DNA from: a virus
IMG/VR virus record: IMGVR_UViG_3300008261_000042
Length of the DNA stretch: 64,000 bases
Direction: 5' to 3' (one strand)
Part shown: positions 1 to 64,000 of the stretch, in pieces
Numbering within the stretch: position 1 is the first letter of the stretch
How the letters are laid out: each line of letters begins with the position of its first letter
Notes under the pieces: generated by a model
What the model saw: the letters and a program-made list of their open reading frames with translations, nothing else
Told to the model about the DNA's origin: nothing
Database searches by the model: none
Translations under genes and position numbers: made by a program

Positions 1-14
1 CTATTACTACACTA

Positions 15-3000
15 ATGGCAATTATTACGAATGCTATTGGTACAGAAGCAGATCCAGGTGATTTAATCGGTATTGTTAGAACTGCTCCTACATTTACTAA
101 TATTACTAGAGTAGAGCCTGTTCTTGATACAGCAAACCTTGCCGCAAGATCAACCATCTTTACCGTAAATACTGGTCAAGGTTCTTCTAACCCTCATAAT
201 TTTGAAACTGGAACTCCAGTTCGTCTCGTTCCTAAGGCAAGAGAGGGTACAAATCCTGACAAGAGAGTTATTAGACTTCCCAGAGGATTTGAAACAAATA
301 CAATTTATTATGTAATTGCTCCTGGTAGAAAAACAACCCCAGAAGACTATTCAAATTCTGCTAAGTATCAAGATATTTTCACTGCAGATGCTTCAACTCG
401 TTTGATGCTTGCATCTACTAAAGAAAATGCTGCTGCTGGTATTTACATCTATTCATCTGAAACTGATGCAATTGATCCAGATGTTCAGATTGAATTGCAA
501 CAATATGTATTAGATGACAGTTATGATCTACATCAATATTTGTGTAATTTTGCAACTGGTCAAACTGATGTAATCCAAACCGATGTTCCACATATCTTTG
601 ATGTTCCAGGATCTATAAACACAGTTCATAAAGTATTCTTTAGAACTTTCGGAGATCCCAATGAGTCGGAACTTCCTCAAATCTCTTCTGGAGGAACGAA
701 TGCTGAGGTAGATCCTAATAGATATTACTACGTTAGATATGTAACTAATAAGACTTTTGCTGTATTTGAAACTGCTGCTCAAGCTATTGCTGGAACACCA
801 AGAATTACATTTACTCCAGGATTTGGACAAAATTTCTATGTATTCTCCGACAAGAGAGAAAGCCCAGTAAGATTTGATGCAGCACTTCAAAATGACGACA
901 CTTCAACTGGACAATGGTATGTTAATGTATTAGATGAAACATCAAGTACTAATAATATTATTGCTAGATTCCAAGAGCTTGGTGATACATTAAAAGATAG
1001 TAGAAGTAAAAATACTTTCTTCACACGTCTTGTCGATAATAGAGAAAAAGAAGATAGAATTTATCGTTTACGTTATGTAATTCCACAATATGCTGATGGT
1101 GTTCGTGATCCATTAAATGGATTTGTACTAAAAGCAAGAACTGATACAACAAGAAAACTTCTTCCTCAGCGTATTGTTTTAAGTCCAGTATCTTCTGGCT
1201 CCCCAGATCTTGCTTATTTTGAAATTCAACTTCCAACAGAAGCTGGTGGAACTATTGCACAACAGCTTGGATTACCAAAGAGTCAATTAGATCCAAACTT
1301 CTCTTATGATCCATATAATGTTAATAGTGTAAAAATTGTATCTAGTGACAAAACTTCTAGTAAAGTTTCATTTAGTATTCAGTCTGCTAGACAAGTAAAT
1401 GTAAATGGTGATAATTTATTAGAATTAACTGTATTTGATCATACGATTACTAATGATGCCTTAAAAAATGAAACTTTCGTAACAGTTAAAATCGAAGCAC
1501 CACAAGAAGGTACATTTAGAGCTACTGAAGGATTCAATACCATTATTTGGAATGGAAACTCTTCTGGATCTGCTACAATTCAGGCATACTTCAATGTTCC
1601 TGAAACAAATGAGCATTATTTAATTTTAAGAGCTGTAACTGGTTCTATCAATTACAATCCATTAATTGATACCGTATTCTATCAACCACTACTTGATGTA
1701 AATAATGATCCTGTGCTTGATAATCAAAATCAACCAGTGCAGATTTATGCCAAGCTAATCAAAAAGCCAAATAGTGTTGGTAGTCCAAATGAATCTAAGA
1801 GTAAGTCAGAAAAAGCTGATTACTTATACAGCAACAAAGATGCTAATGTCTTAACTGTAACCCCTGGTGATATTATTGAGGATGACGATGCTACTCAGTA
1901 TAGAGTTATTTCTGTTGAAGATTCTGGAGAAATTGAAGATTCATTCTATATCTTTGATATCAATGAAATTCAAAGAAGAATTCCAAATCAACAGGAAGGT
2001 GTTTACTATTTAACTTGTGTTAAGGGTAATGTTTCTCCATTCCCAGTTGGAGCTGGTGTTGGTACAAACTTCAGAAACTTTAAGTTCTCTCAACCAATTT
2101 CACAACTATATCCACTTGATTACAAAAATGATCCATTATGGTTCCAAATTAGACCAGATGGTTCTAGAGACACCACATTAACAGATGTTCCTGCTACTAT
2201 TTGTGCTGCTGATAATTATGTTCATGGTTTGGTAAGAACTAATGATTATAAGAATAGTGAAACTAAAGAAGTTGTTCTAGATTTAGTTAATAATCCAGCA
2301 CTTGATCGTTATGATTATACTGGATTAATTTCGGCACAATCTGGTAATGCAACCTCTGGGTCTGAAGATCGTAAGATTTCAATTGCTGGAAATTCAGTAT
2401 ATCCAACAGAAGGTAGATTATATGTAGAACTTCGTCGTCCATCTATTGCTCGTTCTGGTAACCACACGTTTGAATATCTTGGTTTCGGTCCTGGTAACTA
2501 CTCAACTGGTTTCCCACTACGTCAAGAAGTTGTTCTTTCTGATATTCAAGATTTCTATGCTCAATCTAAGCGTGAAGATGGTGGTATTGTATTCTACACT
2601 GGTCTAAACTCTAATGGAGATCTTTACATTGGTAACAGAAAGATCAATGCCATTACTGGCGAAGAAACTTTCCTAGAAAGAGCTGAACTTATTTCTTCTG
2701 ATGATGACGGTGGAGATCTTGGTAATCTTGTTACTACATTTGAACTTCCAGTTGTATTTGAAAGAGACATTACCGTTGATGGCGATGCTACATTCAACAA
2801 TCCAGTAACAATTAATGTAGAGCCAAATGAACCAAATGCATTAACTGTTATCTCTAATATTGACGCAAACTCAGGCGAAGATACTTCACTTGATAGTGCT
2901 ACATTTGCTTTAAGCACCATCGAATCTGAAGGTAACATTACACTTCATAAGAATAAAATCTATGCTGGTGTATATGCATTTAACCCAAGAGGAAGTGTAA

Positions 3001-6000
3001 CTATTCCTGGTCAAAATTATAGCATTAGAACTCATGCAGACCAAACAAATGGCAATTTACCTTCAAATATTACTCCAAATCAAACAAATGGAAGTTTAGG
3101 TAAGCAAGTACAATATGGTCAGAAATCACCAAAAGCTGGTGATATCTTACTAAAAGGTGTTGAAGTTGGTAAGTCTGGATCATTAGGATGGATATTTGCT
3201 AATTTCTATACAAATAAAACATCTAATGTATTTACTGTAAGAGCTGATGGTAACTTATCAGTAACCTTTACAATGCAAATTGGTATTTCGCCTACCGATA
3301 TTGGTATTGCTCAAGGAACTGAAGTTAAATTTACTGGATTTAGTGGTAGATTCCAACCAGTAAATGGAGTTAGAACTGTTTCTGCAGTAACTGCAACTAC
3401 ATTTACTATCAATACACAAGTTATTGTAGCACAAAGTCCAGATGATCCAACACGTTTAGATCAAGAACAAACTAATGCATTGATTGAGGTTTCTTCTGTA
3501 CAGTGGAAAGAAGTTGGTGTTCTTGGAGCAGAAGCATTAAGAACAAATACGGATAATTATGGCGACTTTAGACTAGGTATTAATACTTTTGCAAGAGCTG
3601 ATCACATTGATCGCTTGAATGGATTTGTTTCCGCAGCTACTCAGCCAAGAGCAAATCTTGATATTGTTGGTACTGCATTTGTAAGTGGTAAGACACTCAC
3701 AACTTCGCCAGTTAATAGCTTTGTTTCAAATCCAACTGCAGCAAATAGAGTATTTAATAACGTAGGAAATGCATTCTTAGTTGGTGGTGATAGTGTAAAT
3801 CCAGATTCAAATGCAACTTTACGTGTTGCTACTACTAATAATGGTAGAGTTGGTATTAACACAAATCTAGGAAATCTAGATAGAACATTTGTTGTTTATG
3901 GTGATGCTAGAATTACAGATGAAGTAAGATTACAAAAGAATCTTGAGGTAAATGGTGGTAATATAACTACTACACAATCATCATTCAATTTAGCAGTTAC
4001 TAATGCAACTTCTGCCGCTGCATTTAGTGTTGCTAGAAATATTTCATTGGGTACACTTGTAAGTGCAGATCAGGTTATTACTCTAGGTATTAATCCAAGT
4101 TCACAGCAAGTTAATATTGGTACATTTACTCCAGATGGAGAATTTAATGTACACAGCAATGGATCAAAATCCATTATGAATTTGGGCACATCAAATAATA
4201 CAAGTACAGCAAGTATTAGTGTTATTACTATTGGTGGTGCATTTGCAAAGAATTCAAACTCTAAAGAAGATGGTTCTGTATTCAATGTAAAAAATAGATA
4301 TACAGAATTAGATGGTGATTTATCAATTGGTACTGGATTAGTAACAGGTACTGGAATTGCTAGATTGCAGTCTAATGCGTTGCAAGTTGAGATGTTTACG
4401 GTAAACACCTCAAGATTAAACTTTGCAACTGGTGTTGGTAGATTAAGCATTGGTTCCAAAGGTGGAACAACAACGATTAATAACTCATTAGTTGTTGAAG
4501 CAAATACTACCATGAAGGGTGATGTAACTCATCTAGGTGGTTTAAATGCTGGTCAATACCAAATTAGAAGAGGTTCTTTTGCAACTCCAACTTCAGCTCA
4601 TGTAAGAGGAAGTATTGATAATACTAACATTGACTTCTTCTCAAGAGTAACAATTGATAGAACAATTGATACCCAAGGTGCTGCTGTTTGGTCTGGTGCA
4701 GAATTTTTGGTTGATTCCAATGATCCAACAGAATACTATCTACCAATCGGTCAGGTTAGCACAAATATTCAATTTGAAGTTGGTGCTTATCTATTAATTG
4801 ATAGATCAGTTCAGGTTGATCAGCAAAACACTATAATTTCTCCAGTTGGAGAACAATACAGTGAGTTATTATTAGTTACAGAGTTAACTAACTTGAATAA
4901 CGTTTCTGATCTTCCACTACGTATTAAAGTTAAGAGGGCAAGAAACCGTCTTGATCAAAATGGTAATATGATTGTAGATGGTGCATCACCATCTGGCTAT
5001 AAGTATCTAAGAAATGATCACCCAGATAACGCTAAGATTATTAGATATAATCTTTCGGAAGATGTTAGCTTTATTGATAACGCTAATGGTCTTGCTAATG
5101 GCATTACTGGTGCATTAGAAAATCTTTCAACTGGAGTATTCAGTGGAACAATTAAACAAGGTGATATCTTCAGACTGAGTGATTCTGAACTTACTTTCAT
5201 TAATCAAATTAATGTCACCTCACCTCAAAGATTTGTTATTAATGATGGAGGAACACCATCAGTTGATGTGTTTACAGTAGATTCTACTACTGGTGACACA
5301 GAAATTCTAGGTAATCTTAGTGTTTATAAAGATATTCGTTTACTTGGTTCAAATACAGAAAATAATCAAAGATTGATTATTAGAGATCAAAGTAATAATG
5401 ATAGATTTGTAGTTGATAGTGCTACAGGTAAAACATATATCTTCGGAAATTTAAATGTTGGAAATTCTACAAATTATAATAGATTATTTGTTGATTCTTC
5501 CAGTGGAGATACTACAATTAGAGGTGGTGATCTATTAATCACTGCTGATAATATTGATAATACTAAATTATTCTTACATAATGGTACTGGTAACTTAACA
5601 ATAAGTGGACTATTTACATCACAAACTACTTCTGGTGAAAACGTATTTAATACTGACCTTAAAGTTAATGGTAATAACTTAACATTCAACAAAGTATTAA
5701 ATATCGGTGGTGAAGATACTGAAGTTAATCTATTCAAAGTTCGCTGGATTGAGCAAGCTACAAATAGACCTTCAGGTGGTGCAATTGATTTTGCTGGACA
5801 GCAAGGATTCTTTACACAAACTGGAGCTAGAAAGTGGCAATACATACAGGCTGGACAAGATGTTGTAACAGTACAATCTAATGTTAACTATTTTGTTTCA
5901 CCTACAGCTACTACTGTGCTTAAATTACCTTCTAATCCTCTTACTGGAGATACAATTAGAGTCGTTGATGTTGGCGGAAACTTAACATATAATGTATCAT

Positions 6001-6215
6001 TGAAGTTTAGAGCACCATCTGGTATTGCAATTCAAGGTGATACAACTAATTCTGGAGGAACACCAGATCCAGGAACTACATATAATGGGGGAGAACTAGT
6101 AGTTCAAACTCCAAATGCTGGATTAGGACTTGTATACGTTGGACCTGTTAATTATGATGGAACGTCTACTGGTGCTCCAGCATCGCAACAAGGTTGGTGG
6201 TTAATGGAAATCTAA
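15..6215 (+). CDS. Giant virion structural / tail fibre-like protein, C-terminal part (5' end probably lies upstream of the window)
   Basis: 2066 aa ORF; the frame is open to the window edge and no RBS or promoter is visible. It has G/T/N-rich beta-strand repeats (GRVGINT), and the C-terminus LPSNPLTGDTIRVVDVGG...GWWLMEI is typical of cyanomyovirus giant fibre proteins. Confidence 0.8.
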   Translation: MAIITNAIGTEADPGDLIGIVRTAPTFTNITRVEPVLDTANLAARSTIFTVNTGQGSSNPHNFETGTPVRLVPKAREGTNPDKRVIRLPRGFETNTIYYVIAPGRKTTPEDYSNSAKYQDIFTADASTRLMLASTKENAAAGIYIYSSETDAIDPDVQIELQQYVLDDSYDLHQYLCNFATGQTDVIQTDVPHIFDVPGSINTVHKVFFRTFGDPNESELPQISSGGTNAEVDPNRYYYVRYVTNKTFAVFETAAQAIAGTPRITFTPGFGQNFYVFSDKRESPVRFDAALQNDDTSTGQWYVNVLDETSSTNNIIARFQELGDTLKDSRSKNTFFTRLVDNREKEDRIYRLRYVIPQYADGVRDPLNGFVLKARTDTTRKLLPQRIVLSPVSSGSPDLAYFEIQLPTEAGGTIAQQLGLPKSQLDPNFSYDPYNVNSVKIVSSDKTSSKVSFSIQSARQVNVNGDNLLELTVFDHTITNDALKNETFVTVKIEAPQEGTFRATEGFNTIIWNGNSSGSATIQAYFNVPETNEHYLILRAVTGSINYNPLIDTVFYQPLLDVNNDPVLDNQNQPVQIYAKLIKKPNSVGSPNESKSKSEKADYLYSNKDANVLTVTPGDIIEDDDATQYRVISVEDSGEIEDSFYIFDINEIQRRIPNQQEGVYYLTCVKGNVSPFPVGAGVGTNFRNFKFSQPISQLYPLDYKNDPLWFQIRPDGSRDTTLTDVPATICAADNYVHGLVRTNDYKNSETKEVVLDLVNNPALDRYDYTGLISAQSGNATSGSEDRKISIAGNSVYPTEGRLYVELRRPSIARSGNHTFEYLGFGPGNYSTGFPLRQEVVLSDIQDFYAQSKREDGGIVFYTGLNSNGDLYIGNRKINAITGEETFLERAELISSDDDGGDLGNLVTTFELPVVFERDITVDGDATFNNPVTINVEPNEPNALTVISNIDANSGEDTSLDSATFALSTIESEGNITLHKNKIYAGVYAFNPRGSVTIPGQNYSIRTHADQTNGNLPSNITPNQTNGSLGKQVQYGQKSPKAGDILLKGVEVGKSGSLGWIFANFYTNKTSNVFTVRADGNLSVTFTMQIGISPTDIGIAQGTEVKFTGFSGRFQPVNGVRTVSAVTATTFTINTQVIVAQSPDDPTRLDQEQTNALIEVSSVQWKEVGVLGAEALRTNTDNYGDFRLGINTFARADHIDRLNGFVSAATQPRANLDIVGTAFVSGKTLTTSPVNSFVSNPTAANRVFNNVGNAFLVGGDSVNPDSNATLRVATTNNGRVGINTNLGNLDRTFVVYGDARITDEVRLQKNLEVNGGNITTTQSSFNLAVTNATSAAAFSVARNISLGTLVSADQVITLGINPSSQQVNIGTFTPDGEFNVHSNGSKSIMNLGTSNNTSTASISVITIGGAFAKNSNSKEDGSVFNVKNRYTELDGDLSIGTGLVTGTGIARLQSNALQVEMFTVNTSRLNFATGVGRLSIGSKGGTTTINNSLVVEANTTMKGDVTHLGGLNAGQYQIRRGSFATPTSAHVRGSIDNTNIDFFSRVTIDRTIDTQGAAVWSGAEFLVDSNDPTEYYLPIGQVSTNIQFEVGAYLLIDRSVQVDQQNTIISPVGEQYSELLLVTELTNLNNVSDLPLRIKVKRARNRLDQNGNMIVDGASPSGYKYLRNDHPDNAKIIRYNLSEDVSFIDNANGLANGITGALENLSTGVFSGTIKQGDIFRLSDSELTFINQINVTSPQRFVINDGGTPSVDVFTVDSTTGDTEILGNLSVYKDIRLLGSNTENNQRLIIRDQSNNDRFVVDSATGKTYIFGNLNVGNSTNYNRLFVDSSSGDTTIRGGDLLITADNIDNTKLFLHNGTGNLTISGLFTSQTTSGENVFNTDLKVNGNNLTFNKVLNIGGEDTEVNLFKVRWIEQATNRPSGGAIDFAGQQGFFTQTGARKWQYIQAGQDVVTVQSNVNYFVSPTATTVLKLPSNPLTGDTIRVVDVGGNLTYNVSLKFRAPSGIAIQGDTTNSGGTPDPGTTYNGGELVVQTPNAGLGLVYVGPVNYDGTSTGAPASQQGWWLMEI

Positions 6216-6216
6216 T

Positions 6217-7905
6217 ATGGCAGATTACGGAGCTATCAGAACAATGAAAGGGTTGCCCATTGGGTCGGTGCAACCCTGGGTTGGACCTCTAACACAAATA
6301 CCAAAAGGTTGGTTGTTAGCCAATGGAGCAGAATTGCAAGCAAGAGAATATCCTTTGCTTGCTAGAGTTTTAAAAGACACTTATGGTGGAGTAAATTTTT
6401 CTGGTGGATTTCCAAATTATGCAGGAACATTTAGATTACCTCCAACTAATCAAAAAGGATTAGCTGATATTAATATTTCTTATTTTAGTAACGATCCATT
6501 GTTAAGAAATAACAAAATGGATACAACTAAAGCTGCTGCTATAGTTCAACAATATATTGGAGATATTGGAGATCTTGGTACTCCATCTACAATATTTGCA
6601 AATACTGATATGAATTTTACATATGAGCCAGATCCAGATGGCGTTATTTTAACATTTCAATATACTGGCAATGCTCCAACCACAACAACTGCTCAAAGAT
6701 ATGAGTCTACTGAATTAACAATATCAAGTAATGGTAATGGAACAAATGCAACATTTCAAGTAGTTCAAAATACAAATTTAACATATTCAGTTAAAATCAT
6801 TAGTAGAGGTCAAGATTTTGCTCAAGGTGAAGTTATTACTATATTGGGAACATCATTCACAAAAGGAACAGCTGCTGGAACAACACCAGCTAATGATATT
6901 ACAATAACTGTTCAATCAACTGGAGATGGTTTTTTTGATGGTAGAATTGAAGGTCAATCAGTAATTCCTGGATTTGGTATTAAATCTGTTTATGTCGTTG
7001 GAAGAAAATTATCTAGAGAACATTTTCCTGCACATTTTCATCCAGGTCCAGAAGGAGGATATACTACAATCAACAAAGGAGATTCTGGAGATAATCCTGG
7101 TTTAGGTGTTGGTGTGTTTGATACGCCAGAAATAAGTTTAATCAGTTATTGGTATAGAAGAGTTCCATGTGAATTCGGTTCTCTTCAGTGTGATCCAGAT
7201 GAAAGGAGACAGAACAGATCAACTCCTAAAAGTGTAGAAATAAGATGGGGAAGTGAAACTGGTCCGACTACAGAAGGACTAGATAATGTAGTTAGTGGAG
7301 CAGGAATGGTACAACCATTTGCTATAGGTGCTGGAAGATATGCACTAGCTTCTATTGAAGGTTCTATTCCCATTAGAAATCATAGACCAGAAAGAAGTTC
7401 TATTGATAGACATGGAGTTGGAAAATCTTGGTTCAATCAAGCTAAAAAATTGAGAGTAACTGATAGTATTACAAGTTCAGGAACTCCATATTTGACTAGT
7501 TTAATTAGTGATAGTAAATTAATTGCTGGAACATCTAGAATTCCATTTTCGGATGAAGCTAATGCTGTTTCTGCACCAAACTATGATAATGGGGGAGGTG
7601 GTGCATCAAATGGTTTAAGTGATGGTGTTGTTAGTCCTCCAACTCAAGTATTATTTAATAGTGCAGCAGTTGATTATAATGTTACACAAAATCAAGGTGG
7701 TAATGTAGTTAGAACAATACAACCACATGATCATGGTTCGGAATTCAATATCAGTTATAACGGCGATGCAATATCACTCACCCCAAGAATTTCTGCAAAA
7801 GTACAACCAGTAGTTACTCCAGATAATGTAGAAAATGCATTTCAAATGACATTTACTGTAACCTCACCTTCACTTTCTTGTATTCATTTAGTAAGAGCTT
7901 ATTAA
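6217..7905 (+). CDS. Tail collar domain protein (short-fibre-like)
   Basis: N-terminal PIGSVQPWVG..IPKGWLLANGAEL...YPLLARVL...YGG...FRLP tail-collar motif, plus HxH motifs (HFH, HDH). Confidence 0.85.
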   Translation: MADYGAIRTMKGLPIGSVQPWVGPLTQIPKGWLLANGAELQAREYPLLARVLKDTYGGVNFSGGFPNYAGTFRLPPTNQKGLADINISYFSNDPLLRNNKMDTTKAAAIVQQYIGDIGDLGTPSTIFANTDMNFTYEPDPDGVILTFQYTGNAPTTTTAQRYESTELTISSNGNGTNATFQVVQNTNLTYSVKIISRGQDFAQGEVITILGTSFTKGTAAGTTPANDITITVQSTGDGFFDGRIEGQSVIPGFGIKSVYVVGRKLSREHFPAHFHPGPEGGYTTINKGDSGDNPGLGVGVFDTPEISLISYWYRRVPCEFGSLQCDPDERRQNRSTPKSVEIRWGSETGPTTEGLDNVVSGAGMVQPFAIGAGRYALASIEGSIPIRNHRPERSSIDRHGVGKSWFNQAKKLRVTDSITSSGTPYLTSLISDSKLIAGTSRIPFSDEANAVSAPNYDNGGGGASNGLSDGVVSPPTQVLFNSAAVDYNVTQNQGGNVVRTIQPHDHGSEFNISYNGDAISLTPRISAKVQPVVTPDNVENAFQMTFTVTSPSLSCIHLVRAY

Positions 7906-7907
7906 AA

Positions 7908-8768
7908 ATGACTGTTTACTATTCAAAACAAAGAGCAAAATTTGGTGGAGTTACTGGAACTATTATTCCATATCCAATTGCATTATCCGATAGCGTAAAA
8001 GAAAATTTTCTTCCAGCTGGATTTTTAAAATGTGATGGCTCTATCTTAAAAGCATCAGTATATCCAGCTTTAGCAAGAACTATAGGTGTAGGAGCTAATT
8101 GTAGATTTGCAAAAGATCCTAATGATATTGGTGCCGATGAAATACAACTACCAGATTTGGGATCAAAATATATTAGAGCTTCTTCTTCATCTGGACAATA
8201 TTTAAATACAACATTAGAACAAGATCCAACAATTACTAAAGTTGGCACTGAAGTTGAAGTTATTTCTTTGGTTGGAGATACTACAGAAATTTCATACTCT
8301 GGTTATTTTGAAGTTTTGGGTAAAAATAACATAAGTTTTATCGGAACTCCAGTTTTTGAAACTGATACTGGATTTACTTTATCCGATAGTTTAAATGAAG
8401 AAAACTTCCAAGCACATGGACATTATGCTGACGTAGGAGTTTTTACTTATCTTGGCAAGTGGGCAGATAATATTTTTGTTGAGGGATACGCTAGAGGTGG
8501 CAATGAAGCCCAGACAGAAGGATCTAATAATTTAGTTCAAATAGAACCACCAGACCAATCATCAACTACAGTTTCACATAATCATAGAATCAACTTGCCA
8601 GGTAGTACGCAATTGAAAGCTAATAATACATTAAATTATTCTTTCTCAAATACACAAATACCAGCAGATGGTTTAAAAAGCGAAATTATTATTACAACAA
8701 GTAATGTTAAAAAATTGGATGATATTATATCTCCATATATTTTAGTAGAGTATATAATTAAAATATAA
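7908..8768 (+). CDS. Tail collar domain protein
   Basis: GTIIPY..PAGFLKCDGS...YPALARTIG...LPDLGSK collar motif, plus HGH and HNH. Start moved to the ATG at 7908, just after the upstream stop. Confidence 0.85.
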   Translation: MTVYYSKQRAKFGGVTGTIIPYPIALSDSVKENFLPAGFLKCDGSILKASVYPALARTIGVGANCRFAKDPNDIGADEIQLPDLGSKYIRASSSSGQYLNTTLEQDPTITKVGTEVEVISLVGDTTEISYSGYFEVLGKNNISFIGTPVFETDTGFTLSDSLNEENFQAHGHYADVGVFTYLGKWADNIFVEGYARGGNEAQTEGSNNLVQIEPPDQSSTTVSHNHRINLPGSTQLKANNTLNYSFSNTQIPADGLKSEIIITTSNVKKLDDIISPYILVEYIIKI

Positions 8769-8770
8769 AA

Positions 8771-10159
8771 ATGTCAATAGTAGATTCTACAAATTGGTCA
8801 ACAAGATCATTAAATATTTTCAATAATTATTATTCTTTACCGACCCAATATTCTGCTACTTGGGGAGTATTTTTAATTGATAATGCAATTCAAGATCAAG
8901 GTATCTATGAATTTGATATTAGATTTTTGGAGCAGGGAATTCAAGTATTTGGTACTGCTGCAGATGATGATTGTCAATTTTATATTGATGGGGAGTATCT
9001 AGGTGATTTTGGTCCATCTAATGATAATGTAAGAATATCAACGACAAAATATTATGATGTATTTACGGTACATCGTCTTACTTTCGTTAGGACTGATAGT
9101 GGAACAAAACCAACTGCAATTGCTGCTAGATGGATAAGAAGTGAATACAATGCAGTAGATATACGAGATTTTAATGCTGCGCCAAGAATACTTACCAACA
9201 CCACAAATACAACATTAAACTGGGATGTTGTAAACGCTAGAAAAATAGAAATAAATCAAAACGTTGGAGATGTTACTGGAAAAATACAACAAGCGGTAAA
9301 TACTAGATTACAATCTAATGTTGGAACAAATTCTCCTGCTTCAAAAATATATACTTTAACTGCTTACGGAAATGCTCCGTCAGATATAGAAACAGCTACT
9401 GTCGAAGTTCTAGTTTTTAACGACAATACACCTAATAATATTGAAATACCAAATTTTTACAATAGAGAACCTAACGAAATTATAACATATAATCTACCAG
9501 CTTTAACTGGAATTGATGCTCCAATAACTGTATCGGGAGATGATTATGTTTTAGTTACTTCTGGAGCATCCGAATCATACACTAAAAGTATCACAGTATC
9601 TAATAATGCAGTTATCAAATTAAGATTTCGTGCTCCTGATTTTAGCCAAGATCCAGAAACTTTGGATAATTCAGCAGAATATTATGTTAATTTTGGTACT
9701 TTAAGAAGATATTTTACGGTAGTTACTAGAGCACCAAATGATAATGAAAGTTTTGATTTTGGAGATGTAAAAAATTCTGTACCTTATCCAGCTCCTCCTG
9801 GTAATGATGAAACACCACCGCAGTACCTAGTTTCTCCAGATACAGTAGAACCAACAGCAGAACAATGGCAAGTTGAATTGCAATATCCAAACAATGTTAC
9901 ATTACAATCTGGGGTGGAAGTTAAAACCACATATAATGATAAAACTCAGGTTAGAGTCAAACCATTCGGTGGTTCTTGGGGTTCATGGATAAATACAGAA
10001 TATCTATATGATGAAATAGTCGATCCTGGTCCAAGAACTGTTGAAAATATGAATTGGAGTACTCTTACTACTAGAAGTAGTGGAACTATTAATAATACTA
10101 CTCCAAGATCTATTAATACAAGATCAGCTGGTGTTTTAACAGGAAAAAATATAGTTTAA
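8771..10159 (+). CDS. Virion structural / fibre-associated protein with shared C-terminal module
   Basis: 462 aa. Shares YTLTA..NDNTP..TRAP...FDFGD..PYP..YL.SP..VE with the next two genes. The N-terminal ADDDCQFYIDG is PA14-like. Confidence 0.7.
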   Translation: MSIVDSTNWSTRSLNIFNNYYSLPTQYSATWGVFLIDNAIQDQGIYEFDIRFLEQGIQVFGTAADDDCQFYIDGEYLGDFGPSNDNVRISTTKYYDVFTVHRLTFVRTDSGTKPTAIAARWIRSEYNAVDIRDFNAAPRILTNTTNTTLNWDVVNARKIEINQNVGDVTGKIQQAVNTRLQSNVGTNSPASKIYTLTAYGNAPSDIETATVEVLVFNDNTPNNIEIPNFYNREPNEIITYNLPALTGIDAPITVSGDDYVLVTSGASESYTKSITVSNNAVIKLRFRAPDFSQDPETLDNSAEYYVNFGTLRRYFTVVTRAPNDNESFDFGDVKNSVPYPAPPGNDETPPQYLVSPDTVEPTAEQWQVELQYPNNVTLQSGVEVKTTYNDKTQVRVKPFGGSWGSWINTEYLYDEIVDPGPRTVENMNWSTLTTRSSGTINNTTPRSINTRSAGVLTGKNIV

Positions 10160-10164
10160 AAGAT

Positions 10165-12111
10165 ATGCCATACGAAATAAGATATGGAACTGCTGGAGGT
10201 TTAGGATTTGAAGGAGAAAATAGTTCTGTAACTTTTAATGCTCCCACAAATATAGTAAGAATATCTTATATCTGTTTAGGAGCTGGTGGTGGAGGTGGAC
10301 CATCTGGTGCTGGAGATCCATCTGGTGGTGGAGGAGGCGGAGGGGGTTTATCTCAAGGAACCTTACAAGTTGATCCACTAGGAGAAATACGAATTAGAGC
10401 TGGTGGTGGTGGGCAAGGAAGTACATCTCTTGGTAGTGGTTCTGAATCTGGTACTGATGGTAAAGATAGTTTAGTTAAAACAAGTTATGGTGAAAGAAGT
10501 GGCAAAGGTGGCAAAGGTGGAGAAACTTTTAATGGTGGTTCTGGAGGAAATGGTAATGTAAGAGATGGTCAAAATGGAGAAAATCCAGCAATATACGTTC
10601 CTGGAGGAATATTTGGAGGGGGGTCAACTCCTTGTCGAGGTGGTGGAGCTGCTGGATTAAATTCTGTTGCAGGAAGAGGATCTATCCCTGGTGCTGGAGG
10701 AAATGGTGTTAATTTTGTTTTCAATTCTTCTGGTTTTAGTACAACTATAGTAAATTCTAGTGGTCTTGATGGAGCTAATTATGGCGGTGGTGGTGGAGGA
10801 AGTGTAGATACAATTGAAATAGATTATGGTGGTGGTGATCAAGCACCTGTCGGTAACCAAGTTAATGTAAGTAGACCAGGCGGTGGTGGCGGAGGTATTT
10901 CATTTGCTGGTTGGGTAACTTTAACTACTCCAAAAACAATTGTTAGATCTGGAGAGCCTATCACAATTGAATATTCTGATTCTTTAAACAATACAGGAAC
11001 AGTAACTACATCTTTCACAAATGAAACTGAACAGAATATTAATCAAGAATATACATACACGGATGCTTTGGATGCAAAATCAAAAATAATTTTTACAGTA
11101 TTACCAAAAGTAAAAATTAAAAGTTTAACAGCAAGTCCAAATCCACAAACAAGTGGTGAAGATGGTATACCAAATTATAATACTTTTTTAATTTGGGAAG
11201 GAATTAGCGTATTATCTGCTGTTGCAACTAGAGATGACAATGCAGTATCTGCAACATGGGAACAAAAAACACAACCAACTGACGTAACTCAACCTCCAAA
11301 TTTTTATTCTTCTGGAAGTAAATCAGTTACAAATTTATATCAATCAGTAGCAACTGGATCTTCACAACCTGGATCAAATACAACTTACACGTTAACTGCT
11401 ACTGATGGATTTAATACGGCTACTGCTACAGTAACGGTTAAAGCATATAATGATAATTGTCCAGATACAATTTCTATACCAGATCAATTAGGAAAAGAAC
11501 CTGGAGAAGAAATAAAAATATCAACATCTCCTATTACAGGGATAGATATGGTCACTTCTGTAGTATGTGGTTCGGGAGTTGAAGTCATAGGTAGTGGAGG
11601 GATTGGATATACAACTTCAACTACTATAGTTTCTGGTAGTACTTTAAATGTTCGTGTATATGCAGAACCTTTTAATACAGATGAAAATGGATTAGTTAAT
11701 GAAAAAACTGTTTCTTTAACTGTCGGTTGCCAAACAATTTCTTTTAAAGTTCAAACAAGAGCACCAGTTGTTCAAGAAATATTTGATTTTGGTGATAATC
11801 AATTTGGTTATCCATATCCAAAAGTTGATACAAGGCTAGTTGGAGAGCAATTACCAGATGGAGGAACATATCAAACTCCGTTGGAATATTTAAATTCACC
11901 AACTATCGTAGAACCAACATCAACTGCATGGGAAGTAGAACTAGAAAAACCATATGGTGTACAAATAAAAGCAAAAGATATAAGATATTCTCCACCAACT
12001 ACTACATCTTATACTGATATTAGTTCACAAAATGATACAGATTTGGAAGTTAATGTCAAACGTCAAGGAGAACAACCAAATATTACATGGACAAAACCAA
12101 ATATTATTTAA
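10165..12111 (+). CDS. Glycine-rich tail fibre-like protein
   Basis: Poly-Gly GAGGGGG domain followed by the shared C-terminal module. Confidence 0.75.
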   Translation: MPYEIRYGTAGGLGFEGENSSVTFNAPTNIVRISYICLGAGGGGGPSGAGDPSGGGGGGGGLSQGTLQVDPLGEIRIRAGGGGQGSTSLGSGSESGTDGKDSLVKTSYGERSGKGGKGGETFNGGSGGNGNVRDGQNGENPAIYVPGGIFGGGSTPCRGGGAAGLNSVAGRGSIPGAGGNGVNFVFNSSGFSTTIVNSSGLDGANYGGGGGGSVDTIEIDYGGGDQAPVGNQVNVSRPGGGGGGISFAGWVTLTTPKTIVRSGEPITIEYSDSLNNTGTVTTSFTNETEQNINQEYTYTDALDAKSKIIFTVLPKVKIKSLTASPNPQTSGEDGIPNYNTFLIWEGISVLSAVATRDDNAVSATWEQKTQPTDVTQPPNFYSSGSKSVTNLYQSVATGSSQPGSNTTYTLTATDGFNTATATVTVKAYNDNCPDTISIPDQLGKEPGEEIKISTSPITGIDMVTSVVCGSGVEVIGSGGIGYTTSTTIVSGSTLNVRVYAEPFNTDENGLVNEKTVSLTVGCQTISFKVQTRAPVVQEIFDFGDNQFGYPYPKVDTRLVGEQLPDGGTYQTPLEYLNSPTIVEPTSTAWEVELEKPYGVQIKAKDIRYSPPTTTSYTDISSQNDTDLEVNVKRQGEQPNITWTKPNII

Positions 12112-12141
12112 TTTTTCAATAAATATTTTTAAAAATATATT

Positions 12142-13713
12142 ATGGCTTCTCAATCAGTAGTTAATACTTATAATTCATCATCTTCTATTCAAATTCCAGA
12201 TAACGCTACCAATGTTAGAATTTATATTCGTGGTGCAAGCGGAGGTGGCGGTGGTGTTGATGGAGGTAGTGTTGGAGGAGGTTTTGGATATTCAAGATCT
12301 GGAACTTTTCAATATAAAACAAATTTTGTATCTAGAAATATAACAGCAGTTATTGGTACTATTGGAGGAAATGGTGGTAATAACTCAACTGGTGGTGGTA
12401 GTGGATCTGCTGGCTCTAGTATTTTAGCTTCTGGTGGTAGAGGAGGTAATGCTGGAGGAGGAAGAGGTTATTCTGGTGGTGGTGGTGGCGGTGGAGGAGC
12501 ATCTGCCATTTTAAATAGTTCTGGCACTGCAATATTAGTTGCTGGTGGAGGTGGTGGCGGAGGTGGAGCATCCTGGGATAGAAATGGCAACAAAGGAAAT
12601 GATGCAGGAGGTTGGGTATCTTCTGTTGGTACTGTAAGTGTTGGGGGAACTGGAGGTGATGTTGGTTTCGATGGTGGCGGCGGTGGCGGCGGTGGAGGTG
12701 GATCTCCTGGTGGAAATGGAGGATCGCCTGGATCGGACCAAAGCACTGGCGGGGGAGCTGGTGGTGGTGGTGGCTGTGCTTATAATTCTAGCATTTTTGA
12801 TATACTAAATTTTGGTCAATTAGATTCTGGAAATGGAGCTATAAGTATTTCATATGATTTATGGACACCAACTATAAATTCATTTGAAATTTCTCCAGAT
12901 CCACAAGATAGTTCGAGTGGAGTTCCTAGCGACACTGTAACAATATCTTGGTCTGTTTCAAATGCAACTAGTGTAACAATTACAGATTTGGGATCAGTAA
13001 ATTCTTCTGGTAGTTCTACAATAAACACTGGATTGCAGTCAGTTGCTGGTTCAAATTCACCAGCAACAAAAGTATATACATTAACTGCATGTGCTGGTTC
13101 TGTTTGTGATACAGCAACAGTAACCGCACAAGTTTATAATGATAATACTCCAGCTATATTTAAAATTCCTGATCAATTAAATAAAAATCCAAATACAGAA
13201 TTAACCATAAGTAATCTACAAATTACTGAAATTGATATGCCATCATTTGTAATTTGTGGTCCAGGAGTAACTGTAGAAACTGTTAGTGGTAGTTTTACTA
13301 CGCAAAGATTAGTAACTAATTCTCAATCATTGACTTTTAAAGTTACTACAGAGCCATTCAACACAGATGAAAATGGCTTAGTTAATGATAAAAATTGTTA
13401 TGTTACAATAGGAACAGTTACATATAATTTTTTAGTTCAAACAAGAGCACCAAATGTGTTGGAAATATTTGATTTTGGCGATAATCAATTTTCTGTTCCA
13501 TACCCCAAAATTGATACTACAGATGTTGTTCCATCTCCTTATTTAAAATCTCCAACTATAGTTGAAGAAGCATTAAGTGATTGGGAAATCGAATTGGAAA
13601 ATCCTTATGGAGTTCAAATAAAATCAGATAACACAAATTTAGAAGTAAATGTCAAAAGACAAGGTGATATAGATTTTGATGATGCAAATTGGAAAACACC
13701 AAATTCTATTTAA
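12142..13713 (+). CDS. Glycine-rich tail fibre-like protein (paralog of 10165-12111)
   Basis: Gly-rich domain (ILVAGGGGGGGG). The C-terminal segment EPFNTDENGLVN..VQTRAP..EIFDFGDNQF is nearly identical to the previous gene. Confidence 0.75.
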   Translation: MASQSVVNTYNSSSSIQIPDNATNVRIYIRGASGGGGGVDGGSVGGGFGYSRSGTFQYKTNFVSRNITAVIGTIGGNGGNNSTGGGSGSAGSSILASGGRGGNAGGGRGYSGGGGGGGGASAILNSSGTAILVAGGGGGGGGASWDRNGNKGNDAGGWVSSVGTVSVGGTGGDVGFDGGGGGGGGGGSPGGNGGSPGSDQSTGGGAGGGGGCAYNSSIFDILNFGQLDSGNGAISISYDLWTPTINSFEISPDPQDSSSGVPSDTVTISWSVSNATSVTITDLGSVNSSGSSTINTGLQSVAGSNSPATKVYTLTACAGSVCDTATVTAQVYNDNTPAIFKIPDQLNKNPNTELTISNLQITEIDMPSFVICGPGVTVETVSGSFTTQRLVTNSQSLTFKVTTEPFNTDENGLVNDKNCYVTIGTVTYNFLVQTRAPNVLEIFDFGDNQFSVPYPKIDTTDVVPSPYLKSPTIVEEALSDWEIELENPYGVQIKSDNTNLEVNVKRQGDIDFDDANWKTPNSI

Positions 13714-13728
13714 TAAATAAAGATAAAA

Positions 13729-13950
13729 ATGGAAAGACGATTAGAATCTATCACAATTAGATATTGGCAAAAATATTTGGATGATGGTGGAGAAGTTAAA
13801 AATATACCACAAGTGATAGTTACATATAAAAATATTGTGGAGGGAATTCCACAAACAGTTGATACAATTGTAATCGGAAAAGATACTGATTATTCATCAC
13901 ACGAAGAAAAAGTACAACAATTTTGTCAAATTGCATTTGAGGGACTATGA
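13729..13950 (+). CDS. Hypothetical protein
   Basis: 73 aa ORF lying within the operon. Confidence 0.65.
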   Translation: MERRLESITIRYWQKYLDDGGEVKNIPQVIVTYKNIVEGIPQTVDTIVIGKDTDYSSHEEKVQQFCQIAFEGL

Positions 13951-14126
13951 GTAATTTTGCAGATAAGAGAGCAACAAATCTAAAACCAGATGACATGTTT
14001 TATTCTAGATTAATTACAGTTGATGATCTTCCTTCGGGAGAATTGCATGAAATTAAATCAGATAAACCAATTCAAGTAAGAGTAAACAATGGAGAGTGGA
14101 TTACTATTGATCCATCGGAGCTATAA
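13947..14126 (+). CDS. Small hypothetical protein (59 aa) resembling the tail of the shared fibre module
   Basis: Translated by hand: MSNFADKRATNLKPDDMFYSRLITVDDLPSGELHEIKSDKPIQVRVNNGEWITIDPSEL. Overlaps the upstream stop as ATGA. Confidence 0.65.
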   Translation: MSNFADKRATNLKPDDMFYSRLITVDDLPSGELHEIKSDKPIQVRVNNGEWITIDPSEL

Positions 14127-14129
14127 ATA
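14122..14129 (+). promoter_or_regulatory. T4-type late promoter TATAAATA
   Basis: Exact consensus, 36 nt upstream of the ATG at 14166. Confidence 0.8.
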
Positions 14130-14165
14130 CTTATTGAGAATATAATCTGATTTTGTAGACATTAA

Positions 14166-17100
14166 ATGGCTAGAATTTTAGTAGGCAAAGGGGATCAAAT
14201 ACAAATCAGATATCCCACTCCATCAACTTGGAACACACGAACTACAGTACAAGTTAAAATTGGAACTGGATTAGATCCTACTGACGTAACTTTTGGTACT
14301 AGAATTCCTGATGCAAAACCAGATCAGTTTAATTTTACTAATCAAAGTGGATCATTAACTCCTGGAGGAACATCACTTACTAGTTTTGAAAAAAATACAT
14401 TTTATTATTCAAATTCAATTCTAGTTAGTGGCATTGAAATTTTTGTTCCAGCTAGTATTTCGGTGACTACTTCTGGCCCAAGAAATTTATCTGCAAATGC
14501 AAGTCAAGCAGCTTTTGAAGTTAATAATAGTGGAACTTGGGTAACATCAGCGCAAGTTAGAAATGGAGATAGAATCAGATTAAGAATAAAAACTGAAAAT
14601 TGGTATACTACTACAACTAATGTAACTCTTAGTGTATCTGATGAAACATGGGGAGGTAATTTAGGATTAACTCCAACTACTACCGTTGATACTTGGTCAA
14701 TTACAACTAGACCTCAAGTTCAAAATGTTCCTCAATTTTCATTCCTTGATTATATTGATGTTACAGCTGATGAGTTTGGATCATACAAAACCACTACTAT
14801 TCCCGTAAGTAATATTGATAATGATGCAGTTTTAAGAGCAACTTCAACTGCAAATGTTCAAATTTCTAAAGATAATATTAATTGGTCTCAGTCATTGACT
14901 GGATTAATTTTAGGGGATACAGTTTATACTAGAATTGCTATAGGTTCTTATACTACAAAAACTACAGGTATAGTGAGGGTATATGCAGTTGCTGACGAAA
15001 CTTATACTCGTAATGGTAATAATTATGACAATAATACTCCAGGAACTTATGGTAGACCAGATTTAAGTGTAAGTGAAAGATATACAGTAACACAAACACT
15101 AGGGGATGTAACAGATAATTGGCAAGTTTGGACAGAAGTTGATAGATATCCAGATTCGATTGCGTTAGAACCAATTTATACAATTTCTGATGGAGAAAAA
15201 GTATTTGTTTCTAGTCAACATTCTTACTCTAGAGCAGAAGCTTCTGAAAATGGGGCAGAATTTTGGTATTATGCTGATTTTAATATTACTGGCCTTGGAG
15301 TCGAATATACATCTGGAACATATTCAGATTTAGAGGAGCCATTTAGCTATACATCTACAGGAAAACCACAGTTACCTATTGATACTTCAATTGTAAATGG
15401 AAGAAATGTAGAAATTAATTGTAGAATTGCTCAAGGTAATGGATCATTACGAAAAAATGATACAGGGGAATGGGTTCAATCTTTATACGTAAAAAATGGT
15501 GATAAAGTTACAGTAAGACAAAAATCCAGTGAATTTTATAATCAACAGTTTACAACAAAAGTTATTTTAGATGGTCCTCCTGATGGCGGTCCTTCCCCAT
15601 ACTCAAATCCAACAAATGGTCCAAGCGCAGCTAATAGATCATTTCCAAATTTAGAAGATACAATTACAATAAGAACAAGATTAGCAAGAGAAACTCCGTA
15701 TCCATTTAAAGGATCTAATGTTTATTCTGCAGATCCTGGAGAGTCTTTGTTAATTGGCATTCCTTTAGATGGATATGATATTCCAGTAGATGCAACTATT
15801 GTATCGCAATCTGCTGCAGCTGCAGCACAAATAAGTTATGATGGATCCAATTTTTCTTCTTCTACATTAACGGATATTCCACTTAGTGCAACTACACTAA
15901 GTTTAAGATTTTCTGCTTCTACTAGTTATGGTGGAGTAGCTTTTGTCACATATAGTATAGGTAGTTATACTGATACCGTATATGCATATACGGTAAAAAG
16001 AGGATGGATTTATAGTGTATTTTCTGGTAATGTTAATAGAACTCAACCAGAAAATTTTGTTGTTCCAGATTATGCAGAAAACTTTGATTTTGTTTTAGTT
16101 GGAGCAGGTGGAGGAAATGGTGGTGATGATGCTCCGAACAGTTATGGGGGGAGAGGAGGATTTGGAAATCTTTTACGTGGTTCTATTGCACTACCAGATT
16201 CATTCTTCCTAGGAAATGATTTCAGTGTGAAATTCTACCCAGGTTCTAGAGGAGGGACAGGAATTAATTTTACTGGTAACGCTCCAGGAGGTACTGGTGG
16301 TTGGGGATATGCAACTGGAGGAAATGGAGGATCTTCAGGTTTAGGGGATAATTCTGGATCTGGTGGCGGTGGTGGTGGTGCTACAGCAATTGCATTTAAT
16401 GATGGTACTTTAATTGCTCTTGCTGGTGGCGGTGCTGGTGGTGGAGGTGCTGGTAACGATACTGAAGTACAAAAAGAAACACAAAATGGAAATTATAATG
16501 GTTTTGGTACATTAAAAAGTACTTTAGATGGTTTAAATTTAGATGGTATTGATGGAGAAAATAATGATTCTCAAGGTGGAGGTGCTGGTGGTGCTGGTGG
16601 CGGATTTGGTACTGCAGGAATTGTACCGTCTAATAAATTAGACGAATTTGGTGAAATTATACAAACAGATGATTTAGATGCCACTGGAGGAACTGGGGGA
16701 GGAGCATATTACGATCCAAATTTAGTTAACTTAACGGTAACAAATAATTTTTCAAATTTTGGTGCTGGTAGTGAAAGAAATGGATTAATTGTAGTAGGAA
16801 TTCCTCCTCAGGATAGAACACCAAATCCATTTGCATTTACATCTGTTTTATCTGCTTCCCCAAATACAATATATGAATCAGAAAAAGTAGAAATTACTGG
16901 CATTACTGGAAGAGTTTTAGTTACTGCTTTTGAAAGTCAATCAAAAATTAGAGTATGTGGTACAAATCAACAAAATTGTAGTGCTTATACTTCCACTTCT
17001 CAATATGTAAGGAATGGAGAATGGATTCAAGTACAAATGACAACAGGTTTAGATTATTATACTACGTATCCAGTTAGAGTTGTTGTTGGTGATACAGAAG

Positions 17101-19580
17101 CCTATTGGATTGTAGAAACTGGAGAACCACCAGATACATTACCAAATCCTTTTGAAATCCCAGATAAGATTAATGTAGAATTAGATACATTAATTGATAG
17201 TGATGAAGTAGAAATTAGTGGTATTAATACCTTAGTTGACGTTACAGCAACTGGAGGAGCTTTAATTTCAATTTGTTCTTCTCCTGGAGTTTGTAGTTCT
17301 TTTGCTCCAAGTCCACAACAAATTGGCAATAATCAATCATTTAAGATTAGATTGAGATCATCAGATCAATATTTAACAACAGTAGGGACCACTGTAGTAG
17401 TAGGAGATTCTAACGGAGAAGCATTTAATTTAACAACAATTAAAGAACCAGATAGAGATCCAAACTCGTTTATATTTTTTGAACTCACTAAACAACCATT
17501 AGAGACTCAAGTAAAATCAAAGAATTCTGTTGTAATACAAGGCATTGATTCTCCAGTTACATTTGCTATTACTAGAGATGACGGTCAACAACCAAATGCT
17601 ACAATTATTTTGAATGGTGTTGATACTAATCAATCATCTATTCAAGTTCAATTATTTGATATAGTAAGATTAAAATATCTAACTTCAGATGTTCCAGGTG
17701 AAAGAGTAGAGTTTACAGTTACGGCTGGGGATTTTGAAACATCTTGGGCGGTGACTACAGATGGATCATTTGGCACAAATCCAACTCCATTTATTTTTAC
17801 TAATGTTTATGCAGATTCTTTACAATATGGAGTATCAAATGAAACAATTACTGTTTCTGGATTAGGAGTTTCCGCTGTTTCTATATACGGAACTAATGGA
17901 GCACAGTTTTCAATCAATGGTGGTCCATTTACAGAGTATACCGTAACATCTCCAGGGTCAATTTCAAATGGTCAAACATTTAAAGTTAGATTATTAGCAA
18001 GTGCTATTGAAGGATTTGATGTTGTTTCTGCTATTACTGTTGGATCATATATGACATCATTTTCTGTATTTGCAAATGCTGATGTAGAAGATCCTATTTT
18101 AGGACAGTGGTATAGTAGTGTTCAAACTATCAAACCAGCAGATGGAGGACAACAAATTAGATTCTCCACAAAATTTGAAGGTTTACCAATTGGTACAATT
18201 ATGCCAGTGTTCCAAGATTCCACAGAAACTGACAATTGGGGTAATTTAAGTGGAAAAGCAGACTCTAGATTCCATGGTTGGATATGGTGTAATGGTGATT
18301 TTATTAGCAATGAAGATTTTCCATTATTATATGAAATAATTGGTAAATCATACGGAGCTACATCAGTTGACGCAACTTTATTCAGGTTACCTGATTTTAG
18401 AAATAGGAAAGTATTAGGTACTGGTCCTATTGATGGAAATTCTGCATCATCGCCAATCGTAAATCCACTATATGGACCAGGAAAAACTGGTATTAATGCG
18501 AGTGGTAATATTCCAGGATCGCAAGGTGGTATGTGGTTTGTTGATAAAATTGCAGATCCTGGTGTTGATACAACAGGAAACAACAATGAATTTGAACAAG
18601 TAGAAAAACCAGCAACTGGACAGCCTGCTCAGTCAAGTGATTATTTTGCTATCGCTAATATTAGAACTAGTGGTTACGAGCAAATTACTGGAAACATTGA
18701 ATTTACTACGTCTGGTTCAATTAGTGGTAATGTATCATTAAGTGACACTAGAATATTTGAAGTTCCTAGACATACTCACGAAATGGTAAGTGGTCAACCA
18801 GATCCAGGTAGATCAAAAGGATATGTTTCCTGGGGAGGAAGAGGAGGTTTTGGTGGTCAACTTCCAGTAACAAGTAGAGCAGGAGAAGATGGACCAACAA
18901 TTCAAACAGATACATATAGATTTAATGTTTGGGGATATTGCACTGATGATTATGATATTCAAGCTGGAAGTGATGATGTTCCAAGAATATCCGTAAACGC
19001 AGATGATGGTGGAAATGTTCCAGTATTTGCAAAAACTCTTACTGAATGGGATGGAGAACCTCAAGGTAGTGGATACATTGGAGCATATGTCGGGGAAACG
19101 TATGAAAAATTAGAAGTAAGACAACCAAATATTAGAAAAGGTACTCCAGCATATAATGAAATAAATGAATATGTAAACTTAGAAACTTGGTCTGGTGGTG
19201 GATCTTCTTCATCTGGTGGATTATACAGATTTATAGGTGCAGTAGATATTCCAGAAAAATCAGTAACTGTTCAATCATATACACCAGAAAGAAAATCACA
19301 TTCCCATTATATTAGTTTAAGTAATCCTGGAAGTCAAAATACCACATTCAGTTGGGGTAAAGATGATGGCCCTGGAGTCATTACATCAGGAAGTCAATTT
19401 GCTACCGATTCTATCAGTGTTTCTTTCTCATCATTGGAAGTTGGTATTGAAGTATTACCTGGAACATTTACTTTAGCATCAACTAAGCAATTGATTCCAG
19501 TTCCTGAATTTGCACCTCAAACTGAAGTTCCACTTATATCACCATACATATGGGTTAAGTGGCTAATAAAAGCATTCTAA
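14166..19580 (+). CDS. Large tail fibre protein with repeated beta domains, a Gly-rich domain and a tail collar domain
   Basis: 1804 aa with D-x-x-P-x-x-F-x-F repeats and a Gly-rich block. Collar motif GLPIGTIMPV...GWIWCNG...FPLLYEIIGKSYG...FRLPDFR, plus HTH and HSH tripeptides. Confidence 0.8.
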   Translation: MARILVGKGDQIQIRYPTPSTWNTRTTVQVKIGTGLDPTDVTFGTRIPDAKPDQFNFTNQSGSLTPGGTSLTSFEKNTFYYSNSILVSGIEIFVPASISVTTSGPRNLSANASQAAFEVNNSGTWVTSAQVRNGDRIRLRIKTENWYTTTTNVTLSVSDETWGGNLGLTPTTTVDTWSITTRPQVQNVPQFSFLDYIDVTADEFGSYKTTTIPVSNIDNDAVLRATSTANVQISKDNINWSQSLTGLILGDTVYTRIAIGSYTTKTTGIVRVYAVADETYTRNGNNYDNNTPGTYGRPDLSVSERYTVTQTLGDVTDNWQVWTEVDRYPDSIALEPIYTISDGEKVFVSSQHSYSRAEASENGAEFWYYADFNITGLGVEYTSGTYSDLEEPFSYTSTGKPQLPIDTSIVNGRNVEINCRIAQGNGSLRKNDTGEWVQSLYVKNGDKVTVRQKSSEFYNQQFTTKVILDGPPDGGPSPYSNPTNGPSAANRSFPNLEDTITIRTRLARETPYPFKGSNVYSADPGESLLIGIPLDGYDIPVDATIVSQSAAAAAQISYDGSNFSSSTLTDIPLSATTLSLRFSASTSYGGVAFVTYSIGSYTDTVYAYTVKRGWIYSVFSGNVNRTQPENFVVPDYAENFDFVLVGAGGGNGGDDAPNSYGGRGGFGNLLRGSIALPDSFFLGNDFSVKFYPGSRGGTGINFTGNAPGGTGGWGYATGGNGGSSGLGDNSGSGGGGGGATAIAFNDGTLIALAGGGAGGGGAGNDTEVQKETQNGNYNGFGTLKSTLDGLNLDGIDGENNDSQGGGAGGAGGGFGTAGIVPSNKLDEFGEIIQTDDLDATGGTGGGAYYDPNLVNLTVTNNFSNFGAGSERNGLIVVGIPPQDRTPNPFAFTSVLSASPNTIYESEKVEITGITGRVLVTAFESQSKIRVCGTNQQNCSAYTSTSQYVRNGEWIQVQMTTGLDYYTTYPVRVVVGDTEAYWIVETGEPPDTLPNPFEIPDKINVELDTLIDSDEVEISGINTLVDVTATGGALISICSSPGVCSSFAPSPQQIGNNQSFKIRLRSSDQYLTTVGTTVVVGDSNGEAFNLTTIKEPDRDPNSFIFFELTKQPLETQVKSKNSVVIQGIDSPVTFAITRDDGQQPNATIILNGVDTNQSSIQVQLFDIVRLKYLTSDVPGERVEFTVTAGDFETSWAVTTDGSFGTNPTPFIFTNVYADSLQYGVSNETITVSGLGVSAVSIYGTNGAQFSINGGPFTEYTVTSPGSISNGQTFKVRLLASAIEGFDVVSAITVGSYMTSFSVFANADVEDPILGQWYSSVQTIKPADGGQQIRFSTKFEGLPIGTIMPVFQDSTETDNWGNLSGKADSRFHGWIWCNGDFISNEDFPLLYEIIGKSYGATSVDATLFRLPDFRNRKVLGTGPIDGNSASSPIVNPLYGPGKTGINASGNIPGSQGGMWFVDKIADPGVDTTGNNNEFEQVEKPATGQPAQSSDYFAIANIRTSGYEQITGNIEFTTSGSISGNVSLSDTRIFEVPRHTHEMVSGQPDPGRSKGYVSWGGRGGFGGQLPVTSRAGEDGPTIQTDTYRFNVWGYCTDDYDIQAGSDDVPRISVNADDGGNVPVFAKTLTEWDGEPQGSGYIGAYVGETYEKLEVRQPNIRKGTPAYNEINEYVNLETWSGGGSSSSGGLYRFIGAVDIPEKSVTVQSYTPERKSHSHYISLSNPGSQNTTFSWGKDDGPGVITSGSQFATDSISVSFSSLEVGIEVLPGTFTLASTKQLIPVPEFAPQTEVPLISPYIWVKWLIKAF

Positions 19581-19602
19581 ATATTAAATAAAAGCTTCTG
19601 CC

Positions 19603-20544
19603 ATGGCAACTAATTTTAATCCTAGTGATTTTATATTACAGGAAATAGCACCACCAGAAAAAAGATCTACGATTTTAGAATACGATTCTAAATCAAGGAT
19701 GGTTTTAGTGCGTGTATTTAACAAAGAAAATGAAGTAAAGTATAATGCAATTTATCTTAGTGAGAAATTAAATCAAAATATTTTAACTAATATTCCATCT
19801 GAATTATCTGACGATAAAGATAGAATTGTTGTGTTTGGAATATATGATGATGGATCTTTTACTATGTTTAAAGAGAAGATGAAATATGATTTTGCTACAC
19901 AACAAGCAAAATGGGTTAAGTATGAAGTATTTGATGTTACTACAGAAGAAGCTAAAGAAATTTTTAATGTATTGAAATCTGCTGTATTTGTTCAACAAGT
20001 TTCTGATACCGAAGCTAGAAACAAAGCAGTATTAGAAATTTTAACCAAAGATGAATACATTAATGACTTATATAACAAAACAATTATAAAAAGAGATGAT
20101 TTATTAAGGACAAGTGACTATAGAGTGCTTCCAGATTATCCAGAACTATTTACTGGAGAAAAAGATTTGTGGATTAAATGGAGAGATGAATTAAGAAATT
20201 GTGTTAAATCTAGAGAAGATTTTGACGATGAACTAGATTATTTAATTTATGCTCAAGATTTCAAATGGCCAATTGATCCTTTAGTGTATTATTCAAAATA
20301 TCCTAATAATGAAGTGGAATATCTAAGCACAGAAGATCAATATGATATTATTCCAGAAAAAGTTTCAACTGAAGTACAAAATATCATTAGAAAAAATTCT
20401 GTAGCAATCATTAATCAACAAAAACTTAGAGATAATCAAGGAATTCCAGTTGAGAAGCAAATTTATGATGTAATTAAAAAATACAATTTAAATCAAGACC
20501 TTCTTGATTTTGATTTATCTCAACTTAATCTTGGGGGTGTATGA
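19603..20544 (+). CDS. Protein containing a phage tail assembly chaperone domain
   Basis: RDDLLRTSDYRVLPDYP...WIKWRDELR..WP matches the tail assembly chaperone pattern, and the gene directly follows the fibre gene. Confidence 0.7.
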   Translation: MATNFNPSDFILQEIAPPEKRSTILEYDSKSRMVLVRVFNKENEVKYNAIYLSEKLNQNILTNIPSELSDDKDRIVVFGIYDDGSFTMFKEKMKYDFATQQAKWVKYEVFDVTTEEAKEIFNVLKSAVFVQQVSDTEARNKAVLEILTKDEYINDLYNKTIIKRDDLLRTSDYRVLPDYPELFTGEKDLWIKWRDELRNCVKSREDFDDELDYLIYAQDFKWPIDPLVYYSKYPNNEVEYLSTEDQYDIIPEKVSTEVQNIIRKNSVAIINQQKLRDNQGIPVEKQIYDVIKKYNLNQDLLDFDLSQLNLGGV

Positions 20545-20924
20545 TGATAGTACATGACTTTTTAGAATTTGCTAGATATATTACTGAAAGAGATCAATCA
20601 ACTCTAATGATTCTCAGAACAGTTGGACCAGACGGTGTTACAGATACACAAAAAGCAAATGAAATTTACTCAGCTTATCATTTAAATCTTGATCCTATTG
20701 GAGAAGGATTATTTGATAAATTACTATACAATGAATTTGTTTTTATTCACTTTGATTCTGAAGAAGAAGCATATAATTTTGCTTTAGAAAATCTACCAAT
20801 GAATAAAAAAAATATTGATTCTGATTACTTTGTTCAATTTTATATCTTTCATAATGGTGAGTTTGCATATGGTAATAATAGTGTTAAAGGATTAACAGAG
20901 TTACCATATTCATCTGAACCCTGA
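20541..20924 (+). CDS. Hypothetical protein, last gene of the late tail operon
   Basis: 127 aa ORF with ATGA overlap. Confidence 0.7.
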   Translation: MMIVHDFLEFARYITERDQSTLMILRTVGPDGVTDTQKANEIYSAYHLNLDPIGEGLFDKLLYNEFVFIHFDSEEEAYNFALENLPMNKKNIDSDYFVQFYIFHNGEFAYGNNSVKGLTELPYSSEP

Positions 20925-20931
20925 CAGAGTT

Positions 20932-20960
20932 ATTCTACTGGGTTTCTTGAGATCTGTCAA
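20932..20960 (-). promoter_or_regulatory. Leftward sigma70-type promoter, antisense to the tail operon
   Basis: On the minus strand: TTGACA (20955-20960), a 17 nt spacer, then TAGAAT (20932-20937). Confidence 0.6.
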
Positions 20961-21017
20961 GTCCAGTTACCAAACCGACACACGGGGGTTGACAGCCCCC
21001 TTTTTTCATGCCATACT
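20961..21017 (+). promoter_or_regulatory. Early promoter with degenerate upstream palindrome
   Basis: GTCCAGTTaccaAACCGACACA, then TTGACA (20989), 17 nt spacer, TG-C-CATACT (21012). Confidence 0.75.
20984..21006 (+). terminator. Rho-independent terminator overlapping the -35 box
   Basis: GGGGGTT-GAC-AGCCCCC followed by TTTTTT. Confidence 0.75.
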
Positions 21018-21039
21018 AACGACATCCAAACGCACTCCC

Positions 21040-22266
21040 ATGAAACTTCGTCCCCACCAAGAACGAGCACTCGCCGCCATGACTCGCCACCAGTTCGGTC
21101 AGATCATTGCTCCGACTGGTGCTGGCAAGACCTTGATCATGATTTTTGACATCATGCGTCGTATGCGTGAGGCTACCACACCACAGACTATTGTTGTCTG
21201 TGCTCCTCGTATTCTTCTTGCAGAACAGCTATCTAGTGAGTTTCTTGAGTTTATTGATAATGCTAACGTTCTTCACGTTCACAGTGGAGAAACGCACCAC
21301 AAAAGCACAACTAACCCGCAGGTAATTGCTGCTTGGGATTCTATTGTTGACAACCACAAATTAATCTTTACCACATACAATTCTCTCCGTCGTGTGAACG
21401 AGTCGGGTATTCACCTTGATGTTGCTTACTACGACGAAGCTCACAACGCTACCAAAAAGAATTTTATTGTCAGTGTTGGTGAGTGTTGTGCTACTAATTA
21501 CTACTACTTTACTGCCACTCCTAAGCATAGTCGTTCTCCTTATGGCAATGGCATGAATAACAAAATTGTGTTTGGAGAAATCATTTCTAACATTTCTGCT
21601 CCCGAACTTGTTGAGCAAGGCAATATCCTTTCTCCAACTATTGAAGTTCATGAAGTAGATTACGAACGCCAGAAGGGTCTCAGTGCTGCTGACAACGACC
21701 ACAGCACCCTGCTCGATATGATCGACGGACTGGACTCTAGAAACGCCCAGAAGGTGCTTGTAGCCGCTCCTAGCAGTAAAGTACTGTGGCAGATGCTTTC
21801 TCGCACCACGGTCATTGCAGACCTTGCTGAGCGTGGCTATGATGTTCTTCACATCACCAGCAAGTTCGGTGCCTATGTCAATGGCACTAAAGTAAATCGT
21901 GAGACATTCTTCGACACCTTTAACACATGGGGTCAACAACCCGAGCGGAAGTTTATTATCTTCCACTACAGCATTCTGTCTGAAGGTATCAACGTTCACG
22001 GTCTGACTCATACAATTCTTCTTCGCAACCTTCCTGTTGTTGAGATGGCACAAACTATTGGTCGTGTCATTCGTCTCAACAAAGAAGACGCTAAAGATAT
22101 TGCTGCTGGTAAGATTGAAGCAGGCAACTTCCAAATGTATCGCAAACCAACTGGTTTTGTGACTGTGCCTGTGTTCAAAAACTACGGTAAGAAAACTCAG
22201 CGTCGTCTGGAAGAAGTTGTAGACACCATCTTTGTCAAAGGTCAACCCGCTATCGATGTTCGTTAA
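21040..22266 (+). CDS. SF2 DEAH-box helicase (type III restriction Res-like family)
   Basis: LRPHQ Q-motif, APTGAGKT Walker A, DEAH, TAT motif III, LSEGIN and QTIGRVIR motif VI. Start taken as the ATG at 21040, downstream of the promoter. Confidence 0.92.
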   Translation: MKLRPHQERALAAMTRHQFGQIIAPTGAGKTLIMIFDIMRRMREATTPQTIVVCAPRILLAEQLSSEFLEFIDNANVLHVHSGETHHKSTTNPQVIAAWDSIVDNHKLIFTTYNSLRRVNESGIHLDVAYYDEAHNATKKNFIVSVGECCATNYYYFTATPKHSRSPYGNGMNNKIVFGEIISNISAPELVEQGNILSPTIEVHEVDYERQKGLSAADNDHSTLLDMIDGLDSRNAQKVLVAAPSSKVLWQMLSRTTVIADLAERGYDVLHITSKFGAYVNGTKVNRETFFDTFNTWGQQPERKFIIFHYSILSEGINVHGLTHTILLRNLPVVEMAQTIGRVIRLNKEDAKDIAAGKIEAGNFQMYRKPTGFVTVPVFKNYGKKTQRRLEEVVDTIFVKGQPAIDVR

Positions 22267-22268
22267 TT

Positions 22269-22520
22269 ATGGCTACCACAAAACAACAAACTAAAGAAGA
22301 ATTTCTTTGCCCTGCTCCAGCTATTAATCCAGAAACAGACATGAGTTTTTTGGAGCTTGCTCTAACCAACAATTTAAATAACTTTGTAACTCATGCTGGA
22401 TACATCAACTCGATGGTAATCGGCGGTAAAATGAAAGCAGAAGAAGGTTACGAAGAAATCAAAAAGCTTTACAAAGCTATGAAATCGTCACGTAAATCAC
22501 TGCGAGGATCGTGGTTTTAA
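22269..22520 (+). CDS. Hypothetical cyanophage protein
   Basis: 83 aa ORF, tightly packed with its neighbours. Confidence 0.7.
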   Translation: MATTKQQTKEEFLCPAPAINPETDMSFLELALTNNLNNFVTHAGYINSMVIGGKMKAEEGYEEIKKLYKAMKSSRKSLRGSWF

Positions 22521-22547
22521 CCTAAATACCTCAGACGCAAACAAATT

Positions 22548-22865
22548 ATGCTCTCGACCGAAACTCGTCTTCGCCTAGAAGATATTGCTGCAAGGATTCA
22601 AGGTGGTCTAAGTGTTTCTTTTGAAGAAATGCAATGGGCACAGAAGTGGGCAACTCACAATAAAAGTGCAGAAGCAATTCTAAGAAAGGCGAGGAGGATA
22701 GCAATTCAGGGAGAAGCACCTAAAGGTAGTTTAGATGAATTGATGCAGGGATTAGATATTGGTGACCCAGACCCTTCAAATCATCTGATTGGTCCTCAAG
22801 ACCCTACCACACTTGCTGAGTGGTTTAAACAAGATAAATCAGATGATTGGAGGCAAAGAGACTGA
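22548..22865 (+). CDS. Conserved hypothetical cyanophage protein
   Basis: MLST..RLRLE...GDPDPSNH...WRQRD pattern, preceded by a late-like CTAAATA. Confidence 0.75.
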   Translation: MLSTETRLRLEDIAARIQGGLSVSFEEMQWAQKWATHNKSAEAILRKARRIAIQGEAPKGSLDELMQGLDIGDPDPSNHLIGPQDPTTLAEWFKQDKSDDWRQRD

Positions 22866-23125
22866 TGTTGTATTACTATGCTATATTCACGGTATTTGCT
22901 ATAGTATGTTACATGATTGTCGTTGATAAAAATGTAGCTATATTCATAGAGCTTATGGTACGCTTTGCTTGGGTTCAAGTAAAACGTGCATGGTGGATTG
23001 TTAGGTTTCATCCAATCAATCCAATTCCACGCTGGACATTGAACTGGCGTATCGAACGCATGACTCGACAACTTGAAAAGGACTTAAAAGATGACTCATT
23101 ACGACAAACTGATCGACACGATTAA
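22865..23125 (+). CDS. Small membrane protein
   Basis: TGATG coupling and a hydrophobic N-terminus. Confidence 0.65.
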   Translation: MLYYYAIFTVFAIVCYMIVVDKNVAIFIELMVRFAWVQVKRAWWIVRFHPINPIPRWTLNWRIERMTRQLEKDLKDDSLRQTDRHD

Positions 23126-23267
23126 GCAAGAGCTATGGGAATTTTATGGTGATGTTGCCGTGTGGGATGAACAAAGAGCAGAAGTAGCAGCACACCGCAT
23201 CCTTGAGCATGTAGAAGAATTCCAAACAATTCGTAGTTTAGGTAAGCAATGGAGGGCAAGTGACTGA
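23091..23267 (+). CDS. Hypothetical protein (58 aa)
   Basis: Translated by hand: MTHYDKLIDTIKQELW...WRASD. It ends inside GTGACTGA. Confidence 0.6.
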   Translation: MTHYDKLIDTIKQELWEFYGDVAVWDEQRAEVAAHRILEHVEEFQTIRSLGKQWRASD

Positions 23268-23850
23268 ATATAATAAATTAAGTGATTTTTATTACATCAA
23301 AGAAGATGCTTTAACAGAAGAATTTTGTCAACACTGTATTAAAAAATTCAAATTAGATCCTAATAAGACACAAGGGAAAACTGGTGGAGGGGTAATTTTA
23401 GATATAAAACAATCTACTGATATTAATATATCTAAATTTGATACCTGGAAAGAAGAGGATCAAACTTTTTTTGATTCCCTGACAAAAGCTTTGAATGAAT
23501 ATAGAGATTTACATAAAAGAAAGCTACTTTGGTTAAATACTGATAGGTATGATGATCATGGCTATCAGATACAGGAAACTCTTCCAGGTGGATTTTACAA
23601 GTGGCATCATGACTTTTTTTCTACGGAAAAACAAGCAAGATTTTTAACTTATCTTTGGTATTTAAATACAGTGGAAGAGGGTGGACATACCGAATTTATT
23701 GATGGTACAAAAATCCAACCAGAGACAGGTAAACTTATTATATTTCCTGCTGCTTGGCCATTTTATCATCAAGGAACTCCTCCAATAAAACAAACCAAAT
23801 ATGTTTGTACTGGATGGATATACTTAGATTCTTCTTTTCCAAATTCTTAA
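23260..23850 (+). CDS. 2OG-Fe(II) oxygenase (prolyl 4-hydroxylase-like)
   Basis: YKWHHD (HxD), YLNTVEEGGHTEF, GKLIIFPA..FYHQG and KYVCTGW. Confidence 0.9.
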   Translation: MTEYNKLSDFYYIKEDALTEEFCQHCIKKFKLDPNKTQGKTGGGVILDIKQSTDINISKFDTWKEEDQTFFDSLTKALNEYRDLHKRKLLWLNTDRYDDHGYQIQETLPGGFYKWHHDFFSTEKQARFLTYLWYLNTVEEGGHTEFIDGTKIQPETGKLIIFPAAWPFYHQGTPPIKQTKYVCTGWIYLDSSFPNS

Positions 23851-23851
23851 A

Positions 23852-24061
23852 ATGGACAAATTACATTCTGGTATAACAGTCAGATATATTGGCTGCTCTC
23901 AAGAACAAATTAATTGGGGCAGTAATGATGATCCAAGAGATATGTTAATTGTTGGTGATAAGTATTACATTGAACATGTAGAGCATCATGCTTATCATAC
24001 TAAAATAGAACTTCGTGGTGTAAAGGGTAAATTTAATTCTGTTTGTTTTGAATTATTGTAA
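23852..24061 (+). CDS. Hypothetical protein
   Basis: 69 aa ORF ending in FNSVCFE. Confidence 0.7.
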   Translation: MDKLHSGITVRYIGCSQEQINWGSNDDPRDMLIVGDKYYIEHVEHHAYHTKIELRGVKGKFNSVCFELL

Positions 24062-24063
24062 TT

Positions 24064-24339
24064 ATGACTGAAATTCATTTATTTGTGCAAGAAGGTTGTC
24101 GCCCTTGCATGTATGCCGAAACACAACTCAAGAAAGTAGAAGGATGGGAGAATGTTGTGACCATCACCAATGCTAAGCAGAATGGTGTGTGGTCTGACTT
24201 TGCTCGTGACTGTGGTGTTGATGCCACACCAACGCTCGTGGCATTGACGGATGGCGTGATCATTGCTAAAATGGCAGGGTCTCAGCACATGACTTCTGAT
24301 TTCTGGAGGACTACGGTAGAAAAGCATGGGAATGTTTGA
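24064..24339 (+). CDS. Thioredoxin/glutaredoxin-like protein
   Basis: CRPC redox motif and the cis-Pro motif GVDATPTLV. Confidence 0.8.
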   Translation: MTEIHLFVQEGCRPCMYAETQLKKVEGWENVVTITNAKQNGVWSDFARDCGVDATPTLVALTDGVIIAKMAGSQHMTSDFWRTTVEKHGNV

Positions 24340-24721
24340 TTATTTTCGCTCATCGTATGATTTGGGTGAACCATTTACTAATGTAGTGTGCCAAACCAAA
24401 GACATTGAAGATGGTCTTGGTGGTACAATGACTGACTACTGGTTAGATCCAGCTGGTCAGTTGTGGTATCCTGATTATAGAGGCGCAAGCACATACGAGG
24501 AAATTAAAGAGGATGATCCACGTTATGATCCTAAAAAACTATTTCTAAACTATGAATGGGTTCCAACTGGCAAGCATGGTAAATATGTGCCACACCATAT
24601 CACAAAATATGTTGAAGTATATCCTGAATGGTGGAAAGGAAAATGGGAAGATTGGCCACGGTGCCGATTGCATTTTAGATCTGGCAAACTACAAGATTTT
24701 CAGGATGTGACAGGACGATGA
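24326..24721 (+). CDS. Conserved hypothetical phage protein
   Basis: MGMFDY...QTKD pattern, 131 aa. Confidence 0.75.
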   Translation: MGMFDYFRSSYDLGEPFTNVVCQTKDIEDGLGGTMTDYWLDPAGQLWYPDYRGASTYEEIKEDDPRYDPKKLFLNYEWVPTGKHGKYVPHHITKYVEVYPEWWKGKWEDWPRCRLHFRSGKLQDFQDVTGR

Positions 24722-25092
24722 TTTTTTCACGAGAAGTTAAAGGAACATCACCAAACAAACCTAAAATGAGTTGGTGGGACTATTGGATTGGTCACTGCTG
24801 GTTTACTGGCTGGCAGAGCATCAATCATTCATTCCGTAACTGGGGTGATTTGATGACTGGAAACTGGAAGGATTATGCTCTCATGTTTTATGATGATCCT
24901 TTTGAAGAATGTCGTGATTGCTTCTGGTCTTATCTTGGTGATGATGATACACTACCAAAAGAGTTTCTGGAACATCTACAAGAAATGGTAGATCGTATTG
25001 ATCGTGGGGAAGAAAAACTTATTCCTATGGATTTAGACCAACTGAAACGCATGTCAGATCTTTTAGATAATCAGGAGTCAAATGATGAGTGA
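24718..25092 (+). CDS. Hypothetical protein (Trp-rich)
   Basis: 124 aa ORF with ATGA overlap. Confidence 0.7.
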   Translation: MIFSREVKGTSPNKPKMSWWDYWIGHCWFTGWQSINHSFRNWGDLMTGNWKDYALMFYDDPFEECRDCFWSYLGDDDTLPKEFLEHLQEMVDRIDRGEEKLIPMDLDQLKRMSDLLDNQESNDE

Positions 25093-25291
25093 TAGAGCAC
25101 AAAAATTAATGGATGCTATTTGGCACGAGCGTAACACATGGGCAGATACCGAGCAAAAGCTGGTTGCTGCCGTCATCCGCAAGACCTTGGAACATGTGAA
25201 AACCATGACAGCAGCAAAGCTTAACAACTTGACAGTGGTTGACCGAGGTGATATGATGGCACTGTCCAAAGAGATTGAGACCCTGAAATGA
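25082..25291 (+). CDS. Hypothetical protein
   Basis: Part of the overlapping ORF chain. Confidence 0.65.
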   Translation: MMSDRAQKLMDAIWHERNTWADTEQKLVAAVIRKTLEHVKTMTAAKLNNLTVVDRGDMMALSKEIETLK

Positions 25292-25449
25292 TCAAACCCA
25301 TCGACAAAACCCACTGGGAAGATCTTTATGCTCGTCTGCACGATGCTTATGCTGAGTGTTTGAAACACAACAACCCCACATATGAACAGAAGCTAGCACA
25401 GGTTCTGGATCATATGATTGTAAACAAAAAACATCTTTACATCCGATGA
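25288..25449 (+). CDS. Hypothetical protein (53 aa)
   Basis: Translated by hand: MIKPIDKTHWEDLY...HLYIR. ATGA overlaps at both ends. Confidence 0.65.
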   Translation: MIKPIDKTHWEDLYARLHDAYAECLKHNNPTYEQKLAQVLDHMIVNKKHLYIR

Positions 25450-25631
25450 CTTACCACATCACTAAAGAAATTAAAATTATTGACTATGAAGATGGTTTCA
25501 GTTATGATTTCTCCGCTGATGAGTATGGAACTGTTCGCTTTGGTGATGGGAATGGTGCAACTTGTCAGACCATTCACATTCCCAAAGATTGTATCCAACA
25601 TGTAATTGATGTATTGGAGCAATTCAAATGA
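25446..25631 (+). CDS. Hypothetical protein
   Basis: ATGA overlaps at both ends. Confidence 0.65.
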   Translation: MTYHITKEIKIIDYEDGFSYDFSADEYGTVRFGDGNGATCQTIHIPKDCIQHVIDVLEQFK

Positions 25632-25810
25632 CTGTTGCTGAATGGATTGAAAAACTCAAAGAGTTTCCACTTGACCAAGAAGTAAGGATTACAGATGGGC
25701 ACAAATATCACTTTTATGAAGGTGATTTTGATTTTCAACTCTTTGAGGATGTTGATGGTTCTACCTTTGTAGATATTGGTATTGGTGGATTTGAGGAGGA
25801 TGAAGAATGA
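25628..25810 (+). CDS. Small acidic hypothetical protein
   Basis: MTVAEWIEKLKEFP N-terminus, ATGA overlaps. Confidence 0.65.
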   Translation: MTVAEWIEKLKEFPLDQEVRITDGHKYHFYEGDFDFQLFEDVDGSTFVDIGIGGFEEDEE

Positions 25811-26016
25811 CCTACGACGAACTCTACGAGCATGTGGTAAAGTATGTTGCTATGCCACATACTGCTATCACAAAGCATGATAAACGCCGTGCCTGTCTCA
25901 TTCTGGGAGCATTCATGGAGTTTATGTTAGATTGCGATGACGCTGGCATCATTGTCAGTGACATTGATATGACTGATTTTGTGAATGAAAAACTCGATCA
26001 ACTGGAGGCTAAATGA
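25807..26016 (+). CDS. Hypothetical protein
   Basis: ATGA overlaps. Confidence 0.65.
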   Translation: MTYDELYEHVVKYVAMPHTAITKHDKRRACLILGAFMEFMLDCDDAGIIVSDIDMTDFVNEKLDQLEAK

Positions 26017-26321
26017 GTTTCACCAAGACCATTTCAACTGTTGCTGCTCTTGCAAGTATCTTTGGTGCTGCTGCTGCTGGATGGAAACTTACTGAAGCAA
26101 ATTCACAACAACCACCAACTGTATTAGATCAGAAACTAAATGAGTTGGATCAAAAACTGGAAGATCTTTCTAAGACAGCTCCTGTTCCAGAACCAGAGCC
26201 AGAGCCACTGCCAGAGCCAGTTGCAGAACCTCCTGTGCTTGCTCCAGAGCCAAAACCTGCTATGATGCCACCTGTAGCACCTCCTCCCCCACCTGCACCG
26301 ACCACAAATGGCACTAATTGA
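26013..26321 (+). CDS. Membrane-anchored or secreted coiled-coil, Pro-rich protein
   Basis: Hydrophobic N-terminus, a heptad segment and a PEPEPEP/PPPP tail. Confidence 0.7.
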   Translation: MSFTKTISTVAALASIFGAAAAGWKLTEANSQQPPTVLDQKLNELDQKLEDLSKTAPVPEPEPEPLPEPVAEPPVLAPEPKPAMMPPVAPPPPPAPTTNGTN

Positions 26322-26502
26322 TACTCTAAACTTTTTCATTCAAGATCAAGAAGGTCATCTTCAGTGTCTTGAATGGGACATTCGTGAGGAAACTAATCAA
26401 GAAAATCCAGATCTTGATTGGTATTGTGAGGAATATGATCTATGTAAAGAACGTATAGAAGATCTCCAACAAATCAAATTTATTATTGAGGCACAACAAT
26501 GA
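26308..26502 (+). CDS. Small acidic hypothetical protein
   Basis: 64 aa ORF in the chain. Confidence 0.65.
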   Translation: MALIDTLNFFIQDQEGHLQCLEWDIREETNQENPDLDWYCEEYDLCKERIEDLQQIKFIIEAQQ

Positions 26503-26849
26503 GCGGCGGACATTTTGGTGACTGCGGTTATGATTACTACAAGGTAGCACAGTTTGCTGATGAGTTGGAAGTAGAAATCCAAAACAACAACAAAAAGCTA
26601 GATGAGTATGAGTATGCTCCCAATTTTTCACCAGAAACTATCAAGTATTTAAGGAAGCAACTTCGTCAGATGCGTAAGGTATCAGAAATCATGCGTCATA
26701 TTGATTATCTGTATTCTGGTGATCATGGTGAAGATAGTTTTATGTATCGTGTAAAAGAAGTGGAGAAACACTGGGAGGAGATTGAAGAGATAGTTACACG
26801 TATGGATAATCATCCAGATGGATGGAATGAAACTGGAGACGGAGTATGA
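26499..26849 (+). CDS. Conserved hypothetical phage protein
   Basis: MSGGHF...IDYLYSGDHGEDSF pattern. Confidence 0.75.
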   Translation: MSGGHFGDCGYDYYKVAQFADELEVEIQNNNKKLDEYEYAPNFSPETIKYLRKQLRQMRKVSEIMRHIDYLYSGDHGEDSFMYRVKEVEKHWEEIEEIVTRMDNHPDGWNETGDGV

Positions 26850-27052
26850 CTGATAAAACTAAACTACTTAAAATGGTTGAAGATGCTATCGACCGATCAC
26901 CAGATAACAGTGAGATTATGGCACAGAATGTGATTGATGCTACTGCTGACTGGTTTGTGATTGTGTTAGAATCTATGGGCATCCAACCATCCTCCATCCC
27001 AACTCTGCTACGATGGCAAGCACACCAACACGAGTATCTTACCGATGACTGA
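26846..27052 (+). CDS. Hypothetical protein
   Basis: Starts and ends within ATGACTGA junctions. Confidence 0.65.
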   Translation: MTDKTKLLKMVEDAIDRSPDNSEIMAQNVIDATADWFVIVLESMGIQPSSIPTLLRWQAHQHEYLTDD

Positions 27053-27338
27053 CCTTGACGATCTTTTAAAACCAGAAAACAAGTTTGTTGTTCCAGTAAC
27101 AGTTGAACTTTCAAGTTATGACCAAGTAAAACTGCGAAAGTTCATCAACCTTCATTATCTTGGTGATGTGGATGCTAATGAATTTGTAGATGGAACTTAC
27201 AAAGCAAAGTATCCAGAGAAAGAAACTACAGAGTTCCAGAATGCAGTATGGAAAACTAATGTTGGTTATACAGTAAATCTTGCTGTAGAGTTTGATGAAA
27301 AAGGTGTCCCTACATTTGAGGTTGTGAAAAATGGTTGA
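27045..27338 (+). CDS. Hypothetical protein
   Basis: 97 aa, with 8 nt overlaps at both ends. Confidence 0.7.
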   Translation: MTDLDDLLKPENKFVVPVTVELSSYDQVKLRKFINLHYLGDVDANEFVDGTYKAKYPEKETTEFQNAVWKTNVGYTVNLAVEFDEKGVPTFEVVKNG

Positions 27339-27516
27339 GAAGGTAAAATTTGTATCTGTCACTCGTGTAATTGACGACCGCAAAGGTATTCATTATCTTG
27401 ATGCTATTGATGAGAATGGACATCACTGGACAGCAGAGATGGATAATAAACAAGAGAAATGGTTAGTGTATTATAAACTGTGGACTAAAGACCCTCAACA
27501 ACCTTATGACCTATGA
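27331..27516 (+). CDS. Hypothetical protein
   Basis: 61 aa ORF in the chain. Confidence 0.65.
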   Translation: MVEKVKFVSVTRVIDDRKGIHYLDAIDENGHHWTAEMDNKQEKWLVYYKLWTKDPQQPYDL

Positions 27517-27614
27517 CTGAATGTGTTTCTGACCCTACAACTTGGATTGATGTTGCCCAACTTGCAGTTTTTATGGTTCCTGTCTCTATTTTTCTTTGGA
27601 GAGTATCACAATAA
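27513..27614 (+). CDS. 33 aa single-TM microprotein
   Basis: MTECVSDPTTWIDVAQLAVFMVPVSIFLWRVSQ, coupled by ATGA upstream and TAATG downstream. Confidence 0.55.
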   Translation: MTECVSDPTTWIDVAQLAVFMVPVSIFLWRVSQ

Positions 27615-27826
27615 TGACTGACCTCAAACTCTGTAAAGATTGTAAGTGGTATAAGAAAGATTGGAATGCTCGTATCACTGGATTTGGAGACACATTTGAC
27701 TTATGCCTTCATCCTCTTGTGACTGAAAATGTTGTGACTGGAAAATCTAATGGTAAGTATTGTGATCAGGCGAGAAAGTATTATGGATGTGGTATGGAAG
27801 GTAAGTATTGGGAGGCACGGAAATGA
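27614..27826 (+). CDS. Cys-rich, putative Zn-binding small protein
   Basis: CKDCKW...C..HP...C...R...CG.EGKYW. Confidence 0.7.
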   Translation: MTDLKLCKDCKWYKKDWNARITGFGDTFDLCLHPLVTENVVTGKSNGKYCDQARKYYGCGMEGKYWEARK

Positions 27827-27993
27827 TTGAAATTGAAAAGCAGTATAAACTCACACTCGCAGAAGACCAAGCACGACAACTCCATTCTATGCTAAAAGCT
27901 AATAAGGAACTATTGGATATTGGGTCTGGGTATGATGAACTGCGACCACTTTATCGGGAACTAAAAGAACTCTTTGATAATGGAATACGATGA
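27823..27993 (+). CDS. Hypothetical protein
   Basis: GGAGG RBS and ATGA overlaps. Confidence 0.65.
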   Translation: MIEIEKQYKLTLAEDQARQLHSMLKANKELLDIGSGYDELRPLYRELKELFDNGIR

Positions 27994-28253
27994 CTGAATG
28001 GAAATCAACTGAAATCAACGAAGGACAACCAATAAATCCTGAATTGACGGTAGATCCTGAATGGTATAAAACTAAATTCCCAGACTATCAACTCATCACA
28101 CCAAAGATATCTAATTGGACTTGTTATCTATTTGGTGGTACTCCTGGTAATGGTATTCAATGGACACCACATGAAGGAAAAGTTCCTAATGCTTGGTATA
28201 GGTTCTGGATGAAAGTATTCTTTGATTGTAAATGGGTGAAATATGATGACTAA
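27990..28253 (+). CDS. Hypothetical protein
   Basis: 87 aa with an ATGACTGA start. Confidence 0.7.
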   Translation: MTEWKSTEINEGQPINPELTVDPEWYKTKFPDYQLITPKISNWTCYLFGGTPGNGIQWTPHEGKVPNAWYRFWMKVFFDCKWVKYDD

Positions 28254-28422
28254 CAGCGAAAAATTTGCACATCTCATCAAAGTTCTCAAAAATTACGCAC
28301 AACAACCAACTTGTTATAATCTAAATCCAGATTATGAATATCCACACCATAGTTGGGATATTTTTGAAGATGGTTCTGATTATGGTGAGATTATGTTTGC
28401 TCGCACATTATCCTTGGAGTGA
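28246..28422 (+). CDS. Hypothetical protein (58 aa)
   Basis: Translated by hand: MTNSEKFAHLIKVLK...DIFEDGSDYGEIMFARTLSLE. Overlaps the upstream gene as ATGACTAA. Confidence 0.6.
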   Translation: MTNSEKFAHLIKVLKNYAQQPTCYNLNPDYEYPHHSWDIFEDGSDYGEIMFARTLSLE

Positions 28423-28437
28423 TGAATTGGAGAACCT

Positions 28438-29079
28438 ATGACTGCTTGTAAATACTGGGATTGTGGTTGGTGTTATGCTCCTAATTATCTGAAAACAAAC
28501 GCAATCAACAGCACTTGTGTTAATCCCTACAAATGCCCTATCTCTCCTCTATCTGAACCAGTACAATACGAAACTCCTATGACTGAAATTGAAGAAGTAA
28601 AAGCACAAATCAAAGTGCTTGAAAAGAAACTCTCATTCCTTGAAGAACTGGAAAAAACAAAATCACGAGTAGAAGAAGCATACAAAGATTGGTGGGGTGA
28701 GTATCCTGAAACTGGAACAACTGCTTCTAATACTGATGATGCAAGGTGGTTGGGTTTCCAAGCAGGTTACAATGCTGCTTATGAAGAAAAGGTAAGTGAA
28801 ACCGCACAAGAACGAGGAGAACGAGTTCATAATGAAATGGAAGAAACTATCAAAATCCACGATGGTTATGGTGTAGTTGATTACACTACGATGACTGAAC
28901 GCAACTTTAAACAAGAACTTGTACATTCCTGTTATTATGACATGGAATATGGCCACGACAGCGAAACAATTGATTATGATTGTCTGATTGGTATTATCAC
29001 CGAGTTGTGTGATAGGATTGAAAAACTTGAGGACAAAGTAGATGAACTTAACCCTAACCCGAGATGGAGTTTGGATTGA
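28438..29079 (+). CDS. Hypothetical protein, apparent in-frame fusion of three small modules
   Basis: Internal in-frame ATGACTGA starts at 28579 and 28891. Confidence 0.7.
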   Translation: MTACKYWDCGWCYAPNYLKTNAINSTCVNPYKCPISPLSEPVQYETPMTEIEEVKAQIKVLEKKLSFLEELEKTKSRVEEAYKDWWGEYPETGTTASNTDDARWLGFQAGYNAAYEEKVSETAQERGERVHNEMEETIKIHDGYGVVDYTTMTERNFKQELVHSCYYDMEYGHDSETIDYDCLIGIITELCDRIEKLEDKVDELNPNPRWSLD

Positions 29080-29798
29080 TGACTGAACACAATCTACCAG
29101 ACAAGGATGATGCTCCTTGGTTAAACACACAATACGATGGATTTATGACACACGAAGAAATTCTTGAAGAAGCAGCACGACGAGAAGCAGAAAACAAAGC
29201 ATGGACAGCAGTAGAAAAACTTTATGCTGAAAATGGTGATGCTTTAAAAGAACTTGCTGATATCGAAAAGGAAGAACGAATGGATGCAATTAGAACTGCA
29301 ATTTCTGGTATCGGTAAGTATTCTGATGCTCTTAAAGAACTTCGTAAGATTGAGCATGAAGAACTGATTGAAGAACTGCAAGCAAAGAAGAAAGAAAACT
29401 TCCAACTGGTTGCTGATGCTTGTATGAAAGAGTATGAGCAGAAATATCATCGTGATGTATTCCCAGTAGATGAATACTGGGTGTATATGGTTTCTGAATA
29501 CTTCGGAACTGGTGAAGGTCAAACTGTGTGTGTTATGATGACACAGGCAAATCCTGGTCATGCAGAAGATTTTGAAACATCTACCAATAGATATGTTCCC
29601 TGCACTACAAAGCAATATCGTGCTGTGAGAGCATTCCATGAGCAGTTTGGCACTTGGTATCTTCATGGTCTCAGATTCCTCAGTAAAGAAGATTTCTTCA
29701 GTGAATATTCATATTACATTCCTCCAGCGATGATGAAACTCTCCAATAAGAGTTGCTACAAAGATTTTCACACTCATGTTCATTATAACTTCTCATGA
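29079..29798 (+). CDS. Hypothetical protein (coiled-coil N-terminal half)
   Basis: TGATG coupling, 239 aa. Confidence 0.7.
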   Translation: MTEHNLPDKDDAPWLNTQYDGFMTHEEILEEAARREAENKAWTAVEKLYAENGDALKELADIEKEERMDAIRTAISGIGKYSDALKELRKIEHEELIEELQAKKKENFQLVADACMKEYEQKYHRDVFPVDEYWVYMVSEYFGTGEGQTVCVMMTQANPGHAEDFETSTNRYVPCTTKQYRAVRAFHEQFGTWYLHGLRFLSKEDFFSEYSYYIPPAMMKLSNKSCYKDFHTHVHYNFS

Positions 29799-29998
29799 CA
29801 GACAAAGAACTCTACAACCCTGATGAGTTTCTGCTTGATAATATCAAAGCATATCATTATGAGGTGATGGATGAAGGACATCATGTGTGGATGGCATTCT
29901 ATTTTGAGAATGGTAACACAGGACACTTGAATATTTTCCTAAATGATGGTAAAATTAACACACGTTATGAGGAATGGGATGAAAGAGTGGCTCAGTGA
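29795..29998 (+). CDS. Hypothetical protein
   Basis: ATGA overlap. Confidence 0.65.
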   Translation: MTDKELYNPDEFLLDNIKAYHYEVMDEGHHVWMAFYFENGNTGHLNIFLNDGKINTRYEEWDERVAQ

Positions 29999-30179
29999 TG
30001 CCTATTGGCATTGGCGTAATGTGTTTTATTTTAGATTCAATGAATACAATGATAGCATCGATAGTGGTGCTTTCTTTGAAGAATTAAACTATGGATGGTA
30101 TGAAATGTATATCGATCCATATGAGGATTGGTATACTCCTACAATCTCACCTGAACGCAAATTGAGGTTAGGTGAATGA
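29979..30179 (+). CDS. Hypothetical protein (Trp/Tyr-rich)
   Basis: ORF in the chain. Confidence 0.6.
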   Translation: MKEWLSDAYWHWRNVFYFRFNEYNDSIDSGAFFEELNYGWYEMYIDPYEDWYTPTISPERKLRLGE

Positions 30180-30388
30180 TCATTCCTGTGTTCATTTATA
30201 AGAGATTGATCGGATTTAAACCGATTATGTACACGCCATTGTGGTGGTGGTTACGATTGATGATGCACCAAGGATTTAGATTTGATGATTATCACATTTG
30301 GGGATCATTCTGGTCGTCATTGAATGGTGGCTGGAATGATATGACATATAAATGGGTGTACAAAACTTATTGGGGAGAAGACAAATGA
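30176..30388 (+). CDS. Hypothetical protein (Trp-rich)
   Basis: ATGA overlap. Confidence 0.6.
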   Translation: MIIPVFIYKRLIGFKPIMYTPLWWWLRLMMHQGFRFDDYHIWGSFWSSLNGGWNDMTYKWVYKTYWGEDK

Positions 30389-30570
30389 ATGTACCAACAC
30401 AATCTGAACTGATTCACCTTAAAATTCAAGCAGCAATGCGTGAACATATTTTTGAGGAAGATCAAATGAAATATCTTGGTATTCGTGAAGATAACCACTG
30501 GTATCTTGTCGGTGGAGAGCACGAAGTGCCTGTAACTGCTATCCAAATGTTTGAGATGCAAAATGATTGA
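30385..30570 (+). CDS. Hypothetical protein
   Basis: GGAG RBS and ATGA overlap. Confidence 0.65.
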   Translation: MNVPTQSELIHLKIQAAMREHIFEEDQMKYLGIREDNHWYLVGGEHEVPVTAIQMFEMQND

Positions 30571-30718
30571 ATGTACAGAAAATGAAGATGGATCACTTCT
30601 CATCACATGGGATAAAGATGATCCTGTAGAATCAATGCTTAACACATGGACAGAGGAAGACTTTGTTCGTGCTATAATGGATGAAGCAAACTTGCATTTG
30701 AAAAATGAAACTGTTTAA
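30563..30718 (+). CDS. Hypothetical acidic protein (51 aa)
   Basis: Translated by hand: MIECTENEDGSLLITWD...WTEEDF. Overlaps the upstream gene as ATGATTGA. Confidence 0.6.
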   Translation: MIECTENEDGSLLITWDKDDPVESMLNTWTEEDFVRAIMDEANLHLKNETV

Positions 30719-30983
30719 ATTTGAATATCGTGAAGATTTTGGACATGAGTGGTATTTCAAGTTTTTGTTTAACAAGAACTGGGGACTGCTTCAACTGTCA
30801 ATTGATTGGGGTGAATTCCCAGGCTATCCATACATTCAGGTAACATCTGGTATGGGGAAGCTTTTTGGTATTCTACTCTGTCTGGGCAAATTCGGATTTT
30901 GTGCTGAGGTGCTTGCCAGAACCTGGCGTCTGTGCTATGATGACGTGAAGTTTGAACTTGAGGACTTGACCAATGGCAATTGA
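30705..30983 (+). CDS. Hypothetical protein
   Basis: 92 aa ORF. Confidence 0.65.
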   Translation: MKLFKFEYREDFGHEWYFKFLFNKNWGLLQLSIDWGEFPGYPYIQVTSGMGKLFGILLCLGKFGFCAEVLARTWRLCYDDVKFELEDLTNGN

Positions 30984-31578
30984 AGGCTACGTCAAATTTG
31001 AATACTTTAGTAAAGGTGTTCAACCTTATTACAACAAAAGTATCTTTCCTGAACTTCTTGATGATGAAAATATTGTCATCAAGACACCTAACATTGAGAT
31101 GAGTTATCATCAATACTTTGGGTTGTTTAAGAAGTTCTTGATGTCTGTTGGTTTTAATGAAAAGAACATCATGCAAGGTGCATGTCATATCGCATTCAAT
31201 GAAGCGAATGACGAGAAAACAATGCGTGAGGTTGCTGAAGAGTATGATCTCATCATGTCTGAACAACTGCCTGAGATTATTGCAGACAGTAAAAAACAGG
31301 ATGAAGAATGGATTGAAAAGACTAATGACAGTTGGGAGCAACGATACTGGGCATTGTATCATAAAATGCAACAGCTTGAAGGTGATAGCTCAGAAAAATC
31401 ATTGGTAGATAGAGTTCAGGAAGGATATTCATATTGGAATAATCTTGTTCCTGGGTCACCAGAAGCAAGAGAGCAGGGATGCACTTGTCCTGTGCTAGAT
31501 AATATGGAAATGCCCGAAGATAAAAAATGGGTTAATAGCAAGTGTCCTATTCATGGTAAGAAAAACAAAGAAGAATAA
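30973..31578 (+). CDS. Hypothetical protein with C-terminal Cys/His module
   Basis: Ends with PGSPEAREQGCTCPVLDN...CPIHG. Confidence 0.7.
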   Translation: MAIEGYVKFEYFSKGVQPYYNKSIFPELLDDENIVIKTPNIEMSYHQYFGLFKKFLMSVGFNEKNIMQGACHIAFNEANDEKTMREVAEEYDLIMSEQLPEIIADSKKQDEEWIEKTNDSWEQRYWALYHKMQQLEGDSSEKSLVDRVQEGYSYWNNLVPGSPEAREQGCTCPVLDNMEMPEDKKWVNSKCPIHGKKNKEE

Positions 31579-31822
31579 ATTTGAACCATTTAAATTTCCA
31601 TACGAGAAATTCCCTATTTGCTTACAGCATTATGAAAAGGAAGATCTTAGAACTTGTTGGTTTGAATGTGAAGAGCATTTCCAAAAGTATGTTTCTAGAT
31701 ACAATTTAAATCCAAATGAAATTACATTCAAGCATAAAGATGGTGTGGAGATGGTGGTCGAAAGCACTGGGGGAAAAAGCGTCCGAGTGCGACAACGAAG
31801 CAGACAAAGTAGCAGTGATTAG
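31553..31822 (+). CDS. Hypothetical cyanophage protein
   Basis: FPYEKFP...CWFECEEH...KY..RY pattern. Confidence 0.65.
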   Translation: MVRKTKKNKFEPFKFPYEKFPICLQHYEKEDLRTCWFECEEHFQKYVSRYNLNPNEITFKHKDGVEMVVESTGGKSVRVRQRSRQSSSD

Positions 31823-32057
31823 GACATTTATATTTGCCACATATTTAATCACTAATGGTTTTATTGTGGCAAATGCTGTTCGTCACTGGAATGATAGAGA
31901 AATTAAAGTTGAGGTACAAATCTATGAAAATCCAAACTATGCAGAAGAGTTACACACAGAAGGATGGAACCGTGTGGGAGTGGAACGAAACTCCCGAATT
32001 GAGGGAGTTTATCACACAGGAACAGTCAAAGCAAATCGTACAGGTGAATTTGAATGA
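31740..32057 (+). CDS. Small membrane protein
   Basis: WRWWSKALGEKA...ADKVAVIRT, then a TM segment and RHW. Confidence 0.65.
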   Translation: MVWRWWSKALGEKASECDNEADKVAVIRTFIFATYLITNGFIVANAVRHWNDREIKVEVQIYENPNYAEELHTEGWNRVGVERNSRIEGVYHTGTVKANRTGEFE

Positions 32058-32079
32058 AAAACCACAACGAGCATCCTGA
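31939..32079 (+). CDS. Small hypothetical protein overlapping the upstream gene
   Basis: MQKSYTQKDGTVWEWNETPEL. Confidence 0.45.
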   Translation: MQKSYTQKDGTVWEWNETPELREFITQEQSKQIVQVNLNEKPQRAS

Positions 32080-32290
32080 AATTGCTGAGGTGAATTGGAT
32101 TGATGATACATTCCGTGTTGAACAATCTCGTTGGAAAACTTGGCGAAGTTATGCGAAAGATGGTAAAGAAATCATCACATCTCTTACTGAAGAACTTTGC
32201 ATCTCAGCAACAAGATTCTACCTCAAAGGTAAACAAGAAGGCTTTCAAGAATGTAAAATTTACGAAGGGGTGGTAGGTGGAAAACTCTAG
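32054..32290 (+). CDS. Conserved hypothetical cyanophage protein
   Basis: IDDTFRVE...TRFYLK..QEG...Y.GVVGGKL. Confidence 0.75.
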   Translation: MKNHNEHPEIAEVNWIDDTFRVEQSRWKTWRSYAKDGKEIITSLTEELCISATRFYLKGKQEGFQECKIYEGVVGGKL

Positions 32291-32441
32291 CTATCCTTAT
32301 CATGAACTAGATCCTACTACGCCATGGTATGAATGGTTATGCTACTGTGAAATCTGTCATCAATTAGATGCACCTGGGCAACCAAACTGGAATAGATATA
32401 TGCGATATCGTAATTATCTTAAAGAGGTTGGTGTACTATGA
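32277..32441 (+). CDS. Small hypothetical protein with CxxC
   Basis: Translated by hand from a GTG start: ENSSYPYHELDPTTPWYEWLCYCEICHQL...YRNYLKEVGVL. Confidence 0.6.
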   Translation: MENSSYPYHELDPTTPWYEWLCYCEICHQLDAPGQPNWNRYMRYRNYLKEVGVL

Positions 32442-32626
32442 GTAATTACACTTTTGATTACACAAGTAATGACGATCGAATAACAGAATTAGAAGCTCGC
32501 ATAGATTATCTTGAACGAGAGAATGTTAGCTTGACCAATGAATTGTATGAGCTACACAATCGAATAGATGCTATCGAGGTTTGTAACGACATCAACACAC
32601 TTAGAAACTTTACACTTGAAAAATAA
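32438..32626 (+). CDS. Small coiled-coil protein
   Basis: RITELEARIDYLERENVSLTNELYEL heptads. Confidence 0.65.
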   Translation: MSNYTFDYTSNDDRITELEARIDYLERENVSLTNELYELHNRIDAIEVCNDINTLRNFTLEK

Positions 32627-32847
32627 TGGCACTATCTGAATCAGTTGAAACTAGTTTGAAAGAGGCAGAAGCATCACTTCGTAATGCTTTAGCCTATGCT
32701 GCACGTCAAGAACGTCCCCTAGTATGTAAAACTATCTCCACTCTCATTGCTGACATTGATCAGCTGATGAAGTTTGACAATTTGATTGATAAACTTGAAG
32801 AGAGGATGGAAGGTGGTAAAGGAAACTGGGGACCATTTAGTTCGTGA
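32626..32847 (+). CDS. Conserved hypothetical cyanophage protein
   Basis: MALSESVETSLKEAEASLRNALAYAARQERP. Confidence 0.75.
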   Translation: MALSESVETSLKEAEASLRNALAYAARQERPLVCKTISTLIADIDQLMKFDNLIDKLEERMEGGKGNWGPFSS

Positions 32848-32937
32848 CTATTTGTTACGACATACTTAAGTAAACATTAAGAACTGGCACTATCTGGTTA
32901 AATAGTGTTAGGATTTCAACACATTCGGGATCACACG

Positions 32938-33099
32938 ATGACTCTTCCTCACAAGACAGAACAACTTTCTGAACAAGAGTGGTCAGAAATGACTGCACTC
33001 AAACGTGCAATCAATCTACGTCCACAGTCTGTTGTTCCTGAAAAGATGGAAATGTTTACAGAATATCTTGTTCGTAGTTTGCGAGAGAAGGGTGGGTGA
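32938..33099 (+). CDS. Hypothetical protein
   Basis: EWSEMTALKRAI..PQSVVPEKMEMFTEYLVRSL. Confidence 0.65.
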   Translation: MTLPHKTEQLSEQEWSEMTALKRAINLRPQSVVPEKMEMFTEYLVRSLREKGG

Positions 33100-33153
33100 C
33101 AATTTAAAAACTGGCACAAGGGGGGTTTCGCACCCCCTTTTTTCATGTATATT
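33096..33153 (+). promoter_or_regulatory. Cassette of palindrome, terminator hairpin and extended -10 early promoter
   Basis: GTGACAATTtaaaAACTGGCACA, then GGGGGT-TTCGC-ACCCCC-TTTTTT, then TG-TATATT. Confidence 0.65.
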
Positions 33154-33178
33154 AAGTGGGTCGAGAGGACACCACCCA

Positions 33179-33328
33179 ATGAAAACCACTTACATTTTCC
33201 TTGCATTCATTGCCATCCTCATGTACAATGGTATGCTCGCCAAACGTGATGCTGAATTGTTCAGAGCATATGATAAAGTATGTGCTGAACTATCACAACA
33301 ACACCCTGATTGCAAACACGCAAAATGA
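33179..33328 (+). CDS. Small membrane/secreted protein
   Basis: MKTTYIFLAFIAILMYNG. Confidence 0.6.
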   Translation: MKTTYIFLAFIAILMYNGMLAKRDAELFRAYDKVCAELSQQHPDCKHAK

Positions 33329-33471
33329 AAACATTCAATGTAATACTTGAGCACTGGCAGACCAGAAAGCTTAAGTTCATCACAGTTGAAGAATGCAAAG
33401 ATATGGATGATTGTATCAACCATGTCAAGGAAACTGAACCCGACTTTGAAATTATCCAAATCACACCATGA
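33325..33471 (+). CDS. Hypothetical protein (48 aa)
   Basis: Translated by hand; ATGA overlaps at both ends. Confidence 0.55.
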   Translation: MKTFNVILEHWQTRKLKFITVEECKDMDDCINHVKETEPDFEIIQITP

Positions 33472-33671
33472 CTGTTATCAAAGATTGCTTCGATGATCCC
33501 ACTGTCACACTGTCAGTGTCAGCTCGGGAAGTTAAATTGATCATGCTTGCAATGAATCGTTTTAACGATGAATTGTATAAAGGTTCATATAAGATGGACG
33601 ATGATACCACACAGCGGTGGGAGTCCATCATGGACTATGTGACAGATGAAGCACTGACACACGGTGCTTGA
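33468..33671 (+). CDS. Hypothetical protein
   Basis: 67 aa ORF. Confidence 0.6.
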   Translation: MTVIKDCFDDPTVTLSVSAREVKLIMLAMNRFNDELYKGSYKMDDDTTQRWESIMDYVTDEALTHGA

Positions 33672-33696
33672 CCTCACCCCCAACCTCCCCTATACT
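33638..33696 (+). promoter_or_regulatory. Palindrome plus sigma70-type early promoter
   Basis: TGTGACAGATgaagCACTGACACA, then TTGACC, 17 nt spacer, TATACT. Confidence 0.75.
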
Positions 33697-33724
33697 GATT
33701 AAGTCAACCACACAGGACAAAGAC

Positions 33725-34183
33725 ATGGGCACCCGCTCCCGCATCGGCTATGAACTTCCAGACCACACTGTTGTTTCTGTTTACTGCCATTATGATGGTT
33801 ATGTTGAGCACAATGGTCGTGTTCTGGTTGAACATTACACTGACCGTGATGCGGTAAAAGAACTGATCGACGGTGGTAGCATGTCTTCGCTTCACACTAC
33901 TCACCTGTGGGTCACTGCTGCTGTTCGTGACCAGGATGGTCAGATCGTGCGTGACATGGATGGCAACTGGGTGTATTCTCCCACTCGTGATGCTCAGCCT
34001 CTCTATCACACTGAGCGTGGTGAAGAGCTTCAAATTGATCACACTAGCTTCGATGAGTTTGTTTCTGGTAACTGCAGCGAGGAGTATGCTTACCTGTTTG
34101 ACCTAAACGGCAACTGGAAAGCATACAAAATTGGCTGGGGTCCAGTTGAGCGTATCGAACTTCCCAACTACGTTACTGCCTGA
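33725..34183 (+). CDS. Conserved hypothetical phage protein
   Basis: MGTRSRIG...SVYCHYDGY...G..L..HY...EEYAYLF pattern. Start is the first ATG after the promoter. Confidence 0.8.
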   Translation: MGTRSRIGYELPDHTVVSVYCHYDGYVEHNGRVLVEHYTDRDAVKELIDGGSMSSLHTTHLWVTAAVRDQDGQIVRDMDGNWVYSPTRDAQPLYHTERGEELQIDHTSFDEFVSGNCSEEYAYLFDLNGNWKAYKIGWGPVERIELPNYVTA

Positions 34184-34186
34184 ACA

Positions 34187-34411
34187 ATGAACGAAAACGA
34201 CATTACTATTTCTCTCACAGAATCTCAGCACGAACTGTTGAATGAGATTCTATGTCATGCTGTGAGTTCTGTGCAACTCGTGTCACCATATGATGACGGG
34301 ATGTACGATCTGCCACTTGACAACCCGATCATTCAACGCTATACTATGATTGAAAATCTCAGGGAAATGTTCCTTGAGCTTTGGTCCGATCGATTTGAAC
34401 TTTCCCGATGA
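34187..34411 (+). CDS. Hypothetical protein
   Basis: 74 aa ORF. Confidence 0.65.
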   Translation: MNENDITISLTESQHELLNEILCHAVSSVQLVSPYDDGMYDLPLDNPIIQRYTMIENLREMFLELWSDRFELSR

Positions 34412-34677
34412 AATTTACTGAACTCGACTTTCAACCTCACCCTAACTGGAATGGTGTTCAAGCAAAACACTTCTTTGATAATGGTTATGGAGTGTCTGTA
34501 ATTAAAGCTTCCGAATCTTACGGTGGTTCTGAAGGACTTTATGAACTTGCGGTTCTTAAAGGTGGTGAAGAAGATTGGAAAATTTGCTATGATACTCCTA
34601 TCACAGATGATGTTATTGGGCATTTGACCCCAGAAGATATTGACACCATTCTTAATCAAGTTGAGGAATTAAAATGA
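34408..34677 (+). CDS. Conserved hypothetical phage protein
   Basis: FDNGYGVSVI...SYGG..GLYELAVL...YDTPITDDVIG.L. Confidence 0.8.
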   Translation: MKFTELDFQPHPNWNGVQAKHFFDNGYGVSVIKASESYGGSEGLYELAVLKGGEEDWKICYDTPITDDVIGHLTPEDIDTILNQVEELK

Positions 34678-34865
34678 AAACTACTACTGCTCTTGGTGTT
34701 GTATTTGGAGTTGTTCTCCTTGCAACAGTAGGATTACTTGTCCAAACGTGGTTGCTTGGCATCATTCTACCTTGGTTTGGTGTCTCACTGACATTCTGGC
34801 AAAACTTTGCTATTATTGTTCTTGCTAACATGATTACTTATAGTTCTGGAGGTTCTTCCAAATGA
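34674..34865 (+). CDS. Small two-TM membrane protein
   Basis: Hydrophobic along its whole length. Confidence 0.65.
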   Translation: MKTTTALGVVFGVVLLATVGLLVQTWLLGIILPWFGVSLTFWQNFAIIVLANMITYSSGGSSK

Positions 34866-35266
34866 AACAAAACGGATATATTGACCCTGTTGCTGTTTTT
34901 GTTATTGGTGGTGTGATTGTGCTTGGTGGTCTCATCTTCATTGGTGGTCCACAATACAATGTGTGGCAACAATCTCTTGCTGGTAAAGCTGAGCTTCAGA
35001 AAGCAGAATACACTCGCCAGGTGGCTGTGCTTGAAGCACAAGCAAAGAAAGATTCTGCATCACAACTTGCTGAAGCAGAGATTATTCGTGCTCAAGGTGT
35101 TGCTAAGGCAAACCAAATCATTGGTGATAGCCTGAAGGACAACCGTGAGTATCTACAGTACCTGTACATCACTGGTATTGAAGATGGTAGCAAGAATGGC
35201 AATGTGACCATTTATGTTCCCACCGAAGGTGGAATGCCCGTCCCTACTCTCCAAATGAACAAATGA
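34862..35266 (+). CDS. Membrane protein resembling the C-terminal coiled coil of SPFH/prohibitin proteins
   Basis: N-terminal TM, AEAEIIRAQGVAKANQIIGDSL...YLQYL and IYVPTE. Confidence 0.7.
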   Translation: MKQNGYIDPVAVFVIGGVIVLGGLIFIGGPQYNVWQQSLAGKAELQKAEYTRQVAVLEAQAKKDSASQLAEAEIIRAQGVAKANQIIGDSLKDNREYLQYLYITGIEDGSKNGNVTIYVPTEGGMPVPTLQMNK

Positions 35267-35427
35267 TTGAAATTCTGCTTGCATCCTTGATCTCCACTAC
35301 ACCCATGGACAAATCAGAACAGATTAATCGGTTCTGTGCTTATGTGGTTGGTATTCCATATGCTAGCGATAATTTTACTGATGAAGAGTGGCAAAGATTT
35401 GTATATTGTAGAGAACATCTAAAATGA
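35263..35427 (+). CDS. Hypothetical protein (54 aa)
   Basis: Translated by hand: MIEILLAS...FCAYVVGIPYASDNFTDEEW. Confidence 0.6.
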   Translation: MIEILLASLISTTPMDKSEQINRFCAYVVGIPYASDNFTDEEWQRFVYCREHLK

Positions 35428-35606
35428 TAACCAAAGATGGATATGCTACGGTTCCCTGGGGGAGCCGTTTTGTTTTGATCTATAATGGCTACCAGCTCAG
35501 CGACCACAAGACGTATGAGCAGGCTGTGGACGCCTTGAAGAAGCATCGTAGCCTCACCAGGCAGCCCAAGACCAAATCAAAGGCTAAGCTGCCCCTGGAT
35601 GATTAA
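35424..35606 (+). CDS. Hypothetical protein
   Basis: ITKDGYATVPWG...IYNG.Q. Confidence 0.65.
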   Translation: MITKDGYATVPWGSRFVLIYNGYQLSDHKTYEQAVDALKKHRSLTRQPKTKSKAKLPLDD

Positions 35607-35625
35607 CAAATGCCACAGACCACGC

Positions 35626-35654
35626 TTGCACTCCGCAGCCACCTGTGCTATGAT
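35626..35654 (+). promoter_or_regulatory. Sigma70-type early promoter
   Basis: TTGCAC, 17 nt spacer, TG-C-TATGAT. A half-site AATGCCACA lies upstream. Confidence 0.7.
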
Positions 35655-35682
35655 ACGGGGGTAGTCAAGGCACAGGAGCCTT

Positions 35683-35883
35683 ATGACCCAACCAGTTTTC
35701 GTAAAGAAGAAACCATTTCCGCAAGGTGCCGCAATGCCATACATGGTACGTGGCATTGTAAACTCAAAACGTGTGGAATTGATCGATCGTCGTACCAATT
35801 TCCGCATTGGCATTTATCCTAATGAGGATTGTGCCTATGAAGCCCGTCGTTTTCAACTCATGCGTGAAGGTTATGAAGTGTGA
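35683..35883 (+). CDS. Hypothetical protein
   Basis: AGGAG RBS directly after the promoter. Confidence 0.65.
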   Translation: MTQPVFVKKKPFPQGAAMPYMVRGIVNSKRVELIDRRTNFRIGIYPNEDCAYEARRFQLMREGYEV

Positions 35884-36016
35884 AGTACAGCTCTACGTTG
35901 CAGGCACCGTATTTTACGAGACAGTCATTGCTCGTAATTATGAAGAAGCAAAACAAACTGCTCTTGCCCGCAATCCTAAAGCTAAAGTCATCGCTGTTAC
36001 TGCTAAGTTTAACTGA
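35873..36016 (+). CDS. Conserved small cyanophage protein
   Basis: MKCEVQLYVAGTVF.E.V.ARNY.EA...ALARNP. Confidence 0.7.
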   Translation: MKCEVQLYVAGTVFYETVIARNYEEAKQTALARNPKAKVIAVTAKFN

Positions 36017-36174
36017 TGAATCTAACTGAAGAAGAACTTAACTACATCATGTCTGCTATGCAGCTGATGAGTACAAGACAAGAAGCATTCCTTCAACAAC
36101 AATGCAATTGTGATTCAAGGAAACTCTATGCTAAACTATTTGATCTTAATGAGGTACTTCACGATGCAAACTGA
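36016..36174 (+). CDS. Hypothetical protein (52 aa)
   Basis: Translated by hand; TGATG coupling. Confidence 0.55.
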   Translation: MNLTEEELNYIMSAMQLMSTRQEAFLQQQCNCDSRKLYAKLFDLNEVLHDAN

Positions 36175-36283
36175 ACACAACCAAGAAGAACAACACATTG
36201 ATGATCTGTTCATGATGGCATTAGAAGAAAAAGCAGCAGAACTTGAAATCACTGTGGATTATTACATGGCTGAATTCATGTAA
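36164..36283 (+). CDS. Small acidic protein (39 aa)
   Basis: MQTEHNQEE...EEKAAELEITVDYYMAEFM. Confidence 0.6.
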   Translation: MQTEHNQEEQHIDDLFMMALEEKAAELEITVDYYMAEFM

Positions 36284-36317
36284 TCTAAATACTAGTTGTC
36301 TCTAAAACCATCTTAAC

Positions 36318-36470
36318 ATGGCAGCAAACATCGACCAAGCAAATGCTCTTATTGGTGAACTCAAAGACACCATTAAAGATTTGCAACACCAAAACGAAAA
36401 CCTTCAACATCAAGTTGATACTCTCACTCAAGAACTAGATCTACGTCATGATAAATTCTATGATTGCTGA
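36318..36470 (+). CDS. Small coiled-coil protein (50 aa)
   Basis: Translated by hand; preceded by a late-like CTAAATA. Confidence 0.55.
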   Translation: MAANIDQANALIGELKDTIKDLQHQNENLQHQVDTLTQELDLRHDKFYDC

Positions 36471-36723
36471 TGTAGTTATTGATTTTGATAATCATTTAAA
36501 ACATGGTAGGGTGTATCTTGTTGAACTACAAGTAGCTTATCAAGATGCACCAGATGATGCACCATCAAGTATTGATATTGATATCTACGTTGTAGCTACT
36601 AGCCATTATATGGCACAATACATTGCCCACACTATGTACCCTGATGTAATGAGTATTCATGTCCACGAAGAACCCATCACAGAATACGGTTATGCTGCCA
36701 GAAGGAACAGAGGTATATTATAA
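36460..36723 (+). CDS. Hypothetical protein
   Basis: ORF in the chain. Confidence 0.65.
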   Translation: MIADVVIDFDNHLKHGRVYLVELQVAYQDAPDDAPSSIDIDIYVVATSHYMAQYIAHTMYPDVMSIHVHEEPITEYGYAARRNRGIL

Positions 36724-36883
36724 TGGCATGTATGGTATAGTACGTTTCACTTGCGAACACTACATTACTGTATGTGTCCGCAAATTCCCAGATGATCCAC
36801 GCAGAGATGTGTGTATCTTAGTCTATCCTAATCAACAACATCAAATTGAACTTGTTCGAGGTAACCATTCACACGAATCATGA
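36692..36883 (+). CDS. Hypothetical protein
   Basis: G..V.Y.G..G.V.F.CEHYITVCV...DVCILVYP. Confidence 0.65.
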   Translation: MLPEGTEVYYNGMYGIVRFTCEHYITVCVRKFPDDPRRDVCILVYPNQQHQIELVRGNHSHES

Positions 36884-37080
36884 CTTACTTTTCTGATTTT
36901 GATACAACTGAATACTACTACAATGATGAAAGCCTGAGGAAATCTATCCTCCAACAAGCTAATGACATTTACCTGGAACCCACTTTGGAAACTGTCCCAG
37001 ACGACCTGTTCGATGAGCTGGATCTACCCTATTATATTGAAGCACACAACAACGCCTGGCTGACCGAGGAAGCTCTCTAA
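36880..37080 (+). CDS. Small highly acidic protein
   Basis: D/E/Y-rich, 66 aa. Confidence 0.6.
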   Translation: MTYFSDFDTTEYYYNDESLRKSILQQANDIYLEPTLETVPDDLFDELDLPYYIEAHNNAWLTEEAL

Positions 37081-37253
37081 TGAATAAAGCACATCTTCAG
37101 AATGCAGTCAACAAAATGGATAAAGCTCTTATCTACACAAAAGAAATGACTACTGATCCTGAACATGGTTATGCTTTCTCTTACGGTTATCTCCACGCTC
37201 AAGCTCAAGAGCTTAATGCTATCCTGAAAGCACTCTTGACACTCCCACAATAA
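37080..37253 (+). CDS. Hypothetical protein (57 aa)
   Basis: Translated by hand; TAATG coupling. Confidence 0.55.
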   Translation: MNKAHLQNAVNKMDKALIYTKEMTTDPEHGYAFSYGYLHAQAQELNAILKALLTLPQ

Positions 37254-37264
37254 TCTGTTAAACT
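37236..37264 (+). promoter_or_regulatory. Sigma70-type promoter
   Basis: TTGACA, 17 nt spacer, TG-T-TAAACT. Confidence 0.7.
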
Positions 37265-37288
37265 GTTACTACACTCATGGAGGATACT

Positions 37289-37519
37289 ATGAACACTGAA
37301 CTGATGTACGTTGTCATCGAAAACAAAGCACTCGCTATTGATTACAATGGCACTCCCGTCGTTTGTAATGTCATTCAACAAGATGATATTGAATACGTTG
37401 ATTGGGATTCTGCTGATCCTATCGACTGGCTTGACCTTAACCCAGATCAATACCAACTATTCAAAGAAACTGTTGATTTCCTCCATACTCATACACAACA
37501 AAACATTTTTGTAAAATGA
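37289..37519 (+). CDS. Hypothetical protein
   Basis: GGAGGA RBS before the ATG at 37289. Confidence 0.7.
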   Translation: MNTELMYVVIENKALAIDYNGTPVVCNVIQQDDIEYVDWDSADPIDWLDLNPDQYQLFKETVDFLHTHTQQNIFVK

Positions 37520-37755
37520 CTAAGTTATCCTCTGTTGTAGTAACTCACGCTAAAGATCTTCTCACTATTACAGAGGATCTTAAAGTAAAACCAAAAGAAA
37601 ATCTCTCCACAAGAGAACATCAACTCTTCTGGCGTTATCATGGTCGATTCCCTCAAGAATTTACTCAAGCAATCATTGATTCCCTCCCACCAGAATATGA
37701 TTTCGTTTCCTACAATCATCTCACTAATACACTGGAGGTCTGTCCTCATGTCTGA
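37516..37755 (+). CDS. Hypothetical protein
   Basis: ATGA overlap. Confidence 0.65.
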   Translation: MTKLSSVVVTHAKDLLTITEDLKVKPKENLSTREHQLFWRYHGRFPQEFTQAIIDSLPPEYDFVSYNHLTNTLEVCPHV

Positions 37756-37960
37756 TAAAGAATTAAAAGAACAAGAATCTGTATCTGATCAGTCAGATAA
37801 TATTCTATCCTACATGCAAGATAGATTCTATCAACTAGTACAAGATGATCGTATGGAAGATGCTATCGCTATTGGGGATGAATTTATTGAATGGATGAAA
37901 GATGATGAAGATGAAGTCTTCCTTTATTATAATGAACATGAACTAAAAGAATTACTCTAG
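37748..37960 (+). CDS. Small highly acidic protein
   Basis: GGAGG RBS; D/E-rich. Confidence 0.65.
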   Translation: MSDKELKEQESVSDQSDNILSYMQDRFYQLVQDDRMEDAIAIGDEFIEWMKDDEDEVFLYYNEHELKELL

Positions 37961-37964
37961 AGTA

Positions 37965-38045
37965 TAGTTTTCCACAGGATACGGAACAATTGTGGAAAAA
38001 CCTGTGGAAAACTACTATATTAATAAATGTTTAAATTAATATAGT
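37965..38045. promoter_or_regulatory. Cluster of three TTTTCCACA DnaA-box-like sites plus an AT-rich stretch (candidate origin)
   Basis: TTTTCCACA at 37968 (+), and TGTGGAAAA at 37991 and 38003 (-), followed by ACTACTATATTAATAAATGTTTAAATTAATATAG. Confidence 0.55.
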
Positions 38046-38128
38046 TGTGTGTTCTATTCCTAACATATAGTATAGAGTAAAACCGAGTTTAACAGTGGAA
38101 ATGTTCTGAAATGTACGGAGGTGATGTT

Positions 38129-38279
38129 GTCTTAGCACGCCTGCTACCGAAAGTCAAGCCAGTGTATGCCAGTTCTCAAAGTGGCACAGAGACCCTTGAC
38201 AACTCGATGTCAACCACTCTTGTGCCAGTTCATTGAGTGTCACAGTGGGCTTGACAACCCCTAGGATCTCGGATATACT
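38129..38279. promoter_or_regulatory. Divergent promoter complex with two palindromes
   Basis: Palindromes at 38166-38188 and 38221-38244. Rightward promoter TTGACA(38251)-17-TATACT(38274). Leftward promoter TTGACT(38157)-17-TAAGAC(38134). Confidence 0.7.
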
Positions 38280-38408
38280 AGGGTCATGGAAATCAAGGAA
38301 TTCCAAGATTTCCGAAAATCTCAAAAATCGAAAAAGTCTAAAAAGTCAAATTTTAAGATTTTAAGATTTTTGAGAAACTTAACATTTAACCTTTAACCAT
38401 TAACAAAC

Positions 38409-38651
38409 ATGATTAACATTACTAACATTGATTCTAATGCAATTGCAACTATCAATGTAAATGAAAAAACCAGTACTGTAGGTATTACCTATGTTAGTAG
38501 TGGTAAAGAGTATAACTATGCTCTTAATGGTATTACTGTACAGGACTTTGTTAGTTCTGTGAACAATGTTATTGAAAACAACCAAAGTGTGGGTCGTTTC
38601 GTTAACAAAGCGATCCGAGAGGACCAGACGCTGCAGATTATGGCAGTTTGA
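38409..38651 (+). CDS. KTSC-like small protein
   Basis: DSNAIATI......V.ITYVSSGKEYNY.....SVGRFVN resembles the KTSC pattern. Confidence 0.55.
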   Translation: MINITNIDSNAIATINVNEKTSTVGITYVSSGKEYNYALNGITVQDFVSSVNNVIENNQSVGRFVNKAIREDQTLQIMAV

Positions 38652-38701
38652 GTCCTAAATATTACGAAACTGTAACAAAAAGGAACAGAAACTAGACAAA
38701 A

Positions 38702-38866
38702 ATGGCAAAATCAACTCGTAAATACACAGAATCTTTTAAAGATCTGAACCTTGAAGATGACTTCGAGAACTTCGGTTATGAAGTTCAGAATCAGAAACGT
38801 TATTCAACTAGGAATAAACGTCAGACCAAATTCAAGGATTACGATGATCATGTAGACTGGGATTGA
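38702..38866 (+). CDS. Hypothetical protein (54 aa)
   Basis: Translated by hand: MAKSTRKYTESFKD...DYDDHVDWD. A late-like CTAAATA lies upstream. Confidence 0.6.
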   Translation: MAKSTRKYTESFKDLNLEDDFENFGYEVQNQKRYSTRNKRQTKFKDYDDHVDWD

Positions 38867-38875
38867 ATAACATTA

Positions 38876-38897
38876 GGGGCAGCAATGCCCCTTTTTT
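38876..38897 (+). terminator. Rho-independent terminator
   Basis: GGGGCA-GCAA-TGCCCC-TTTTTT. Confidence 0.85.
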
Positions 38898-38944
38898 ATT
38901 CACTTTCGATTGTATATTATCTGGTGTCTGGTGGGATGACACCT

Positions 38945-39001
38945 AGCCAGTTCCAGAAGTGGCACACAGAGGCTTCCAGGTGGGTCTGGTGGCTGTATTG
39001 T
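38945..39001 (+). promoter_or_regulatory. Palindrome plus promoter with weak -35
   Basis: AGCCAGTTccagAAGTGGCACA ... TG-TATTGT. Confidence 0.55.
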
Positions 39002-39026
39002 TGATGAGTCAACCACAGACACCACG

Positions 39027-39191
39027 ATGAAATTCTTCTTCAGCTTCAAGGCTTTCTACTTTGCACTGAACTTCAAGAATCGTCACCATATGGAGGAGGC
39101 ATTTGGTCTTGCCTTTGGTGATTATTACACTGGCTATTACTATGGTGATGGCTGGTGTGCTGGTAAGCTTGACGCCAACGGCTGCCTGTGA
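39027..39191 (+). CDS. Hypothetical aromatic-rich protein (54 aa)
   Basis: Translated by hand: MKFFFSFKAFYFALNFKNRHH...CAGKLDANGCL. Confidence 0.55.
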   Translation: MKFFFSFKAFYFALNFKNRHHMEEAFGLAFGDYYTGYYYGDGWCAGKLDANGCL

Positions 39192-39245
39192 CACCTGACA
39201 AGCTGGCACATGAGGGATAGACACCCTCCCGTCAGCTGCTATACT
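39187..39245 (+). promoter_or_regulatory. Palindrome plus early promoter
   Basis: TGTGACACCTgacaAGCTGGCACA, then TAGACA, 16 nt spacer, TG-C-TATACT. Confidence 0.65.
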
Positions 39246-39269
39246 AACAGAGTCAACCAAAGACACATC

Positions 39270-39443
39270 ATGCAGAACTATTTCAACACCAGGATAGTTG
39301 AACGCCACCAGGATCACATTGATCTGAACAATAGCATGGCTGAGTTCTCCAATTTCATGCTATCAATGGAATCACTGCTGACTGAATCTGACAAGGTATG
39401 GTGGGCAGACCAGAAGAAGTTCTTTATTTGTTACGACGTATGA
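39270..39443 (+). CDS. Hypothetical protein
   Basis: First ATG after the promoter; 57 aa. Confidence 0.6.
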   Translation: MQNYFNTRIVERHQDHIDLNNSMAEFSNFMLSMESLLTESDKVWWADQKKFFICYDV

Positions 39444-39521
39444 CAGTTGACACGCTTGGGTTCGGTGGCGATGCCGTCACCATGTTAGGATTCGTGGGGG
39501 TGACAGCCACCCTCTTTATCC

Positions 39522-39695
39522 TTTTTACAATTTTTAGAAGTTATGCAAATTCACCAATTCGCAAATAACTGAAAATTGTAAAAATCTAAAAAAGTCAAAA
39601 AGTTAAAAATTTAAAAAACTTAATTTTTTGACTTTTTTAGATAATTAGATAAAGTTAATCTTTAAAGATTAACATTTAACCATTAACCATTAACA
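39522..39695. repeat. Tandem AT-rich inverted repeats plus TTAACCA repeats (structured leader)
   Basis: 13 bp IR at 39522/39584, 17 bp IR at 39585/39641, and a perfect 20 bp palindrome at 39654-39673. Confidence 0.8.
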
Positions 39696-39701
39696 TTCTT
39701 T

Positions 39702-39827
39702 ATGGAAAACAACTTATTTCTTGAATATGTAAATCAAGAACTACAATACTATAAAGAATACATTGAAGACTATGAATACGATGATTATAGTATAGGAGAG
39801 AGTCTAGAATATACTATAGCTGAATAG
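39702..39827 (+). CDS. 41 aa Glu/Asp/Tyr-rich microprotein
   Basis: MENNLFLEYVNQELQYYKEYIEDYEYDDYSIGESLEYTIAE. Confidence 0.5.
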   Translation: MENNLFLEYVNQELQYYKEYIEDYEYDDYSIGESLEYTIAE

Positions 39828-39923
39828 CTATAGTATAGAATATAAAGAATAGAATAACATATTCTATTCTTTATATACAGTACAAAATATAAAGAATAAA
39901 ACAGTGTTGTTTTATTCTTTATA
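39810..39923. repeat. Three consecutive perfect hairpins (12, 17 and 16 bp stems)
   Basis: TATACTATAGCT-gaat-rc; ATATAAAGAATAGAATA-aca-rc; TATAAAGAATAAAACA-gtgt-rc. Confidence 0.9.
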
Positions 39924-39954
39924 CAAACCACAGTTCTTTATTCTAATCACCAAA

Positions 39955-40167
39955 ATGTTTGACACTTCGATGATGATTTCCATGCTCCGTAAGGGTAGCA
40001 ATGGCTTTGAAATCCTGCAGATTCTTGATACTATCACCGATGATTCGGTGGAGTCAGTATCACAAATTGTCAAGGTGCTAAGTGACACTATCTCAACAGC
40101 AGTAGATGATACTGAAGCTGAAACAGTTAGTTACAACAACCCTACTCTAGATTTCATCAAATTCTAG
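39955..40167 (+). CDS. Hypothetical protein
   Basis: MISMLRKGSNGFEILQILDTIT. Confidence 0.65.
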   Translation: MFDTSMMISMLRKGSNGFEILQILDTITDDSVESVSQIVKVLSDTISTAVDDTEAETVSYNNPTLDFIKF

Positions 40168-40173
40168 TCAGTG

Positions 40174-40231
40174 TGTGCCACTTATCTTAGTGGCACATAA
40201 TTCTCCCATTTTGAATTTGTCTGGGTTATTG
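40174..40231 (+). promoter_or_regulatory. Perfect palindrome plus -10 (no canonical -35)
   Basis: TGTGCCACT-tatctt-AGTGGCACA, then TATTGT. Confidence 0.6.
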
Positions 40232-40283
40232 TTGTTTTGTGGTTGAGAAAAACCACATTTTTCACCTGAATCTTTTTCCACAA

Positions 40284-40619
40284 GTGAACAGCTACTCTTT
40301 CCCTCCTGCTGATGATCTGATCTCTGTATTTTCGGAGATAGATTATAACAAACTGATTCGCCAGTTTGTTATGCTTACTGCCACCGTGGTTGCTATCATC
40401 GTTGGCACAACAGTTTGGTTTTACAACCGTGTCCGCCAATGGTATACAAACGGTGGTAAAGAACAGGTAATTAGTATTATCAACCGTTCGGCACTGTTTA
40501 TCAACAATCGGACGGGCTTGATTGATAAGATCTCTGCACATGTAGTTAAGTTCTACAACCGTGTGGAGTTTGTATATCATTCTCTCACAGATTTGGCAGA
40601 GGGAGTATATAAAATGTGA
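40284..40619 (+). CDS. Hypothetical membrane protein
   Basis: TM segment FVMLTATVVAIIVGTTVWFY. Start uncertain (GTG at 40284 or 40239). Confidence 0.6.
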   Translation: MNSYSFPPADDLISVFSEIDYNKLIRQFVMLTATVVAIIVGTTVWFYNRVRQWYTNGGKEQVISIINRSALFINNRTGLIDKISAHVVKFYNRVEFVYHSLTDLAEGVYKM

Positions 40620-40672
40620 CACTAATACTAGTGGCACAGTAAAAGAGCACTGTGCCCAAAATCGTGTATTCT
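40615..40672 (+). promoter_or_regulatory. Palindrome plus -10
   Basis: TGTGACACTAatacTAGTGGCACA, then TG-TATTCT. Confidence 0.6.
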
Positions 40673-40696
40673 AGTTTCTGTTGAGTTAATTCTTCA

Positions 40697-40873
40697 ATGT
40701 TCGCTATCACCTCCACTGAAACGTACAATGAGGCAAATGCAGAGGTATTTGCAAGCTTTGATGATGCAAACGATGCTGCATTTGACTGGTCTGTTGAGCT
40801 TAACGGTCGCCCCGTTATTGTATGGAAACTGACCCGTGCTAATCCTATCAAATGGATGAAAGTCACCGCCTGA
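40697..40873 (+). CDS. Hypothetical protein (58 aa)
   Basis: Translated by hand: MFAITSTETY...DAAFDWSVEL.G..V.VW.....PIKWMKVTA. Confidence 0.65.
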   Translation: MFAITSTETYNEANAEVFASFDDANDAAFDWSVELNGRPVIVWKLTRANPIKWMKVTA

Positions 40874-40896
40874 TTCTTTACACAAACTCAAACGCC

Positions 40897-41070
40897 ATGT
40901 TCATCACAAACTCTTTCGCTGATTCTGATAAAGCTTGCCAGATTGCGATGGCAAATTATAAGAAACAGATCGAACGTGAGAATCACTATCGCCAGCAAGT
41001 TCGGGATGGCATAATACCAGCCCCAAACTATAATTATACTCAAACCTGGGATATTTCAGACAGAGACTAA
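40897..41070 (+). CDS. Hypothetical protein
   Basis: 57 aa ORF ending WDISDRD. Confidence 0.6.
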   Translation: MFITNSFADSDKACQIAMANYKKQIERENHYRQQVRDGIIPAPNYNYTQTWDISDRD

Positions 41071-41133
41071 CAACAATGGGGGAGCAATCGCTCCCCCTAT
41101 CTAACACAAACTCATCGCCAATTCTTAACAACA

Positions 41134-41328
41134 ATGCAGCTCGCATTTGTCACCCCAAAATCTAACAAAGCCAAAAACAGATTCTCTAATCTAATGGAGA
41201 AACATCCTGGCTGCATAGTAGAACAAATCAAAGGCAATCGGGTGTTTTTGAGATCACAAAATGATCGCAACTTTTTCTGGGTTGATATTAATAATGACAG
41301 CGATTGGGGAATAGTTTTTAATACATAG
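41134..41328 (+). CDS. Conserved small cyanophage protein
   Basis: V.PKS.KAKNRF.NLM.....C.VEQ...FL.S.N...FFWV....D.DW. Confidence 0.7.
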   Translation: MQLAFVTPKSNKAKNRFSNLMEKHPGCIVEQIKGNRVFLRSQNDRNFFWVDINNDSDWGIVFNT

Positions 41329-41425
41329 CAAACGTTATGTATTTCTATCATTTAGCAAACGTTATGTATTAATAATACATAGCAAACACTATGTGATAGA
41401 AATACATAGCAAACGCTATGTGATT
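41320..41425. repeat. Four copies of the mini-hairpin ACATAGC-AAAC-G(C/T)TATGT
   Basis: Copies near 41323, 41352, 41377 and 41404. Also a 15 bp IR TATGTATTTCTATCA / TGATAGAAATACATA. Confidence 0.85.
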
Positions 41426-41437
41426 ATTAACAACAAT

Positions 41438-41495
41438 GTGGACAGTTGTGAGAGTGTCCACTATTCTCACCACTGCCCCTGTTATCCTGTATTGT
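41438..41495 (+). promoter_or_regulatory. Palindrome plus -10
   Basis: GTGGACAGTTgtgaGAGTGTCCAC, then TG-TATTGT. Confidence 0.6.
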
Positions 41496-41524
41496 AGTTT
41501 CTGTTGAGCCAATTCACCTCACAA

Positions 41525-42283
41525 ATGACTCTCAAATTCTCCAAGGGTAACGCTAAGCTTGGCACTCACACTTTGATTTTCAATCTACCTGCAGGCAAGA
41601 CATGTCCTGGTGCTATGTATTGCAAATCGTTCGCCATTATTGATGAGAATGGCAAGCGTAAGATTCAAGACGGTGAGCATACAGAATTCCGCTGCTTTGC
41701 AGCATCATCGGAGGCACAATATGATGCCCCTTTCTATAATCGTAAAGAGAATCTAGAGACAATTGTAGAATATCTGCGAGTTTCAGTTGATTATGCTGCA
41801 GAGCAAATTAGCGTTGCTTTGAATCATCATCGGACCCGTAAAACCGAGCTAGTTCGTATACACGAGTCTGGCGACTTTTTCTCTCACGCTTACTTGCAAG
41901 CTTGGGTTAAAGTTGCACAAATCAACCCTGATTTGAAGTTTTATTGTTATTCCAAATCTCTGCCAATGTTCGTCGATTTCGGTATAGCAAACCTGCCCGA
42001 TAATTTCTACCTTACTGCATCTTACGGCGGTGCATTTGATAGTTTAATCGATGCTGGATTGTTCCCCCGTTACAGTAAAGTAGTGATGACCGATGATGAT
42101 GCTAACTCGCTCGGTTTAGAAGTTGATCACGACGATACACACTGTTTTGGTAACAAACCGTTCGCACTGTTAGTGCACTCAACCCAGCCTAAAGGTTCGG
42201 CTTGGGGTAAGGCAATCCATGCACGCCGTAAGGCTAACAAATTCAGCGGTTACAGTAAGGGTAAGAAACCAGTGGCAGCTTAA
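41525..42283 (+). CDS. GP88-family protein (radical-SAM-like, Cys-containing)
   Basis: GNAKL...FNLPAGKTCPGA..C...CFA...VRIHESGDFFS..Y..AW...A...PD..FY.YSK...P.N....S is the characteristic GP88 pattern. Confidence 0.8.
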   Translation: MTLKFSKGNAKLGTHTLIFNLPAGKTCPGAMYCKSFAIIDENGKRKIQDGEHTEFRCFAASSEAQYDAPFYNRKENLETIVEYLRVSVDYAAEQISVALNHHRTRKTELVRIHESGDFFSHAYLQAWVKVAQINPDLKFYCYSKSLPMFVDFGIANLPDNFYLTASYGGAFDSLIDAGLFPRYSKVVMTDDDANSLGLEVDHDDTHCFGNKPFALLVHSTQPKGSAWGKAIHARRKANKFSGYSKGKKPVAA

Positions 42284-42295
42284 ATATAGAGAATT

Positions 42296-42321
42296 GGGGG
42301 CAAATCTGCCCCCCTTTTTTT
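42296..42321 (+). terminator. Rho-independent terminator
   Basis: GGGGGCA-AATC-TGCCCCC followed by a T8 run. Confidence 0.85.
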
Positions 42322-42474
42322 ATACAAACTCCTAGGGTGTGCCAATTCCCGAACTGACCCAATTTTTCGGTTTTGTATCACCACGAACATCCGAGAGATC
42401 TGAGATCGTCTATATTAGTTTCAACGAGGGGGGGAGAGATCCACACCTCGTTATCACAAACTACCCCAAGGGTT

Positions 42475-42765
42475 ATGTTCAACTCCACTCGCTTTTTCTG
42501 CCTCACTGGTAACGCTGAGGCTCTGGCAGTTAGCCTCATCGAAAACCCCAAAATCATCGGTCCTAAGCGTGCACAAATGCTCTTTAATCTGGCCACTGAA
42601 GGTGAGAACAAAATAGGCCGAAATGCACTGCAAAAGTGTGCACAAGCTGCGAACCGCCATCGTGTTATTTTCAACGGCGAGGTTATGCACAACAATCGGG
42701 TGTTCAGCAAAGCATCAACTAAGCGCCTGATGTTCTGGGCTCAAAATAAGAATACCCCTGTCTGA
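42475..42765 (+). CDS. Hypothetical basic protein
   Basis: ATG at 42475, downstream of the palindrome at 42338 and a TATATT -10. IGPKRA resembles a helix-hairpin-helix turn. Confidence 0.6.
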   Translation: MFNSTRFFCLTGNAEALAVSLIENPKIIGPKRAQMLFNLATEGENKIGRNALQKCAQAANRHRVIFNGEVMHNNRVFSKASTKRLMFWAQNKNTPV

Positions 42766-42822
42766 GTTAGCATCACAAATGGGGGCAATCTGCCCCCTTC
42801 CAAAATCTCACAAATTCCCAAA

Positions 42823-43095
42823 ATGTCTGTTTCTTTCAACATCAGCGATTCCATGCTTTATCGCCAGTTTAGTGTAGAAGAATCCTCCGCTATCTACTGC
42901 ATTTCAGTGTTACATAACAACGTAACTGTTGCCTACCATAGCAACACTGAAAAACAGTACATTTTCAGGGCTAGCGATATTTTTGCCCCCGTCATTCGTG
43001 ACGCCATTCGTCACTTTAACCCCGCCGAAATTAGCATCGGCAAGCTGATAGCCAAGGCACGTAAAGTAGGCGATCTGGAAATAATAAATATCTGA
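42823..43095 (+). CDS. KTSC-like small protein (paralog of 38409)
   Basis: ESSAIYCI.V..N.V.VAY.SN..K.Y.F.....SIGKLI. Confidence 0.55.
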   Translation: MSVSFNISDSMLYRQFSVEESSAIYCISVLHNNVTVAYHSNTEKQYIFRASDIFAPVIRDAIRHFNPAEISIGKLIAKARKVGDLEIINI

Positions 43096-43128
43096 CACTT
43101 TCCTAGATATAATTATATCTAAGATCTT

Positions 43129-43157
43129 GAGGGTAATTATAATTACCCTCTTTTTTT
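43129..43157 (+). terminator. Rho-independent terminator
   Basis: Perfect palindrome GAGGGTAATTATAATTACCCTC followed by T7. Confidence 0.85.
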
Positions 43158-43159
43158 AT

Positions 43160-43520
43160 GTTTTGAAATAAAATATAATTTAACGATTTGCAGAGTATTA
43201 TTAATACATAACATATACTAAGTATTAATAATACACAGTATATGCAGATTAATTAGAATCAACAATTAATCATATTTGCAGAATATTAATAATACATAGC
43301 ATATACAATGTATTATTAATACATAACGATTGCAGATTATTAATAATACAATAAAATCGTAATTTCACAATAATTAGAATTAACAATAAATTACGATTTT
43401 ATTGTATTATTAATAACAATCAAATAGTATTGCAAAGTATTAATAATAACAGCTAATTACGATTGCAAAGTAATTATAATTAACAGTTAATCGTAATCGT
43501 TCGTTTATTATAATAAACGA
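43160..43520. repeat. Very AT-rich non-coding region of direct and inverted repeats
   Basis: About 5 TTGCA(G/A)A..ATTAATAATA(CA) units, a perfect 29 bp IR (43337-43365 / 43388-43416) and a 20 bp palindrome at 43501-43520. Confidence 0.85.
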
Positions 43521-43659
43521 TAAGCGTCCCCAAAAAAGTACCTTCTTTCTAAGCTATAAACGTTTCCCAGAGCCCGATAAATATTAAAAGGAATTTCCAA
43601 AGTGAAATCCCCCGATTCCAAAAAAATTTCCCAGAAAATTTTTCGCTAAAAAAGTCGCC

Positions 43660-43872
43660 ATGAAACAACGAGTAACTTACAAGACCAAGGATGGTTCGTT
43701 GAGAGAACAAGTATTTGATGATTTCAATGAATTCGCAGATCTCATCCAAGACGCCGCCATGGACTACTATGCTGGTGGGCAACCTGAGATGAGCGTAGAG
43801 ACAATGTATGACAATATGGTAAAGAAGGAGAAAGTAACAAATAATGAACCAAGACCTGAACTCCTTGATTGA
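43660..43872 (+). CDS. Hypothetical protein, first gene of the late baseplate cluster
   Basis: 70 aa ORF. Confidence 0.7.
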   Translation: MKQRVTYKTKDGSLREQVFDDFNEFADLIQDAAMDYYAGGQPEMSVETMYDNMVKKEKVTNNEPRPELLD

Positions 43873-44005
43873 GAGAATTGAGAGATTAGAGGCGTCCCTC
43901 TACAATCTCAGATTAATGTACAGACCTCCCGAACGGGAGGGTCATGTAAGTATAACTGAATACTTAGATGAAGTAGAGAATAGAATAAAAAATTTAGAAA
44001 ATTAA
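43844..44005 (+). CDS. Small coiled-coil protein (53 aa)
   Basis: Translated by hand: MNQDLNSLIERIERLE...LMYRPP...ITEYLDEVENRIKNLEN. Confidence 0.65.
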   Translation: MNQDLNSLIERIERLEASLYNLRLMYRPPEREGHVSITEYLDEVENRIKNLEN

Positions 44006-44010
44006 GAGTT

Positions 44011-44385
44011 ATGCCATTACTTGTCGGACCAGAGACCCCTGACACCACATCGGTGAATGGTCCTTGCACGTATCCAGCAAAACCAGTAACAGGAGCACAG
44101 GTATCCCCGAATATATTCATTAATGGGGAACCTGTGAAGTTTTTACATAATGCTATAGCACCAGATAGTGTAACAGGTGTTCCGAATAATCCGTTAGTAC
44201 CGTGTGTTATTCCAGAAGCTGCGAGGGTAGTAGTAACAAGTGTGAATACTTCAGTATTTTTTAACAATCTACTACCTGCTGTGCAAGGGGACGCCACGGA
44301 ACTCACATCCTTCCCTGGGACGAAGCGAGTATTCGTCGCACCATTTCAGCATCCGACTGTGATTATTGGTGGAGGGGTTGCGTGA
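44011..44385 (+). CDS. PAAR-like spike tip protein (gp5.4-like)
   Basis: SPNIFINGEPV, SVFFNNLLPAVQGD and PTVIIG; located upstream of gp25. Confidence 0.65.
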   Translation: MPLLVGPETPDTTSVNGPCTYPAKPVTGAQVSPNIFINGEPVKFLHNAIAPDSVTGVPNNPLVPCVIPEAARVVVTSVNTSVFFNNLLPAVQGDATELTSFPGTKRVFVAPFQHPTVIIGGGVA

Positions 44386-44431
44386 TTGGTCTGGGTGTGC
44401 TACAATAGGTAGGTAAACAACTGAGGTTCTC

Positions 44432-44578
44432 ATGGCAAAGCGTCCTTCATTTACTAATAGCAATCTGATCGAGTCGAAGCCCAAGAAGTCCCGTCAGGGA
44501 AATGGGGCACATACGAAGTATGCTGCTACGAGTCGTAATGGTGCTCGTAAGCGTTATCGTGGTCAGGGTAAGGGCTGA
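44432..44578 (+). CDS. Small basic conserved protein (48 aa)
   Basis: MAKRPSF...PKKSRQG.G.HTKY.ATSRNGARKRYRGQGKG. A TTGCGT/TACAAT promoter-like element lies upstream. Confidence 0.75.
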   Translation: MAKRPSFTNSNLIESKPKKSRQGNGAHTKYAATSRNGARKRYRGQGKG

Positions 44579-44586
44579 TATATTTT

Positions 44587-44611
44587 GCGATCCTTAGGGG
44601 TCGCTTTTTTT
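44587..44611 (+). terminator. Rho-independent terminator
   Basis: GCGATCCT-TA-GGGGTCGC followed by T7. Confidence 0.7.
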
Positions 44612-44691
44612 ATGTGTAAATAGAATTGTATCTCTGAAGCAAGGGATAGCAACCCCTTTAAAAGTTCTGTTTAACCTTATGGAGAAAACAG

Positions 44692-44868
44692 ATGGCTAAT
44701 GTTGATAAAAGTAAGGAGTTCGTCCAATCGGGCATGACTCTGATATCAGAACAGGCGAGTGATCGCCTGTTGAAAAAAGCCCAATACAAAGTACCAGATG
44801 ACCGTTACAGTAGACCATGTGGCGGTTCTGGTGGGTTTGATGACTTTGTGGAGAGGTGGCATGAGTGA
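44692..44868 (+). CDS. Small conserved hypothetical protein (58 aa)
   Basis: Translated by hand: MANVDKSKEFVQSGMTLISEQASDRLL...RPCGGSGGFDDFVERWHE. GGAG RBS. Confidence 0.7.
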   Translation: MANVDKSKEFVQSGMTLISEQASDRLLKKAQYKVPDDRYSRPCGGSGGFDDFVERWHE

Positions 44869-44869
44869 C

Positions 44870-44877
44870 TATAAATA
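44870..44877 (+). promoter_or_regulatory. T4-type late promoter TATAAATA
   Basis: Exact consensus upstream of gp25. Confidence 0.85.
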
Positions 44878-44899
44878 ATAACAAACGTTTTTGTCTACT

Positions 44900-45292
44900 G
44901 TGCCGCAGTTTCAAACATTTAAGGATTTAAATGTGACATTCAAGCCTCATCCTATTACTGGTGATTTAATTACTAGTAAGGATGAGGCTGCTGTTAAACA
45001 GGCCATTGTTAATCTTTTGTTAACTAACAAAGGTGAACGTTTATTCAATTCTCAGATTGGATCAGATATTCCTAGATTATTATTTGAACAATTAGATTAT
45101 GGTGTAGCAGCCCTGGTCCAATCTGAGATTAAAAACGTATTAACGGATTACGAACCTAGAATTAATATTATATCGTTAGAAGTTATACCAAATTTTGATG
45201 ATAATGGATTTGATGTTGGATTGGAATTTGAGATTATAGGTAGAAACGATATTCCACTCAACGTAGAATTCTTTTTAGAGAGAACTCGATAA
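44900..45292 (+). CDS. gp25: Baseplate wedge subunit gp25
   Basis: FKDL...F..HP.TGD....KDE.AVKQAI.NLLLT.KGER.F....GS....LLFE...YEPRI. Confidence 0.93.
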   Translation: MPQFQTFKDLNVTFKPHPITGDLITSKDEAAVKQAIVNLLLTNKGERLFNSQIGSDIPRLLFEQLDYGVAALVQSEIKNVLTDYEPRINIISLEVIPNFDDNGFDVGLEFEIIGRNDIPLNVEFFLERTR

Positions 45293-47086
45293 ATGCCATA
45301 CACACAAGTATCAAATTTAGATTATAATGATATAAAAATTGCTTTAAAGGAATATTTAAGATCCCAATCAGATTTCACTGATTATGATTTTGAAGGTTCT
45401 GTGTGGAGCACATTACTTGATGTGTTAGCGTATAATACTTATTATACAGCATTCAATACTAATCTAGTTGTTAACGAGTTATTCTTAGATTCAGCAACCC
45501 TAAGAGATAATGTAGTTGCAATCGCCAAACAACTAGGTTATGTACCAAAATCAGTAACGTCACCCGTAGCTTATATTAGTTTTGATGTTAATTTCACTAA
45601 TACAACCCCTGATGTTGCTATTTTAAGGACTGGATCTGCATTTACGACTATTTTTGATTCTGAACTATATCAATATACGACATTAGATGATGTTTCTGCT
45701 GCAGTAGAGAATGGGACAGCATCATTCATTAATGTACCAATCTACGAAGGTTCATTAATTAAAAATTCATACACTGTTAATACTTCTCTTAAGTCACAAC
45801 GATTTTTGATTCAAAATCAAGGTGTTGATGCTAGTAGTGTTAGAGTAAGGGTATATCCTTCTCAGAATTCATCTGCTTATGAAATTTATGAAAGAGCAGA
45901 AAATATCTTAGAAGTAAACTCCGAAACTAAATCATATTTCTTAAATGAAGTTGAAGATGAGAATTATGAGATTTTCTTTGGTGATGGAGTATTAGGTAAA
46001 AAGCTAGAAAGTGGTCAATTTATTGAAGTTAGCTATCTAGTAACTAATGGTCCTGCTACAAATGGAGCAAAGACCTTTGTGTTCAATGGTATTATCGATG
46101 ATAGAAATAATTCATCTTATCCATTGAGTGTAGTTGTAACTTCTGTATTAGCAGCTTCTGGTGGAGAGGACATTGAAAGCATTGACAAAATTAAATACAA
46201 TGCCCCTAGGTATTTCGGTACACAAGACCGTGCAGTGACCTCACAGGACTACGCAGCCATCGTTAGGAACGTTTATCCAGCAGTAGCGGATATCATTACT
46301 TTTGGTGGAGAAGAAGCAAGTCCACCTGAATATGGAAAAGTAAAGATTGTAATCAAACCTTCCAATGCAAATTTACTTTCTTCATTTACCAAACAAGATA
46401 TTATAAGAAAATTAAAGCCTTTTATGGTTGGATCTGTCACTGCAGACATTATTGATCCATCAATTCTATTTGTTGAATTAACAAGTAAAATTTATTTTGA
46501 TAGAACTAAGACAAACTTACCACCAACAGAGATTGTAAAGAAAGTAAGAACTTCTATTCAACAATATATTGATCAATCAGATACTGAAAAATTCAACGGT
46601 AAGTTTAGGTATAGTAGATTTATTGGAGTAATTGATGATTCGGATAGATCAATTAATTCTAATCAAACTACAGTAATGATGAGAAAGGATTTCTATCCTG
46701 CTATTAATTCTTCATTTTTTTATGAGGTTTGCTTCCAAAATACTTTTGACAAAGATTGTGAAGGTCCAACATTACATTCTACTGGATTTAAAGTAACAGA
46801 ATTCCCTAATTATACAGTGTATTTGGAAGATAGGGATGGTAGAATCGTCCTATATAGAATAGATGATTTAACTGGACTAAAAATAGTTTTAAATGACTCC
46901 ATTGGAGCAATAAACTATGATAAAGGTGAAGTTATGTTGTATGATTTAACTATCATCCGTGGTTCGTTTGAAGACAACCGAATTGAACTAAGAGTAAAGC
47001 CTTTAAGCAATGATATTAATGCGGTAAGAGAGGTTTTCCTAGACGTTGATATGACAACAAGTAAGTTCACTGCTTATCCCGAGTAG
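45293..47086 (+). CDS. gp6: Baseplate wedge subunit gp6
   Basis: LDY..IK..LK.YLR.QS.FTDYDFEGS...LLDVLAYNTYY, FGDGVLGKKL and QDRAVT..DY. Confidence 0.95.
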   Translation: MPYTQVSNLDYNDIKIALKEYLRSQSDFTDYDFEGSVWSTLLDVLAYNTYYTAFNTNLVVNELFLDSATLRDNVVAIAKQLGYVPKSVTSPVAYISFDVNFTNTTPDVAILRTGSAFTTIFDSELYQYTTLDDVSAAVENGTASFINVPIYEGSLIKNSYTVNTSLKSQRFLIQNQGVDASSVRVRVYPSQNSSAYEIYERAENILEVNSETKSYFLNEVEDENYEIFFGDGVLGKKLESGQFIEVSYLVTNGPATNGAKTFVFNGIIDDRNNSSYPLSVVVTSVLAASGGEDIESIDKIKYNAPRYFGTQDRAVTSQDYAAIVRNVYPAVADIITFGGEEASPPEYGKVKIVIKPSNANLLSSFTKQDIIRKLKPFMVGSVTADIIDPSILFVELTSKIYFDRTKTNLPPTEIVKKVRTSIQQYIDQSDTEKFNGKFRYSRFIGVIDDSDRSINSNQTTVMMRKDFYPAINSSFFYEVCFQNTFDKDCEGPTLHSTGFKVTEFPNYTVYLEDRDGRIVLYRIDDLTGLKIVLNDSIGAINYDKGEVMLYDLTIIRGSFEDNRIELRVKPLSNDINAVREVFLDVDMTTSKFTAYPE

Positions 47087-47091
47087 ATTAA

Positions 47092-50000
47092 ATGGCTGCA
47101 AAGACAAGAAATATCTCTACCTTAATTGAATCTCAACTACCTGGGTTTATAGTTTCTGAATACGAAAACTTCTCCAAGTTTGTAGAGAAATACTATGAAC
47201 AACTAGAAATACAAGGTCAACCACTTGACATTATTTCTAATGTTACGAAGTATCGTGACATCAATTATTACGAGAAGAATTTACTCAATCAATTTACAAA
47301 GTTATCTTCTAGTATTGTAGAAACTGATACGACTATTACAGTAGAAGATGCTACTTCATTTCCAGAGCAGAATGGTTATATCAAAATTGGTAATGAAATT
47401 TGCTTCTATAAGGAAAGAACTGATACTGAGTTTTTAGAAGTTTCTAGAGGTGTAAGTGGAAATACCACTTTAGGAGATTTGTACGAAACTTCTAATTTTG
47501 TAACCACTCAAGCAGAACCACACTACACAAATGATACTGTATATAATGTAAGTAATCTATTTTTGTATGCTTTTGTAAAAAGCTTTGAATCGCAGTATCT
47601 TGGTGGATTTCCAGAAGCATATTTAAAAGGTGATGTAGATAAGCGTGTACTTATCAAAAATATTAGTGACTTTTATAAGGCAAAGGGCACTAATAAGTCA
47701 ATTAAATTTATTTTTAACTCTATTGTTTCTAAGAGTGCCGAAGATACTCCAGAAACATATAACCCAAAGGATTTTACTTTAAAATCTTCAACTTCTGATT
47801 GGGTAAGTAATTATTCAATTAAAGCAAAGATATTAACTGGTGATGTCAATAAACTAGTTGGAACTAAAATAACACAAAGAACGGAAAATTCTTTTGCATC
47901 TGCTGTTATTGATGCTGTAAACTATGGTGGTTCCGATGGAGTATTTGAAATAATTTTATCTCCAGGATCTGTTAATGGCAATTTTAAAATTGCAGCTCAA
48001 ACAACATTACGTAAAGATATTTTAGTTGATAATACTACAGGTGATAGAATTGATGTATATTCAACATTAGGATGGGATCAAAAAGGAGAATTAATTATAA
48101 ATTCGGAAAGAATTTCGTTTACGAACAAAAATGTCAACCAATTTATAATTTCTGGTAGATCAAACCCAAACACTACCCATGTTGCTGGAACGCCTGTCTA
48201 TAGTAATGATACTTTAATTGCAACATATGAAGGTGGCTCAGCAACAATGCTTGCTCTTGGTGTTTTATATAATTTAAATGTAGTCAATGGAAAGCCATAT
48301 TCAAATTCTGGAGATAAAGTACAAATTTCAGAATCTGGATTTGAAAGTAATCATCCTGTCATTCAAGCTAATTGGTTTTTAAATACCAATTTCAGAAAAG
48401 CATTTTCTCCACTAAATGCTCAAGTAGCTCAGGCAATTTCTGATTTAAATTCTGATGTATCTGCAATTTATGAAGATGATCAGTATTTTTATATTTGTTC
48501 TTCTGGATATCCTCATCATGGAATACTGAAGGAATCTTCACCAGTTAATTTAGAAGATCAGAAATTTTTAAAATTAGTAAGAAAGAATCCAATTAATACT
48601 ACAGAAGTATATCCAATATCAAATAGAGATGTTGGTATATTGAAAGATGGCTCGGTAGTATATGGCAATAAAGATTTTGAAACAGTTAAGTTTGGAGAAA
48701 TAATTTCAGTAAATGTTGAAAATAAAGGAGTTGGTTACAAAAATCCTCCGTTTGTTTTAATTAATAATGAACCTTACAAAGCTAGATGTTTTCTTGCGGG
48801 TGAGGTGGTAGATTTTGTAGAAATTTTATCAGACGATATTTACGAAGAAGAGCCAATTATCACTATTACATCTGGAAGAAATGCAAAATTAAAACCAGTT
48901 GTAACAAATGGAGAAATTACTAGTATTAGAGTAGAAAATCCTGGAGAATATTATTCTTCTCCTCCAACAATTAGAATTTTTGATGCTTTGGGTAAAGGAG
49001 CATTTGCTGAATATGAGGCTATTGTTTCTCCAGAAGGTCAAATAACAAGATGCAAAAAAATAAGCGGTGGTCGTTTTTATAATAGAAATAGTTTAGTTGT
49101 AGAGGTATTGCCAGCTGGTTCTGGTGCTTTTGCTTCTGCAAAAATTAGAGAGTGGACAAAAGATAGATTTAAAAAATATCGTTTAGAGTTAGATTCAAAT
49201 AATTCATATGTATTTTCCAACTTCAATCCAAAAATTGGATTAGGATATGGAGTAGTTGCAAATCCAGCAAATTTAAGATTTAGATCTAACGATAATATTA
49301 ACAGCGTTTTAGGGGAAAATCCTGGAACTAAAACTCATTCTCCAATTTTAGGATTTGCTTATGACGGAAATCCAATTTATGGACCTTATGGATTTTCTGA
49401 TCCTGGAAATGCAAATTCCACTGTGGTTAGAATTAATAGTGGATATCAATTAAACACATCAAGGCAAAATGGACCCTCAATTACTGAATATGAATTAGGA
49501 ACTTTTGTTGATGATTATGTTTGGGTTCCATCTGTTAATAGTGGGAAAACTGAATTAGATGAAAACAATGGGAGATTTTGTGTAACTCCAGAATATCCTA
49601 AAGGAACCTATGCATACTTTGTAACTATAAATTCTTCTGGACAACCAGTATATCCATATATTATTGGAAAAAATTTCTATTCTTTACCAGTAGATTCAAA
49701 TTATAACTCAAATATTTCTCAAGATGATTTACCAAAAAATCTAAAACGTTTAAAAACTAGCGATATCGATAACAATGGCGTAAATTCATTTGCGTTAATT
49801 GGTGATACTACAAAAGGTAATATCAATGGAGCATATTCTGATTATTCAATAGAAACATTTTCAGTTGGTTCTGAATTATTCATTGATAATTTAGGCACAG
49901 GTGGTGCTGGAGCAAAGGCATTTGTTTCTTCGGTTAATGGCAAAAATACAACAGTATTAGAATCAGTAGACGAAAAAGCATTAGTTATTGATTTGGTGCA

Positions 50001-53000
50001 AAACGCTTATCTTTTTGAGGGAGATACCCTTTTCCAAGGTGATGGTGTTTTATTAACGCAAATTATTGTAGATAATACAGAAATAAATGATTTCCAATCT
50101 TCAGAATCTCCAAATGTAAAAGTTGTTAATGATTTATCAGTTGGTCCAGATGGATCATTTAGAGTTATTCAAGATTTATCAGCAGATTTAACACAAGGCG
50201 AAATTATTGGTGATGTCGTAAATGATAGTAGAGTTGTATTAAGATCAGTACAAAATACATTTGATCCATCTTTACCTGTATTTGCTACAATTAAAGTTTT
50301 AAATCTTTTATTAAACAAAAATGGTACTTACACAAAAGATTCTATAATATCATTTATTAGAGAAGATGATGGTATTGTATTTGGAACTGGTTTAGTATTA
50401 GAAGGATCATTAAAACAAAATTCTTTAAAGGTTAGGATAATTACTGGAGATATTTTTGCATCGGAAGATTTTATTATAAAAAGTAATGTATTATCAGATA
50501 CTTCAAGTGCAAAAATTATATCAACAACATCTCTTAGCGAAAATTTAACTATTACAAATATAAATGATAAAGTAGCAATATTACAAACAGATGAAGATCA
50601 TAATTTAGCTAATGGCGATAAAGTATTTGTAAATATTTTTCCAGATGATTCTATCACAGAAACAACTTATTATGTAAGGAAACGACTTTATCAAAAAGCC
50701 GTTTTAGAAGAATTAAATTTCAATGGTAAAATAATTGATACTGGTATTGGTAGATTTGACGTATTAAATAGCGGAGCTGATTACGAAAGTGGTACTTACA
50801 CTGATGTAGAATTAATTTTTGTTGATTCCTCGAAAGCTAGAAAAAATATCGGCAAGCCTGGAGATCCAGGAAATGCTAGGGCAACAATTGAGGTATTTAA
50901 TGTTGGTGGAGGATTTGGAAGAGTTTCTTCAATTACATTAACAAATAAAGGTTATGGTTATAGAAAATCAGATATTTTAACAGTTGCTGATGAAGACTTA
51001 AATCGTCTTGTTGCTTCAACTAGAACAGCTAGATTAAATTTATTTGTTGATCATTCTGGATTTTCTGCTGAAAATACTCAGTTGAAATTAACTACTGTAA
51101 ATGATTTATCAAATGGCGATTATCTAAATATTGGAAATGAAATTGTAAAAATTACTTCAGTTAATAAAACAAATAAAACTGTTTTATTAGAAAGAGGTCA
51201 GAAAAACACCACCGCATCTGATCATTTTAATGATCAATTAGTAACATTCCAAGAAACATCATATAAATTAAATACAAATTATAGAATTTTAGGAGATGGA
51301 TTAAATTCTCCATATGTTGTTTCGTACAACCCAACAACTAGAGAATTAGTTGTTGCGTATGAATATAATGTAACTAATCCGACAAAAATATTACAAAGTA
51401 GTATTTTCTTCGATCAAAATAATCCAAGTAAGTTTGTAAAAGTTGAGTCTGTACAAGAGCCAGAGTATAAGTTAGAATTTAGCAAAAATCAACTTAATTT
51501 TGATATCAACCCAACTATAGAAATACAAAAATACTACAAGTATAAGTTTGATACTAGCCACCCATCAATGCTAGATACATATCTAGATTTTTCATCTAGT
51601 TTAAATTATAATTTATTTACAGAAGAAAAAAATGTAAGCTCAAATTTACCAGGAACTGCAGGATCTTTTGTATCAATAAAACTTGGTTTTGGACCAAATA
51701 TTTCTTCAAACACATACGAAGAAATATCACCAGTAAACTTCAATAATTATTATTATTTTATTAAAGCTTCTGCAAATGTTAATACAGATGGATCTTCCTT
51801 GAAAGTTATTGATGATCCTCTTTCTGGTGAACACACTGTAATATACTCAACAAATAGAAAATTTGTTTATAATGTAAGAACATTACCTCAATATGATGGA
51901 TCTGGTGCTATTTCATATACAACTACTTCGCAATTTGCTATTGGATCTATTTCTAATATTTCCATTAATGATACAGGAAATAATTACGAGCTACTTCCTA
52001 TTTGCAGAGGAATTATTCCATCTCCATTAAATATTGCTACTGTTTCAGCAACCATAGATTTAACAACTGGTTATCTTTCATCAATTGTTGTAACTGAGCA
52101 AGGAAATAATTATTCAAAGCCAATTGCTATTATTACAGATGGTGATGGAATTGATTATAAACTAGAATGTATATCAGAAAATGGTAAGCTAAAAGCAGTT
52201 AATATATTAAATTCTGGTAAAGGATTTACATATAACCCAACAATCAAAATATTTGAATCTGATATTAAAGTATTTTTAACATCAGATAATATTGGAATAC
52301 CAAAAAATATAAAATTAATAAACAGTGGATATGGTTATAATTCAGATTATTCGACAATTCCTACATATAAATCAACTTCAACATTTGTATTAAAGAATTT
52401 TGAAGATGATTCTTTCTATGCTGGAGAAAAAATTGCTCAATATGAAAATAATATTTTGATAGCAGAAGCTGTAGTAGCTAAAAATGGATGGAGAATTGGA
52501 AGTAATTTATTAAAAGTCGAAAATATAAAGGGAATATTTAAAAATAATCTACCAATTAAAGGTTTTGCAAGATCTAAAACTGCATTATTAATATCACAAT
52601 TAGATACAACATTTTTACCTGATATTAGAACATATTCAGACAACGTTGGTAGATTTAATTCGGAAAGAGGAAAGTTAAGTTCAAATTCCCAAAAACTAAC
52701 AGATTCTTATTTTTATCAAGACTACTCATATGTAATTAAATCAAGAACTCCTATAGATTTTTGGCGTGATTTAATCAAAGAAACAACACACCCAGCAGGT
52801 TTTCAGCTTTTTGGTGAGTTAATAGTTGAATCTGAAGGCAATACTTCAATGCCTTCTGAAATAAAAGAAATTGAAACTCACTCATTTATAAATTTAAAAC
52901 CACAAAATATCTCAGTTGTCAATACTAGAAAATATATTACAGAAAATATTGTATCTTTTGCAGATAGCAATATAGAAAGAGGTATAGGATCTGTTGCAAT

Positions 53001-56000
53001 TGATACTTTTGATTCTTCAGAAACTGTAGCAAGAGAATTGATTCTAGCTAGACCATTTGATGGGGATTTTGATCCAAATAGTGGAATTCTTTATGGTACT
53101 AAAACTTTCACTCTTTTAGATAAAAAAACAAATAGTGCATACGCACCATACAATGAAAGTTCATTAATTATAACAATTGATGGAGTTTTACAAGAGCCAG
53201 GAAAATCATTTACTATCAAAGGTAATAAAATAACTTTTGCTCAGCCTCCTTTAGGAGAAAGATTAGCGGAAGGTCAAGTAGTAGAAGCTCAGAAGTTTTA
53301 TTGTAGAGCAATTAAGTTCAAAGATAATACACTGAATTCCACATATATCAGAAAAATGCAAAATATTTCTGATCAATTTGATGGAGAAACAAGAATATTT
53401 GATTTATATGAAGAAAATGGTTCTATTGTAAAAACATTACCAAATGAAAAATTAATTGTTGCATTGAATGGAGTTTTACAAAATGCAAGAACTACAGAAG
53501 AAGAGCCTTTTGAAAATTCATATGCAATTATAAGATCTCAAGATCCTACAGTAACTGATAAAATTGCCTTCACAGAACCACCAATAAGTCACGGTGAACT
53601 ATATGATAGTACTGATGATATTGTAATAAGAGAAAAGTGTTTTATTTACAGTATTGGTTCATATAGAAGATTAAGTATTGATTCTAGAACTGTAAAATAC
53701 AGAGGAGCTGGTCCTTTCTTAATTTTAGATGAGGTACAGAATTCTGTTGTCAAAGTTGATGATCCTTTATACGCAATAGTTTTCATAGATGGTGTATTAC
53801 AAATACCTGGGAAATCTTATGATATTGTAGGACCAAATATAACTTTCTCATCTCCTCTACAATACTACGAAGATGAAACAGGCAAACAAGTATTGCAAAA
53901 AGTTTCTATCTTATTATTCTACGGTAGAGATAAAGCAAAAACTTTAACTTTCTATGATTTTGAACCTAATGCATATTATTCCCAAGCAAATTTAGTAATA
54001 ACTGGTTCGCCCGATGTACAAAATTTTTATGCTTGGTTTGCAAATTATTTGGGATCCAACGTAATAGTTTCTCAAAATGGAAATAAAATTGGTAAAATAA
54101 AATCGTTTGTTCCTGGAAGCAATGATTTAAACTTAACTTTGCTATGCTCAGCTTTTTATGAAATAGATTCTTCTGATTTAATATTTATAAATCCAGAATC
54201 TGGAGATAGTTTTGTGTTATCTGGCATTGAATCTTCTTCAATTTCATACTTAGAAGATGAAGATGGCGTGAGAAAATTACAAGTTGATGTTCCATCTTGG
54301 TTGCTCGGAACAAAGCTTGGCAAAGATGCTTACTCGGAAAGAACAAAACTATATTCTAATTTGAATATTGGCGACTTAATTAAAATTGATGGCGAATCTG
54401 AGTTTAGAGAAATTGTATCAATTCCAGAATTAGTAAATACAAAACAGTACAATACTGGAGAATTTTTACCTAAGGATATTTACTCTAGAGTACAAGCAAC
54501 TAATTATAATGATATAGTTAGAGGAGAAGGTTTAAGTATAACAGCTGAAATTGACGCTAATGGTACTATAACAAAATTAAATTGGAATAGAAGAGATTTA
54601 ATGCTTTTCTTTAATAATAATGTACTATTACAGCCAACCGCATATCAGTATTATACTGCACCTATAATTGATTTTATTCCAAGAACTCAAAATGGTGGTG
54701 GAGCAAGAGCAGAAGTAATTGCAATTGGTGGACAAATTGTAGATATTGTTTTAATTGATGGTGGCTATGGCTATTCAGAACCTCCTCAAGTAGTTATATC
54801 TAGAGGATATAACAGAATTAAGGGAAGATCAAGAAAATTTGATACCACCACTATATTAAATGTTTCTCCACCAATAGCATTCTCAGATAGTTTAACTTCA
54901 AGTAGTGAAGTTACTTTAGTATCATATGGTCCTGCAGGTCAAGCTATTTTCTCTGTTATTAATTTAAGTGCTTTAGCAGGAGAATTAGATGTATCTAGAA
55001 ATATTATTTCTATTATAACTCCAGAAGAAAAAATAGTTACATTTAGTAATCCAAAAGATATTACTCAAATTATTATACAGCCGCCAGTACCTAAACTAAA
55101 ATCTGATATAATAAGGACTTCTACTGCAATTCATAATTACATAGATGTTCCATTCGATATAGTTTCTTCTTCAACAATTACTTCAGTAAACAAAGAATTA
55201 ACAACAATTATTTCTAAACAAATTAATGAGGCATTTGTTCAATTAGACACTGCTTCTATTAATGATATTGGTGCATTCTTAGACGCTCCTTTATCAGAAA
55301 CTGATAATATTGTGTATGTTCCAGATACAATAAGATTCCCTGATTCAAGTAGATTATTAATTGGAAGAGAAATTGTTTATTATGAGAAAAAGAAAACAGA
55401 TAGATTTTTATCTGTTACTAGAGGAGCAGATGGAACTACAGCTCAAACACATAATGCAGGAGATTATCTAAGACATCTACCTAAGATTGTAAGTGTTGTT
55501 CCAGTTGGAGCAGCAATAATTCAATCTATTGTTTCTATCGAATCTGATCATGATACATTTACTGAATTATTAAAAACAGTAAGTACAGAAATAGTAGAGC
55601 CATCAATATCCCATGACTTAACTTCATTAACATCAAGTCAACAAATAGAACTTGATAATACGGAAGTTGATGTTATTCCTTGGATTGGTATTATTCCACC
55701 TCCTTCATATAATGTAATTTCTACTGTATATTCAACATCATCTAGTGTACAAACTATTGTAGAATCGCTTAAAATAGATTCTTCTACTTCATCTGTAATA
55801 ACAGTAAAACAGTCCAATATTCAAATTTCTGTAGATCAGAATATTAATGTTGATGTTTCTACGTTAATAACCTCAGCTCAAATTATTTCCAATGCAGAAT
55901 CTTCTGTAGATTCTTTATTTGCAACAGTAATAACTTCTACACATAATGCATCTGAAATCATGCATGATGTGAATATATTATCAAATGCAACTATTGAAAA

Positions 56001-57237
56001 TTATTCAACTAATTATATTTTACGAAATGAATCTTCTGTAGAAACTATAATTTCTACTATTAACACAATAGAAAATACAATAAATGAGATTTTAGTTATT
56101 CCTCCTACATCATATTCTGAAGTAAGAAATTCTCATTCAATAACTAGAATTTTCTATGCTCAGATTCCTCCTTTATCGACTATTGCAGAATCTGTTGTTG
56201 TTTCTCCAATAGAAACAACAATTGAATTAACAAATAATTTAAGTGTTGAAGTTGTTGATACCAAGAATACAATAATTTCTTCTCATATTGATGCTAGATA
56301 CGAAAATACATTTATATCAACACAATCTGCAAAAATTGTTTCCACAATTAAAGAAATTACTGATTTTGTAAGTTATGATATTAATTCTAGTTTAACAAGT
56401 TATTCATCGGCGGTAACTTCAACTAAGAATACAATTGAATCCACTACTACAGTAATTTCTAATTTTGTTGAGTATGATGTAACTCCAGTATCAATTCATG
56501 TATGTCCAATAATTAATTCTTCTTATATTGCTTCTTCTAGCAATATTGTAGCTTCTGTAAATCCAAATTCTTCAGAAACTACAATAAGAATTGACACCTC
56601 TGCTGGCATTTCTGGAACATCAAGAAGAGAAATAGATTATAATACAGGAATTCTTGATTTCTTCACAGAATCTGTCGTATTACAAAATCCAATAAAAACT
56701 AGAAACCAAGGATTCCTTACATTGTTAGAACCAATAAATGTCATTACATCAAGAAATGGTTCTACTGTAGAAGTGTCTAATAAAAATGTAGAAAGAGATG
56801 CTTTCTATGATGCTTATAATTTGGGGAATGCTGGATATACAATTACCGCATTTGAAAATAATGCTTTTATGAATACTGGAGCATTTGATGTATCAGGTTC
56901 TATTGAATCTATAACATATGCTTATCCAAATTTAACATTGAATGATTTTACCCAAAGAAAATATTCTTCAATTACTTTAACTGGAGAATTTTTCAATTTA
57001 GCTATTCCATCAATTAATGATATTGGATCTAGATTATCAACTAGTATTTCTAATACTTCATCAAGTATTACAATAAGTAATGCTTCAAAATTCCCAAGTA
57101 GTGGTAAAATTTTAATTAATAAAGAAATTATAAGTTATACTACTAAAAATGGAAACACATTATCAGGATTAACTAGAGGTGTAGACAATACAATTCCAGC
57201 ATCACATAGTTTGAATGACTACTTGAGGTCATTCTAA
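47092..57237 (+). CDS. gp7: Baseplate wedge initiator gp7-like giant protein
   Basis: Lies between gp6 and gp8. Motifs LIESQLP.F, IKNISDFY..KGT..SIKF.F and DSYFYQDYSYVIKS...W...IKETTHPAGF.LFGE. Also contains a YHYH-like domain. Confidence 0.85.
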   Translation: MAAKTRNISTLIESQLPGFIVSEYENFSKFVEKYYEQLEIQGQPLDIISNVTKYRDINYYEKNLLNQFTKLSSSIVETDTTITVEDATSFPEQNGYIKIGNEICFYKERTDTEFLEVSRGVSGNTTLGDLYETSNFVTTQAEPHYTNDTVYNVSNLFLYAFVKSFESQYLGGFPEAYLKGDVDKRVLIKNISDFYKAKGTNKSIKFIFNSIVSKSAEDTPETYNPKDFTLKSSTSDWVSNYSIKAKILTGDVNKLVGTKITQRTENSFASAVIDAVNYGGSDGVFEIILSPGSVNGNFKIAAQTTLRKDILVDNTTGDRIDVYSTLGWDQKGELIINSERISFTNKNVNQFIISGRSNPNTTHVAGTPVYSNDTLIATYEGGSATMLALGVLYNLNVVNGKPYSNSGDKVQISESGFESNHPVIQANWFLNTNFRKAFSPLNAQVAQAISDLNSDVSAIYEDDQYFYICSSGYPHHGILKESSPVNLEDQKFLKLVRKNPINTTEVYPISNRDVGILKDGSVVYGNKDFETVKFGEIISVNVENKGVGYKNPPFVLINNEPYKARCFLAGEVVDFVEILSDDIYEEEPIITITSGRNAKLKPVVTNGEITSIRVENPGEYYSSPPTIRIFDALGKGAFAEYEAIVSPEGQITRCKKISGGRFYNRNSLVVEVLPAGSGAFASAKIREWTKDRFKKYRLELDSNNSYVFSNFNPKIGLGYGVVANPANLRFRSNDNINSVLGENPGTKTHSPILGFAYDGNPIYGPYGFSDPGNANSTVVRINSGYQLNTSRQNGPSITEYELGTFVDDYVWVPSVNSGKTELDENNGRFCVTPEYPKGTYAYFVTINSSGQPVYPYIIGKNFYSLPVDSNYNSNISQDDLPKNLKRLKTSDIDNNGVNSFALIGDTTKGNINGAYSDYSIETFSVGSELFIDNLGTGGAGAKAFVSSVNGKNTTVLESVDEKALVIDLVQNAYLFEGDTLFQGDGVLLTQIIVDNTEINDFQSSESPNVKVVNDLSVGPDGSFRVIQDLSADLTQGEIIGDVVNDSRVVLRSVQNTFDPSLPVFATIKVLNLLLNKNGTYTKDSIISFIREDDGIVFGTGLVLEGSLKQNSLKVRIITGDIFASEDFIIKSNVLSDTSSAKIISTTSLSENLTITNINDKVAILQTDEDHNLANGDKVFVNIFPDDSITETTYYVRKRLYQKAVLEELNFNGKIIDTGIGRFDVLNSGADYESGTYTDVELIFVDSSKARKNIGKPGDPGNARATIEVFNVGGGFGRVSSITLTNKGYGYRKSDILTVADEDLNRLVASTRTARLNLFVDHSGFSAENTQLKLTTVNDLSNGDYLNIGNEIVKITSVNKTNKTVLLERGQKNTTASDHFNDQLVTFQETSYKLNTNYRILGDGLNSPYVVSYNPTTRELVVAYEYNVTNPTKILQSSIFFDQNNPSKFVKVESVQEPEYKLEFSKNQLNFDINPTIEIQKYYKYKFDTSHPSMLDTYLDFSSSLNYNLFTEEKNVSSNLPGTAGSFVSIKLGFGPNISSNTYEEISPVNFNNYYYFIKASANVNTDGSSLKVIDDPLSGEHTVIYSTNRKFVYNVRTLPQYDGSGAISYTTTSQFAIGSISNISINDTGNNYELLPICRGIIPSPLNIATVSATIDLTTGYLSSIVVTEQGNNYSKPIAIITDGDGIDYKLECISENGKLKAVNILNSGKGFTYNPTIKIFESDIKVFLTSDNIGIPKNIKLINSGYGYNSDYSTIPTYKSTSTFVLKNFEDDSFYAGEKIAQYENNILIAEAVVAKNGWRIGSNLLKVENIKGIFKNNLPIKGFARSKTALLISQLDTTFLPDIRTYSDNVGRFNSERGKLSSNSQKLTDSYFYQDYSYVIKSRTPIDFWRDLIKETTHPAGFQLFGELIVESEGNTSMPSEIKEIETHSFINLKPQNISVVNTRKYITENIVSFADSNIERGIGSVAIDTFDSSETVARELILARPFDGDFDPNSGILYGTKTFTLLDKKTNSAYAPYNESSLIITIDGVLQEPGKSFTIKGNKITFAQPPLGERLAEGQVVEAQKFYCRAIKFKDNTLNSTYIRKMQNISDQFDGETRIFDLYEENGSIVKTLPNEKLIVALNGVLQNARTTEEEPFENSYAIIRSQDPTVTDKIAFTEPPISHGELYDSTDDIVIREKCFIYSIGSYRRLSIDSRTVKYRGAGPFLILDEVQNSVVKVDDPLYAIVFIDGVLQIPGKSYDIVGPNITFSSPLQYYEDETGKQVLQKVSILLFYGRDKAKTLTFYDFEPNAYYSQANLVITGSPDVQNFYAWFANYLGSNVIVSQNGNKIGKIKSFVPGSNDLNLTLLCSAFYEIDSSDLIFINPESGDSFVLSGIESSSISYLEDEDGVRKLQVDVPSWLLGTKLGKDAYSERTKLYSNLNIGDLIKIDGESEFREIVSIPELVNTKQYNTGEFLPKDIYSRVQATNYNDIVRGEGLSITAEIDANGTITKLNWNRRDLMLFFNNNVLLQPTAYQYYTAPIIDFIPRTQNGGGARAEVIAIGGQIVDIVLIDGGYGYSEPPQVVISRGYNRIKGRSRKFDTTTILNVSPPIAFSDSLTSSSEVTLVSYGPAGQAIFSVINLSALAGELDVSRNIISIITPEEKIVTFSNPKDITQIIIQPPVPKLKSDIIRTSTAIHNYIDVPFDIVSSSTITSVNKELTTIISKQINEAFVQLDTASINDIGAFLDAPLSETDNIVYVPDTIRFPDSSRLLIGREIVYYEKKKTDRFLSVTRGADGTTAQTHNAGDYLRHLPKIVSVVPVGAAIIQSIVSIESDHDTFTELLKTVSTEIVEPSISHDLTSLTSSQQIELDNTEVDVIPWIGIIPPPSYNVISTVYSTSSSVQTIVESLKIDSSTSSVITVKQSNIQISVDQNINVDVSTLITSAQIISNAESSVDSLFATVITSTHNASEIMHDVNILSNATIENYSTNYILRNESSVETIISTINTIENTINEILVIPPTSYSEVRNSHSITRIFYAQIPPLSTIAESVVVSPIETTIELTNNLSVEVVDTKNTIISSHIDARYENTFISTQSAKIVSTIKEITDFVSYDINSSLTSYSSAVTSTKNTIESTTTVISNFVEYDVTPVSIHVCPIINSSYIASSSNIVASVNPNSSETTIRIDTSAGISGTSRREIDYNTGILDFFTESVVLQNPIKTRNQGFLTLLEPINVITSRNGSTVEVSNKNVERDAFYDAYNLGNAGYTITAFENNAFMNTGAFDVSGSIESITYAYPNLTLNDFTQRKYSSITLTGEFFNLAIPSINDIGSRLSTSISNTSSSITISNASKFPSSGKILINKEIISYTTKNGNTLSGLTRGVDNTIPASHSLNDYLRSF

Positions 57238-57241
57238 ATTT

Positions 57242-57255
57242 TATAAATATAAATA
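57242..57255 (+). promoter_or_regulatory. Tandem overlapping late promoters TATAAATA
   Basis: TATAAATATAAATA upstream of gp8. Confidence 0.85.
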
Positions 57256-57292
57256 AATCAGACAAAACGTTTTCACTAGAGAGATTAATTAA

Positions 57293-59122
57293 ATGGCTGC
57301 TATTATCTCAGATAAGTTTAGAATTTTTAATGCTAAACAGTTTCTAGAGTCTCTATCTGAAGGATCGACTGATAATGGTACTGAGCGTACCAGAATGTAT
57401 TTCTTTGTCGGTCGTCCACAAAGATGGGATTCATACGTAGAAATTTATAATAAAAATGCTACAGCTTTTGTTGCTGGCAATGAAGTATATGTTGGTGCTT
57501 CTTATGCTGGAGCAACTTTTAAAGCTACTGTTAGAGCTGTCTATGAAGATAGCCTACTTCTTTATAATGTTGGTCCTACAACATCTTCTGTACCAGCAGC
57601 AGGAGCAACTTTAAAGGGTTGGAATGGCACCGCTGATACTGGTGCTACTGCTGTTACTGGTGTTTATAGATATGCGTCGGAAGATGTTCCACCAGTACCT
57701 CTAGATAATCAAAAAGAAAAATTTGATCTTTATGACGATATTATTGCTGCGAAGAGAATTACATCTGATTTTGCTCGTGCAGTTATTCGTCGTTACAATT
57801 GGGATTTAGTTGCTAATCCTAAGTTTGACATGTGGAAGCCCGATTACTCTGCTACTCCAGGTAGCGGCGGTCAGGTAGGCAAACAAGCAGCTACAGGCGC
57901 TACTTCAATTGGAGATGCTAAGTTTTATGTAATTAATTCACAGTATGAAGTATTTAAGTGCCTATATAATGGTCAAAATCCAGCGAATTTAACTGGTCAA
58001 AATGCAACTAACGAGCCAAAAACCACTCCTTCAGCAGGTCAAGGTTCATATGCAAATGGTATCTTCACTGAAGAGGCTGGCAATGCTGGTTATGTTTGGA
58101 AATATATGTACACCATTCCTACAAATGATGTACTTCGTTTCCTTTCAACTGATTTCATGCCAATTGTTGCTCCTACAGACACTACTCGTCAGGCAACAGA
58201 AGCAGCTGCAGTTAATGGTGCAGTAAATGTGGTTCTAATTGAAGCTGCTGGAGCCAATCTTCCAAATGGTACACATTATGCTCCAATCATTGGTGATGGC
58301 ACTGGTGGTAAAGTTTCTTTAGTTGTGACCGCAGGTTCATTAGTTTCGGTATCAGTAACAGCTCCTGGAAGTGGTTATACTTATGCATCAGTTCCACTCA
58401 AAACTGGTACTGGTTCTGGAGCAACTGCATATGGTTTGTTTAGTGATTCTGCGTTAACTTCTTCTGTCACTGTTGGAAGTACAGCAACTGGAGCATTGGA
58501 AGGTGTTATTTCTCCACAAGGTGGTCATGGTTCTGATATGGAGCTTGAGCTTAATGCTAAGCGTGTTATGACAAATATTCGCCTAACCTATGCAGAAGGT
58601 TCAGGTGACTTCCCAGTAGATAATGATTTCCGCAGAATTGGTATTCTCAAGGATCCATTTGCATATGGTACAACTTCATTTGCTACTGTAGATACAGTTA
58701 ATGGTCTATATGCTGTTAAAATTGATGGTGCAACTGCAGATTTCCAACCAGATGAAACAATTACTCAAACAGTAACTGGCGGCGTTGCAAAAGGAACTGT
58801 TGTTTCTTGGACTCTTGATTCTGGTAGTACTACTGATGGTGTACTTAAGTATATCCAATCACCAGATCTCCACAAAGATTCTGGTAAAGTAAGAGCATTT
58901 GAATCAAATGGAGCTAATGCAATTACTGGATCAATCTCACTTGCTAGTGGTACTGTAGATACAGCAAATAATTCAACTGTTCTAGGAGTAACATTTGCAA
59001 ATGGTCTCGCAAATCCTGAAATTGCTGCTAATAGTGGTGATATGATTTATGTAGAAAATAGAAGACTAATCACCAGAGCACCAGACCAAATCGAAGATAT
59101 CAAACTCGTAATTGAGTTTTGA
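57293..59122 (+). CDS. gp8: Baseplate wedge subunit gp8
   Basis: MAAIISDKFRIFNA..F, FYVINSQYEVFKCLYNG, GYVWKYMYTI and ENR..ITRA.DQIEDIKLVIEF. Confidence 0.93.
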   Translation: MAAIISDKFRIFNAKQFLESLSEGSTDNGTERTRMYFFVGRPQRWDSYVEIYNKNATAFVAGNEVYVGASYAGATFKATVRAVYEDSLLLYNVGPTTSSVPAAGATLKGWNGTADTGATAVTGVYRYASEDVPPVPLDNQKEKFDLYDDIIAAKRITSDFARAVIRRYNWDLVANPKFDMWKPDYSATPGSGGQVGKQAATGATSIGDAKFYVINSQYEVFKCLYNGQNPANLTGQNATNEPKTTPSAGQGSYANGIFTEEAGNAGYVWKYMYTIPTNDVLRFLSTDFMPIVAPTDTTRQATEAAAVNGAVNVVLIEAAGANLPNGTHYAPIIGDGTGGKVSLVVTAGSLVSVSVTAPGSGYTYASVPLKTGTGSGATAYGLFSDSALTSSVTVGSTATGALEGVISPQGGHGSDMELELNAKRVMTNIRLTYAEGSGDFPVDNDFRRIGILKDPFAYGTTSFATVDTVNGLYAVKIDGATADFQPDETITQTVTGGVAKGTVVSWTLDSGSTTDGVLKYIQSPDLHKDSGKVRAFESNGANAITGSISLASGTVDTANNSTVLGVTFANGLANPEIAANSGDMIYVENRRLITRAPDQIEDIKLVIEF

Positions 59123-59137
59123 TTTAAAATAAAAGTT

Positions 59138-59169
59138 AAATCTCCCCTTATTGGGGAGATTTTTTTTTA
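59138..59169 (+). terminator. Rho-independent terminator
   Basis: AAATCTCCCC-TTATT-GGGGAGATTT followed by a T run. Confidence 0.85.
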
Positions 59170-59226
59170 TCTTTACTGATAAATAAGATAGGGAAATAGG
59201 TTCCAAAGTAGAGAGATTCATTTACG

Positions 59227-62200
59227 ATGCCACAGAAGACAAATCTTAACGTATCACCATATTTTGATGATTTTGATCCACAAAAGAATTTTACTAGTAA
59301 TTCCTGGCGAGATTGGACTTAATACAAAATTAGATTATGTCAAGTTATCTTCAGTTTCTGAAGTTGCTGTAAATGAAAATGGCGCTATCGTATATAAAAA
59401 ATATGATATTAAAAATTTAATAGGATCTACTTTACGTGGCATTAATTCTGGTGTAACTGGAGTTGTTATTGAAACTGAGTACGCAACTACAGAAGAAGCA
59501 GATACAATTTTTGTTAATTATGTAAACAGTGGCGATGCAGGAAATGAATCTACTTTTAGACAAGGAGAAACTTTAGAAGTGGTAGGTGGTATTAATACTC
59601 CATTGTTGGTAGTGGGAACAGATGGTAGTGTTTTACCTACTACAATTTCTGTATACAATCCCGAAACACAAGAAACTACCTCATTGACTAGTCCAGCAAT
59701 GGGATATGCTACCGCATTAAAAGTAGAAGAAGGTATCTATTTCGTAAACGGTTATTTTGTAAGAAACCAAGAACAACTTTTAATTGTTGACAAATATTAT
59801 GATAAGCCATCTGCAAAAATTGGATTTAACATTATTGAAGATATTATAACTCCAGAAGAAGATGCATCTCTTTACGACAATGCTAGAGGGTTTTCAAACT
59901 ACTCTGCTCCTGGAGCACATAGATTAAAACTTTCTCTTGATCTCAAGAAATATGGATATGAACAATTAACTGATAAAAATTTCATACAGTTAATTAAAAT
60001 TAAAAATGGTATTGTAGAAAAGCAAGTAAGACCAGCAGATTATACATTACTAGAAGAAACACTAGCAAGGAGAACTTTTGATGAATCTGGTGATTATGTA
60101 GTAAAAGATTTTTCAGTAGATATTAGAGAGTACTACCAAAAAAACAACAACGGAGGTATTTTCAAATTATCTGCGAATGGATTAGTAAATAATATTTCAG
60201 AAGAACAAGCATCTAAAAAATTACTTGCAAGTATTGGACCTGGCAAAGCATATGTGCGTGGTTTTGAAATAGTAAATAAAGAAACCAAGTATTTAGAAAT
60301 CGATAAAGCAAGAGATACTTTAACAAGAGATAATGTAACTATTAAATCCAAAGGCTCTTCTACATTTAAAATTTCTAACGTATTTGGTAGTGTACCTCTT
60401 AATAATGTTGCAGGAGATTTGACAGCTTACCCAGATGTTTATTTGAGCTGTGTATTTAATGATGGTTCAATTGGGTTAAATGGTCAAGAAGAAGATGATT
60501 ATTTTAAACTCACAAAATCTAGAAGAGCACAAACATTTACATTAAAAGATGGTATAAAAACAATTTATGTTCAAGTTGCTGATAATTTACCAGCTTCAAG
60601 AAATGAATATCCATCTACTTTATGGTATGTAAAAACTCGTAGTGGTGGAGAACCTTCTTCCGTTGGTTCAGTTGATGTTTTAGCTGGGTCTATTTGCAAA
60701 AGAAATGATGTTTCTACTGCTGCTGGACAATTTTATGTAGAATTTACTATTACTGGAGATAAATCAGTATTAGATACATATTTTCTTGAGTACGATGATG
60801 GAGGAGCTGGTAAGCTACGACTACTGTACGAAACAGAAGCAGATGCTCTAGCAGGTGCTGCTACTTATTATGGCAGGATAGTTGATTATAACAATACAAT
60901 TACTCCAGTAATTGGAATTACAAAGCCAAAGAATTTTACTCTTTCTGATAGAGCATTAGGTTTTAATCCAGATACAGACATTGTTGTTTCCAAAGGAAGG
61001 AGTGGTATAAATTCAAGACCATATAGTGGTATTTTTAATTTTTCTTATTTTAATCCAATTTTCTTCACAAAACTTACATTAGAAGAATCCCCATCTATTG
61101 GATTTGATATTGGAAAATATATTACAGGAAAAACTAGCAATGCATATGGAGTAATTGAATCTGATACTACAGAAAATTATAGCAGTGGCAATACTTTATT
61201 TGTTACCGTTCTTTCTGGAGAATTTATTTCAGGAGAAACTATTTCTGACGAAGATGGAAATAGTTTAAAAATTGCAACAGATAACACAATTTCACATTTC
61301 ATTGTCACTAATCGTGGCAATGGATATACCACAGATGTCAAATTAATTATTGATGGTGATGAAGTTAATTCTACTAAAGTAAATCCAGAATTAATTGGAG
61401 GATCTATTTACAAAATTGATATTAATGATAAGAATGCATTAAGAAAAGAATATGCAGCTCCGCCTATAGTGACTGCATCCCCTCAGCCAGATTCTCAAGA
61501 AAATTACGCAACGATTGTCCCAGTATTATATAAAAATACTGTTTTAATTTATAATCCACAAAATGTAAAATCAATATATTCTAACTACAATAATTACGTA
61601 TTTACGGCAGATATTGATTTTACAAAAACAGAATATTCTGCATACAAGCAAATTACTAACTTTACTTTCTCTGGAAAGAAAGGAGATCGTTATATTGAAT
61701 GCAATGGTTTTGGAGCAAATTTATCTAAAGATTTAATTCAAGGTGATATTATTCAATTTACTGATGAAGTTAATCAAGTAATTAAAAATATTGTTCAATA
61801 TACTTCCGACGCTCAAGGTGTATTCAAGTCAAGAATTTATTTAGACTATAGTTTACCAAATGATATTGTAAATGCAAGCGTAGTTAGAATTAGACCAAAT
61901 ATTGAAAATGTTACTTCATCTTTAGTTTATCCAACAGGAAGCAAGCAAGTTGCTTCTTTAGTAAAAGATACTTCAGATACAAAAATCAAATGCTATATTA
62001 GAAAAGATTTCACTACAGATCTTTCTTCTAGCGGTGGTACTCTAACTTTTACTGCTCAACTAGCTACAGGATTTCAAAGATTTGTTTCATATTCAGAAAA
62101 TTCTTTTGTCCTAACAGTTTTAGATAAAGGAGGTTCGACCGCAGTAAACACTGGAGATATTGTTTATATTCCAGAAGAATATATATCAATTAATAATCCA

Positions 62201-64000
62201 TCAACAGATTCAACTGGGATTACAACTGGTTCTGCTGTGATTACACTACCAGATAACTATTTTGGTTCTGGTTTAACTAATTATCCTAAATTGAAATTAA
62301 CTGCTACTGTAGAAATTGATAAAGCTAAGCCAAGGTTAAAGACTTCAATTACTAATAAAAGAATTGTTGTTAGCTCAAGTGGCGATAAAGTTATTCCATT
62401 ACGTGGTATTGATTACGATGGAGAAAATATCGAAGTTTATTCATATTCTGATGCATACAAATTAAGATATGTTTATGAAGGTACATCAACTACACCACCA
62501 GACGTTGATGCAAGTGGACAATTAATTAGTGGCACAGATATTACATACAAATTTACATTCGATGATGGTCAACGAGATACTTTATATGATGTCTCTAGAA
62601 TCGTTCTCAAGCCAGGATTTGATGCTCCTAATGGACAATTAGTTATTGCATTTGATTATTTTGAACACTCACAAGGAGATTTTTGTACGGTAGATTCATA
62701 TTTACATGAAGCAGGAGTACCTGCAGAAGAAATTCCATCATTTAATTCTGCATTAAATGGAATTGTTTCACTAAAAGATGTAATTGATTTTAGACCAAAA
62801 GTAGATTCTAATACTACTATTACGGGATTCCAAGATGTTTCTATTTTAGCAAATCCAGAAGGTAAGAGCTATGTAAACTTCGTTGGAGATGGAGGAGTAA
62901 TTTCATCAACACCAGCATCAGATAAAAATCTTGAGTATACTATTTCATTTAGCGAAACGCAATACTTAGATCGTATTGATGGAATTTTCTTAAATAAAAA
63001 AGGAGAGTTTATTGTAAAGCAAGGCAATTCTTCAATGAATCCTTCTAAGCCAGATAATGTAGATGATGCAATTGCTATTTGCTATATTCATATTCCATCA
63101 TTTACTATTACTAGCAAAGATGTACGAATTGTTCCAGTAGACAATCGTAGATATACTATGCGTGACATTGGAAAATTGGAGAAGCGCATTGAACGTCTCG
63201 AATACTACACAACTTTAAGTATTCTTGAACAACAAGCACTCAACATGCAAATTAAGGATGAGATTGGATTAGATAGATTTAAGAGTGGCTTTATTGTAGA
63301 TAATTTTGAATCGCATGGCATCGGTAATATCAAATCATCGGATTACAGATGTTCTATAGATACTCAGCAAGCTGTTTTACGTCCACAGGTCAAAGAAAAT
63401 AGTCTTAATCTAGTTGAGATTAACACTAGAGATGATCAACGTTCTATTGCTGGATATACAAAATCAAATAATATTGTAACATTACCATTTAGATCAATAA
63501 AAGTTCTTGGCAATGAATACGCAACCAAGACTATAAATCCAAATCCATTTGTGGTTATTCAATATGTTGGAGATTGTTCCATATCTCCAGTTATCGACCA
63601 GTGGTATGATACTTCTATTGCTCCATTGGCAATAAACAATAATACAAGTCATTTTACTATTTTCCAAGCAAAAGATGATGTAAAAGAATCACTATCTAGT
63701 ATATTCAATTCATTTGTTATTAATTGGGTTGGAACAAATGCTTCATTTTTAAATATAAATTCGTTTGCTTCTGTTGCTAGCGAAACTACAAATTCTTCGG
63801 TTCAACAAGCGTCTATTGCAAGTTCTTCTAATGTTAATCCACAAAATAATGAAATTGGAAAAGGTATTAATTCAAAGACAGTAAACAACAATAGTGTCGC
63901 ATCATCATTGCAGTTTTTTGCTAGATCTATTCCTATTAAATTTAAGGTTCAACGATTAAAAGCTAATACAAATTTAAATGTTTATGTTGATGGTAGAAAT
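59227..64000 (+). pseudogene. VrlC / DUF4815-like large virion structural protein, disrupted near its 5' end and running off the window
   Basis: MPQKTNLNVSPYFDDFDPQKNF in one frame stops after 31 codons. A second frame resumes at 59294 (LVIPGEIGLNTKLDYVKLSS...APGAHRLK...RRYTMRDIGKLEKRIERLEYYT...DRFKSGFIVDNF) and is still the reading frame at the window end. Confidence 0.8.

Follow-up and report, generated by a model that had tools for sequence, protein, structure and literature searches.

Phage mosaicism, in the account reportedly given by Hendrix and colleagues, arises from novel joints formed at gene boundaries by illegitimate recombination, followed by selection. Within the hyperplastic regions of T4-type phages, modular shuffling is mediated by PeSL (promoter-early stem-loop) cassettes (Arbiol et al. 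2010, PMC2839356; Comeau et al. 2014, PMC4122927). The passages of Puxty et al. 2015 (PMC4503421) on the ORFanage of S-PM2 describe too few PeSL in that region and propose mispackaging or illegitimate recombination for the S-PM2 deletion, and these passages make no mention of a start word or of junction structure. Co-directional genes share 1, 4 or 8 nt through start/stop overlaps (ATGA, TGATG or the 8-nt ATGNNTGA; PMC6728339, PMC10666635, bioRxiv 10.64898/2026.09.10.750558), which couple translation through termination followed by re-initiation, and a literature search on such overlaps did not find a dual 4-nt and 8-nt start word described. Fourth-site adenine enrichment, with its out-of-frame stop 'ambush', is described by Abrahams and Hurst 2017 (PMC5850271).

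The 64-kb stretch of DNA analysed here (the window) is that of a T4-like cyanomyovirus and contains a long small-gene array (Table 1), whose junction types, read from a + strand tiling gene model, are mainly overlaps of 4 nt (ATGA), 8 nt (ATGNNTGA) or 1 nt (TGATG/TAATG). The segment at 24.3-29.8 kb aligns with S-PM2 2856-15183 in patchy nucleotide matches at 80-87%, and the small-gene block matches the S-PM2 "ORFanage", a homologous region in which ten annotated ORFs of the block deleted in S-PM2d begin with the same start word, ATGACTGA. As in PeSL systems, the genes concerned are non-essential small ORFan genes of a T4-like phage, gained, lost and replaced gene-wise without an integrase. Unlike those systems, the window's array lacks repeated promoter/stem-loop elements (a search for PeSL-like repeats found none, and promoter-like and terminator-like sites are not in excess), and the candidate seam is 8 nt within coding sequence; a 3.5-kb block between ~66-nt hairpin repeats does occur in one relative, L024. 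Integron arrays may be likened to this one by analogy only, through their co-directional small promoterless genes gained or lost singly; unlike in integrons, a search of the window's array, covering direct repeats only, found no cassette-bounding repeats. The known overlap classes dominate the arrays here (418, 144 and 117 of 1430 unique junctions, with starts in unannotated genomes taken from a tiling model biased toward starts abutting the upstream stop), but the word differs from known overlaps in that it unites the 4-nt solution with the 8-nt one, is part of the downstream gene, serves many partners and retains its unused stop by nucleotide-level selection. ATGA also supplies the immediate +1-frame TGA of the 'ambush' system, and an A-then-C second codon is a general bias; unlike in that system, enrichment of the stop at nt 6-8 is confined here to genes that directly adjoin an upstream one and is not seen in isolated genes. 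Homology blocks starting by start codons and raw deletions falling anywhere recall Hendrix-type mosaicism, beyond which a feature of the mobile gene's 5' end lets a new joint function in two frames out of three.

Table 1. Start-word sites, variants and associated features of the window.
Feature	Position	Strand	Context
Small-gene array (ORFanage / hyperplastic region)	22269..37960	+	~63 co-directional small genes, tiling gene model
GTGACTGA	23260..23267	+	start of 196-aa 2OG-Fe(II) oxygenase gene 23260-23850
ATGACTGA	24064..24071	+	start of 91-aa gene 24064-24339
ATGACTGA, internal in-frame	24428..24435	+	codon 33 of 24332-24721, no junction
ATGACTGA, internal in-frame	25969..25976	+	codon 55 of 25807-26016
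ATGACTGA	26846..26853	+	start of 68-aa gene; upstream gene 26499-26849 stops on first TGA
ATGACTGA	27045..27052	+	start of 97-aa gene; upstream gene 26846-27052 stops on second TGA
Variant ATGGTTGA	27331..27338	+	start of 61-aa gene; upstream stop is TGA at nt 6-8
ATGACTGA	27513..27520	+	start of 33-aa gene; upstream stop is first TGA
ATGACTGA	27614..27621	+	start of 70-aa gene; upstream end TAATG, 1-nt overlap
GTGACTGA, internal in-frame	27719..27726	+	codon 36 of 27614-27826
Variant ATGATTGA	27823..27830	+	start of 56-aa gene, 4-nt overlap
ATGACTGA	27990..27997	+	start of 87-aa gene; upstream stop is first TGA
Variant ATGACTAA	28246..28253	+	start of 58-aa gene; upstream stop is TAA at nt 6-8
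Chimeric 213-aa ORF	28438..29079	+	three modules fused in frame
ATGACTGA inside chimeric ORF	28579..28586	+	begins a stand-alone gene at 7 or more other loci
ATGACTGA inside chimeric ORF	28891..28898	+	start codon of stand-alone ~62-aa gene in many loci
ATGACTGA	29079..29086	+	start of 239-aa gene; upstream ORF ends TGATG, 1-nt overlap
Variant ATGATTGA	30563..30570	+	start of 51-aa gene, 8-nt overlap
Variant ATGATTGA	35263..35270	+	start of 54-aa gene, 4-nt overlap

RTGACTGA occurs 14 times in the window (shuffles give a mean of 6.0 and a maximum of 13), and 13 of these copies lie on the + (gene) strand, all within 23260-29086. Eight of them open genes, two open internal modules of the chimeric 213-aa ORF, and three (24428, 25969, 27719) are in-frame internal Met/Val-Thr-Asp/Glu codons absent from the initial annotation, whose ten (A/G)TGACTGA sites are all present; at 24428, orthologues carry ATGACCGA or ATGTCTGA instead. 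The tiling model bears out the upstream endings that had been proposed, on the first TGA (4-nt overlap) at 26846, 27513 and 27990 and on the second TGA (8-nt overlap) at 23260 and 27045, the former of these two involving ORF 23091-23267 ahead of the oxygenase gene (Pfam PF13640 and PHROG 61). The in-frame fusions proposed at 28579 and 28891 correspond to codons 48 and 152 of the chimeric ORF, and the variants at 28246, 27823, 30563, 35263 and 27331 likewise act as described, with the upstream stop inside each start word, ATGGTTGA at 27331 having no stop in the remaining frame. At 24064, 27614 and 29079 the upstream stop is neither TGA of the word, being respectively a TAA (24059-24061) with a 2-nt gap, TAATG and TGATG. 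Within the window alone, the word does not significantly exceed what N-terminal codon bias predicts (8 gene starts, where 16 ACT and 20 GA among 63 genes lead one to expect 5.1, p = 0.068); among related phages it is very strongly enriched. The word-bearing genes of the window are clustered, six falling within 10 consecutive genes (permutation p = 0.0024).

The chimeric ORF comprises a 47-aa leader, a second module (from 28579) corresponding to the N-terminal ~104 aa of a family found stand-alone elsewhere, and a third (from 28891) formed by a complete ~62-aa family; PHROG 16080 (59 aa) matches residues 151-200. Homology blocks shared with related loci begin at both 28579 and 28891, and in L002 the second and third families are separate genes with another gene lying between them. 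An identical in-frame leader precedes the 28579 word in at least five loci. Along the array, the 24064 gene has orthologues in L018 and L024 whose start position is unchanged after unrelated upstream sequence, orthologues of the 26846 gene in L024 and S-PM2 retain the word after unrelated upstream sequence, homology beginning at 27331 is common to at least eight loci, and seven loci retain ATGAC(T/C)GA at 27614 after unrelated upstream sequence. Relatives of the 239-aa product are encoded by 52 loci.

Analysis of the related phages reveals that many small genes of the polycistronic ORFan arrays, unrelated to one another, open with the eight bases ATGACTGA (Met-Thr-Glu/Asp). Across 53 related loci (873 kb, every locus sampled around one anchor gene), the gene strand carries 321 copies and the opposite strand 11. 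With the window included, 251 of 332 gene-strand copies are at called gene starts, while 42 more are internal and aligned with the N-terminus of a stand-alone homologue; annotated coding sequences start exactly at the word 10 times in S-PM2 and 14 times in S-SRM01. Among 683 protein families, counted without regard to phylogeny, ATGACTGA is the top start 8-mer (46 observed, 19.9 expected, Fisher p = 4e-11), followed by ATGACTAA (24) and ATGATTGA (16), each with stops in both other frames. The probability of GA after ACT is 0.43 at codon 2 (46/106 families) versus 0.126 internally, and no conservation was found in the flanks of the 8-mer. As controls, the T4 early region contains one copy and the Syn1 core region two, and in the T4 early region the second stop is present in 0/13 of the 4-nt-overlap junctions.

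Both stops of the word are used. One downstream family starting with ATGACTGA is found behind up to 19 different upstream families in relatives, with six 8-nt, six 4-nt and two 1-nt overlaps, among others, its partners stopping on the first TGA, the second TGA or a stop of their own; upstream genes entering the word in the third frame run on into the downstream gene as in-frame fusions, both in the window and at other loci. An upstream-neighbour diversity test for word-bearing families was weak, and its control trended likewise. The word starts 58/659 coupled genes versus 6/265 genes with an upstream gap >30 nt. An unused stop at nt 6-8 is present in 35% of 4-nt-overlap junctions versus 11% of internal codon pairs and in only 9% of genes with a gap >30 nt, and A at position 4 in 82% of 8-nt-overlap junctions versus ~52% of non-overlapping ones. 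Among Thr-2 starts, ACT is chosen in 69/73 cases (95%) where it completes a stop versus 33/59 (56%) otherwise (p = 1e-7), an effect that remains in families never found at 8-nt overlap and whose internal control runs in the opposite direction (0.40 vs 0.49). The triplet at nt 6-8 follows stop identity, with TGA observed 78 times (31 expected), TAA 43 (21), TAG 6 (9) and TGG 3 (21). These patterns show that the second stop is under nucleotide-level selection, only at tightly packed junctions.

The initial annotation had gone further, proposing that genes are inserted, deleted and swapped through microhomology between copies of ATGACTGA, a process thereby building the array and spreading the word; its account of termination in two frames, with both stops used, stands, but recombination at the 8-mer is mostly unsupported and, overall, unlikely. 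Certain signals do hint that the word is a seam. Unrelated alternative downstream neighbours share a start 8-mer in 7.5% of pairs versus 4.9% expected (p = 0.003), word-bearing genes are clustered and adjacent above expectation (odds ratio 2.0, p = 0.011; for dual-stop-word genes, 2.5, p = 1e-7), L012 and L026 have a common upstream gene and ATGACTGAA and then different genes, the replacement breaking directly after ATGACTGAA, and the 918-nt insert of L036 (L036/L042) ends exactly at ATGACTGA; one single-gene indel is also edged by a 9-nt GAGGACTGA direct repeat. Against this model, mosaic breakpoints fall at gene starts whether the word is present or absent, single-gene homology blocks beginning 0-3 nt from start codons. 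Identical start words flank just 21/359 clean cassette indels (~6%, leaving ~94% without them) and 11/174 single-gene indels, against a background of 2.4-3.9% (single-gene p = 0.064), and ATGA on both flanks of the 359 clean whole-gene indels is no commoner than background. The 9541-bp deletion of S-PM2d, which arose in the laboratory, was located by comparing two genome records and covers the region homologous to the window's array, has one end within ORF 017 and the other within ORF 050, the two ends sharing 1 nt of microhomology, and two recent natural deletions of 184 and 225 nt between near-identical contigs both break mid-gene. In addition, the breakpoint of the 28891 fusion lies ~6 nt upstream of the word (28885/28886), and the block in L024 is edged by its hairpin repeats, not by the word.

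A further reading extends the 'ambush' idea to a trap for frameshifting or mis-initiation, in which the out-of-frame stops would abort wrong-frame ribosomes independently of any upstream gene. Enrichment of A at the fourth site, setting a +1 TGA trap, has been reported across bacteria (PMC5850271), position-4 A is raised here in uncoupled genes too (54% versus 38.5% after internal ATG), and the synonymous signal outside 8-nt-overlap families fits as well; yet the trap is improbable, given that neither the second stop nor the word (~4-fold rarer) is enriched behind gaps >30 nt, that in relatives each of the two stops demonstrably ends upstream genes, and that the T4 early region lacks such a second stop. 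T4 RegA binds sites overlapping start codons, and T4-like cyanophages encode regA (annotated in Syn1). The word, as AUGACUGA, covers the AUG of numerous small genes that lie in a single block and are presumably co-expressed, and could be imagined as an RNA recognition motif at translation-initiation regions, read by a RegA-like repressor or an early-mRNA endonuclease. This reading is very improbable, since stop identity defines the enriched set (ATGACTGA, ATGACTAA and ATGATTGA are all enriched and TGG at nt 6-8 is depleted 7-fold), the flanks are not conserved and enrichment depends on an abutting upstream gene. Equally little probability attaches to chance combined with known biases (ATGA overlaps, an A-then-C second codon, acidic small proteins), the window's cluster arising as a local accident or from a shared donor block. 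The window count agrees with it, and a preference for A/C in the second codon is generally known (PMC5850271, citing Tang et al. 2010), but the family-level excess, the frequency of GA after ACT at codon 2, and above all the synonymous-codon test and stop-specific pattern at nt 6-8, which cannot arise from amino-acid or codon preference, largely refute it.

The word thus probably serves as a termination/re-initiation joint of array genes, kept by selection on junction function and not by targeted recombination; the same selection, we infer, explains its enrichment. Because a frame-0 start is combined with a TGA in each other frame, an upstream gene arriving in either of these two frames ends no more than 5 nt from the AUG, and the two stops are retained since each of them ends some upstream partner in one genome or another. 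Such termination would leave minimal overlaps and place the terminating ribosome for re-initiation, so that word junctions would be translationally coupled, while arrival in the third frame yields an in-frame fusion such as ORF 28438-29079. Array genes are re-assorted between phages singly, the raw events probably being mostly illegitimate recombination at arbitrary sites, with the breakpoints of survivors lying at gene boundaries and the start word moving together with the downstream gene. Being at once the start of a gene and the stop for the gene in front, the word would therefore allow shuffled genes to stay properly ended and linked.

The window, with a G+C content of 35%, carries very large plus-strand ORFs at both ends and small plus-strand ORFs between ~22.3 and 38 kb, an array flanked by ORFs of 2066, 1804 and 3381 aa. 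One stretch in its first 7 kb gives short nucleotide matches to annotated tail or tail-fibre genes of other cyanophages (see the table). Megablast returns only patchy matches of 80–87%, to the Synechococcus phages S-PM2, S-SZBM1, S-SRM01 and S-CREM1, all members of the Kyanoviridae (T4-like cyanomyoviruses). The counterpart of window 24.3–29.8 kb is S-PM2 2856–15183, which overlaps the ORFan block ("ORFanage") spontaneously lost in the laboratory mutant S-PM2d (PMC4503421). No collinear match to the array was found among the phage records and IMG/VR contigs searched, and the alignment of close relatives proposed in the initial annotation was therefore replaced by mosaic-block and family-adjacency analyses.

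Most of the small genes escaped a codon-usage model trained on the large structural ones, and the gene model was instead built by coverage tiling of the plus strand, yielding 63 genes between 22.3 and 38 kb and 62 junctions. These junctions comprise 26 four-nt overlaps (ATGA), 9 eight-nt overlaps (ATGNNTGA) and 7 one-nt overlaps (TGATG/TAATG), while the 1430 unique junctions of related loci comprise 418, 117 and 144, respectively; the array thereby contains the translational-coupling junction class, in which co-directional ORFs share a stop/start overlap of 1, 4 or 8 nt. The sole clear family assignment among the array genes scanned is a 2OG-Fe(II) oxygenase (PF13640, PHROG 61), whose GTG start lies inside GTGACTGA. 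At 41–44 kb, where intergenic gaps exceed those of the array, AT-rich direct repeats (for example, ATACATAGCAAACGTTATGTATT) recur every ~27–34 nt in two clusters that could be iteron-like or form a promoter cluster. Moreover, a palindrome of ~24 nt, TGTGCCAC-N8-GTGGCACA, recurs in five copies 3′ of the array and is possibly an operator or terminator-like hairpin family.

The word ATGACTGA, together with its GTG variant (RTGACTGA), combines a start codon in frame 0 with TGA in both other frames. It occurs 14 times in the window, whereas dinucleotide shuffles contain 6.0 copies on average and never more than 13; 13 of the 14 copies lie on the plus strand, every one of them within 23260–29086, and 8 of these 13 are gene starts in the tiling model. 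Because TGA is present in the other two frames, the word can occur within an ORF only as ATG-ACT-GAN. Word starts are significantly clustered, with six in 10 consecutive genes (p = 0.0024), and the one-base variants named in the initial annotation behave under the tiling model as it described.

Coordinates of the word copies in the window and of associated features in the window and its relatives
Feature	Location	Strand	Detail
Word copies	26846, 27513, 27990	+	Upstream gene ends at the word's first TGA (4-nt overlap)
Word copies	23260, 27045	+	Upstream gene ends at the word's second TGA (8-nt overlap)
Word copy	24064	+	Upstream gene uses its own stop: TAA, then 2-nt gap
Word copy	27614	+	Upstream gene uses its own stop: TAATG
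Word copy	29079	+	Upstream gene uses its own stop: TGATG
Word copies	28579, 28891	+	In frame within ORF 28438–29079
Word copies	24428, 25969, 27719	+	Ordinary in-frame internal codons; absent from the initial annotation
Example homology-block starts	25085, 25288, 25446, 25628, 25807, 26013, 26499, 27331, 27823, 29795, 29979, 34408, 34674, 34862		Local BLAST
2OG-Fe(II) oxygenase	23260–23850		PF13640, PHROG 61
Large flanking ORFs	15–6215, 14166–19580, 47092–57237		2066, 1804 and 3381 aa
Tail or tail-fibre gene matches	2330–6485		Short nucleotide matches
AT-rich direct-repeat clusters	41315–41424, 43186–43515		Period ~27–34 nt
Palindrome copies	38165–38188, 38221–38244, 38946–38975, 40174–40197, 40615–40638		~24 nt
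225-nt deletion	L003 2394–3848 vs L007 2584–4267		Related IMG/VR loci compared
Single-gene presence/absence	L012 3734–3934 vs L025 ~12771		66-aa gene; contigs ~93% identical
Nine-gene 3.5-kb block	L024 5622–9196		IMGVR_UViG_3300043420_000984; missing from L017

The word was followed in 52 IMG/VR loci with 10-kb flanks, fetched via the 239-aa protein of 29079–29798, to which the S-PM2 and S-CREM1 regions were added. In a background of 53 fetched loci totalling 873 kb, all sampled around this one anchor gene, the gene strand carries 321 copies of ATGACTGA and the opposite strand 11. With the window included, 332 gene-strand copies are found, 251 at called gene starts (taken from our own gene model outside the annotated genomes) and 62 internal and in frame, 42 of which align, from residue 1–3, with the N-terminal end of a homologue that is encoded on its own elsewhere. 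Clustering of 2728 predicted proteins yields 683 families, in which ATGACTGA is the commonest start 8-mer, followed by ATGACTAA (24 families) and ATGATTGA (16 families); all three carry a stop in both alternative frames. A significant excess over N-terminal codon bias is not reached in the window alone (8 starts vs 5.1 expected from 16 genes with ACT at codon 2 and 20 with GA at nt 7–8; p = 0.068) but is clear across the relatives, where 46 families compare with 19.9 expected from codon-2 and codon-3 frequencies (Fisher p = 4e-11), these family counts lacking phylogenetic independence. Independent annotation agrees in that 10 CDS of S-PM2 and 14 of S-SRM01 start exactly on the word. The controls are near background: the T4 early region holds one copy, with a second stop in none of its 13 four-nt-overlap junctions, and the Syn1 core-gene region holds two. 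No conservation is detected beyond the eight bases except a weak G at −11 and −8, and word-bearing genes have unrelated or no Pfam/PHROGs matches, which together rule out paralogy or membership of a longer shared element. An SD-like sequence lies upstream in only 48% of word-bearing families, the sole and indirect hint that translation of the downstream gene may depend on upstream termination.

The word goes with the downstream gene, and different upstream partners make use of both stops. In other phages, orthologues of the genes at 26846, 27045, 27513, 27614, 28579, 28891 and 29079 retain the word, or a variant differing by one base, behind 24 nt of unrelated sequence. As many as 19 upstream families precede a given word-starting family, and the junction types are mixed; one such family, for example, shows six 8-nt, six 4-nt and two 1-nt overlaps together with several short gaps. 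As the initial annotation proposed, the upstream gene is ended at the joint in both alternative frames and fused in the third, overlaps of 4, 8 and 1 nt occurring in a single family placed behind different upstream families. In a test of portability, the upstream-neighbour diversity of word-bearing families is slightly higher, at 0.47 compared with 0.40 and 0.37 per locus (p = 0.066 and 0.013), but the downstream-neighbour control trends likewise.

Selection acts on the stops themselves, at the nucleotide level and solely at packed junctions. A stop triplet occupies nt 6–8 at 35% of the 418 unique 4-nt-overlap junctions, compared with 11% of internal codon pairs; A stands at position 4 in 82% of 8-nt overlaps, in ~52% of non-overlapping junctions and in 38.5% of cases after internal ATG; and the word starts 58 of 659 coupled genes compared with 6 of 265 genes following a gap >30 nt. 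Synonymous choice for Thr at codon 2 separates a nucleotide effect from a peptide effect: ACT is used in 69 of 73 cases before GA, AA or AG and in 33 of 59 otherwise (p = 1e-7), with an opposite tendency at internal Thr (ACT 0.40 vs 0.49), and the effect is kept in families never found at an 8-nt overlap (36/40 vs 31/57, p = 1e-4). Both a protein-binding motif and plain codon bias are argued against as explanations of the word by the nt 6–8 triplet, which tracks stop identity, with observed (expected) counts of 78 (31) for TGA, 43 (21) for TAA, 6 (9) for TAG and 3 (21) for TGG. A pure frameshift trap (ambush), a reading proposed for fourth-site adenine (PMC5850271), is likewise argued against as the origin of the second stop, because isolated genes lack it; the enrichment needs an abutting upstream gene, only 9% of genes with a gap >30 nt having the triplet.

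Arrival in the third frame results in an in-frame fusion, as the initial annotation held, and this is found both in the window and in the related locus L003. Locus L002 encodes the modules matching window 28579 and 28891 in two distinct genes (194 and 62 aa) that flank a third of 64 aa; relative to L002, the window is missing the 3′ portion of the first gene, together with the whole middle gene, and reads through in frame, the breakpoint lying ~6 nt upstream of the word at 28891. Residues 151–200 of the resulting 213-aa ORF (28438–29079) match PHROG 16080, a 59-aa family. A 484-aa ORF in L003 similarly fuses three neighbouring genes through a deletion of 225 nt that keeps the frame and shows ~5 nt of microhomology, and a separate 184-nt deletion in this locus removes most of an ATGACTGA-start gene. 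At window 29795–29998/29979–30179, similarity to homologues of the upstream gene is lost 10–20 nt before its stop, at the next gene's ATG (29979), so that the upstream protein takes its final six codons from the 5′ end of the neighbour; this case shows the outcome where a downstream start lacks the second-frame stop.

The initial annotation further regarded the 8-mer as the recombination seam, operating by microhomology, and this is mostly not supported. Local BLAST of window 22.0–38.5 kb against all loci reveals homology in single-gene units, in which block starts fall 0–3 nt from gene starts at many junctions, whether or not the word is present, and 3′ ends are more ragged than starts. Of 10 ends of replacements whose flanking identity is 93% or higher, eight are no more than 10 nt from a start codon. 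Gene boundaries thus limit the homology blocks, and the breaks of unselected or recent events can fall anywhere, a pattern of gene-boundary mosaicism. Family adjacency, searched for cases in which Y-[X1..Xk]-Z of one locus faces adjoining Y and Z in another, yielded 359 clean cassette indels, only 21 of which are flanked by identical start words; among single-gene indels the figure is 11 of 174, compared with a 3.5% background (p = 0.064), and ATGA at both flanks is no commoner than background. Contrary to the expected placement of gain and loss on the 8-mer, the 9541 bp deletion of S-PM2d begins 13 nt into ORF 017 and ends mid-ORF 050, with 1 nt of microhomology, and the 184- and 225-nt deletions, between near-identical contigs, break mid-gene with 3–7 nt.

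Other flanking repeats also speak against the 8-mer as the site. The single gene present in L012 is bounded by the 9-nt direct repeat GAGGACTGA, composed of an SD-like sequence and a stop, and the 3.5-kb block of L024 by repeats of ~66 nt with an internal GC-rich hairpin, a seam that resembles PeSL in this relative. Among the replacements, two are suggestive of a word-borne seam: loci L012 and L026, which have an upstream gene and ATGACTGAA in common before diverging, and a 918-nt insert in L036 that ends exactly at ATGACTGA. Among alternative downstream neighbours of the same upstream family, unrelated pairs share a start word in 7.5% of cases vs 4.9% expected (p = 0.003), and genes with dual-stop starts adjoin one another above expectation (odds ratio 2.5), two weak signals that regional heterogeneity could explain. 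Most of nine pure indels, of 85–261 nt and between contigs at least 99.8% identical (L003–L009, L015, L028–L030), were left uncounted because they may be metagenome assembly artefacts; they show little or no microhomology, have lengths mostly not multiples of three, and lie in or across genes.

PeSL arrays place a repeated sigma-70-like early promoter and a stem-loop terminator between shuffled ORFs (PMC2839356), whereas this array is without such repeats: promoter-like sites in window 21–40 kb number 57 vs 56.2 in shuffles, terminator-like sites 14 vs 11.5, and no repeat family marking gene boundaries was found inside 22–38 kb. Among the relatives' indels, that of L024 alone has hairpin-repeat bounds, the window itself having no close relative in the collections searched. 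For the S-PM2 ORFanage, Puxty et al. 2015 (PMC4503421) likewise considered the PeSL model inadequate and left the mechanism unclear.

The best-supported reading is that the word is a frame-independent termination and re-initiation joint. Such a joint would be carried by the downstream gene and maintained because, in a constantly re-assorted gene pool, each stop serves to end one or another upstream partner. The re-assortment appears to proceed mainly by illegitimate recombination and subsequent filtering by selection, the classical explanation of gene-boundary mosaicism, which is itself already known. Given how overlaps of 4 nt and 1 nt are known to behave (PMC6728339), coupling would be expected at the joint. 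It is possible, although we consider it rather unlikely, that the dual-stop start word (ATGA-N-T-GA/AA, chiefly ATGACTGA) is an evolved portability adaptor and an occasional recombination seam that spreads the word. Carriers would then survive transfer into foreign polycistronic arrays more often, since any upstream gene would be terminated and coupled at once, and the word would reach new gene bodies because replacements tend to retain the resident start word. If true, this would constitute a gene-level mobility adaptation residing in the first three codons and a rule for the assembly of cyanophage ORFanages.

The 4-, 1- and 8-nt overlaps (bioRxiv 10.64898/2026.09.10.750558) and fourth-site adenine enrichment (PMC5850271) are already known; what is new is a single start word that unites the two overlap solutions and ranks first among start words in several cyanophage genera, with selection acting on synonymous codon choice and demonstrable use of both frames by different partners. 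Literature searches for the word together with 'phage' returned no match, and those for out-of-frame stops near start codons only general background papers already cited here.

The analysis shows that the unit of exchange is the single gene, from ATG to the next ATG, that a gene's stop codon is often provided by its downstream neighbour, and that, in several phage genera, nucleotide-level selection acts at these junctions on the dual-stop 8-nt start word. In practical terms, the word identifies where very short genes truly start, flags in-frame chimeric ORFs merged by gene callers (such as 28438–29079 and the 484-aa ORF of L003), and suggests a compact frame-independent coupling joint for synthetic operons. 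It provides a concrete, testable rule for the continued expression of newly juxtaposed genes, and bears on how T4-like cyanophages gain, test and lose hundreds of ORFan genes.
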